Shown here: piece after piece, positions 1 to 40,647 of the stretch
How positions within the stretch are numbered: position 1 is the stretch's first letter
Layout of the letters: each line of letters starts with the position of its first letter
NCBI GenBank assembly: GCA_018238155.1
Contig: JABCTZ010000027.1
Span: forward strand, 1-40,647
Direction: 5' to 3'
DNA from: Candidatus Heimdallarchaeota archaeon
Lineage (GTDB): Archaea > Asgardarchaeota > Heimdallarchaeia > JABLTI01
DNA length: 40,647 bases
The notes under the pieces: model-generated
Seen by the model: only the letters and a program-made list of their open reading frames with translations
The model's database searches: none
Told to the model about the DNA's origin: nothing
Translations under genes and position numbers: made by a program

Positions 1-136
1 CGCAACTGAAGAAGAAGCTGAAGACGCAACTGAAGAAGAAGCTGAAGACGCAACTGAAGAAGAAGCTGAAGACGCAACTGAAGAAGAAGCTGAAGACGCA
101 ACTGAAGAAGAAGCTGAAGACGCAACTGAAGAAGAA
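1..136 (+). repeat. Perfect 24-bp tandem repeat cgcaactgaagaagaagctgaaga, 5 full copies plus a partial (may extend left of the window)
   Basis: Units start at 1, 25, 49, 73, 97, 121; the period is in frame (8 aa). Confidence 0.97.
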
Positions 137-193
137 CCAAGTGAAACCTCCGTTGAAGTCTCTCCTGTAGACGACGACGATGATGAGTGGTAA
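2..193 (+). CDS. 3' end of a CDS truncated by the window edge; acidic low-complexity tail (EDATEEEA)n...DDDDDEW
   Basis: Open frame from position 2 to TAA at 191-193, followed by a hairpin and T-tract; the protein cannot be identified from the tail alone. Confidence 0.75.
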   Translation, partial: ATEEEAEDATEEEAEDATEEEAEDATEEEAEDATEEEAEDATEEEPSETSVEVSPVDDDDDEW

Positions 194-207
194 AGAAAAA
201 AATCAAT

Positions 208-240
208 TTGGTGAAATTTTTTCACCAATTCTCTTTTTCA
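208..240 (+). terminator. Hairpin plus pyrimidine tract
   Basis: ttggtgaaa (208-216) / tttcaccaa (220-228) followed by ttctcttttt, just after a stop codon. Confidence 0.55.
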
Positions 241-249
241 ATAGTTAAT

Positions 250-266
250 CAAAACGATTATAAGTA
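250..266 (+). promoter_or_regulatory. Putative BRE/TATA promoter of tRNA-Gln
   Basis: aaaacga-ttataag about 35-45 nt upstream of the mature tRNA 5' end. Confidence 0.45.
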
Positions 267-298
267 ATTGTAAATGAGAAACATAATCGTAGAAAGCT

Positions 299-376
299 AG
301 CCCGGTAGTGTAGCTAGGTCAAGCATCTAGGACTCTGAATCCTGGGACGGCGGTTCGAATCCGCCTCGGGCTACCA
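299..376 (+). tRNA. trnQ: tRNA-Gln(CUG), CCA encoded, no intron
   Basis: Acceptor agcccgg/tcgggct with the A1-U72 pair typical of archaeal tRNA-Gln; anticodon arm tagga-ctCTGaa-tcctg; T-arm ggcgg-ttcgaat-ccgcc; 3' ACCA. Confidence 0.96.
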
Positions 377-550
377 TTTTTACCATCCAATTTTGAGTAG
401 CTAGTTAGTTTATCTTTACTATAAGATATCCAAAACATTAAATAACTCAGTAATGAAATTTTAAGAGCTAATAGTAATTGTAACGGTTACTCTAAAAATA
501 AATACAAGCAAATTTTATAGAAAAAGGTCTGTAATCGTTGATTAGCATAG

Positions 551-1129
551 GTGACTAATAAAATGTTTGAAGAAATCCGCTGGCATGGTAGAGGAGGACA
601 AGGTGCAGTAACTTCTGCGAAAATACTTGCTGATGCTGCACATCGTGAAGGTAAATTTGTCCAAGCTTTTGCTTTTTATGGAGCAGAACGAAGAGGAGCA
701 CCTGTAGAGACTTATACACGAATTTCTGATTGTCATGTAAAGCGACATTCTCAAATCTATAATCCCACAGTTGTTGCAGTACTTGATCCTGCGCTCCCGA
801 AGATATTATATCTGAAAGGACTTTCAAAGAATAGCACTTTAATTGTTAATTCTAATAAACAAATGGAATTCTCTTCCGAAATTGATTGTACGAAATTCTG
901 GATAGATGCAACACAAATTGCAATCGATTTGGAATTACGTGTATCTGAAAGTTACATCACAAATACAATAATGACTGGTGCAGTAGCAAAAGCAACAGGA
1001 CTAGTGAAGCTGGATTCTGTGCTAGATGCACTCAAGAGCCAACTTAACAAACGAATCTGGGAAAAGAATATTGAAGCCGCCAAACGTGGATACAACGAAA
1101 CACATCCCTACAATAATGGAGGAAAATGA
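551..1129 (+). CDS. porG: 2-oxoacid:ferredoxin oxidoreductase gamma subunit (POR/VOR family)
   Basis: EIRWHGRGGQGAVT and YGAERRGAPV motifs; first gene of a gamma-delta-alpha-beta operon. Confidence 0.93.
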   Translation: MTNKMFEEIRWHGRGGQGAVTSAKILADAAHREGKFVQAFAFYGAERRGAPVETYTRISDCHVKRHSQIYNPTVVAVLDPALPKILYLKGLSKNSTLIVNSNKQMEFSSEIDCTKFWIDATQIAIDLELRVSESYITNTIMTGAVAKATGLVKLDSVLDALKSQLNKRIWEKNIEAAKRGYNETHPYNNGGK

Positions 1130-1458
1130 GAATGACAAATACAAACGACGATTTTAAAGTTGATACTTGGAACTCAAGACCTGCAAAAGGTTCAGCTGGA
1201 GAAACAGGTTTGTGGAGAACATTCCGACCTGTTATTGATCATGAAAAATGTACAAGATGTGAAATTTGTGTACTCTTTTGTCCAGAACCTTGTATTGAAT
1301 TGAATCAAGAGGATAAGTCACATAAAAAAGGAAAAATAATTATCGATTATTTGTACTGTAAAGGGTGTGGCATGTGTGCAAATGAATGTCCACAGCATTG
1401 TATAGCAATGATCAAAGAGACTGAATTTTCCAAGGAAAAAGAAAAGGAGGACAAATAA
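1126..1458 (+). CDS. porD: 2-oxoacid:ferredoxin oxidoreductase delta subunit, 2x[4Fe-4S]
   Basis: TGLWRTFRP; two CxxCxxCxxxCP motifs; DYLYCKGCG. Confidence 0.93.
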   Translation: MRMTNTNDDFKVDTWNSRPAKGSAGETGLWRTFRPVIDHEKCTRCEICVLFCPEPCIELNQEDKSHKKGKIIIDYLYCKGCGMCANECPQHCIAMIKETEFSKEKEKEDK

Positions 1459-2640
1459 ATGACTGTTTCAGATAACCGACCAAAATCATTAGGGCATGAT
1501 GAACCAAAAACCCTCATCATTAGCGGTAATCATGCAGCTGCTTATGCTGCCAAAATGGCTCGTGTAGAGGTCGTTGCTGCTTATCCTATTACTCCTTCTA
1601 CTGGATGTATTGAAAAAATATCTGATTTTGTAGATGGTGGAACAATGGGTGCGCATTATATTAAGGTTGAAAGTGAGCATAGTGCTGCTGGTGCATTAAT
1701 TGGTGCATCTGCTACAGGTGCCCGAACTTTCTCTTCTACTTCCGCTCATGGTTTGCTCTATATGGCTGAACTTGTTTGGTGGGCTGCTCTTGCTCGTTTA
1801 CCTGCAGTTATGAGTATAGTAAATCGAGAATTAGCTCCTGCATGGTCCATTTGGGCTCAAACACAAGACTCGATGGGTCTTCGTGATTCCGGTTGCCTTC
1901 AATATTATTGTAAAAATAATCAAGAAGTCTTTGATTCGGTTATTATGGCCTATAAGATCAGTGAACATGAACATGTTTACATGCCTTCATTAGTTTGTCA
2001 AGATGCTTTCATTCTCTCTCATACAAATGCTCCCGTAGATATGCCCGCTCAAAAGGACCTTGATGACTTCTTACCTGCTTACGATCCAAAACATTTCAAA
2101 CTCGATCCTAAAGATCCTATTACACATAGTAGTTTAGCTTATCCGAAACACTATCGTCAGAAACGACTTAACATTATGGAATCAACTCATCGTGCCAAAC
2201 AAATCATCAAAGATGTTTGCGCAGATTATAAGAAACGCTTTGGAAAATTCCATGGTGATCTTCTTGAAACATATGGGCTCGATAAGAAAACAAAGCATCT
2301 CATTATTTCTCATTCTTCTATTGCAGAGGAAATTGAAGTCTCTGTTGATATGTTAAAAGATAAAGGATTTGATGTCGGTTTGATTCGATTACGAGTTCTT
2401 AGACCATTTCCAGATGGAGAGCTCAGAGAACTTTGCAAGAATATCGAAACAATTCACTTTATCGAGAGAGCTCCTTCTTATGGTTATAAGGGTATTATCG
2501 CTATCGATACGATGGCTGCTCTTTTTGAAGGCGATGCTCGACCAAAAGCATTCCACCACATCGAAGGACTCAGTGGGATGGATGTCACTGCAGAATATGC
2601 TGCTGACTTAATCGAAAAAGATCTTGAAACTCTAAAATGA
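1459..2640 (+). CDS. porA: 2-oxoacid:ferredoxin oxidoreductase alpha subunit
   Basis: SGNHAAAYA, AYPITP, VESEHSA, GARTF motifs; substrate (pyruvate or ketoisovalerate) not determinable. Confidence 0.93.
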   Translation: MTVSDNRPKSLGHDEPKTLIISGNHAAAYAAKMARVEVVAAYPITPSTGCIEKISDFVDGGTMGAHYIKVESEHSAAGALIGASATGARTFSSTSAHGLLYMAELVWWAALARLPAVMSIVNRELAPAWSIWAQTQDSMGLRDSGCLQYYCKNNQEVFDSVIMAYKISEHEHVYMPSLVCQDAFILSHTNAPVDMPAQKDLDDFLPAYDPKHFKLDPKDPITHSSLAYPKHYRQKRLNIMESTHRAKQIIKDVCADYKKRFGKFHGDLLETYGLDKKTKHLIISHSSIAEEIEVSVDMLKDKGFDVGLIRLRVLRPFPDGELRELCKNIETIHFIERAPSYGYKGIIAIDTMAALFEGDARPKAFHHIEGLSGMDVTAEYAADLIEKDLETLK

Positions 2641-2641
2641 G

Positions 2642-3559
2642 GTGAAAGAAAAAATGGTTACTACTAAAGAGATTTTAAGACTCCCAGAACCCATTCTAGC
2701 GGGACATGCTGCTTGTGCAGGCTGTTCTTCTTCCCTTGGATTGCGTTATGCATTAAAAGCCCTCGGTGAGGATGTTATTATGTCTGTTCCTGCATGCTGT
2801 ACTTCCGTTTGGCAAGGACCTTATCCAAAATCATCTATATCAGTTCCAGTACTAAATATTGCTTTTGCTGCTGCAGCTTCAGCTGCTTCTGGCATTTCAG
2901 GCGCATTACAAGCTAAGGGAAACAAAGACACAACCGTGCTTGCTTGGGCTGGAGACGGTGGAAGTGTTGATATTGGTTTAGCAACTATATCTGGTGCAGC
3001 AGAAAGAAATGATAATATGATTTATGTTTGCTATTCAAATGAAAGCTATAGTAATACCGGCGTTCAAAAATCTGGTGCAACACCCCCAGGTGCTCGAACT
3101 ACAACAACACCTTATGGTCGTGTTGGTTCTCCAAAAGATATCTCCTTAATAATGTGGACACATAACTTACCCTACGTTGCAACAGCTTGTACATCTTATC
3201 CACGAGATTTCATTACAAAACTCCAGAAAGCACAGACAATGGATGGATTCAAATTTATCTACCTTCTCGCACCTTGTTGTGTTGGATGGCGATTCCCATC
3301 TGAGAAAACAATCGAGATTGGAAAACTCGCAGTAGAATCTGGTGCCCATATTTTGTGGGAAGCAGTAAATGGAGATATTAAAATATCTAATTTAAGTAAG
3401 AAATATGAAGATCCTGCAAAGAGAAAACCATTAGCCGAATATTTGAAAGATCAGGGTCGTTACAAAGGTATTGGTGAAGAAATGATAACCGCCTATCAAA
3501 ACTATATTGATCATCAATGGTCTATTATTACTTCCCTCGCTAAAATTAGACAAAAATAA
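2642..3559 (+). CDS. porB: 2-oxoacid:ferredoxin oxidoreductase beta subunit (TPP-binding)
   Basis: GHAACAGC, AGDGG and NESYSNTGVQKSGATP motifs. Confidence 0.93.
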   Translation: MKEKMVTTKEILRLPEPILAGHAACAGCSSSLGLRYALKALGEDVIMSVPACCTSVWQGPYPKSSISVPVLNIAFAAAASAASGISGALQAKGNKDTTVLAWAGDGGSVDIGLATISGAAERNDNMIYVCYSNESYSNTGVQKSGATPPGARTTTTPYGRVGSPKDISLIMWTHNLPYVATACTSYPRDFITKLQKAQTMDGFKFIYLLAPCCVGWRFPSEKTIEIGKLAVESGAHILWEAVNGDIKISNLSKKYEDPAKRKPLAEYLKDQGRYKGIGEEMITAYQNYIDHQWSIITSLAKIRQK

Positions 3560-3569
3560 CAAAAAAATT

Positions 3570-3610
3570 GAAGCATATTTTACATGCTTCTTCTTCTTTT
3601 CTTTCTTTTT
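3570..3610 (+). terminator. Hairpin plus T-tract between convergent genes
   Basis: gaagcat (3570-3576) / atgcttc (3584-3590) followed by a T-rich run. Confidence 0.5.
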
Positions 3611-3625
3611 ATGCTCATAAAGAAT

Positions 3626-4288
3626 CTACCATTCGAGCATCTTTTTAGCTGCTAAAATATTTTCTTTTACATTTGTGTGCAAATCAGGTCCATGTCCACT
3701 ATATAAATGCTCTAACTCCAATTCTGCTAATTTATTTAAGGATGCAATTAAAGTAGTTCTATTTCCAGTTGGAAGATCAACTCGACCACAACCTGCACCT
3801 GCAAACACTACATCTCCTGCAAAAAGTGATTTGCTTTTTTTATCGTAAACAACTGCACAACCGTCTGTATGTCCTGGGGAATGAATGACTTCCAAATCAG
3901 CACCCTTAAAAGTGATTTTCTCATTATCTTTGTAGACTTTTTCAACCGTATAATTAATTTCTCCTGAGCCATACATTGAAAGTAAAGTCACAGTATCTTT
4001 TTCATTGATATGTTTGGCTGTTTGTGAACTTGCACTATATTGAACATTTGTAAACTCAGCTAAATTATCGCTTCCTAAAACATGATCAATATGGCAATGA
4101 GTTAAGAAAACCTCTATTTGGAAATCAGTCATTTTCTCAGTCATTTTTCCCAATACTTTCTTCAAAGCAAAATTAGTTTGAAGGCCATCAAGCCCAAGAT
4201 CTATCACTAGAATTTTCTCTTCGTTTTCACTGCTCAAAATGAAAATATTGGAATTTAATCCTTCTCCTCGTATAATTTCTACTTGCAT
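3626..4288 (-). CDS. Metallo-beta-lactamase fold hydrolase (glyoxalase II-like)
   Basis: THCHIDH, PGHT, GDVVF and SGHG motifs; ATG at 4288 preferred over the overlapping start at 4306. Confidence 0.88.
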   Translation of the reverse strand: MQVEIIRGEGLNSNIFILSSENEEKILVIDLGLDGLQTNFALKKVLGKMTEKMTDFQIEVFLTHCHIDHVLGSDNLAEFTNVQYSASSQTAKHINEKDTVTLLSMYGSGEINYTVEKVYKDNEKITFKGADLEVIHSPGHTDGCAVVYDKKSKSLFAGDVVFAGAGCGRVDLPTGNRTTLIASLNKLAELELEHLYSGHGPDLHTNVKENILAAKKMLEW

Positions 4289-4290
4289 AA

Positions 4291-4803
4291 TTAGTCTTCT
4301 CTCCAAAGTTTTTTCTGCATCAAATAAACAATGTTTCCTTTTCTCATTCGCTCTCCAATTATTTTATATTCTCTATGTTTGTAGAAATCAACTAATTTCT
4401 GATGATCTCCATAGGTTTCTACCACCACAACTCTTTCTTCTCTTTTTCTAAGCATCTGTTCTGCAGAATCTATTATATAAGAACCGAATCCTTTGTTTTG
4501 CATACTAGCTATTATTGCTACTTTCTGAATTTCCATTACATTATGACTCTCCTTCAATTTAATAGTAAAGGTACCAATTACTTTGCTTTTGTAAAGAACA
4601 GAATAGATTGTTTTATTTTCGATTCTTTCTAGAATCTTTTCTTCTGTTTCTAACATTCCTCGGGGTTTTCTTCCTAAAATAGTTTCAATAGGTGTATAAG
4701 CAGTTACAATAATATCTAGTAAGGTACGAACTTCCTCCAGAATAGATAACCGTATCTCTGTTTCTTTCATCCAATCTTCTTTCAAAAAGTCTGGTGTATG
4801 CAA
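4291..4803 (-). CDS. GNAT family N-acetyltransferase
   Basis: Motif A (VAI...MQNKGFGS) and FYKHREY motif B. Confidence 0.85.
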   Translation of the reverse strand: MHTPDFLKEDWMKETEIRLSILEEVRTLLDIIVTAYTPIETILGRKPRGMLETEEKILERIENKTIYSVLYKSKVIGTFTIKLKESHNVMEIQKVAIIASMQNKGFGSYIIDSAEQMLRKREERVVVVETYGDHQKLVDFYKHREYKIIGERMRKGNIVYLMQKKLWRED

Positions 4804-4992
4804 ATGAAAACTCCTGCAGCATAGTGCTATTTTTTACTCAATCAATCGTAAATCATTGTGTTATTTGAATTTTACTAATTTACTTAAGATTAACTGTTGT
4901 TAAACTGAAAAAATGACTTTTATACTATTGATATATTGTATATTAAACTTTAAAGATAATCTAATTGAATAATTCATATTGTTGGTGCTAAT

Positions 4993-6138
4993 ATGAGAGC
5001 AATAACTCAAGAAAAAATTGATAATTTGACTGAATTTATGGAAAAAAATAGTATTGATGTTATATTAATAGCTGACTGGGAAAATGCTAGAGATGTTAAT
5101 ATGCGTTTTCTATCAGGACATCCTATGGATGCAACGTTGGTGTTAACTGCGGGTGGAGAAGTTTGTTTGGTTCCATGGGATAAACAATTGGCAGAAGATC
5201 ATGCACAGGTGGATGTAACTCTTGACTTCACACAATATGCTAATAGACAAGCAGGAGGGGCTATTGAATATATTAAAGATGCTACCAAAAAAGACAATCC
5301 AATTATTGGTGTAAATAATAATATTCCTTATCGTTTTATTTTAAATATCAAAGAAAGACTGCCAAATGCCACCATCTTTTCTAATCCAAAAGAAATTGCT
5401 GATAAATTTTCAACACTAAGGGCTACAAAAAGCCCACAAGAACTTGATAAATTGACGGAAGCAGCAAAGATTGGCAACAAAACTATTGCTGATATCAAGA
5501 AATTTGCAGAAGAAAAACAAGGTACAGAAAGTGATTTATCATTTATTGTAATGAAGAAAATGAGAGAATATGGTGCAGAAGATAATGCTTTTCCATCTCT
5601 AATTGCAAACACTAATCGTTCACATATGATTCATTGTCACCCATCTGCTGGAAATAATCGTTATGCAGAACAAGGTTTGGCATTAATCGATTTTGGTGCA
5701 TTATTTGAAGGTTATTGTTGTGATATTACCGTCCCCATAACATTTGGTAAGCTTACACCTGAACAAGAAAAAATCCGTGATACAACTCTTAAAGCCTATG
5801 AGGCAGCTATTGAATCAATTGATTTGGGTGTTCCTTTTTGGAAAATTTCCAAAGCAGCAAATGACGTTATTGAGACAGCTGGTTATGTAATGCCCCATGG
5901 TTTAGGTCATGGCTTAGGTCTTGCTGTTCATGATTCTCCTGGTGTGAGACAAAAACCTACTGATTCAATTGCACTCAAAGGTTGGACTGAACGTGTGGTC
6001 GAAGATGGTATGGTGTTTACTATTGAACCTGGTGTTTATATTAAGGGGCTTGGTGGACAAAGATTAGAAAATGATGTTATGATTCGCAATGGAAAAGTAG
6101 TCGTTTACACAAAATCAGAATTAGTTGAAGTTGAATAG
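4993..6138 (+). CDS. Xaa-Pro peptidase (M24 family)
   Basis: IDFGA, YCCDIT, HGLGHGLGLAVHD, FTIEPGVY and RLENDV metal-ligand motifs. Confidence 0.93.
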   Translation: MRAITQEKIDNLTEFMEKNSIDVILIADWENARDVNMRFLSGHPMDATLVLTAGGEVCLVPWDKQLAEDHAQVDVTLDFTQYANRQAGGAIEYIKDATKKDNPIIGVNNNIPYRFILNIKERLPNATIFSNPKEIADKFSTLRATKSPQELDKLTEAAKIGNKTIADIKKFAEEKQGTESDLSFIVMKKMREYGAEDNAFPSLIANTNRSHMIHCHPSAGNNRYAEQGLALIDFGALFEGYCCDITVPITFGKLTPEQEKIRDTTLKAYEAAIESIDLGVPFWKISKAANDVIETAGYVMPHGLGHGLGLAVHDSPGVRQKPTDSIALKGWTERVVEDGMVFTIEPGVYIKGLGGQRLENDVMIRNGKVVVYTKSELVEVE

Positions 6139-6190
6139 GATAGAATGGTTGATCCATTTCTATCTGATTTTTCTCAACACATAATTGTGT

Positions 6191-6562
6191 TTATGTTTTA
6201 TCAAACACTTGGTCAAATATTTTCTTAAAAAGTTCTTTTGCTTTTAGCATTGCATTATGACCTTCTTTGGTTATCGAGTAATATTTGCGATCAGGTCTTC
6301 CTTCAGGGTTATCTTTTACATATGAAACAACGAGATTATCTTTTTCTAATTTATACAGAATTGTATATGATGTTACTGTAGCGGGTTCAAATCCGAATCG
6401 TTTCTTTATTGATTCTTTGAGTTCATATCCATACATCTCCTTTTCTTGTAAGAGTCTGAGGATATAAATCCATAAATTATCAATAGAAATTTTTTTCGTC
6501 AAGCGTTTGAAGGCTTTTGAACTTTTATTAGAGCTCTCTCCAGTTAGATGTTCGTAAGTCAT
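6191..6562 (-). CDS. PadR family transcriptional regulator
   Basis: MYGYEL...YTILYKLEKDNLV...RKYYSITKEG. Confidence 0.9.
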   Translation of the reverse strand: MTYEHLTGESSNKSSKAFKRLTKKISIDNLWIYILRLLQEKEMYGYELKESIKKRFGFEPATVTSYTILYKLEKDNLVVSYVKDNPEGRPDRKYYSITKEGHNAMLKAKELFKKIFDQVFDKT

Positions 6563-6813
6563 TTCAATTAAATCCTGTAAGACAATCTCTATTATTGGAT
6601 TGAACTCTTTATAATCTTGTAGTTGAAAAAAGTTTGCTTCTTACATATAAAACAAGTTATTTCATTTGTAGAAGATTAGCTTCTTCTAAAAAAACCATTA
6701 TAAATGGTTAATTCTGATTTCAACTTGAAAGCAAATCTTTTTAAAATAGAGACATACGTTCAACTTAGAAACTGACAATAATTTATAAAAATTATTGAAT
6801 CGGTCGTGAACAA

Positions 6814-7086
6814 ATGACTAAAAAAAGAAAATCTGGTGGCAGATCCAAAGGAAGCAAAGGCAAAGGTGGATCAGTCCAATGCTCCTCTTGTGGTAGGCAA
6901 GTACCATCTGATAAAGTCAAGAAAGAAACAAAATATGTTACTCTCATTGACCCCATGCTTGCTAGAGAATTAAGAAGAGAAGGTACTTTCATACCTAGAG
7001 AACGTACAACCAAGTACTATTGTGTATCTTGTGCCGTTCATCGAGGAAGAGTAAAGATTAGATCTAAAAAAGATCGTAAAACCTAG
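6814..7086 (+). CDS. rps26e: 30S ribosomal protein eS26
   Basis: MTKKRKSGGRSK, CSSCGRQVPSDK, YCVSCAVH. Confidence 0.96.
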   Translation: MTKKRKSGGRSKGSKGKGGSVQCSSCGRQVPSDKVKKETKYVTLIDPMLARELRREGTFIPRERTTKYYCVSCAVHRGRVKIRSKKDRKT

Positions 7087-7110
7087 AAATATTAGATAAA
7101 CGATTTTTTT

Positions 7111-7133
7111 TGAGAGGAAGTTTTATCCTCTCA
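7111..7133 (+). terminator. Hairpin downstream of rps26e
   Basis: tgagagga/tcctctca 8-bp inverted repeat preceded by a T-run. Confidence 0.45.
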
Positions 7134-7202
7134 GCTATTATCTAATATTATGTTTATTATTTTAAATCAACTTTGTACTAGAGTGAGAGGATTTGTTACT
7201 GA

Positions 7203-7823
7203 TTGACACAGAAAATTCTATTTGTTGTTATTTTGGAAGAAGAACCACCTAAATCTGATTTTTCATTAAAAAATCTCCCAGGTGAATCAAAAATAGATGT
7301 TATTGCACGAAACATCTTAACTTTGTATCCAAGATCTCATCTAAAATCAAGTATTACTTATTATGCATTATTCACCAAAAATTCACCAATGGTTCTCCAA
7401 GTAAATGGTTTAACTGTAAAAGAAGAGTGGTACGATGAAATTGAAATAGCATCATTTATTCGAAATTCATTTGAAATCCCTGCTGAGAAATTTGATGTTG
7501 ACTCAATAAATACCTCAAATGAGATCCAGTGGTACTCCTTGAGTAATTTTCAACATTTCTTTGAAGTTATTTCTGCATTACATTACAACCTCATTTATCT
7601 CCATGAGTCAGGAGAACCAATTGATACCTCTCAAAAACTAAAAGGAACAAAGGATAGCTTAGCTTTTATTTTGGGTGGTAGACAAGATATCTCTCGTGAA
7701 CATGAACAATACCTTGAAACGATTCAAGTAAACAAAATAAACCTTGGTGAAAAATCTTATCTAGCATCAACTTGTATATTAAAAATTCTCTTTGAAATTG
7801 ATAAGATTAATGAAGAATTTTAA
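7203..7823 (+). CDS. trmY: SPOUT methyltransferase, TrmY-like tRNA (pseudouridine54-N1) methyltransferase, divergent
   Basis: DFSLKNLPG..KIDV N-terminus; YLHESG, FILGG..D and NLGEKSYLASTCI knot motifs. Confidence 0.65.
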   Translation: MTQKILFVVILEEEPPKSDFSLKNLPGESKIDVIARNILTLYPRSHLKSSITYYALFTKNSPMVLQVNGLTVKEEWYDEIEIASFIRNSFEIPAEKFDVDSINTSNEIQWYSLSNFQHFFEVISALHYNLIYLHESGEPIDTSQKLKGTKDSLAFILGGRQDISREHEQYLETIQVNKINLGEKSYLASTCILKILFEIDKINEEF

Positions 7824-7954
7824 TAAAATAGTGTAATTACCATTCTTCATTCCAATAGCAATAATTATATAATCTAGAAGAGTTTGCCAAATCAATATTA
7901 CCGAACTAATTACTGCAAAAGTTTTCTCTAGCAAAAAATTCGGTGGTGGAAACT

Positions 7955-8221
7955 ATGTCTGAAGATGTACAATTAGCATTAAGAATTTTAAAAGACATTA
8001 GCGAGGATACAAGCGTTCCAAGAAACATTCGAAGGAGTGCCAGTGATTCACTAGCAGCTATTAATAATGTAGAAGATGAGCCTTCTCAAGCAATCAGAGC
8101 AAATATTGCTACAAGCATTTTAGAAGAAACGAGCTTAGATCCAAATTGCCCTGTTCATGCTCGAACTTTAATTTGGAAAGCAATTTCTATCTTAGAGATT
8201 ATTAGAGACGAAGAGGAATGA
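7955..8221 (+). CDS. UPF0147 family protein
   Basis: DTSVPRNIRR and DPNCPVHARTLIW signatures. Confidence 0.9.
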   Translation: MSEDVQLALRILKDISEDTSVPRNIRRSASDSLAAINNVEDEPSQAIRANIATSILEETSLDPNCPVHARTLIWKAISILEIIRDEEE

Positions 8222-8256
8222 TTTTTTCATTTTCACTCCGTTCACTTTTTATTTAT

Positions 8257-9645
8257 CTATTCATTTTGAGTTAATCTTAGAAATTCTTCTTCGAAATTTT
8301 CTTCTCCAATAGCCAAAACATATGCTTTACCATATCCAAGAGTATGGATGTAATTATTGATGGTGTCAGTATCTTCGTTGAATGTAGTAATTATTAATGG
8401 TATAGTTTCTCTATCTGTGAACTGTAATTGAGAAGCAGCTAAGAGAGCTTTTATTTCCTTCTTTTTCTGAAATGATAGAGAATAAGTTTTTGTTTGGTCA
8501 TCACAGACAAGGAAGTTACTTGTCCAAATTAAACCAAGAATATCATTTCTAAGCTGAAAATCCAAGCGCCAAATCCTTTTATCTAAACCAAGTTCTTGAT
8601 AATTTACAATCGAAATTGTTTTTTGAGAAAAGGTTATCTTATGGTTTTTACAAAAATCTGCAAGATAATGCTTGATTATTTTTTTATCTTCCCCTTCATA
8701 AATCGAATAAATACAGAAGGCTCCTTGTGGATGTGGAACTAGAAGTTTGAGTAAAACTCCGGCATCAAAAAGATAAGTAATATCTTTCTCTCGAAAATGA
8801 GTTTCATCTAAAGCAATTTTATATTTGCCAATACGTTCTCTGTCTGTTTTTTTTGCATATATCCAGTTATTTAGAGCAACTTCGTTGTAAAATTCTCGAT
8901 GTTCATCTCGTATTATTGAATAATTTTTCTTAGTGTTATTCACAGCAATTTTTGGTGTTAGAGATTGAGAGAGATGTTTGAAATTTCTAGCTTTAGTTCG
9001 TTCTTTCTTTTTTACTCTTTTCTTCTTATGGGTCTTAGGAGTTGCTTGTGTGAGCGACTCATTTAAAGTCATATCATAACTAACTAAAGGAGTTGACTCC
9101 TGAGCTTTTTTTTTATCGTTACTATTTGCTGAGCGAACATGTTCAATGGCATCTTCCCATAATTTATCAAATTCCATTTCTAATTGAGTTGTTTCAATAT
9201 TATTTTCACGTTGTGTGGATGTGTTTATGTATGGAACAGTCTCTTCTTCAGGTGGAGAACGCACATCAAAATCGATTTCTTGTTTTTCCTCAATTTCGAG
9301 TTCTGCATTATTACTCTCTATGCCAATATTTCCTGTTTCATCAAAAACTACTTCTCTAGTAAATTCATCTATTTCTACAATGGAGTTATTCTCACTCGAC
9401 AAGTTCAGTTTATTCTTATACCAATAATAGGTAATGAGTAAGATTTCAAAACCAAAGAGCCCTATGATCAATAACCAGCTCTTAGAAAGCACATAAGCGG
9501 GGATTGAAAGCAAAAAAACAAAATGACTGCTAAATGAAGATGCAGAGATGAGTAGAAAAACATATGTTACTAAAACAAGATAATTAATTATTGTAGTACC
9601 TGCCAATAGCTTCTTGAGAATGCCCTTGCTCAATTGAAATTTCAT
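8257..9645 (-). CDS. Hypothetical membrane-anchored protein (two N-terminal TM helices, acidic/basic linker, C-terminal globular domain)
   Basis: 462-aa ORF; hydrophobic N-terminus; no family recognised. Confidence 0.7.
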   Translation of the reverse strand: MKFQLSKGILKKLLAGTTIINYLVLVTYVFLLISASSFSSHFVFLLSIPAYVLSKSWLLIIGLFGFEILLITYYWYKNKLNLSSENNSIVEIDEFTREVVFDETGNIGIESNNAELEIEEKQEIDFDVRSPPEEETVPYINTSTQRENNIETTQLEMEFDKLWEDAIEHVRSANSNDKKKAQESTPLVSYDMTLNESLTQATPKTHKKKRVKKKERTKARNFKHLSQSLTPKIAVNNTKKNYSIIRDEHREFYNEVALNNWIYAKKTDRERIGKYKIALDETHFREKDITYLFDAGVLLKLLVPHPQGAFCIYSIYEGEDKKIIKHYLADFCKNHKITFSQKTISIVNYQELGLDKRIWRLDFQLRNDILGLIWTSNFLVCDDQTKTYSLSFQKKKEIKALLAASQLQFTDRETIPLIITTFNEDTDTINNYIHTLGYGKAYVLAIGEENFEEEFLRLTQNE

Positions 9646-9760
9646 GTAAACTCGACCCGAAAGACTCTATAAATAAGTAATAATTAGCCTTTTTAAACTC
9701 AAATAATTAGCCAATAGAAAAGAGATTGATTGAAACCGAAAAATCAATTGACAATATATC

Positions 9761-10030
9761 TTATTCGTTATTTAATGGATTTTTGGCACTAAATCTGCAA
9801 ATTGTAGTGACCATTGAGTATCCAGATTTATGAGCTCTTTGATGTTCAATCATATGTGGGCATGTCTTACATTGTTTTGTTGAAAAAGACTGGTTGGATT
9901 TAGGACATAAAATCGTTTGAAATTTCAGCTGAGATTTATCTATCTTGTTTATTTCTGAACCAATTCCTCTTGTAGAGTGTTTTTCTATTTCATTTTTGGA
10001 ACATAGTAATTCTTTGAACATTGTTTTCAA
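9761..10030 (-). CDS. Small Cys-containing hypothetical protein, possibly metal-binding
   Basis: CP...CxxCxH...C pattern; start uncertain. Confidence 0.45.
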   Translation of the reverse strand: MKTMFKELLCSKNEIEKHSTRGIGSEINKIDKSQLKFQTILCPKSNQSFSTKQCKTCPHMIEHQRAHKSGYSMVTTICRFSAKNPLNNE

Positions 10031-10245
10031 CCTTAAATTAGTAAATTACCGCTTGCTCTTTCACGATATTTCTGTAAATAATAATGTAAAAGAGTCCTTT
10101 TAAAGGCATCAAATCTAATAAGATAGCATTAATTGAGCAAAGAATGTTTTTCAATGAAGTAGCTTTAAAAGAAACTTTTCTACACTAATTTATTTTATTG
10201 TCTTTTAAATACTGAATTTCTCACTTAGGTTATGAGTAGGCAATA

Positions 10246-11024
10246 ATGATAACAACTTTTAACCTCTTTAATGCAATCGCATGGATTGTCGCTGGGTTTA
10301 TTTCCGCAGTAATAAGCATATTATTTCTAAGTAAAAACCCAAAGAAAAAATTAAATCAATTATTCTCTGCAGGTTTTCTCTTTTGGTCGTTTTCATTAAT
10401 CTTTAATGGAATAAATTTCCTAGTTGCTTATCGATCGGTGTTCATAGCAAATATCTTTAGAGATATGTGTGTAGTAACAGGAATTCTTTGTGCACTAACA
10501 TTATTCATAGCTCCACTTGGAATATATTATGGGTGGAAAAAATTAACTGGATTTTGACAGCAATACTCACTATTCTCGGAATTGTGTTGTCAGTTTTCGG
10601 AACCTTGAATGACTGGGTAACAGAAGATGGGTTGGGAGGCTATAAGACTACAGATAACTGGTTTGGAAAAACTTGCGTACAGATTATACCTGCAATATTT
10701 GTTATCACTGGTTTGGTTTTGCTAATTCTAACGTATTTTTCTCTCACAAAAAAAGCAGCAAAGAAATGTATCGGCTTTTTTACTCTTGGATTTTCTATCA
10801 TTGTACTTGGCTTACTTATGTTTGTATTTGATGCATTAGTTGATGTTTCTCCTTATATCTTCTTAACTTTAGCAATTATTTCTTGGGTGGCAGGTCCGAT
10901 ACTAATGCTCATAGGTTTCTATATTAATCCTGCAACCAAAATTCAACCTGTAATGGTTAAGCCTGAGGAACGATAGATACTAGACTTGAAGCAACAGGAG
11001 AAGAAAATCGAAAAACCTCCTTAA
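10246..11024 (+). pseudogene. Frameshifted multi-pass (about 7 TM) membrane protein
   Basis: ORFs 10246-10557 and 10467-10976 join as ...GIYYG/VEKINWILT... if one base is restored at gggtg (~10531); the frame stays open for 15 more codons after TAG 10974-10976. Confidence 0.7.
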
Positions 11025-11199
11025 TAAGTGGTTTGATTTCACAAGAAATTTGAAGCACTTTATCTATTCCCTTGCAAAAAGTGTTGCTAATACCACCTAT
11101 TACCTGTTTTTTCTCTTAATCAAATAAATTTGGTAAATGTAAATTCGCTAACTTACATCTACTTTTAAAAACGAATTATTTTGAAATGGTACTAGTGAA

Positions 11200-11490
11200 G
11201 TGATAAGAGTGACAATTGGTCTCAAGAAGAAATTAAAAAATCGTTTAGCCACAGCTTGGGCTGAACACGCAAAAGTACATGTTGGAAAAAACGGTCTATC
11301 TGACAAACTGTTCAAAGAAATAAGTAGTCAATTAGTACAAAAAGATCTAGTGAAAATAAAATTTTTGCAAAATTTTTCAACTGAAAATTTTGATGCTGAT
11401 ATAAAAAAGATCTGCAAAAAAACTAGTGCAACTCTAGTTGGCAAAAGAGGTAAAGTAATTGTCATCTACAAAGGTACTAAAAGGAATTAA
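11200..11490 (+). CDS. YhbY/CRM-domain RNA-binding protein
   Basis: VHVGKNGL, LVKIKFL, RGKVIVIYK. Confidence 0.88.
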   Translation: MIRVTIGLKKKLKNRLATAWAEHAKVHVGKNGLSDKLFKEISSQLVQKDLVKIKFLQNFSTENFDADIKKICKKTSATLVGKRGKVIVIYKGTKRN

Positions 11491-11577
11491 TTCACAAGTT
11501 ATTTGCTTTCCCGAAGTGAGATTATTTATTCGAAAAAATTTGAAGTGAATATGTAAGAAAGGATTAGTTGATGTTTC

Positions 11578-12456
11578 ATGACCACAATTATTTCAGGACC
11601 TGGCCAATCAAATATTGGTGAACAACTAGCTAAATTGCTAAAAGCTGATTTAATTAGCATTCAACACAAATTTTTCCCAGATGGAGAAAGAGATCTAATT
11701 TTCTCCAAAGAAACATGTGATGATCAAACTATCATTGTTCAAACTATTGCTCCTCCTCAAGATTCAAATCTGATTAGTCTCCTTCAATTAACTTACACAG
11801 CCCAAGAATTTGGAGCAACGGATATTTCCTTAGTTACACCATATTTAGCTTATGCTGCTAAGGATAGACGAATTTTACCTGGTGAGGTTGTCAGTATTTT
11901 TAATCTTTTTAAAATGATTGAAGCTACACCCGCCAAGAGATTATTTGTTGTTGATATTCATAACCCAGAAGTATTACTAGGGAAAGAGAATTTTTACCAT
12001 AATTTCTCAGCAATGCCTGAATTTGGTAAATATTTTCTTAAGAAAAACCTAGACAATCCACTTATTATCGCGCCTGATCTTGGTGCAAAAGAGCGAGTTT
12101 CAATAATTGGTAAAGTAATGAATGCTGAAACTGATTATTTTGAGAAAAAACGTGACCCCGTTTCCGGCGAAATTAAACTTTTACCGCATGAAATGCTTGT
12201 GAAAAATAGAGATGTTATTATTGCTGATGAGCTTATTCGCACTGGTGGCACAATAGTCAAAGCAATACAGGCACTTCATGAAATGAATGTAGGAAGAGTA
12301 TTTGTTGCTTGTACTCATATGATGCTTGTAAATGGTGCTGATAAAAAAATCCTTGCAGCAGGTGCAGAAGAGCTAATCGGAACAGATAGTTTACCGTCAG
12401 ATTATGGTATCGTTCCAGTTGCACCAATGTTCAAAGAACAAATAGAAAAGTACTAA
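11578..12456 (+). CDS. prs: Ribose-phosphate pyrophosphokinase
   Basis: FPDGE, PYLAY, VDIH, IAPDLGA; PRPP loop variant IIADELIRTGGT. Confidence 0.9.
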   Translation: MTTIISGPGQSNIGEQLAKLLKADLISIQHKFFPDGERDLIFSKETCDDQTIIVQTIAPPQDSNLISLLQLTYTAQEFGATDISLVTPYLAYAAKDRRILPGEVVSIFNLFKMIEATPAKRLFVVDIHNPEVLLGKENFYHNFSAMPEFGKYFLKKNLDNPLIIAPDLGAKERVSIIGKVMNAETDYFEKKRDPVSGEIKLLPHEMLVKNRDVIIADELIRTGGTIVKAIQALHEMNVGRVFVACTHMMLVNGADKKILAAGAEELIGTDSLPSDYGIVPVAPMFKEQIEKY

Positions 12457-12472
12457 GCCGGACTGAGAATAA

Positions 12473-13579
12473 TTGACAAATTTAGAAGAAGCTTCATTGG
12501 GGAAAAAAACTACTCATCTCATTAAACCATTCTTTTTTCAACTTTCAGGGAATCATCCTGAGCTGCCCTCAATTGAAGTGCTTTCAATAATGAAAGGCGA
12601 AGAATTTCAACATCAAGTGTTGGAAAAGAGCAGTCAATTTCTTCTATTAAACTGTTCCAAGCTAGCTGCTATTAAAACTGCAAAAAGAGCAGCATATTGT
12701 CGTCGTTCTGTAGAATTGCTATTTCGCTCAGAGGTTGGTTCTAAAACAACAGTAAATATTGCTAAGTGCATCTCAGAACAAATTGATTTTAACAAATTTT
12801 TACTGAAAGAAGACCGATTCAAAGTGCGCGTTTATCGAATCGGAAAGGTACATACCGAACACATTTCAATACATCTGGAAAAAGCAATTGGTGATACAAT
12901 TTGGGATCAAACGAAAGGTGCTTGTAAAGCGGATATGAAGGCTCCAACTATAACATTCATAGTATTGTTTACTGAAAAGGGCTTTTTCTTCGGGCGTGAA
13001 ATCTTTTCAAGGAAAAAAGGTTCTTTTACTGACCGTAGACCTGATTTACGACCATTCTTTAAACCTGGTACTTTAGAACCACGTTTTGCACGATTGATGG
13101 TTAATTTGTCTCGAGCAAAACCAGGAGAATATCTATTAGATCCATTTTGTGGACCTGGCGGGATATTGATTGAAGGTGCAATAATTGGCTGCAAAATACT
13201 GGGTTCAGATTTGGATAAGCGAATGATTAATGGGTCTAAGAAAAATATCAATCACTATTCTCCATCCAATATTGCTGGTTTTGTGCTGTCTGATGCAAAA
13301 CATTTACCATTCAATAGAAAAATAAAAGCAATTGCAACAGATCCACCTTACGGACGATCGACTTCAACTTATGGAAAAGATATTGAAGATTTGCTTATTC
13401 AGTTCTTTCAAAATGCAAGCCAGATTCTGCAAAAAGATGGGATAATAGCAATTGGGATGTTTGAAGAGGTTCCTTTGCAAGAAATAGTCGAAAAAACAGG
13501 TTTTATATTAGAACACTTTGAAAAAATTTACATTCACAGATCACTAACACGAAGGATAGGAGTTTGTCGATTAAAATGA
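12473..13579 (+). CDS. trm11: THUMP-domain tRNA (guanine10-N2) methyltransferase
   Basis: RPFFKPGTLEPRFARLMVNL, LDPFCGPGG, TDPPYGRS, HRSLTR. Confidence 0.88.
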   Translation: MTNLEEASLGKKTTHLIKPFFFQLSGNHPELPSIEVLSIMKGEEFQHQVLEKSSQFLLLNCSKLAAIKTAKRAAYCRRSVELLFRSEVGSKTTVNIAKCISEQIDFNKFLLKEDRFKVRVYRIGKVHTEHISIHLEKAIGDTIWDQTKGACKADMKAPTITFIVLFTEKGFFFGREIFSRKKGSFTDRRPDLRPFFKPGTLEPRFARLMVNLSRAKPGEYLLDPFCGPGGILIEGAIIGCKILGSDLDKRMINGSKKNINHYSPSNIAGFVLSDAKHLPFNRKIKAIATDPPYGRSTSTYGKDIEDLLIQFFQNASQILQKDGIIAIGMFEEVPLQEIVEKTGFILEHFEKIYIHRSLTRRIGVCRLK

Positions 13580-14517
13580 CCACAATTAGAATAGTGTTCC
13601 TTGGAACTTCGGCTTCTGTACCACAGAAAAACAGGTTCTTATCTGGTCTAGCGATGCAAATAGAGAATGGTGATGTATTGTTATTCGATTGTGGTGAAGG
13701 AACTCAATACCAAATAATGAAATATAAAGTTAATTTTCAGAAGATAGTTAAAATATTTCTGAGCCATTTACACGGAGATCATATCTATGGAATATTTGGT
13801 CTTTTAAGTACAATGAACCTTGCGGAAAGAAGTAATCCATTGAAAATCTATGGACCTCCTGGGACAAAAATGCTTCTCGAGAGATTTTTTGGTGAAAAAC
13901 TAGAAAACGGTTTTAGCTATCCAATCGTAATTCTTGACACAGAAGAAGGATTTGTGTGCGAAGATGAAGGCTATCAAATAGTAGCAAAAAGAACAATTCA
14001 TTCTGTCTATACTTTATCTTATGCTTATATCGAAAAGGATCGATTAGGACATTTTGACATTAAAAAAGCAAAGGAGCTAAATGTAAAGAAAGGTACTAAA
14101 TGGCAGCAATTACAAAAGGGGAAATCTGTGCTGTCAGAAGAAAACAAAGTGATTCTACCTGAAATGATTCTTGGACCTAAGAGAAGAGGATTCAAAATTG
14201 TTATTGGCTCCGATGGAATTTATCAGGAAGAAGATTTTGTGCCATTCGCTATGGGTGCAGATGTTTTGGTGTTAGAAGCAACATTCAGTGATATAAATGA
14301 ATCAAAAGCGAAAGAAAAACATCATTCAACTTCAAGATGGTCAGCAATTATAGCTCGAAAAGCAAAAGCTAAGAAACTATACTTAACACACATTTCACCT
14401 CGTCTGGACGAAGAAGATAATCTAGAAAAACAAGCACAAGAAGAATTCCCAGATGCAATAATAGCTTACGATGGTTTAGAGATACACTTAAACAGAAAAG
14501 ATTTGGATAAAGGGTAA
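13576..14517 (+). CDS. rnz: Ribonuclease Z
   Basis: FLGTSASVP, DCGEGTQ, SHLHGDH, exosite region, EATF, HHST, LTHISPR. Confidence 0.93.
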   Translation: MTTIRIVFLGTSASVPQKNRFLSGLAMQIENGDVLLFDCGEGTQYQIMKYKVNFQKIVKIFLSHLHGDHIYGIFGLLSTMNLAERSNPLKIYGPPGTKMLLERFFGEKLENGFSYPIVILDTEEGFVCEDEGYQIVAKRTIHSVYTLSYAYIEKDRLGHFDIKKAKELNVKKGTKWQQLQKGKSVLSEENKVILPEMILGPKRRGFKIVIGSDGIYQEEDFVPFAMGADVLVLEATFSDINESKAKEKHHSTSRWSAIIARKAKAKKLYLTHISPRLDEEDNLEKQAQEEFPDAIIAYDGLEIHLNRKDLDKG

Positions 14518-14536
14518 TTTTCCAAATGGAAAACCC

Positions 14537-14974
14537 TCAGGGAAATTTCTTCACGAGTCTTTCTTCAAAGCCATGTTTAGTGAATGGAGTTAACCAATCT
14601 ATAAGATACTCAATATCCTCGTATTCAATTATGATTCTAATTGGTCCTAACGGTGATTCTCCTTCTTCTTCGCAAAAATTGATTTTATTTACAGAAGCCA
14701 CTTGCTTATTAATGTAAAAAATGATGGAATTATCGATAGTGCCTTTTCGTAATGTTTTGCGTGCAACATCAAGAATTCTTTGATGTCTGAAAAGATGGTA
14801 AAGATTATCTAAGGAAGAATATTTTGTGCTTTCAATAAAAAGATAGGTCTCATCACCTACTTTACGCTCTTGAACTTTTTCTTTGAAAACGGTTTGTAAT
14901 GCAGCGGCAATTTTTTTCGGATCCTCAGTTTGATGCTGTTTGGTTTCAGCTGAAATTTTGAACATAGTTATCAC
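14537..14974 (-). CDS. UPF0201-like archaeal RNA-binding domain protein
   Basis: TEDPKKI, QRILDVAR, NKQVA, ESPLGPI, IDWLTP; typical neighbour of rnz/thpR/cca. Confidence 0.82.
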   Translation of the reverse strand: MITMFKISAETKQHQTEDPKKIAAALQTVFKEKVQERKVGDETYLFIESTKYSSLDNLYHLFRHQRILDVARKTLRKGTIDNSIIFYINKQVASVNKINFCEEEGESPLGPIRIIIEYEDIEYLIDWLTPFTKHGFEERLVKKFP

Positions 14975-15090
14975 CGTTGTTATTTGTAGTAATTTAGTAA
15001 ACCGCTAATAAAACATTTGATGAAATCAGAAATTTGCGCTAAATTTTAATTACTAAAATCAGTTGTATAGACAATAAGGTGATACAAGCT

Positions 15091-15651
15091 ATGTCAGTTC
15101 GAAGTTTCTTTGCAGTAGAGTTGAATGCAAAACCAATTATCAATAAAATAATTGCTTTCCAAAACAAGCTTATAGAAACTGGTGGAAGAATAAAATTAGT
15201 TGCTCCGGAGAATATCCATTTAACAATGAAATTTCTTGGAGATATCGATGAAAAGATCCTTCCAGATTTGCAGAAAGAAACAGAAACAATTTCATTTGAA
15301 AAATTTCTTGTTGAATATAGAGGGACAGGTTGTTTACCAAATCTCCAAAGAATAAATACTATTTATATCGATGTAAAAAAAGGAAAGGAGAAACTAACTG
15401 AACTAGCAAAAGAGATAGAAGAGATTTGTTCGAAATTTAATTTAAGGAAAGAAACACGGGCATATAAAGCACATTTAACAATTGGTCGTGTGAAATATCC
15501 TGGTGATAAACAATTATTGATAGAAAGAATAAAAGAACAACAAGAGGAGCTTTTCGGTGAGGTAGAAGTTACCAGCTTCCAATTGAAGAAAAGCATTCTA
15601 ACACCAACAGGACCAAAATATAGTGATTTATTTAGAATTAATTTAAAATAA
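15091..15651 (+). CDS. thpR: RNA 2',3'-cyclic phosphodiesterase (2H family)
   Basis: Two HxT motifs (HLTMKFLG, HLTIGR); SILTPTGPKY. Confidence 0.93.
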   Translation: MSVRSFFAVELNAKPIINKIIAFQNKLIETGGRIKLVAPENIHLTMKFLGDIDEKILPDLQKETETISFEKFLVEYRGTGCLPNLQRINTIYIDVKKGKEKLTELAKEIEEICSKFNLRKETRAYKAHLTIGRVKYPGDKQLLIERIKEQQEELFGEVEVTSFQLKKSILTPTGPKYSDLFRINLK

Positions 15652-15673
15652 AAATAGCTACTGAAATGATTAC

Positions 15674-17083
15674 TTGAGGAATAAAATTATGATGATCGAA
15701 AAAAAGATGACTGAAGTTCAATTACAAGTGTTGGAAAGAATACGACCTAAGGCACCAGAGAAAAATCGTCTCGAGAGTGAATTTCGAAAAATCGAACAAC
15801 AAATCAAAACAATTCTTAAACAGAATAAAATAGAAGCAGAAATTGAGCTTAGTGGGTCATTCTCTCGAGAGACTTGGCTTTCTGGAACAAGGGATTTGGA
15901 TATATTCGTTAAACTACCATATACGAGTAAAGTGACACCAGATAAATTAGTAAAAGTAATAAAAAATGGCATTGATTTACCATGGCAGAGAAAACATGCA
16001 CACCACCCATATTTGTACACTGAAAAAGATGATTTTCAGATTGAAATAATACCTTGTTATCAGATAGAAAAAGGAATGAAATTGAGAAGTGCGGTAGACC
16101 GCTCCCCACTACATCGGGCCTTTATAATCCAAAATATGCCTATAGGCTCTAATGATGAAGTTCGACTACTGAAGAAATTTATGAGAGGAATAGGTATTTA
16201 TGGCGCAGAAGTAAAAGTGCATGGTTTTTCAGGCTATCTTGCGGAATTACTAATAATTCACTTTGGTGGTAAATTCTCTGATGTATTGAAGAATGCAAAA
16301 ACGCTTCCGGGAAAAACAATTACTTTTGTTCCAGACTTGGTCATAGACTCGAGTAGGTATAGTGGAGAACCAATAATAGTCATTGATCCAACAGATGACA
16401 CAAGAAATGTTGCCTCGTCTGTTAAAATTGACTCGTTGAATGAATTCATAGTTGCATCAGAAAATTTTCTAAGAGAACCAAAAATAGACTACTTCTTTCC
16501 GAAGAAGATTGTTGTCAAAGAACTAGAGCTAAAGGAAATGATGGAAAACCCAATCAAACTTTCAGTTGTTATTCATAAGCGGAAAGAAAAAATCGTTGAT
16601 GATGTATTATGGGGGCAAATCAGAAGATTTGAGCGAAGCATGAAGACCTTCTTAGACCATTGCGAATTTGGACCGATAAAAATTGATTCATACATGGATA
16701 GAACTGATATCATTACTGCTATTGTAACCAAAGAAAGTATCGCTCCAGAATTTCATTGGCGAATTGGACCACCAATAAATCTCGTTGCTCAGGTTAAGTT
16801 CCTTGAGAAATATAATAATAATTCTCTTGTGGTATTTGGACCTGATGTAGCAAATGGTCGATGGAGAGTTTTACTCAAGCAAAAGCAATATACAATGGAA
16901 GAAATAATCAAAAAAGGCATACAAGAAAACAGTATTGCTATTCCATCTCATTTACAAGTGAATGAAAAAGATATTGAGATTATAACAAAGGAAGAAATTT
17001 TACTAAGATTTGCAAAGAATGAAATATTAATGGCATGTCTATATCAATTACTGATAGGCAAACCAAGTTTTGTAAGAAGCTAA
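15674..17083 (+). CDS. cca: Class I CCA-adding enzyme
   Basis: GSFSRETWL...DLDIF, HPY, SAVDRSPLH, GIYGAE..VHGFSGYLAELL, DPTD..RNVA; true start probably one of the ATGs a few codons in. Confidence 0.94.
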   Translation: MRNKIMMIEKKMTEVQLQVLERIRPKAPEKNRLESEFRKIEQQIKTILKQNKIEAEIELSGSFSRETWLSGTRDLDIFVKLPYTSKVTPDKLVKVIKNGIDLPWQRKHAHHPYLYTEKDDFQIEIIPCYQIEKGMKLRSAVDRSPLHRAFIIQNMPIGSNDEVRLLKKFMRGIGIYGAEVKVHGFSGYLAELLIIHFGGKFSDVLKNAKTLPGKTITFVPDLVIDSSRYSGEPIIVIDPTDDTRNVASSVKIDSLNEFIVASENFLREPKIDYFFPKKIVVKELELKEMMENPIKLSVVIHKRKEKIVDDVLWGQIRRFERSMKTFLDHCEFGPIKIDSYMDRTDIITAIVTKESIAPEFHWRIGPPINLVAQVKFLEKYNNNSLVVFGPDVANGRWRVLLKQKQYTMEEIIKKGIQENSIAIPSHLQVNEKDIEIITKEEILLRFAKNEILMACLYQLLIGKPSFVRS

Positions 17084-17085
17084 AA

Positions 17086-18261
17086 TTAACTAGTGCTTCT
17101 TTTTCTTCTTCCTTTCGGTCGAAAGGCAAATTTGATTCCGCGTTTAACCTCTTGTACATGATATTCCCAAGTTCGAGTATCTATAAGTTGTTTAGCTTTT
17201 TTGGCTATTTTATTCCGTAGAGGTTTATCATTTGCTAAAAGCAAAATCGCTTCTTTAATTTTTGAGACACTTCGTAAATTCATAACAAGAATGGTGTTCT
17301 CTTTATGGATGATTTCTTGATCATGACGATCGCCAGAAATGATTGTTGGTGTTTTACATGACATAGCTTCGTAAACTGTGAAACAGGTTGACTCATTTAT
17401 TGAAGGAGAGGTAAAGAAATCTGAAGCATTATAATAACTTGGTAATTCTTCATCAGGAACAAAACCTGTGAAAATGATTCGATTAGCATTTTTCCGTTTT
17501 TTAGTCACAACTTCCATTTGTGTTTTTTTACCAACAAAGATACCATACAATTTTGGATTCTCATCCATTGCAAGATCCGTTGCTTGAAGTAATCTTTCAA
17601 TATTTTTTTCTATAGATATTCGACCAACAAAAAGTGATACTATTGCATCCTCAGGAATGTTATGCTGTTTACGAATGTCAAACTTCTTGTTTTCGGGATT
17701 AAATTCTTTCCTGTCAACTGCAAAAGGAGTGAAGAATATCTTCTTATCTGGAACTTTTAAATCAATGAGTTTCATTTTGAAACGCTCTGTTGCATGGAAG
17801 AAAACATCAATACAACCGGGATAGAAAAATTCTGAAAGAACTGCTGCAGTTAGATTGACTACCCATTGAGGATTGTTTAGCATTTCGCGTAGAACTAATC
17901 TTTCATCTTGATGGACAAAAAGAGCTGTTTTCTTGCGTAGTAATTTAGCAATAATTCCACCAATAACTCCCAATGTAGCTACAGAATGAATAACAACAAA
18001 ATCTGCTTTACGTACTTCTTTCACTAAATCGTAATCAGGTAAAGCGATAAAGTATCCTTGAGCATACCAACCTGGTGTGGGGCATCGAACTACTCTAAGA
18101 CCATGGTGTGGGTTTTCATATTTGGCTGTCCCAGGAATTTGAGGGCAGACGATAGCTATTTCATGACCGTCTTTGATAAGTGCTTCTGAAACTAGATCAA
18201 GATAACGAATCACGCCGTCATAAATCGGTTTATACGAATCAACTAGAAAACAAATTTTCAT
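17086..18261 (-). CDS. Glycosyltransferase family 4 (GT-B)
   Basis: MKIC..DSYKPIYDGV, FVGRISIEKNI, E-x7-E (NESTCFTVYEAM); ATG at 18261 chosen by alignment with the paralog. Confidence 0.9.
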   Translation of the reverse strand: MKICFLVDSYKPIYDGVIRYLDLVSEALIKDGHEIAIVCPQIPGTAKYENPHHGLRVVRCPTPGWYAQGYFIALPDYDLVKEVRKADFVVIHSVATLGVIGGIIAKLLRKKTALFVHQDERLVLREMLNNPQWVVNLTAAVLSEFFYPGCIDVFFHATERFKMKLIDLKVPDKKIFFTPFAVDRKEFNPENKKFDIRKQHNIPEDAIVSLFVGRISIEKNIERLLQATDLAMDENPKLYGIFVGKKTQMEVVTKKRKNANRIIFTGFVPDEELPSYYNASDFFTSPSINESTCFTVYEAMSCKTPTIISGDRHDQEIIHKENTILVMNLRSVSKIKEAILLLANDKPLRNKIAKKAKQLIDTRTWEYHVQEVKRGIKFAFRPKGRRKRSTS

Positions 18262-18714
18262 ATCAACTAACAACCAAATATCCTTTATGTGTAAGTATTC
18301 TACCAAAGATTTTCGTATATATAATAAATTATTCACTCTACCTTTTTATTTGTATCTTTTCAAAATTAATAAAAAAATGAAAGAATAAATTAACATTATA
18401 ATGTTAATTTTTGTTTTAGCATTTTAAAGAAAGACCATTGAGCCATTAACGAAATGATTAAGGTAAAAAATTAAATAAAGATAAAAAACAAAACTATAAC
18501 CGGTGAAGAGAAAGCCTCCAAAAAGACTTGTCTAAAGAACTTGAGTATTTATGAGGGAGAATAGGATTTTTGGAGGAAAAAGACAATAAGAACATATTCT
18601 GAAACCTTATCTTGTTCCAGAGGACTTAGAAGACGGTCAAAATTGTCGTTTCTTCACCTTCTTTTATTTACTCTTGTCTAAAAAACGAAAGTGTTTTTCT
18701 AATTTGTTTTACTA

Positions 18715-19968
18715 CTATACTCCGAGGGATTTCTTGATATAATTAAGTTTATTTTTGGCTTGATTTCTTGGAATAGTAGCAACTTTAGGGATTGAATTCT
18801 TGTTTTTAACATTAGTAGAGAAAATAGTGTTCATTCCAAAAATAAATCGCTCCGAATGATTTTCCCAAGTTCGTGATAAAATAAGCTCTTGTCCATTAGT
18901 AGCAATACGCTTACGAAATGATTCATTTGTAGCAAGGAGAAGAAGATTTTCCGTAATTTCAGATGGATTGAGAACATCGTGAACAAGAAGGGCATTCTCT
19001 CTATCAATTATGTCAGGATCATGATCTATAGCAGACGTGATGACAGGAACACAACAAGTCATAGATTCAAAAAGAGTAAAACAAGAGGATTCGTTGAGAG
19101 TGGGTGTGACAAAAATATCACTTGTAGCATAATGACTTTGCAGCTCATTTTCAGGAATGAATCCTGTGAAAATAAACCGATCATCATTCTTTCGTGGTAA
19201 AGAAAGATATTTTTCTTCATCAGGTCCTCCTCCAACAATCAACGCATAAAGATTTGGAATCTCATCCATAGCATCATCAAGTGCAAGGAGGATATTATTC
19301 ACATTCTTCTCAACAGAAAGACGACCAAGATAACATGCAATGATGCTATCTGTAGGAATATTGTAACGCAAACGCAAGTCAATTTCAGGTTCAGAATGGA
19401 ATTTACTGGTATCTATAGCAAAAGGAGTATGATGTGTCTTATCACTTGGAGCTCCAAAAGAAACAAGTTTACGACGGAAGCGCTCTGTAGCATAAAAGAA
19501 CACATTAACTATTTTAGTATAAAATTTCCGCATGGACTTGTACAGAAAACTAACAAGAAAAGGTGGAAGATGGAAAATATCGTTGAGTATAACACGCTCA
19601 TCATGATGACACCAAAAACCAATCTTTTTTCTGAAAAGCTTTGCAAGAAATCCTCCTGTAGCACCCAGAAGCATAAGAGAATGAAGAACAACAAAATCAG
19701 ATTGAATAATGGCTTTGATGAGACGCCAATCTGGAATAGCCCAAAAATAAGCATTTGAGCGAAAACGAGTAGTAGTTGTTCGAATGATCTCTAACCCCTC
19801 TTCTGGAGAAGAGTAATGTTTCTCTCCTTGAAACCAGGGACAAACAACTGTAATTTCATATCCTTTCTGAAGCAATTCTGGGATAAGATAATCAAGATAG
19901 CGAACGATGCCATCGAAACTTGGATGATAAGTGTCCGTGATCATACAGATTTTCAAATCAATACTCAC
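18715..19968 (-). CDS. Glycosyltransferase family 4 (GT-B), paralog of the adjacent gene
   Basis: DTYHPSFDGI, YLGRLSVEKNV, NESSCFTLFESM. Confidence 0.9.
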   Translation of the reverse strand: MSIDLKICMITDTYHPSFDGIVRYLDYLIPELLQKGYEITVVCPWFQGEKHYSSPEEGLEIIRTTTTRFRSNAYFWAIPDWRLIKAIIQSDFVVLHSLMLLGATGGFLAKLFRKKIGFWCHHDERVILNDIFHLPPFLVSFLYKSMRKFYTKIVNVFFYATERFRRKLVSFGAPSDKTHHTPFAIDTSKFHSEPEIDLRLRYNIPTDSIIACYLGRLSVEKNVNNILLALDDAMDEIPNLYALIVGGGPDEEKYLSLPRKNDDRFIFTGFIPENELQSHYATSDIFVTPTLNESSCFTLFESMTCCVPVITSAIDHDPDIIDRENALLVHDVLNPSEITENLLLLATNESFRKRIATNGQELILSRTWENHSERFIFGMNTIFSTNVKNKNSIPKVATIPRNQAKNKLNYIKKSLGV

Positions 19969-20228
19969 TCTCCTGGAAACGTTACTACTTTGTGCCGACT
20001 TGAAAGAACACTAAGAAATTTACTTAATAAAGGACTAAATGAAACGACAAAAAACCTCTTAAGAGTAAAAACATTAGCTATTAGATTGTTTTTCGATAGA
20101 ATTTAATGAAGGTCAATTCCAAGATGCTTAAATAGTAAGAAAGAATGTAATAATGGTTGAGGTCTTTAACAGATCTTACCTATACTGATTCAATATTGAA
20201 TTAGAAAAATATTGGTGTAGAGAAAACA

Positions 20229-20774
20229 ATGAAGGAAATTAAATATTCAATAACAGATAGATCAACAATTTTTACCCCATTTGAAAGACTAAGTATGGGC
20301 ATGAATTTCATGTTGCGAATAGCGCATTTGCAACGAATGAAAAACATAGAGATAAACATTGATGAAGAGAAAATTACAATAGAAGGCACTAGAACAATTA
20401 AGGCCGGGGATCTTCACTTAGATATTAAGAGAGAAGATTTTAGAGGCTCATCTGTAAATTTTCGAGCTTTTAATTTAATAGGCATCATCCTAGGTTCGAT
20501 CTTAGCATTAGGAGGATTATCTTTAGTGCTAGTATATGCAACCGGGTTATCAGGAGGTTCAGGAGACGAACCATTTTTATTTGTAGGGTTACTTGTTCTT
20601 GTAATTGGAGCTCTGATTATAGTTCTAAGTTGTTTAAAGAAAACTACAATCACACTTCGTTTCGTGGATAAAAATTCTAATTCTGTTCGACACTTTGCTA
20701 TAAAAGTACGACGAAATTCAAAGGATTATTATCAAACCGCAATTGAATTCACAGAAAAACTCTGGAGTAAATAG
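20229..20774 (+). CDS. Hypothetical 2-TM membrane protein (tandem copy 1)
   Basis: 181 aa, collinear with the next ORF; two hydrophobic helices. Confidence 0.85.
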   Translation: MKEIKYSITDRSTIFTPFERLSMGMNFMLRIAHLQRMKNIEINIDEEKITIEGTRTIKAGDLHLDIKREDFRGSSVNFRAFNLIGIILGSILALGGLSLVLVYATGLSGGSGDEPFLFVGLLVLVIGALIIVLSCLKKTTITLRFVDKNSNSVRHFAIKVRRNSKDYYQTAIEFTEKLWSK

Positions 20775-20809
20775 GATTTATCTGATGAAAAAAATATTGG
20801 TGAGAAATA

Positions 20810-21355
20810 ATGAAAGATAGTAAATATTCAATAACAAAGAAATCAACGCTCATTCCACCATATGAAAGAATTCCTATGGGCATGAATTTCGTGTTGCGTA
20901 TTGCGCACATGCAACGTATGAAAAATATTGACTTAAATGTTGACAACGAGAAACTTGCAATAGAAGGGCAAAGAACAATTATGGCCGGAGATTTTCATTT
21001 AGATATTAAAAGAGAAGATTTTAGAGGTTCATCTGTTAGTTATCGAGCCTTTAATCTGTTCGGCATTATCTTTGGTTCACTGTTGTCATTACTAGGTATA
21101 TTTGCACTAATTGTATACATAGCCGATCTATTTGAAAATGATGGCGATACTATGGCATTGGGACTAGGTATTATTATTCTTATATTTGGAGTACTGATCT
21201 TAGTTCTAAGTTGTCTAAAGAAAACAATTATTTCACTACGTTTTGTAGATAAAAATTCCAATTCTGTTCGACATTTTGCAATAAGAATACGACGAAACAC
21301 AAAGGATTATTATCAATCCGCAAAAGAATTTACCGAAAAAATCTGGAAAGAATGA
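20810..21355 (+). CDS. Hypothetical 2-TM membrane protein (tandem copy 2)
   Basis: 181 aa; shares HLDIKREDFRGSSV and LRFVDKNSNSVRHFAI with copy 1. Confidence 0.85.
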   Translation: MKDSKYSITKKSTLIPPYERIPMGMNFVLRIAHMQRMKNIDLNVDNEKLAIEGQRTIMAGDFHLDIKREDFRGSSVSYRAFNLFGIIFGSLLSLLGIFALIVYIADLFENDGDTMALGLGIIILIFGVLILVLSCLKKTIISLRFVDKNSNSVRHFAIRIRRNTKDYYQSAKEFTEKIWKE

Positions 21356-21557
21356 ACCAATAAACTAACCAACTACATAACTAGATGCAAGTAATATTTC
21401 GCTCTTGTATTTCTAACTTTTTTTATATTATATCTCAGAAATGAAGAGAGCATATTTTTATAGTAGGTTAAAGTGCACAAAACATAAGAATTGTTTAATA
21501 AAAAAGAAAGAATCAAATAAACAATTACTTACAGAAGAATATTGGAGACAAAAACCA

Positions 21558-21716
21558 ATGGCAAAATACGAATGCTCAGTTTGTGGCTACATTTATGACG
21601 AAGATGAAGGAGATCCAGATTCAGGCGTTGCTCCCGGAACAAAATGGAACGATGTCCCCGATGATTGGGTCTGCCCTGTTTGTGGTGTCGGTAAAGGCGA
21701 TTTCGAATCAATCTAA
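21558..21716 (+). CDS. Rubredoxin (52 aa)
   Basis: [14 protein letters not shown]...GDP...[16 protein letters not shown]; true start is ATG 21558. Confidence 0.96.
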
Positions 21717-22300
21717 TTAATACCCAACTTTTTTTGTCTTTTTTCTTTCTTTTTTCATTCGTCTATTTTCAGTGATGTCTAATTCAAACATGATAAATGA
21801 CAGAGAAATTAGCGAACAGTGGGAATCCAGTCCACCATCCCAATAAACGTTTTTTTGGACAGAGGTTATAATTTTGTTATCAGAGTTGAAGAAAATATAA
21901 CAGTCATGTCGTACTCTAGTCGTAGTAGTTTATTCTTTTGACATTATTTAAGCAATGGTGTGATGTAAAAGCTCAAAGCTATCCCAATGTTTACGTTCAT
22001 ATACTAACAACTTATAGCGTATTGTTACTTCTATTTGGTATCTACTTATTAGTAGCACTTCGAAATATTATTCCATAGACGCCAACCTGCAAAACCAGCC
22101 AAAAACACCTTTTATTTAGAAAAAGGATTCTTTATTACATAATCATTTGGATCTGTGCATTACAAAAGTCATTGAGAAAACTTCTGAATAGCCATCACTT
22201 TTTGGAAATATTATAAAAGAAAAAAAGATAAGAAAGAGAAGAGACCTCTTTCCATTAATTGCTAGAATTAATTTCACAAACGAAATACATAACTCGTTTA

Positions 22301-22522
22301 TCACATAGACTCGAATGCTGATTTAACATCCTCAGTATTGACTGTTTTTCTCTTAGCAGCTGCAGTATACTCACCTGCTTTTTTGCAAGTAGCTATTGCT
22401 ACATCAACAAGTAATTCCTCGAAAGCTATTTTTGCTTCTTTTCCAAATTTACTATTTGGAAGCGCTTCTTTCATAATTCTACCAACTACTGCTAGAGGGA
22501 TTGATACTTTATCTTTAGACAT
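22301..22522 (-). CDS. Histone-fold protein (archaeal histone family, divergent)
   Basis: IPLAVVGRIMKE...KRKTVNTEDV histone-fold pattern. Confidence 0.9.
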   Translation of the reverse strand: MSKDKVSIPLAVVGRIMKEALPNSKFGKEAKIAFEELLVDVAIATCKKAGEYTAAAKRKTVNTEDVKSAFESM

Positions 22523-22645
22523 TTTGTTCACCTTTTATTATATAGTATGAAATATAAAAGAACTATAAAAACCAATGGGTGAAAAAGAATGATTTTACTT
22601 ATTTTACGAATAAAAAGAATCAATTACTGAGAAGAACTTGGATTT

Positions 22646-22681
22646 AAAAAAAAAGAGAGAGCGAGAGAAAAAAATCTCTCG
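22646..22681 (-). terminator. Hairpin plus T-tract downstream of the EF-2 paralog
   Basis: cgagaga (22662-22668) / tctctcg (22675-22681) followed on the minus strand by ctctctc and a T-run. Confidence 0.55.
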
Positions 22682-22704
22682 AAGATATTTAAACAGAAAA
22701 GTCT

Positions 22705-24924
22705 CTATTGACGTTTGTAAACAAAACGAGACCAATTCTCGGGTGAAGGAACTTCAGCAGTCAAACCTTTGCGCGAGCGGATTTCAATGATAGTTTCAAC
22801 TTCCATGCTGGCAGGCATTTGCTCAAAAGCTTTAAACTGATAGCCCCAGAAACTACGACCAGAAGTTGCACTCCGGATCTTGTCGGCAAAATCACCTAAA
22901 GTCTCTGCAGTAGGTAACACACCGACAACGCGAACTTGCTCACCTTCGTCTACAGTATTTTCAACACGACCTCTATGTTGACTGATAAGACCCATGACAG
23001 CACCCATGTACTCTTTGGGAGTTTTAATATCTACAGAGAGAATAGGCTCATAGATATGAGGATTTGCTGTGAGGAATGAAATGTTCATAGCAGCAGTGGT
23101 CATACCAAGGATTTCAGAGAAACCGGTATGAGCGGGGTCAGTGTGAATAGTCGCATCTGTAATAACAACTTTGAGACCGAGAGTAGGTTCTTTTGCAACA
23201 CTGGCAGAGTAAGTAAAGTCACGGAAAATCTGAATGACATATTGCTTAATACGATCCATACGCTGGACACCAGAACTACCATCAATGATCATATTCTGAC
23301 CTTCCAGAGCCCAAATCTTACGAGCAAACTTAGCATCCCAACCGGCTTTATCACGAAGAATACCGGCACGAACTTTATCTCCCTGGTCCATATTGATTGC
23401 ACCACTCTTGATAAGAGCAGCAGCTTTATCGTCTAAAGGCTCAATGTAGAGCTTCAAACGATTATGACCGTTGGGAGATTTGGCATGAACAACACTACCT
23501 GTCTGGTTAATGCGCTCACGATAAACAATAATAGGCTCATTGATGTTAATCTTGATCTGCTCATTAATACGTTTAGTCAAAATCTCGATCTGAAGAGGAT
23601 CAATACCAGAGAGAACGTACTTATTGCTCTCTTTATCATGACGGAAAGTAGCAGTAGGATCAGCCATAATCCACTTGCTAACAACATCACCAAGCTTGGC
23701 TAAATCTTGAGGGTCAACAGCCTCAATAGCACGACTGACAACAGGCTCAGCAGCATAACTGATCTCTTCAAAGCCGGCATAATTAGTACCAGGCTCACGG
23801 AAGGACTCACCACTGGGCGCAATGAAACCGAACATAGCAAAAAGATTGCCTGCTGGAATCTCATCACAATCAAGGATATCAGTAATTTCCATAACACCTA
23901 AACGTTTGATAGGAACCTTCTTGCGCTGACCAATGAGCTCAATATCCATACCAGAACGAATGGTACCAGAGAAAATACGACCAATCAAAGTAGGACGCTT
24001 GCTCTTAGGATCAATGAAAACCTTAGTGATCATACCCAATAAAGGACCATTAGGATCACAGTTAACTAAGGCTTGACCTTCAGGAGAATCAATATCACCA
24101 CTCCAAATATGAGGGATCTTATACTTTTGAGCATCAGCAGGATTGGGTAAATGATTAATAACCATTCGAAGTAAAGCATCTTCTAAATGAAGATTATCGC
24201 GAAGCCACTGCCTGTCATCTTCCTCATACTTTTGGAAAACAACGTCAGGATTAGTATGACCAGCCTCTTTAAGAATCTCAAGAGTAAAAGCCCAACCATC
24301 CTTAGCACTGCCAATAGCAACACTGTTCTTAGCAAAAGAAACTTGCCACTTCTTCTTGAACTCAGGAGGAGCGAACTTTTTAATCTGCTCGTTAACCTGA
24401 GTGATAATAGTATCAACCTTCTCAAAAACCTTACTAGCAGGAAGCTTCAACTCGCTGATCAAACGATCAACCTTGTTAATAAACAAAACAGGCTTGCACA
24501 TCTCACTGCCAACACTCAACTGAATGTTAGTAATAGTCTGAGTCATCAAACCCTCTAAAGCATCAACTAAAATAATTGCGCCATCACTGCCTCTTAAAGC
24601 ACGACTAACCTCACCAGTAAAACTAATGTGACCAGGAGTATCGTTGATCTCAAAAAGATAGTCCTTGCCCTGGTGCTCGTAACTAAGAAGAACAACACTG
24701 GTAAAAATAGTTATACCACGCTCTTGCTCCTCTTCATCAGAGTCAGTCATTAACTTAGTGCCAGCATCATGATCGCTCATAAGACCAGCACGACGAAGCA
24801 AATAATCGCTCGTAGTGGTCTTGCCATGATCGATATGAGCGGCAATACTGAAGACACGACGCTGATCCATAGGATGGCTCTTGACCATGCCGCGAATTTC
24901 GTCGGGATTTTTAATACGTACCAC
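22705..24924 (-). CDS. Translation elongation factor 2 family GTPase, divergent stand-alone paralog (aEF-2p-like)
   Basis: AHIDHGKTT, RGITI, DTPGH, NKVD; domain IV loops SPNGHN and IHTDPAHTG; not preceded by rps12/rps7; GTG 24924 (MVRIK) preferred, GTG 24939 is the alternative. Confidence 0.92.
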   Translation of the reverse strand: MVRIKNPDEIRGMVKSHPMDQRRVFSIAAHIDHGKTTTSDYLLRRAGLMSDHDAGTKLMTDSDEEEQERGITIFTSVVLLSYEHQGKDYLFEINDTPGHISFTGEVSRALRGSDGAIILVDALEGLMTQTITNIQLSVGSEMCKPVLFINKVDRLISELKLPASKVFEKVDTIITQVNEQIKKFAPPEFKKKWQVSFAKNSVAIGSAKDGWAFTLEILKEAGHTNPDVVFQKYEEDDRQWLRDNLHLEDALLRMVINHLPNPADAQKYKIPHIWSGDIDSPEGQALVNCDPNGPLLGMITKVFIDPKSKRPTLIGRIFSGTIRSGMDIELIGQRKKVPIKRLGVMEITDILDCDEIPAGNLFAMFGFIAPSGESFREPGTNYAGFEEISYAAEPVVSRAIEAVDPQDLAKLGDVVSKWIMADPTATFRHDKESNKYVLSGIDPLQIEILTKRINEQIKININEPIIVYRERINQTGSVVHAKSPNGHNRLKLYIEPLDDKAAALIKSGAINMDQGDKVRAGILRDKAGWDAKFARKIWALEGQNMIIDGSSGVQRMDRIKQYVIQIFRDFTYSASVAKEPTLGLKVVITDATIHTDPAHTGFSEILGMTTAAMNISFLTANPHIYEPILSVDIKTPKEYMGAVMGLISQHRGRVENTVDEGEQVRVVGVLPTAETLGDFADKIRSATSGRSFWGYQFKAFEQMPASMEVETIIEIRSRKGLTAEVPSPENWSRFVYKRQ

Positions 24925-24968
24925 GCTTTTACAACTCACTAAACTTAATTTTTTTCAATTTTCTTTAG

Positions 24969-26060
24969 TTATCCCATTTCAAGCTCCATTCCTTCCACCT
25001 TTATACCGGATGGTTTTCGCCCTTGGTGGTCAGTCACTTGATCGCTTTTTCTTTCTTTAGAATCAGCTTCTTTGAACGGGTAGATGCGTTTCAGCACCTT
25101 TGACTTAGATAAGAATTTTTCTCTTTCTTCTTTTTCTTTAGTCGGTTTTGAAACTTTCCTTATTTCATCATCTTTTACTAAAATCACTCCCTTTTTAAAA
25201 TCTGCGATAAATAAGTTTACTGCTAGTAGCAGATGTTTTCTCAAGTTATTGTTGCTATAATTCATTGCTTCAGGTATTCTTCGTAGTACTTTTGATCGGT
25301 AGATGTAATTGTATAGTTCGTGTACTGAGTATTGGTTTAGTTCTAGTTCCTGTGCTAGTTTGTTGAAGTCTAGTTCTCCATTGAAATAGTCGTATCGAGC
25401 GGTCATTTTTCGCGGTATTTTGCGAGTTATGAACGCTGCTAGTCCGTCGTATTTTCTAATTATTGGTATCAACCAGTTGTCAGCGGTGAACTCCTTGTTG
25501 TGATGGTTCTCGCATGCTTCTCTTATGAGTTCATTTTCGATATTCACTTCTCGATATATTTTGCTGATGTGTTTCTCTGTTTTGACAAAGTCGTGCAGTA
25601 GTAGTGCTTTGATTGCTATTAGCATTGGTTCTGGATAGCTCCCTAGTCCTTTCAAGTATTGGAATTTTCGTTTTCTGGGCAGCTTTTTCTTACGCATGCA
25701 TTCCTTTCTTTCCAGCCATAGTATTTTTCCCATTCCATCTTTTTGATGTGCTCCCAATCCATCTAGGTTGAGGAACCACTTTAGTTTATTTTCTGTTTGA
25801 CCTCCCTCCCTTAGGGGGCGGAATCGCAAGTCCACTACTACATATCCTTTGAAACATTTTCGTACTGTGGGTGCCCTACGGTCTCCCTTGATGAGTTTTC
25901 CAAAGTGTGTTCTTCTTGGGTAGGGGAAATATCCTCTGTCGTTTTCCTCTGGGTGCTTGGTTATTGAAATTCTACACCCTTTCATATGAAAGAACGGTTT
26001 GTTGATTACAATAGGGGTGATTATTTTCCCTACTAGTCTTAGGCGTTTGCTTTCGACCAT
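24969..26060 (-). CDS. Cas5-like RAMP domain fused to a Cas10-type permuted HD nuclease domain
   Basis: N-terminal strand GKIITP and G-rich loop GLGAHQKDGMGKI; then ALLLHDFVK, NHH, KYDGLAA and distal IP...NLRKH; overlaps the upstream RAMP gene. Confidence 0.75.
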   Translation of the reverse strand: MVESKRLRLVGKIITPIVINKPFFHMKGCRISITKHPEENDRGYFPYPRRTHFGKLIKGDRRAPTVRKCFKGYVVVDLRFRPLREGGQTENKLKWFLNLDGLGAHQKDGMGKILWLERKECMRKKKLPRKRKFQYLKGLGSYPEPMLIAIKALLLHDFVKTEKHISKIYREVNIENELIREACENHHNKEFTADNWLIPIIRKYDGLAAFITRKIPRKMTARYDYFNGELDFNKLAQELELNQYSVHELYNYIYRSKVLRRIPEAMNYSNNNLRKHLLLAVNLFIADFKKGVILVKDDEIRKVSKPTKEKEEREKFLSKSKVLKRIYPFKEADSKERKSDQVTDHQGRKPSGIKVEGMELEMG

Positions 26061-26839
26061 GCTTTCATTCCCTCCTTCTTCTCTTTCTTGAGGTTTCGTA
26101 TTTTTTCCTCTTCGAATACTTTACCGTTCTTGTCGAACCCTTGAGAGCGAATTACTTCTTGCAGTTCTACTGAGTGAATATTCACTTTTCCGGAGCCATT
26201 ATTGACTGCTGCCCCTAGCCCTATTTCCTGTGCATTTAATATTCCTTTCAGAAGATATCCTAATTCTTCTTTTGTTACTTCTTCTAGGAACTCTATTTTG
26301 ATGGTAAACTCTCCGCCGAAATATCTCTCCCCGAAATCTTGTATTGCTGCTTTTGTTTTATGGACAAGTGAGTTTCTTCTTTCGGTGGCTATGTGCATCT
26401 TTTGTGTGTTTGCATCATTGATTTTTCCCTTGCTTGCTGTTGAGATAATTATCACTGGTTCAAATTTTAGTTTGGATGGCTTGCTTATTGACCCCATTAA
26501 TCTGTGTTGTATGCATTCCTCTGTTTCTAGGCACTTTCCTCTTGCATGAAATCCTTCTGGCAGCAAATTTACTCCACTTTGTGTTTCCGTTTTGCTTGAG
26601 GAATGGCATACTTCTACTCCTTCTTCCTTCGCTAGTGCCATCATTGCATGGTTGATCCATCCTCGTATTCCTTTCATTAGGTATCTCTTACTGTCATCTT
26701 TACTGTTCTCCGAACCATTTCCTAACAATAATAGGTTGTTCACTTTTCCTCCCACCGCCAGACCATTGCCCGTTTTTGCGATGGGTGTTTGCGCATCTAT
26801 TACTATTCGCTTGAATTTTCGTTCAATCATATTTCTCAT
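26039..26839 (-). CDS. cas7: Cas7-group RAMP protein (Csm3/Csc2-like)
   Basis: AQTP first strand; MKGIRGWINH helix; Cys cluster ending CIQHRLMGS....SKLKF; thumb ERRNSL; G-rich loop GLGAAVNNGSGKV. Confidence 0.82.
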   Translation of the reverse strand: MRNMIERKFKRIVIDAQTPIAKTGNGLAVGGKVNNLLLLGNGSENSKDDSKRYLMKGIRGWINHAMMALAKEEGVEVCHSSSKTETQSGVNLLPEGFHARGKCLETEECIQHRLMGSISKPSKLKFEPVIIISTASKGKINDANTQKMHIATERRNSLVHKTKAAIQDFGERYFGGEFTIKIEFLEEVTKEELGYLLKGILNAQEIGLGAAVNNGSGKVNIHSVELQEVIRSQGFDKNGKVFEEEKIRNLKKEKKEGMKAWSKANA

Positions 26840-26986
26840 CTCATAACGTAAAACTTCTGTTATTACGCTTACCGTATATATAACCGTAACGTTTAGGCTA
26901 TATAAACTCTATGTTTTTGATTTTTTTAGATCCAACAAAAGCTACGCTTATATATACGCAACAAAGCTTCAATAGTAGGGAAAATA
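26840..26986. promoter_or_regulatory. Divergent promoter region between the cas7 operon and the AbrB genes
   Basis: Three TATA-like boxes (about 26875-26882, 26899-26906, 26948-26956); tacgctta at 26864 and 26943; accgta at 26871 and 26883. Confidence 0.55.
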
Positions 26987-27163
26987 ATGACAGAAGATGA
27001 AACACCAAAGATTGTCTTTGAACGGTCAATCATTTATGGCTCCGGAACGCATAGAGTAGCTATCCCATTAGAAATAATCAAAGCTTTGCAACTAGAAAAA
27101 GGGGATAGAATAAATGTTACTTTAGAAGGAAAGAAAATTATTCTCTGGAAAAAGGGAGAATAG
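26987..27163 (+). CDS. AbrB/MazE/SpoVT family DNA-binding protein (58 aa, not in the ORF track)
   Basis: Hand translation MTEDETPKIVFERSIIYGSGTHRVAIPLEIIKALQLEKGDRINVTLEGKKIILWKKGE; IP...L.L..GD signature. Confidence 0.85.
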   Translation: MTEDETPKIVFERSIIYGSGTHRVAIPLEIIKALQLEKGDRINVTLEGKKIILWKKGE

Positions 27164-27471
27164 TATTTCCAAGCGAGGGAGTTAAAAGCTCTATTTTTAA
27201 TTAATTTTCAAAAGGTTGAGAAGATACAATTGAGGGTAAAAAAATGAAATTTCTCGGAAGTTCCAAGATAACAAGACAATATCAAATTTCAATACCATCT
27301 GATGTGCGCGCTAAATTAGAATTAGCTTTAGGGGATCACATTATATTTGTAGAGGATACGGATGGTAGAATAATCCTTACAAAAGAAATCGCCTTACCTG
27401 ATGAATAGTTTCTAGTCTTTTTACAATAAGGAAGTCAAAGCACAGCTAGAAAAAGGGGATAGAATAAATGT
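27092..27471 (+). repeat. Perfect 26-bp direct repeat ctagaaaaaggggatagaataaatgt at 27092-27117 and 27446-27471
   Basis: Direct comparison; first copy lies inside AbrB-1, second is intergenic. Confidence 0.93.
27244..27408 (+). CDS. AbrB/MazE/SpoVT family DNA-binding protein (54 aa, not in the ORF track)
   Basis: Hand translation MKFLGSSKITRQYQISIPSDVRAKLELALGDHIIFVEDTDGRIILTKEIALPDE. Confidence 0.88.
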   Translation: MKFLGSSKITRQYQISIPSDVRAKLELALGDHIIFVEDTDGRIILTKEIALPDE

Positions 27472-27540
27472 ATAACTCTAACATTAATAAATAGTAATTG
27501 AGTATTATAAAATTGAAAAAATGAACTGAGGTTTTTACCT

Positions 27541-28230
27541 ATGGAGTCTCTTGATCAAGAAATTGCACATTATAAGCAAATGGCGAGAGAATATAATAGA
27601 ATTGCTAATACATTCACTTTTTTTTGCTGTTGCACTGGTATTCCATTTCTACTTATAGGAACTTTTGATTACAATTCCAAAGCAAAACGTTGTTGGAGAC
27701 GAATAAGAGAACTAGAAGAACAAGAACAGCAAACTCAAGAAACATTGACTATATATTGTCAATCTTGTGGTCATACTATAAGAGAAGTACTAGAATTTTG
27801 CCCACAATGCGGGGAAGTAATAAAAGATATTGAAGAATATAGAATCGAATCAGCTAAACTACAACAAGAAACTGATAATCTTGAATTTGAAGATGAAATG
27901 CTGTACCAAGAAATTCAACTAAAGAATTTTGAAAAGAAAAAAAAATTCGCAATAATTACAAGTTCTATTGTTATTCCGGTCTCAATCATATTAGCTTTTT
28001 TCGCCCCAGTAGTAATGGGACTATGCAATGTTTTCAATCTAGTTTCTTTAATTATATCAATATCTATAATCGGAAAAGTACCAAAAGGTCAAGCTAAACC
28101 GCTAAAACCATTGATCTTAAGCCTTGTATCAATTGCTCTAACTCTTGGGTTATTCTTCTTAGCATTATTTTTGACTAGTAATGATCCTAACTTTATCCAA
28201 CCTATTGAACCATTGTGGAGACACTTTTAG
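27541..28230 (+). CDS. Zinc-ribbon domain membrane protein
   Basis: CQSCG...FCPQCG; N-terminal hydrophobic CCC segment; three C-terminal TM helices. Confidence 0.75.
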   Translation: MESLDQEIAHYKQMAREYNRIANTFTFFCCCTGIPFLLIGTFDYNSKAKRCWRRIRELEEQEQQTQETLTIYCQSCGHTIREVLEFCPQCGEVIKDIEEYRIESAKLQQETDNLEFEDEMLYQEIQLKNFEKKKKFAIITSSIVIPVSIILAFFAPVVMGLCNVFNLVSLIISISIIGKVPKGQAKPLKPLILSLVSIALTLGLFFLALFLTSNDPNFIQPIEPLWRHF

Positions 28231-28399
28231 CTCCACTAAAAGAAGAGTAATAAATCGAATTTTCAACAGCTAATTTTTTTGAATAAAAAGTTTAGACTCG
28301 TTACTATACAATTTTGAAAAAACTACTTAGTATTTGATCATAATATGGATTTAAATACAAAAAGTAATACAGTGATACTGGATTAGAGGAAGAGGAATA

Positions 28400-29440
28400 A
28401 TGACGATTAAGATTTTACATACTGCAGATTTACATCTAAGTAAGAAAAAACCTTATACAATAGCTGCTTTGGATGAGATATTAAAAGTAGCTAAGAAAAA
28501 TGAAGTCGAAATTCTCACGATTGGGGGCGATCTTTTTGATAAAAGAGATGATGCTGAAGATTTGCGTATTGAATTAAGAAGCAAGTTCTCAAAAAATGAT
28601 TTCAAAATAATTGCTATTCCCGGAAATCATGATACTGATGTTTATAGAGAAGGGTTAGATTTTGGGGAAAATTTCATTCCTATGACTGATGAACCTTTTG
28701 GCATTTATCCTCATAAAGATATAAATCTTGTAGCAATACCTTATTTGGATGAATTAAACCAAGATATGCTTGAGAAACTAAAAAAAGAAACAAAAGCTGG
28801 AAAAACGAATATACTTCTTCTTCATTGTACTTTAGATATTGGATTTAGCTCAGGTGATTTTGGAGATGAGAAAAAATATTGCCCAATAAGCAAATCTAAA
28901 TTAGAAAAGCTAGGTTATGAGTATATTTTAGCGGGACATTTTCACACGAAGACTGACATTGTAAAATTAAATGAAAAAAGTGTATTCATTTATCCTGGCT
29001 CACCAACATCAATAACTACAAAGGAATTAGGTAAGAGAAAAGTCGTATTGATTGATCTAGAAAAAAATGAGATAAAAGAAATTCCTCTGAAAACATTCTA
29101 TCATAACAAATTGATTGAAACAGTTATAGCTGATAAAGAAGATGATGCAATTTCTAATATTGAAAAATGGTTAAAAAAGCAAGTTATTTACGAAAAAAAC
29201 ATTGAAGTTACAGTTAATGGTTTTATTAATAGAAATGAAACTGAATATAGAAAAGCTATTAACGAAATTGACGAAAATGTGATTTTCATTTATAATTGTA
29301 AAGAAGTTGGTCAAATTTTGAATGATCCATTATTTATTAAATTTCTTGGGAAATTAGAGGAGAGTGACTATAAGGATAAAAGAGAGATAGAAGATCTTGT
29401 TTTAGAAATTGCTTCAAAGATTTTAGGTCAAGGGAGTTGA
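28400..29440 (+). CDS. Mre11/SbcD-like metallophosphoesterase nuclease
   Basis: HTADLH, GGDLFD, PGNHD, LLH, AGHFH, YPGSP. Confidence 0.9.
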   Translation: MTIKILHTADLHLSKKKPYTIAALDEILKVAKKNEVEILTIGGDLFDKRDDAEDLRIELRSKFSKNDFKIIAIPGNHDTDVYREGLDFGENFIPMTDEPFGIYPHKDINLVAIPYLDELNQDMLEKLKKETKAGKTNILLLHCTLDIGFSSGDFGDEKKYCPISKSKLEKLGYEYILAGHFHTKTDIVKLNEKSVFIYPGSPTSITTKELGKRKVVLIDLEKNEIKEIPLKTFYHNKLIETVIADKEDDAISNIEKWLKKQVIYEKNIEVTVNGFINRNETEYRKAINEIDENVIFIYNCKEVGQILNDPLFIKFLGKLEESDYKDKREIEDLVLEIASKILGQGS

Positions 29441-29444
29441 GAAA

Positions 29445-31397
29445 TTGAGAGTAAAAAGAATTAAAGTTGATAGATATGGACCTTTAAAGAATTTAGATTT
29501 GAATTTGAATCCAGGTATTAATGTTATATATGGACTAAACGAATCTGGTAAATCTTTGACAATGGATTTTCTATTAAAAAAGCTATCAAAGAAACAGAAA
29601 GCGCAATACAAACGAGAAGATAGAGTAAATGAAAAACCTGAAGGTTATATCATCTTTCATGATACCGACGATATAAAATTAGAGCCGAATCAATGCTTAA
29701 CAGATTTTCTTCCTAAAATTAAGGATGCAGATATTTGTAGAATTTTTGTAATGAAAGATTCAGATTTAAACATACCTGATAGCAAATATTATTCCGATAT
29801 TACATATCGTTTAACTGGATCAAGAACAGCAGATATAGATAAAATAAAGGTAAAAATATTAGAATATGGTTTTTTAACAAAAAGCAATTTGGGATTATTG
29901 AATACTTCCAAAAGCAGTAATTTGAGAGATAGAGTTAAAGATGCAAATACTCTGAAAAGGGATGCTTCAAAGTACATAATAGAGATAGAAGAAAACAATA
30001 TACGAGTGTTGGAAGGTAGAATATTTACTAATAAAATAAAATTGAAACAGATGGAGGAAGACTTAAAGAAACAGAAAGTAGCAAAACAAATACATGAATT
30101 TGAAAAAAACAAAGAAGCTATTGATGAAATTGGACTTTGTAAAGCTAATATTGAGACACTACCTAAAGCAGATTTCTTAAACTCTTTGAAAGTAAAACTT
30201 AGTGAATATATTACTAACGAAATTAGTTATCAGAACCATTCTAAAATCTCTAAATTTTCAATATGGGGAATAATTCTTTCATTTTTATTTTGTTTTGTGT
30301 ATTGGTTGGCTTGGATATTCACTACACAACCAGTTATAGGAATCATTACTCCGATAATGACTTCATTCTTTCTGTTATCATATTCAATCTTGTGGTTTAT
30401 TGCTTACTATAGAATGAAAACTCAAAATGAATTAAGGGATGAAATAATTGAAAAAGGAAAGGAAATGGGCGTGGTAGAAGAAACCATTGAAAAGATAGAA
30501 GAATTATTGGAAAGCAATTTGGAATCTATTGATGAATGTAATGACAAAATCACTGAAAATATTGGTGCACTAAAAAGGAGTTTAGATTTAATAGTAGATT
30601 CTGAAAAAGTCATTGAACAAGCAGAGAAGGAATTATTGGAAATTGAAGGAAAAATAGATTTGAAATTAAGAATAAAATATAAACAATCAAAAGTGGATGC
30701 CTTGGAAAAAAGCATAAGTGATTTGAGAAATGAAATCTCTACAAGCGAAGGTGATTTGAAGCAACATAGTGAAAAATTATATGAATTTTCAAGAAGATTT
30801 TCAAAACTAAAAATTTCCTTAAGTTTAAATGAAGAATTTGATTTACATATTGAAAATAGTGATTCATTGCCTGTTCTCATTGAGAAACTTCATCAATTTA
30901 TTAGTTTCATTGAAAATAGAGCAACAACTTGTAGAAATGCATTGGAGATTTTCAATAAAATAAGCAATGAAGAAAAAGAAAAGATAAATCAATTATTTGA
31001 TGAAGACAACGTTAGTATCGAATTGTTTAATGAGATGACAAAAGGGAAATATGATAATATAATGTTTGAGTCAGAAAGTGGTAATATTATTGTTAAGGAA
31101 TCAAGTGGAGGAGAAAAATCTGCTTATAAACTAAGTGAAGGTGCATACGATCAGCTATATTTTGCTATTAGAGTGGATTTAGCTCAGCGAATTTTGGATG
31201 GAGATAGTGGTTTCCTTATTATGGATGATATTTTCCTTTCATATGACATTGATAGATTAACAGAGGCTTTCACTATACTCAAGAAACTTGCTGATATGAA
31301 TTGGCAGATAATTTACTTTACAGCAAAAGATGAGGTTTGCAAACAATTTTCTAAAGTATCAGAAAATAAACTCATTAAACTTGAACCTTTAGAGTAA
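29445..31397 (+). CDS. Rad50/SbcC-like ABC ATPase with two central TM helices (YhaN-like architecture)
   Basis: Walker A GLNESGKS, coiled coils, signature LSEG, Walker B LIMDD; hydrophobic hairpin at about aa 272-322; no CxxC hook. Confidence 0.87.
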   Translation: MRVKRIKVDRYGPLKNLDLNLNPGINVIYGLNESGKSLTMDFLLKKLSKKQKAQYKREDRVNEKPEGYIIFHDTDDIKLEPNQCLTDFLPKIKDADICRIFVMKDSDLNIPDSKYYSDITYRLTGSRTADIDKIKVKILEYGFLTKSNLGLLNTSKSSNLRDRVKDANTLKRDASKYIIEIEENNIRVLEGRIFTNKIKLKQMEEDLKKQKVAKQIHEFEKNKEAIDEIGLCKANIETLPKADFLNSLKVKLSEYITNEISYQNHSKISKFSIWGIILSFLFCFVYWLAWIFTTQPVIGIITPIMTSFFLLSYSILWFIAYYRMKTQNELRDEIIEKGKEMGVVEETIEKIEELLESNLESIDECNDKITENIGALKRSLDLIVDSEKVIEQAEKELLEIEGKIDLKLRIKYKQSKVDALEKSISDLRNEISTSEGDLKQHSEKLYEFSRRFSKLKISLSLNEEFDLHIENSDSLPVLIEKLHQFISFIENRATTCRNALEIFNKISNEEKEKINQLFDEDNVSIELFNEMTKGKYDNIMFESESGNIIVKESSGGEKSAYKLSEGAYDQLYFAIRVDLAQRILDGDSGFLIMDDIFLSYDIDRLTEAFTILKKLADMNWQIIYFTAKDEVCKQFSKVSENKLIKLEPLE

Positions 31398-31498
31398 AAT
31401 TATCAAATAATTTTCCTTGAAGTGCTATCTTCCTCCAAGTCTTTTTATATTTTAATTCAAAGCTAGTTTTAGACGTTCAAGTATAATATCAAAATAGG

Positions 31499-33106
31499 TT
31501 GGTTTTAATGCTTCACTGGTCCACAGATCCTCTATTACTAGATAAAGAACCAATGAAAGCAAACAACTGGGAAACAGCAAATTCACTGATAGAGAAGGGA
31601 AGAATAACAGAAATCATTTCTCCAGATCTCCACTTCAAAAACATCTATGGAATAATGGTTCGAAAGAATGATTTTGTTCGAAAGAGCTCTCGAGATAGGA
31701 TCATTGCCCGATTCCCGTTCCTTATTTTAACTGACGAGATTCGAGCTAAAATTCAAGAACGAACCCTTCTCATAGCTGAAGTGGCTCGAGATTACTTTTA
31801 TCGCTCTATAAACAAGTCGATCACTGCCTGGCGGGATATTGTTTTGAAGTATATTGAACGGGGTGCGTTGCCCTTTCCATTATTTCGCTGTGCACAGGAA
31901 ATTATTCCGGAATTATCCTTACCCGTGAATGGTTCTGGCACTATTCCTTTTATGAGTGCTCGAGGAGAAGCATTTACTTTTCCAACGAAGATGTCCAACC
32001 AATTAGCCTATCTTTGCGGTATTTGTAATGGTGATGGAAATTTGCGTGAATATTGGATTATTGTTGCTGATGAAACGAAAGAGCATATTGAGTTTGTTAC
32101 CCAGTTACTTGCTAAGTCATTCTCTAAATCTGGTAAACTAATGAAAACAGGAGGAGCTTGGATAGTAAAACTGAACCTGCTCTGGTCTGTGCGGTTATTC
32201 AACTTTCTAACAGACCAAGCAATAGATGAACCAAAGTATGATTCACTTCGAGAACCGCTAGTTTTTCAATCTTCATTAGGTAAAACTTTCCGAAATGACT
32301 ATTGGAGAGGAATAATGGATAGTGATGGATCATATTCAAAGTACAATATTTGTTTAACAACTGCATCAAAACCGTTAATGGTAAGTTTTGCTAATTTCCT
32401 TGAGGAAAAGAAAATAAAATATTCTACCAAAGAAAATTATTACAAAGAAATGGATGCTTATGGTTATATGGTTCAAATTCTAGCTGCTTCGCACATTGAC
32501 TTTTGCTTAATGTTGGATTCTTATTATATTAACAAAAAGAAACAACTAGATGCTATCTTAAGAAGAAAAGTAATACAACACAATAAAGGACAGATACTTC
32601 ATTTAAAAGAAACTTCCTTAACCTTAGATGGTTATTTTGATTTTAATAAATTAATTGATTTACGAATTATCTTAACACCAAAATTAGCATCAGATTTGTA
32701 TGAAAACATTAACTTAGCTTTACTAGAACAAAAGCAATCTACTCATAATAGATACAAAAACGGAAAACTTGCTATCCCTCTTTCAATAATTAAAGAAATT
32801 CGAGAAGAAACAAATCAAGAAGACATTTGTTCATATATCGTTCAAAATGAAATCACTCAATTTTATTCGGGAAAGAGCTCAGCTAAATTGCCACTAAAAC
32901 CAAATAAAACTCTGGAAGAAATTTTACTGTTACTGAAAATTCGTAAGGGATATTTGTATATCGATTTATCAAATATTGACATTTCACTTAAACCTATTAA
33001 AATAAAAATCGAAGAGACATTTGCTATTACAATAGAGGATACAGAATTATGGAATAAGGTTATATACAAATTCATTAAAACTTTCTACAAAATTAATTCC
33101 GAATAG
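31499..33106 (+). CDS. Free-standing double-motif LAGLIDADG endonuclease-like protein
   Basis: LAYLCGICNGDGNL and DYWRGIMDSDGSY motifs about 100 aa apart; no Hint/intein splice motifs seen. Confidence 0.78.
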   Translation: MVLMLHWSTDPLLLDKEPMKANNWETANSLIEKGRITEIISPDLHFKNIYGIMVRKNDFVRKSSRDRIIARFPFLILTDEIRAKIQERTLLIAEVARDYFYRSINKSITAWRDIVLKYIERGALPFPLFRCAQEIIPELSLPVNGSGTIPFMSARGEAFTFPTKMSNQLAYLCGICNGDGNLREYWIIVADETKEHIEFVTQLLAKSFSKSGKLMKTGGAWIVKLNLLWSVRLFNFLTDQAIDEPKYDSLREPLVFQSSLGKTFRNDYWRGIMDSDGSYSKYNICLTTASKPLMVSFANFLEEKKIKYSTKENYYKEMDAYGYMVQILAASHIDFCLMLDSYYINKKKQLDAILRRKVIQHNKGQILHLKETSLTLDGYFDFNKLIDLRIILTPKLASDLYENINLALLEQKQSTHNRYKNGKLAIPLSIIKEIREETNQEDICSYIVQNEITQFYSGKSSAKLPLKPNKTLEEILLLLKIRKGYLYIDLSNIDISLKPIKIKIEETFAITIEDTELWNKVIYKFIKTFYKINSE

Positions 33107-33480
33107 CTAAAAAATATGCTGAAATACAGGGAAACAAAACAAGCTTATCAGAGGGGTCTCTTCGGGAAAATAGAGAGAGGAAAAGGTATTCAGAGAAGCA
33201 AATTTCTTCTTAGCTATGTTCTATTGTAGTGTTATGTTTTAGGATAGATTCTTTTCCAGAAAGAAGGTTGGAACGTACTCCTTCAGTGTATCATTTCAGC
33301 CTGTCTTTTTTCCTTTGACCAGTTTTTTGTGATATTTTCTCTCCTTTTGTATTTCGCCCGATTTTTTGTGATAAAATTTCTTCTTTTCCCCTTGTTTTTC
33401 ATCTCTACTAGGGAGGATGTTTTTTTTCGTATAGCAGTACAATTTAGGTTAACGTACTTTTATTTTAATAATAGACTACC

Positions 33481-33918
33481 ATAAAATTAGTAGAGCAATA
33501 CAATGCCGGAGTATATAATGCTGATATTTTCTTTGAGCAATTATTGTCATTTACAAATGAACTAAACGAAGAGGAAAAAAGAGGTATTGGTGAAAATCTC
33601 ACAGAGGAAGAATTAGCTGTTTTCGATTTGTTGTTCAAAGTTGATTTAACCAAAAAAGAAAAAACAATGGTTAAAGATGCTGCAAAAGAACTATTGAAAG
33701 TACTAAAAGAAGAACGGAAATTGGTTATTGATTGGCGTAAAAAACAGAAAACTCGAGCTACTGTGCGTTTGGCTATAGAACTACAATTAGAAAAAATGCT
33801 CCCTGAAAGTTATGACCAAAAATTATACTATCAAAAATGCGATCAAATTTACCAGCATATCTACGATAATTACTTTGGTGATAATCTGAGTACTTATACA
33901 AAATTAACTAGTCAATAA
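33481..33918 (+). pseudogene. hsdR: C-terminal remnant of type I restriction endonuclease subunit R (DUF3387-like region)
   Basis: Frame extends upstream of the ORF call (IKLVEQYNAGVYNADIFFEQLL) into ENLTEEELAVFDLL, LVIDWRKKQKTRATVR and IYQHIYDNY; nuclease and helicase parts are absent. Confidence 0.82.
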
Positions 33919-34101
33919 TTTTTCATAGTCAGATTCCATTTAATGAGCAATATTAGCATTAGAAATATTGTTATTTTTTCAAAATATAAAATCATCTTTG
34001 TTCTTAAAAATTAAGTTCAAAAACATAAAGAAATGTGACAATGTTTATGTAACCAATAATTTATAAGTACGATTGTTAATAGGTCAGTGTTCTTGTGGTA
34101 G

Positions 34102-34734
34102 GTGATTATGGTGAGTAAATTTACTTTAGCTTCTATTGTTTTATTAGCAGAAGCACATAATCCAAGTATATTATCTCCAGATTGGTTGAAAAAGAATAAA
34201 GTTATTACTGAAAACCCAAAACAATTTGCTCTTACTCCTGATTTTGCACTTTTCGACTCTAAAAGCTACAATCTCATTGTTGATCGTCAAAGATTACAAC
34301 TAAGTGCTAAAAAACCTTCTTTGCAAAGTGTAAAATCCATTACCCAAATAATTACAAAATATCTTGAAATTCTACCACATATACCTTACTTGCGTTTAGG
34401 GTTGAATTTCGAATGGTTGGTTGAAGAAAGTGAAACTACTGCTCCACCTGAGATAAGTCTCTCACTTGGGTCTATAATTGATATATCTCCTCTAATTCCT
34501 GACCATGAGATTTGTTATGGGTCAATCATTTACGCGAAAGAAAGTGATTATAAGATGCGAATATCTATTGCACCACCTAACGAAGATGCAGTAACATATA
34601 AGTTTAATTTTGATTATACTATTAAAGATCGACCAGTAGAAAAAGTAATCGAATTTGTTACCTCTTACATTGAAAAATATAAATTCGCATTTAACATTGT
34701 TAAGAAAACTATAGAAATTAAAGGAGTAGAATAA
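34102..34734 (+). CDS. Hypothetical protein with an NPxIxxPxWL motif (resembles TIGR04255-like proteins)
   Basis: HNPSILSPDWL and LPHIPYLRLGLNF; coupled to the next gene. Confidence 0.65.
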   Translation: MIMVSKFTLASIVLLAEAHNPSILSPDWLKKNKVITENPKQFALTPDFALFDSKSYNLIVDRQRLQLSAKKPSLQSVKSITQIITKYLEILPHIPYLRLGLNFEWLVEESETTAPPEISLSLGSIIDISPLIPDHEICYGSIIYAKESDYKMRISIAPPNEDAVTYKFNFDYTIKDRPVEKVIEFVTSYIEKYKFAFNIVKKTIEIKGVE

Positions 34735-35333
34735 TGATGAGTAGATTATGTTTTCAAGTCGGATCTCCTTCAACCGAAGCATATGATATCAAAGAAGTTG
34801 ATTCATTACCAAAGCAAGCCCAATTTGAAAAGATTAAAACTGATACTTCTCTCTATCTAAACCATATACAAGCGTTAGATCGATTGTATGTAGACATTAA
34901 AACGGCAAATGTTTTTCCGAGTTTAATCAGCCAACAAAACAAATTTGTCTCACTTGTTTCATTCAATTTCAAACAATCAAAACTTTTTTCTCCTATGTTG
35001 GATTCCCAAGAAATTTATCGAGAAATCGATTCGTGGAATATTTCATTCCGAACTAAAAAGTTAGTAAATCATTTTCTATTAGATCATCCTGAATTAATGG
35101 AAATCATACCAAAAGCTGATTTGATTATTAGGAATTACTTCTCTGATTACTCTTTACTTCTCGAAGTACAGACAGATCCAGAAGATGATTCGTTATTATT
35201 AATCCTCTTTATTCAAACTTCATTATCTGCAAAAGAAGCGTATGATGCTCTTGATCAAATTGACAATTTGTGGTGGACGGAGATTTCAGAAGAAATAGGT
35301 GATTTGATGTGTCTTCACGTAGAGTTCCAGTAG
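34734..35333 (+). CDS. Hypothetical protein, candidate antitoxin partner of the downstream HEPN gene
   Basis: Acidic C-terminal domain (LEVQTDPE...EAYDALDQIDNLWW) overlapping the HEPN start. Confidence 0.55.
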   Translation: MMSRLCFQVGSPSTEAYDIKEVDSLPKQAQFEKIKTDTSLYLNHIQALDRLYVDIKTANVFPSLISQQNKFVSLVSFNFKQSKLFSPMLDSQEIYREIDSWNISFRTKKLVNHFLLDHPELMEIIPKADLIIRNYFSDYSLLLEVQTDPEDDSLLLILFIQTSLSAKEAYDALDQIDNLWWTEISEEIGDLMCLHVEFQ

Positions 35334-35707
35334 ATTTTTCTTGGTATCAATATTATGAATTAGCTCAACAATTATTTGAAGACTCGAAAAAAAATTCACC
35401 ACTCTCCGAATCTATGCTTCGTTCTTCTATTAGTCGAGCATACTTTGCTTCCCATTGTTTAGCACGAAACTTTCTTCGAGATGTGAGAGAACTAGCACCT
35501 CCTATTAAAAAAACTCATTCTTGGGTAATTAATACTATCAAAGATGATAAAGATTCAAGAATTCGTAAAATTCATGCCCAACTGAACCGTTTACGTATTG
35601 ATAGAAACAGTGCTGATTATAGTGATTCACTAAGACAATTATATTCAATGGCGGAGGGTGCATTAATTGGTGCACGTCAAACAATTGATATTCTTGATGA
35701 ATTCTAA
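35309..35707 (+). CDS. HEPN domain protein (putative RNase toxin)
   Basis: LRSSISRAYFA, conserved H, and LRIDRNSADY motif; all-helical, 132 aa. Confidence 0.8.
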   Translation: MSSRRVPVDFSWYQYYELAQQLFEDSKKNSPLSESMLRSSISRAYFASHCLARNFLRDVRELAPPIKKTHSWVINTIKDDKDSRIRKIHAQLNRLRIDRNSADYSDSLRQLYSMAEGALIGARQTIDILDEF

Positions 35708-35794
35708 TTTTAGATAATGGAATGATAGTTTGATTTTTTTATTATGCTATTTTGGTCTTTATAAAGAAAACTGGTTTTTATTAATTGAGTACTA

Positions 35795-36538
35795 ATGCCA
35801 AATACTTTCAATCTCAGTAAAACGGAATTTACAGCCTATCTAGAATGTCCTATAAAATTCTATTTACAAAAGGAGCAGAATCTAACAACGAAGCAAGGAC
35901 CGAGAGGGGGCGTAAATAGTGATTTTTATCCTCCTCATTTATCGGGTGGGATGATCTGGCATGATCGTCTTGCAGAATTCTATCGTAATACAGCCAAAGA
36001 TCTTCTTGCAGGGACAGTTTCTGAACGTGAAGTTCTCACTCATCATATCTATCAACTTTTCTGGCAGCGGGAGCTCCATCGTTATGAAGTTGATCCTTCT
36101 CATTGGTTTCCTCTTGCTTTTGAATATTATTTCTCTTCTCCGACTATGCGTGGTAAGATTGACCGTATTGATCCTCTTGGTGCCACAGAATGTTGTTTAG
36201 TTGAGTATAAGGCTCGTCCGGGAACCAGTGGTTTTCTTGACGAAGAATTACTTTTCTATGCTCTTCTTGCTTCTGAGAGTGACGATTTCTGTCGAACAAT
36301 TGGTCGTCCTGTTACCCGTGTTGCTTGTTATTTTTATCGCACTGGTGAGTGGTATACTCGAGAGATTGTTCCCGAGGAACTTTCCTCTTTCCGCGAGTTT
36401 CTTTCTCCTCTTCGCTCTGAGATGCTTACTGGCAACTGGGCTCGTAAACATGCATGTTCTCTCTCTTCTCATGATTGTTCTTATGCTGTTGTTTGCACTA
36501 AAATACTTGATAGGTTCTTAATATCCTCTAGAGAGTGA
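35795..36538 (+). CDS. cas4: Cas4/AddB-like PD-(D/E)XK nuclease with a 4-Cys cluster
   Basis: LSKT....YLECP, G...H, RGKIDRID, LVEYK, ELLFYA and C-terminal C-x6-C-x5-C. Confidence 0.8.
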   Translation: MPNTFNLSKTEFTAYLECPIKFYLQKEQNLTTKQGPRGGVNSDFYPPHLSGGMIWHDRLAEFYRNTAKDLLAGTVSEREVLTHHIYQLFWQRELHRYEVDPSHWFPLAFEYYFSSPTMRGKIDRIDPLGATECCLVEYKARPGTSGFLDEELLFYALLASESDDFCRTIGRPVTRVACYFYRTGEWYTREIVPEELSSFREFLSPLRSEMLTGNWARKHACSLSSHDCSYAVVCTKILDRFLISSRE

Positions 36539-36576
36539 CTGTCTACTTTCTCCCTTTTTTCGTTCTCTTTTTTTTA

Positions 36577-37263
36577 TTAGCTGCTAGTTATTTTTGTTAT
36601 CCCTATTGTCATCAGAATCTTTTTCTCTATTTCACTTGCAATTTCATCTTCTAGTTCGCATTCTGTCATCTCTCCTACATACTCAAAATACGTTCTTCTT
36701 ATTTCTTGAATGAACTTTTCAATTTCTCTCACCGTTCCTTTTCGATACGCTCTTCTTTTCTCTTCCTGCAGTTCTATCTCTTTTGGTTCTTTTTCCTCTT
36801 CTTTTTGATTTATCTCTCGAGCAAACTCCTCTACCATTGTTTCGTAATCTATTTCTTGACTATCTAATCTTATTGTTCGTTTTATTCTCCCCACAAATGG
36901 GGATGATACATTGATAGCATATTTCCGTTTGTTGGTCCGTAAAATACCTTCTTTCACCAGTTGTTGCAACCTTTCTGTTATCCTACTCTTTTCCCATGGT
37001 AATCGCTCACAATACCAAGCTCTGCTATGATATTGGCTCTCACCTGTTTCGATAAATTCTTCGAGTAGCACTTTTACAATGTTGCTCGTTGTTTGCACTT
37101 CTTTTTCAGCTAGTTCATTGATGATATTATCCACTTTACTCCGTTCTTCTACATACAATTGTGTTGGACTCGCTAGTAATTCCTCTTCCAATGCTACCAA
37201 TAATTCTTCTATTGTTTCTTCTGTTGGATTTTTTCCTTCCTTTTGATTCAATTCTCTTCTCAC
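36577..37263 (-). CDS. Winged-helix DNA-binding protein with acidic helical flanks
   Basis: SRAWYCERLPWEKSRITERLQQLVKEGIL HTH pattern; GTG 37263 with gaaggtg upstream preferred over TTG 37314. Confidence 0.65.
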   Translation of the reverse strand: MRRELNQKEGKNPTEETIEELLVALEEELLASPTQLYVEERSKVDNIINELAEKEVQTTSNIVKVLLEEFIETGESQYHSRAWYCERLPWEKSRITERLQQLVKEGILRTNKRKYAINVSSPFVGRIKRTIRLDSQEIDYETMVEEFAREINQKEEEKEPKEIELQEEKRRAYRKGTVREIEKFIQEIRRTYFEYVGEMTECELEDEIASEIEKKILMTIGITKITSS

Positions 37264-37276
37264 CTTCTTTTTTTTT

Positions 37277-39367
37277 CTATAATTCGAAATCAAACTCCTG
37301 TTTTTGTTCTTCAATTTTGAATTGGAATGGTCGAAAGTATTCCTTTGCTTGTTGTACTACTTGCAGCATTGCTTTCCTGATTCTTTGTTGTTCCTTCCAA
37401 GATAGTTCTGTCCATCTATTTTTTCCTCCTACGGTCCAAGCATTGTATTGTTTCTTTTCATTAGAGATGAGCATTTCCTCCTTCCAGATGACATCGCTCA
37501 AAAATTGTTTCAAACTCAGTACCTGATAATCCATTGCTTTATCTAGACTACACATCTGTTCTTTACCGTTCATCCAAGTTAGTATGTTCCCTTTTATCAC
37601 TCGTTGACATTCTTTACCCAGCACCTCATTTCCTTCTGACTCTGGTAACAAGTAATATTGTGGGATTCTTTTTCGTAATCGTTGAGAAAAGATCATATCA
37701 GGGGTGATTTTTTCTTCAACAACTGCTATCACCATTGCGGGTATTATTGCTTGTTTGAACCCCTCTTCATTATCTAGTAGAAAACCGTATCTTCCTCCTG
37801 TTGTTTTTCTATGACAAAAGCCGGGTAATCCTTCCCACGGAAATTGGTGTTCGATACACTTTTTGATAAAAACAGTATTTATCTTCCCAAAGAATGCATT
37901 TGCTACTGTGTTTCCTTTTGAGAAGCTAAAATGGATCTCATATGGTCGTATCGGGTCTCTTTCTGTATGCCTTGCTTTCCTTCTATTCGGAAAATCAAAT
38001 TTATTTTCCTCAAAGATTCCTTTTAGTACCCCCCATTGGTAATTTGCTACGAATCCGTCTTTTTGATTCCATTCTTCACTTCCAAGTGGTATCCCTTGTT
38101 TCTTTCTTCTCATTAATTCATTGATTTTTTTGTTGCTCTCTTCCAGCGCTCGACCCAGCAATTTTCTATCACTGTATTCGGTTATTTGCTCTAGAGCATT
38201 TCTTCTGCTCCAAAGCAATGACATAGCATACTCAATATTCAACACTTCTGTTTCTCGTAGCAGTCCCACTGCACCGATTTGTTGTCTAGTAGGTTCAATA
38301 CTCTCGAGTTGTTCTTCTCTTTGAATGATTCTTATTTCGGAGAAGTTTCTTCCCAGTCTTCTCTTCAAAATATCATATTCTTCTTTATTATTCACTACCA
38401 AGAATTTCAGTTGAGTGTAGTGAGCATAGAGATTGTATGAGGTTAATAGTGCCATTTCCTTATGCAAGTCTTCTTCTTCACTGAAACTTTTCAAAGAAAT
38501 ACCATATTTACCACTCGCTTTGAATAATGGCGGTTCTTCTCCTCCGGTATAGATTTGATAGTTCTTTGAGTATTCGTGATATTTCTCTTGTGCAGCTTTC
38601 ACCCCATAGACTCCTTCGCTTTCGTTAAACCTCAGTTTATAGAAAGAGCCACAATAGTTGCATATGCGCAGTGCGCTGCCAATGTTAGGGAGCATTCCCC
38701 ACCCTAGGTTGATCATAGGTTTTTTACAAAATATGCAACGATAGGCAACCATTGCTTCTTTTGGAGATGTAATATAATAGCTATCTCTTTCACTCAAGTC
38801 GAACCAAAGTTCTGTATCACCTGCTTTATCAGCAAAATCTTGAATTGTTCGAAACGTTACAAGTGCTCTTGTCGTTCGTGAGATAAACCATTTACAAGCA
38901 AGCATTTTTGCAGGGAGATTAGCAAGTAATCGTATTCTATCTGTTGGATAACCTTTTGCAGCTAATTCTTGGAAAAAAGTGCATCTAGAGGTAAACCTGT
39001 TCCAATTCTCACATGAACCACACACTTTGAAAATATATTCTGGCCATTGAAAGTGATAGGGGATGTAGAATCTTTTTTCCTTTTTGAACCATTTAACTTT
39101 TCTAGATTTAATCTTCTTTTGTAATCTAAGTCTATTCATATAATCAGAAACAGTGCTTGAAGGAAGATTCGTTAACTTTTCTAGATCAAAGGTTGTCGCT
39201 GGAAAGGAGCAATTTAGTCGTTCATAATATTCCTCTCGAGTGAGTTCATTGTATTCCTCATAAGAAATTACCATTGCTCGCATTGCTTGTTCTTCTACAA
39301 AGAAGAGTATTTCCTCTTCCTTCTCATTTCGTAATTTTATTCGTTTACTATTATCCCATACAGTCAT
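37277..39367 (-). CDS. cas1: Highly diverged Cas1-family integrase with N-terminal wHTH and two Cys clusters
   Basis: C-terminal half follows the Cas1 motif order: KDGFVANYQW (EG...Y[WF]), FDFPNR (F..R), GNTVAN (N..LN), PGFCH (GFLH), FLLDNEEGFK (L..D..E.[FW]R), SLDKAMDYQVLSL; N-terminal HTH LTNLPSSTVSDYMNRL; CGSC..C..C and CIFC..CNYC. Confidence 0.72.
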   Translation of the reverse strand: MTVWDNSKRIKLRNEKEEEILFFVEEQAMRAMVISYEEYNELTREEYYERLNCSFPATTFDLEKLTNLPSSTVSDYMNRLRLQKKIKSRKVKWFKKEKRFYIPYHFQWPEYIFKVCGSCENWNRFTSRCTFFQELAAKGYPTDRIRLLANLPAKMLACKWFISRTTRALVTFRTIQDFADKAGDTELWFDLSERDSYYITSPKEAMVAYRCIFCKKPMINLGWGMLPNIGSALRICNYCGSFYKLRFNESEGVYGVKAAQEKYHEYSKNYQIYTGGEEPPLFKASGKYGISLKSFSEEEDLHKEMALLTSYNLYAHYTQLKFLVVNNKEEYDILKRRLGRNFSEIRIIQREEQLESIEPTRQQIGAVGLLRETEVLNIEYAMSLLWSRRNALEQITEYSDRKLLGRALEESNKKINELMRRKKQGIPLGSEEWNQKDGFVANYQWGVLKGIFEENKFDFPNRRKARHTERDPIRPYEIHFSFSKGNTVANAFFGKINTVFIKKCIEHQFPWEGLPGFCHRKTTGGRYGFLLDNEEGFKQAIIPAMVIAVVEEKITPDMIFSQRLRKRIPQYYLLPESEGNEVLGKECQRVIKGNILTWMNGKEQMCSLDKAMDYQVLSLKQFLSDVIWKEEMLISNEKKQYNAWTVGGKNRWTELSWKEQQRIRKAMLQVVQQAKEYFRPFQFKIEEQKQEFDFEL

Positions 39368-39380
39368 CTTTGCATCTCCC

Positions 39381-39614
39381 CTACAATTTAGTCAATTTTG
39401 CTTTGAGTATCTTTCTCTGTATGCCAAATTTAGTGTAAAACCAAGTATCAGTTATTTCAGGGAAGATCTGTTTTAATTCTTCGAATTGTTCTGCTACCAG
39501 AACATCATATTCTCGTAGATCTAATTCTACAATTGTTTTGTTTTGTGCTCGAGTGAATTCACTGGCTATTCCTTCTGCTAATTTTTGAGCAATCTCTTTT
39601 GCATTTCTTAACAA
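39381..39614 (-). CDS. Small hypothetical protein (77 aa) in the Cas1-like operon
   Basis: Overlaps the upstream stop codon and ends 13 nt before the Cas1-like start. Confidence 0.6.
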   Translation of the reverse strand: MLRNAKEIAQKLAEGIASEFTRAQNKTIVELDLREYDVLVAEQFEELKQIFPEITDTWFYTKFGIQRKILKAKLTKL

Positions 39615-40192
39615 GTAGCTAGCATGTTTCTCAATGATGGCGTATTCATTATCTGAAATTTCATTATGTATAGAAATTCGTGGTTTACTTTCCTCTGTAG
39701 AACAATTTTTCTGAAAACACTTGTTTCAATTTTATTTAGAAATTTATCACTAATAACCATTAGAAAATCCGTTACATAACTTGAGTGAAAATTCAAGCAA
39801 TATTTTTTTTTGTTTTTCTCACCATTTTTTTGAATGATGTCTCTAGCTTTTAATCTCTTTATAGTATTACAGATTGAATTATAGTGGCAATCGAGTTTTT
39901 GAGCGACGGACCTTTGATTTCCAATAGAAAAGCAATTACTAGAGACTATTCCCTTCCATAGACAATATAACAGCAACTTTTGTGTAGTTTTTGTTTCCTT
40001 TGTAATTGTTCTCCAATAATTGTTTTCACTATTGAAACTTGAAATAACACTCACCTTTTTTTTGTCGCTTCCTTCTTTCGCTTTACAATAAATCCTATCC
40101 CAATTTTCTTTAAAAAGAGCAAAAAAATCAGATCTTTTTTCTTTATAACTATTATTACATTCATATAACAAGAGTTTATGAAAACAAATCAA
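39608..40192 (-). CDS. Winged-helix DNA-binding protein, first gene of the Cas1-like operon
   Basis: NQRSVAQKLDCHYNSICNTIKRLKARDII HTH; start uncertain. Confidence 0.62.
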   Translation of the reverse strand: MICFHKLLLYECNNSYKEKRSDFFALFKENWDRIYCKAKEGSDKKKVSVISSFNSENNYWRTITKETKTTQKLLLYCLWKGIVSSNCFSIGNQRSVAQKLDCHYNSICNTIKRLKARDIIQKNGEKNKKKYCLNFHSSYVTDFLMVISDKFLNKIETSVFRKIVLQRKVNHEFLYIMKFQIMNTPSLRNMLATC

Positions 40193-40341
40193 TGACTATC
40201 AACAATATTCTATTGATCATTTTTTGTCATCCGACACAATTAGCATTTTTGAGAAATAATTATATGCTAGCATCACTTTCGTTATTCTGATTACTTCTCG
40301 TTGGAGAGAGTTAATCGGAGAAAGAAATTGGGTGTATAATT

Positions 40342-40647
40342 TTGAAGCACACGAAAGGAAAGAAAATTGGACTTATGATATTTATGATAGCAATTTTTGC
40401 AATAATGCCCATCACTTCGATGATTGCTGAAGCAGTTAAAATGGGTGATCCGACAATTGAATATGTATCTTCTAAATTACGTGTACCAGAAGAGATGCAA
40501 AAAATATCTGATGTTGAGATAGCAATGGATACAGTATATTGTCTTGATGTTGAATTACAAGCGACAAAGCGAACAGCAGAATACGTAAATGGTACAATTG
40601 AATTCAATGAAGATATCAGTCAATATGGAAAAAACGATTACTACACA
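40342..40647 (+). CDS. 5' part of a secreted or surface protein, truncated by the window end
   Basis: Open frame from TTG 40342 to the end: MKHTKGKKIGLMIFMIAIFAIMPITSMIAEA..., a basic n-region, hydrophobic h-region and AEA cleavage-like site. Confidence 0.7.
   Translation, partial: MKHTKGKKIGLMIFMIAIFAIMPITSMIAEAVKMGDPTIEYVSSKLRVPEEMQKISDVEIAMDTVYCLDVELQATKRTAEYVNGTIEFNEDISQYGKNDYYT

Follow-up and report, generated by a model that had tools for sequence, protein, structure and literature searches.

The window analysed here, a stretch of 40,647 nucleotides that makes up the entire contig C42 of a Heimdall-group (Asgard) archaeon, encodes a 696-aa protein that is a true but extremely diverged member of the Cas1 superfamily. 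This protein belongs to a cassette of about 6.5 kb together with a LAGLIDADG endonuclease, a Cas4-like Fe-S nuclease, the protein p245 and a winged-helix-turn-helix (wHTH) protein of about 241 aa (Table 1). We lean towards the explanation that an aCas1-type Cas1 integrase forms the core of a CRISPR-independent five-gene cassette that either is an integrative mobile cassette or descends from one, with the balance only slightly in its favour.

Table 1. Features of the window discussed in the text.
Feature	Position	Strand	Remarks
EF-2	22705-24939		
363-aa and 266-aa genes	24969-26839	-	no assigned family; directly upstream of EF-2
Variable cargo slot	27541-31397	+	Zn-ribbon protein, Mre11-like phosphoesterase, Rad50/SbcC-like ATPase (Pfam)
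LAGLIDADG endonuclease-like	31499-33106	+	535 aa; fifth gene of the cassette
Insert between LAGLIDADG and Cas4-like genes	33544-35707	+	HsdR-like fragment and gene trio
Cas4-like	35795-36538	+	247 aa; PD-(D/E)XK nuclease
p245	36577-37314	-	245 aa; winged helix; downstream of the Cas1-like gene
Cas1-like integrase	37277-39367	-	696 aa
p77	39381-39614	-	77 aa; C-terminal piece of split gene
p194	39608-40192	-	194 aa; N-terminal (HTH) piece of split gene
Right edge	40193-40647	+	150-bp spacer, then start of multi-copy gene (from 40342) with hydrophobic N-terminus

The Cas1-like protein

Cas1 writes CRISPR immune memory and moves casposons, and Asgard archaea have, to our knowledge, the widest range of Cas1 forms. 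The Cas1 homology of the 696-aa protein was visible in profile-profile and fold comparisons only, because searches with the sequence alone came back empty: neither Pfam (PF01867) nor NCBIfam gave a Cas1 match even at E ≤ 1, and canonical Cas1 was found neither by a profile search against PDB sequences nor by phmmer against 1.84 billion proteins. The C-terminal half of the predicted model adopts the Cas1 fold (VIA Z 21.7, rmsd 4.5, 270 residues aligned), with residues 323-684 aligned to residues 43-344 of A. fulgidus Cas1 (4n06_A) and the casposase 6opm_A matched at Z 20.9. The top 50 Foldseek matches of the AlphaFold model were Cas1 or casposase and nothing else; PDB entries 7mi4 and 8d3l were among the structural matches. 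The alignment of the C-terminal half with 27 canonical Asgard Cas1 sequences by hhalign (91% probability, E 1e-6, 185 columns) paired D437, H519, D532 and E535 with the Cas1 Glu, His, Asp and Glu, respectively. The catalytic residues of E. coli Cas1 are E141, H208, D218 and D221 (PMC9939771). None of H519, D532 and E535 varies across paralogues of 25-29% identity; at position 437 the window's clade has Asp and the four in-genome paralogues have Glu.

The protein is built, in order, from a wHTH (about residues 55-105), two four-Cys clusters (residues 116-158 and 211-239) and the Cas1 domain (about residues 322-688). The wHTH was visible in the predicted model, in addition to weak HTH matches, and all eight cysteines (C116/119/129/158 and C211/214/236/239) are invariant in orthologues and in paralogues of about 25% identity. 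The two clusters, as putative zinc modules, are fused N-terminally together with the wHTH. Where Cas1 has an N-terminal beta-strand domain, some alignments begin at model residue 265 or 322, but residues 262-322 were modelled with pLDDT below 50. The initial annotation, made from the letters and their open reading frames, had proposed the D/H/D/E motifs in order, the helical Cas1 domain and the N-terminal modules, all of which are borne out by these comparisons. The Cas1-like protein is probably active.

Within one genus, 8 of the 10 other genomes contain the Cas1-like family, with 1-10 matches each; elsewhere in the class it was absent from all 72 genomes. Only 21 matches were obtained by phmmer among 1.84 billion representative proteins, and the names of the homologues pointed to Heimdallarchaeaceae or Heimdallarchaeota. 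The family is thus restricted to one genus.

The five-gene cassette

All five ORFs of the initial annotation were present in the ORF list as described, with minus-strand genes that overlap or are separated by at most 13 nt and with the Cas4-like and 245-aa genes tail to tail, 38 nt apart. Its five-gene layout nevertheless needed two corrections, as the 77-aa ORF is part of the ~241-aa gene rather than a separate gene and the true fifth member is the LAGLIDADG gene, which had been overlooked, as had the frameshift and the presence of the family in several copies. Orthologues keep the corrected gene set, and so do four or more additional diverged copies of the cassette in the window's genome; the LAGLIDADG gene adjoins every paralogous cassette.

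The p194 piece, which has weak HTH matches in Pfam, aligns with the first two thirds of a single upstream gene in six orthologues, and the frame of p77 stays open and homologous upstream until about position 39700. The pieces p194 and p77 form one gene of about 241 aa that is broken by a frameshift in the window and whole in the six orthologues. A related metagenome contig has 136 letters instead of 135 in place of 39677-39813. The frameshift may have disabled the window's copy of the cassette, and together with the foreign genes lying between the LAGLIDADG and Cas4-like genes it might suggest a copy in decay that no longer functions. We regard such decay as improbable because four genes (Cas1-like, Cas4-like, p245 and LAGLIDADG) retain their full length and all catalytic and Cys residues, and because the same gene is split at the same linker in another species (L067), so the two-piece form may be tolerated. 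The frameshift could also be an assembly error, the source being a metagenome-assembled genome (MAG).

The Cas4-like protein matched PDDEXK_1 in Pfam (E 8.9e-14), whereas Cas_Cas4 was not among the Pfam matches listed. Its nuclease motifs, D123 and E137-x-K139, are invariant in all three residues among 12 orthologues and paralogues; C18 and C221 are also invariant, and C228 and C234 nearly so. It therefore combines the features of Cas4, PD-(D/E)XK motifs and a four-Cys Fe-S pattern of one N-terminal and three C-terminal cysteines, in agreement with the initial assignment. A complex prediction for the Cas1-like domain (residues 320-696) with the Cas4-like protein gave a score of 0.01, which is informative neither way. 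The LAGLIDADG protein exceeded the cut-off of LAGLIDADG_3 (PF14528; 32.2 versus 22.5 bits), and its motifs G178-D179-G180 and D274/D276-G277-S278 are intact and invariant in 10 sequences. The enzyme is apparently active, and its C-terminal half is variable and has been swapped between close relatives. For p245, the best VIA matches were all wHTH regulators of the ArsR/MarR type (Z 9-10, residues 36-160), and Foldseek gave no match at E ≤ 0.001. A disguised Cas2 was ruled out for p245 by its winged-helix fold.

As the initial annotation had stated, the window holds no CRISPR array (TRF, Rfam), no Cas2 and no family B polymerase. The genome's sole Cas2 is encoded on contig C15 within its canonical cas1-cas2 pair; PF03175 was unmatched genome-wide, and three PF00136 matches lie on contigs C17, C7 and C45. 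Since Cas1 and Cas4 form the core of many adaptation modules, one could imagine a stand-alone adaptation module that provides spacers in trans to the genome's arrays or type III systems and in which a wHTH protein replaces Cas2. In orthologue L005 the cassette directly adjoins RAMP genes and a 975-aa gene containing HD, as would fit such a module. We consider this role very unlikely because the window lacks an array, the genome has its own cas1-cas2, and p245 is a wHTH protein that does not resemble Cas2. At least five diverged copies per genome with a constant LAGLIDADG partner would also be a poor fit. An ARAMP link was likewise rejected, as RAMP genes adjoin this one orthologue only and are located in the window's genome on a separate contig, C26, away from every copy of the cassette.

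Genomic setting and signs of mobility

On the explanation favoured here, the window's copy has long resided at a hot spot conserved next to 266/363/EF-2, and defence-type cargo has accreted around it. The 363-aa and 266-aa genes flank the cassette in the window and in relatives; neither has a match in Pfam, the 363-aa family is multi-copy, and the 363-aa protein had no usable match in Atlas. The LAGLIDADG gene of the window's clade adjoins 266/363/EF-2 in five species and the 266/363 pair in a sixth, and the entire cassette is found at the EF-2 locus in G000 and L001. These two have diverged to 44% in the Cas1-like protein and 82% in EF-2, which is consistent with vertical inheritance of a rapidly evolving locus. 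The initial annotation had taken a fixed syntenic locus as evidence against mobility, and the window's copy occupies such a locus in part, with the whole cassette in two species.

The cargo near the cassette turns over among close relatives. The cargo slot contains a NucS/PDDEXK nuclease in G147, MazE and HEPN in G143 and other genes in G144, and is empty in G145 and G146; in two related metagenome contigs, position 27226 or 27228 is joined to 31640. Other island neighbours are DruA, HD and SocA in L003 and a type III effector in L005. Within the insert, 33544-33918 is a fragment of the C-terminus of a type I restriction HsdR-like protein (Pfam T1RH-like_C, E 1e-11). The trio that follows (210, 199 and 132 aa) matches no known family. 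In L001 this trio sits on the opposite side of the cassette, the P0012 contig has it adjacent to the Cas4-like gene, and contig C36 carries it by itself. At the right edge, the sequence matches the terminus of contig C11 at 94% identity. Because the window's contig breaks off in this repeat, 455 bp beyond the operon, the right boundary of the cassette is out of sight.

Mobility is supported for other members of the family and not for the window's copy. In G147 the cassette occurs twice; the two copies share 87% identity, confined to the five genes (L063 5576-12137), and their flanks are unrelated. The C6 paralogue is bracketed by a tRNA-Leu gene and, 8 kb away from it, a 42-nt repeat of the tRNA 3' end (36/42), and the only other genes of this island are Orc1/Cdc6 and a 180-aa ORF, with no other integrase. 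The proposal of a Cas1-driven mobile element in the initial annotation is thereby strengthened for the family by the att pair and the duplicated 6.5-kb cassette, but not for the window's copy. At the presumed termini of the latter, no TIR, TSD or att-like repeat rose above shuffled controls, the right side covering 455 bp only, and a tRNA-fragment scan found no fragment nearby. Similarly, the best terminal inverted and direct matches of the G147 copies were no better than shuffles, giving no TIR, TSD or att-like repeat, and no conserved terminal motif was found across the orthologues. No empty site was found in relatives. The G147 and G144 loci were rejected as empty sites because both also lead into a LAGLIDADG gene; the genes past the 266-aa gene there have no clear counterpart in the window's genome. 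An apparent incongruence of host and module between G145 and G146 was also dropped, as the difference in LAGLIDADG there is confined to its C-terminal half and the contigs with the Cas1-like gene are not placed at the EF-2 locus. Public sequencing runs covered small parts of the locus only (shares of 0.10 and 0.05), in contigs from related strains, most joints of which are short-sided and appear to reflect paralogous copies matched to one another; neither excision nor expression was seen in these contigs.

The constant position beside 266/363/EF-2 across the genus and the absence of TIR and TSD could be expected from a defence or DNA-capture system without an array that is fixed in the chromosome and not mobile, in which the enzymes act on invading DNA or a host target and the copies represent paralogous immune specificities. 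The variable C-terminal half of LAGLIDADG resembles a diversifying specificity, and the neighbours are of the island type, namely Mre11/Rad50-like genes and a type I restriction-modification fragment in the window and the MazE, HEPN, NucS-like, DruA, HD, SocA and type III effector genes of relatives. However, such islands also gather mobile elements, and none of the five conserved genes encodes a sensor or effector of the kinds that characterise known defence systems. The copying of the G147 cassette as a unit into unrelated flanks and the att-like tRNA-Leu repeats bracketing a paralogue without another integrase also argue against a fixed system, which we judge rather unlikely, though the most serious of the alternatives. 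If it were true, adaptation enzymes would here serve a new purpose without an array.

In the integrative cassette that we favour, Cas2, a CRISPR array and a polymerase would be dispensable. The Cas1-like enzyme would join the DNA of the element to a specific target, its wHTH and Zn modules and the two wHTH proteins might recognise the ends or the target, and the Cas4-like nuclease might trim the ends. The LAGLIDADG enzyme could introduce a site-specific break, with its variable C-terminal half setting the specificity. More tentatively, as a possibility to which we give clearly less weight, the cassettes might constitute an uncharacterised class of Cas1-driven mobile element, in which LAGLIDADG opens the site, Cas4 trims and the wHTH/Zn-Cas1 protein inserts att-style, with neither polymerase nor inverted repeats. 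Such insertion would leave long direct repeats at tRNA 3' ends. A class of this kind would combine homing with Cas1 integration and might serve as a living model for the recruitment of Cas1 and Cas4 that preceded CRISPR adaptation.

Comparison with CRISPR adaptation, casposons and aCas1

The cassette offers a compact, defined set of parts: an integrase with mapped residues, a Cas4-like nuclease, a LAGLIDADG enzyme, two DNA-binding proteins and a paralogue with visible attachment sites. Site-specific integration free of Cas2, if true, would bear on the recruitment of Cas1 and Cas4 into CRISPR and would make the cassette a candidate tool for DNA insertion. As in CRISPR Cas4-Cas1-Cas2 modules (PDB 7mi4, 8d3l), a gene with the Cas1 fold stands beside a gene for a Cas4-type Fe-S PD-(D/E)XK nuclease. 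In contrast to CRISPR adaptation modules, the cassette has no Cas2, array or leader, and the two genes converge instead of sharing one operon. The protein itself differs from CRISPR Cas1 in its 320-aa N-terminal extension and, in the window's clade, in the Asp replacing the catalytic Glu.

Casposons insert at the 3' end of a tRNA gene or at the 3' end of aEF-2. The window's copy is located on the 5' side of EF-2, with two genes between and no repeat. The cassette shares with casposons a stand-alone Cas1-family integrase without Cas2 or array, the catalytic tetrad and an HTH within the enzyme, and the Cas1-like protein is structurally similar to the casposase of M. mazei (Cas1-solo group 2; PDB 6opm). 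The C6 paralogue is found at the 3' end of tRNA-Leu, the target of the M. mazei casposon; tRNA 3' ends, including tRNA-Leu, are casposon targets (PMC9939771). Unlike casposons, the cassette has no family B polymerase, TIR or TSD, and a 42-nt att-like copy of the tRNA end around the C6 paralogue takes the place of a TSD of 14-15 bp. Moreover, the HTH and Zn modules are N-terminal, and the Cas4-like and LAGLIDADG genes are always present.

Some Asgard Cas1 homologues are reportedly accompanied by distinct forms of Cas4. Asgard aCas1 homologues as a kind have already been published (Makarova et al. 2020, CRISPR J 3:156; summarised in PMC8730458), described as extremely diverged Cas1 homologues with a proposed link to new mobile elements; loci of aCas1 with TnpB are known, and aCas1 has been put forward as a transposase (PMC10691335). 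The Cas1-like protein is likewise an extremely diverged Asgard Cas1 homologue outside a CRISPR locus, beyond the reach of sequence searches and without an array, and both fold and context agree with the kinship to such homologues proposed in the initial annotation. A TnpB gene adjoins one orthologous cassette (L004), reminiscent of aCas1-TnpB loci. Nevertheless, TnpB and RAMP genes are not constant here, in contrast to aCas1, and the constant partners of the Cas1-like protein are the LAGLIDADG enzyme, the Cas4-like nuclease and two wHTH proteins.

Cas1 identity of the 696-aa protein

Pfam and NCBIfam gave no Cas1 match for the 696-aa protein with the cut-off relaxed to E ≤ 1, a 14-sequence profile found no Cas1 among PDB sequences, and phmmer against 1.84 billion representative proteins recovered 21 relatives, none of them a canonical Cas1. 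The AlphaFold model, built with 13 homologues (40–87% identity), is confident from approximately residue 360 to 690, and every one of its best 50 Foldseek matches is a Cas1 or a casposase. VIA-align placed residues 323–684 of the model on residues 43–344 of A. fulgidus Cas1 (Z 21.7, r.m.s.d. 4.5 for 270 residues) and gave a Z-score of 20.9 for the M. mazei casposase. Aligning the C-terminal half by hhalign with 27 canonical Cas1 proteins of Asgard genomes (91% probability, E 1e-6, 185 columns) paired D437 with the canonical "iEG" Glu, H519 with the "gFLH" His, and D532 and E535 with the "LD..E" acidic pair. Position 437 is Glu in four in-genome paralogues of 25–29% identity, all of which retain H519, D532, and E535. 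R462, R466, and N490 are likewise kept in them, together with the full set of eight Cys in the two 4-Cys clusters. This pairing and conservation demonstrate that the initial annotation had correctly read the catalytic motifs (D/H/D,E) and the Cys clusters from the sequence. The 696-aa protein is thus a Cas1-family enzyme, invisible to sequence searches and detected by structure and profiles.

The window had also been described as lacking cas2, an array, and polB, which our searches bore out: no CRISPR array was found in the window, the only Cas2 of the genome sits on contig C15 next to the canonical Cas1, and all three family B polymerases lie on other contigs, with no match to protein-primed PolB in the genome. 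One of these polymerase genes, probably a chromosomal replicase, lies about 14 kb from the paralogous cassette on contig C17.

Gene layout and partner proteins

The window is one entire contig (C42) of a 4.08-Mb Heimdall-group Asgard MAG and encodes archaeal EF-2 and a CCA-adding enzyme (Pfam). ORF calling recovered all five previously claimed ORFs at their coordinates; the four on the minus strand overlap or lie ≤13 nt apart and converge, tail to tail, with the Cas4-like gene across 38 nt. The 77-aa ORF, initially counted as a gene, is not one of its own and forms together with the 194-aa ORF a single gene of about 241 aa, which is unsplit in six orthologues. Because the 77-aa frame is open and homologous further upstream, a single frameshift near 39650–39700 separates the two parts. 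The same gene is split at the same linker in a locus of another species (L067).

The Cas4-like assignment stands on a PDDEXK_1 match (Pfam, E 8.9e-14) and on D123, E137-x-K139, and a 1+3 Cys pattern kept across 12 relatives. The 245-aa protein, p245, is modeled as an ArsR/MarR-type winged helix (residues 36–160, Z 9–10 in structural comparison), in line with the wHTH call, and does not resemble Cas2. The fifth gene of the set encodes a LAGLIDADG protein of about 535 aa and accompanies every copy of the cassette. Both of its catalytic motifs are invariant, and its C-terminal half is less conserved. That half is swapped between the close relatives G145 and G146, with flanks 88–92% identical, and likewise between two cassette copies of G147; these comparisons suggest an exchangeable module for specificity. 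In one orthologous cassette, a TnpB (OrfB_IS605/Cas12f-like) gene directly adjoins the LAGLIDADG gene, recalling published aCas1-TnpB loci.

Coordinates of features in the window and in compared loci
Feature	Sequence	Position (strand)	Remarks
Perfect 24-nt tandem repeat	window	1–136	5.7 copies; very start of contig
14-nt match to the T-arm region in many tRNAs of this genome	window	6381–6394	may be a tRNA fragment; no tRNA called by ARAGORN or Rfam
Two tandem 181-aa genes	window	20224–21347	78–82% nucleotide identity; 581 bp apart
363-aa and 266-aa genes	window	24969–26839 (−)	no known family
29-nt direct repeat	window	27089–27117, 27443–27471	97% identical, 354 bp apart; non-coding, upstream of 266-aa gene
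DNA between 29-nt copies	window	27229–27401	74% conserved with G144
Mre11-like phosphoesterase, Rad50/SbcC-like ATPase	window	28400–31397
LAGLIDADG gene	window	31499–33106
Three-gene set	window; L001	34102–35707; 5386–6991	210, 199, 132 aa; no known family
Cas4-like gene	window	35795–36538 (+)
p245 gene	window	36577–37314 (−)
Cas1-like gene	window	37277–39367 (−)
77-aa ORF	window	39381–39614 (−)
194-aa ORF	window	39608–40192 (−)
Contig end	window; C11	40193–40647; 136009–136453	94% identical, same orientation
Family B polymerase gene	C17	27266–28501
TnpB gene	L004	13599–14792
Swapped LAGLIDADG half, G145/G146	L068 (vs L070)	11640–12428
Swapped LAGLIDADG half, G147	L063 (vs L064)	6524–7254
Duplicated cassette, G147	L063	5576–12137

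A conserved locus with changing neighbors

Complete paralogous cassettes occur in the same genome on C6, C43, C13, and C17, and variant Cas1-like forms on C11 (in three pieces) and C19 (a 1212-aa fusion) each adjoin a DEAD/Cas3-like helicase. A survey of 83 genomes of the class found the family solely in the genus of the window, with 1–10 matches in each of 8 of the 10 other genomes and none in the 72 outside the genus.

The order EF-2, 363-aa gene, 266-aa gene, variable slot, and LAGLIDADG gene is common to the window, G143 (whose locus matches L001), G145, G146, and G147, and recurs without the EF-2 link in G144. The LAGLIDADG-headed locus is conserved in the genus. The whole cassette is assembled there in the window and L001. 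Between these two, the Cas1-like proteins share 44% and EF-2 82% identity, as would be compatible with a rapidly evolving locus inherited vertically. The 363-aa family has 9–10 matches per genome in the window's genome and G147, several of them within 6–10 kb of Cas1-like paralogues; the 363-aa and 266-aa genes may belong to the host or to the element, or may mark a favored target.

The slot holds Zn-ribbon, Mre11-like, and Rad50-like genes in the window, a NucS/PDDEXK nuclease in G147, MazE and HEPN in G143, and two genes with no family named in G144; it is empty in G145 and G146. Two contigs of a related strain from a public sediment metagenome join 27226/27228 straight to 31640. The Mre11-like and Rad50-like genes may be a defense pair rather than the housekeeping Mre11-Rad50. 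Between the LAGLIDADG and Cas4-like genes lie a type I R-M fragment and the three-gene set, which are found elsewhere in relatives. The three-gene set moves as a unit, flanks the cassette on one side or the other depending on the genome, and has a second, diverged copy on the 4.6-kb contig C36 of the window's genome.

Mobility and relation to known Cas1 homologues

The mobile element initially proposed finds its evidence in relatives of the window copy. Two cassette copies in G147 share 87% nucleotide identity over the five genes only; the match reaches 140 bp upstream of the LAGLIDADG gene at one end and 153 bp upstream of the ~241-aa gene at the other, and the flanks are unrelated. The C6 paralogue begins 100 bp from a tRNA-Leu gene, and a 42-nt direct repeat (36/42) of the tRNA-Leu 3′ end lies 8 kb away on its far side. 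Besides the cassette, the interval contains a 180-aa ORF and an Orc1/Cdc6 gene, and no further integrase was found in it. Both cases are evidence for movement. Against movement of the window copy itself stand its conserved locus and the repeat search: neither at its presumed termini nor at the ends of the G147 copies did inverted or direct repeats exceed shuffled controls. Neither a conserved terminal motif nor a tRNA fragment near the window cassette was found. Only 455 bp of contig follow the operon, leaving the right boundary out of view; here the assembly breaks in the 5′ end of a multi-copy gene whose product has a hydrophobic N-terminus.

The main rival reading, a fixed, array-less defense or DNA-capture locus, would account for the conserved position beside EF-2, but the G147 and C6 copies argue against fixity, and we regard it as less likely. 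We lean modestly toward an integrative cassette that has aCas1 at its core, is independent of CRISPR, and lacks a polymerase, of which the window copy would be an old hot-spot resident, possibly disabled by the frameshift.

Known casposon targets include the 3′ ends of tRNAs, tRNA-Leu among them in M. mazei, and of aEF-2 (PMC9939771), and the position of the C6 paralogue at a tRNA-Leu 3′ end resembles this choice. aCas1 has been put forward as a transposase (PMC10691335). Makarova et al. 2020 reported extremely diverged Asgard Cas1 homologues and considered some of them part of new mobile elements (summarized in PMC8730458).
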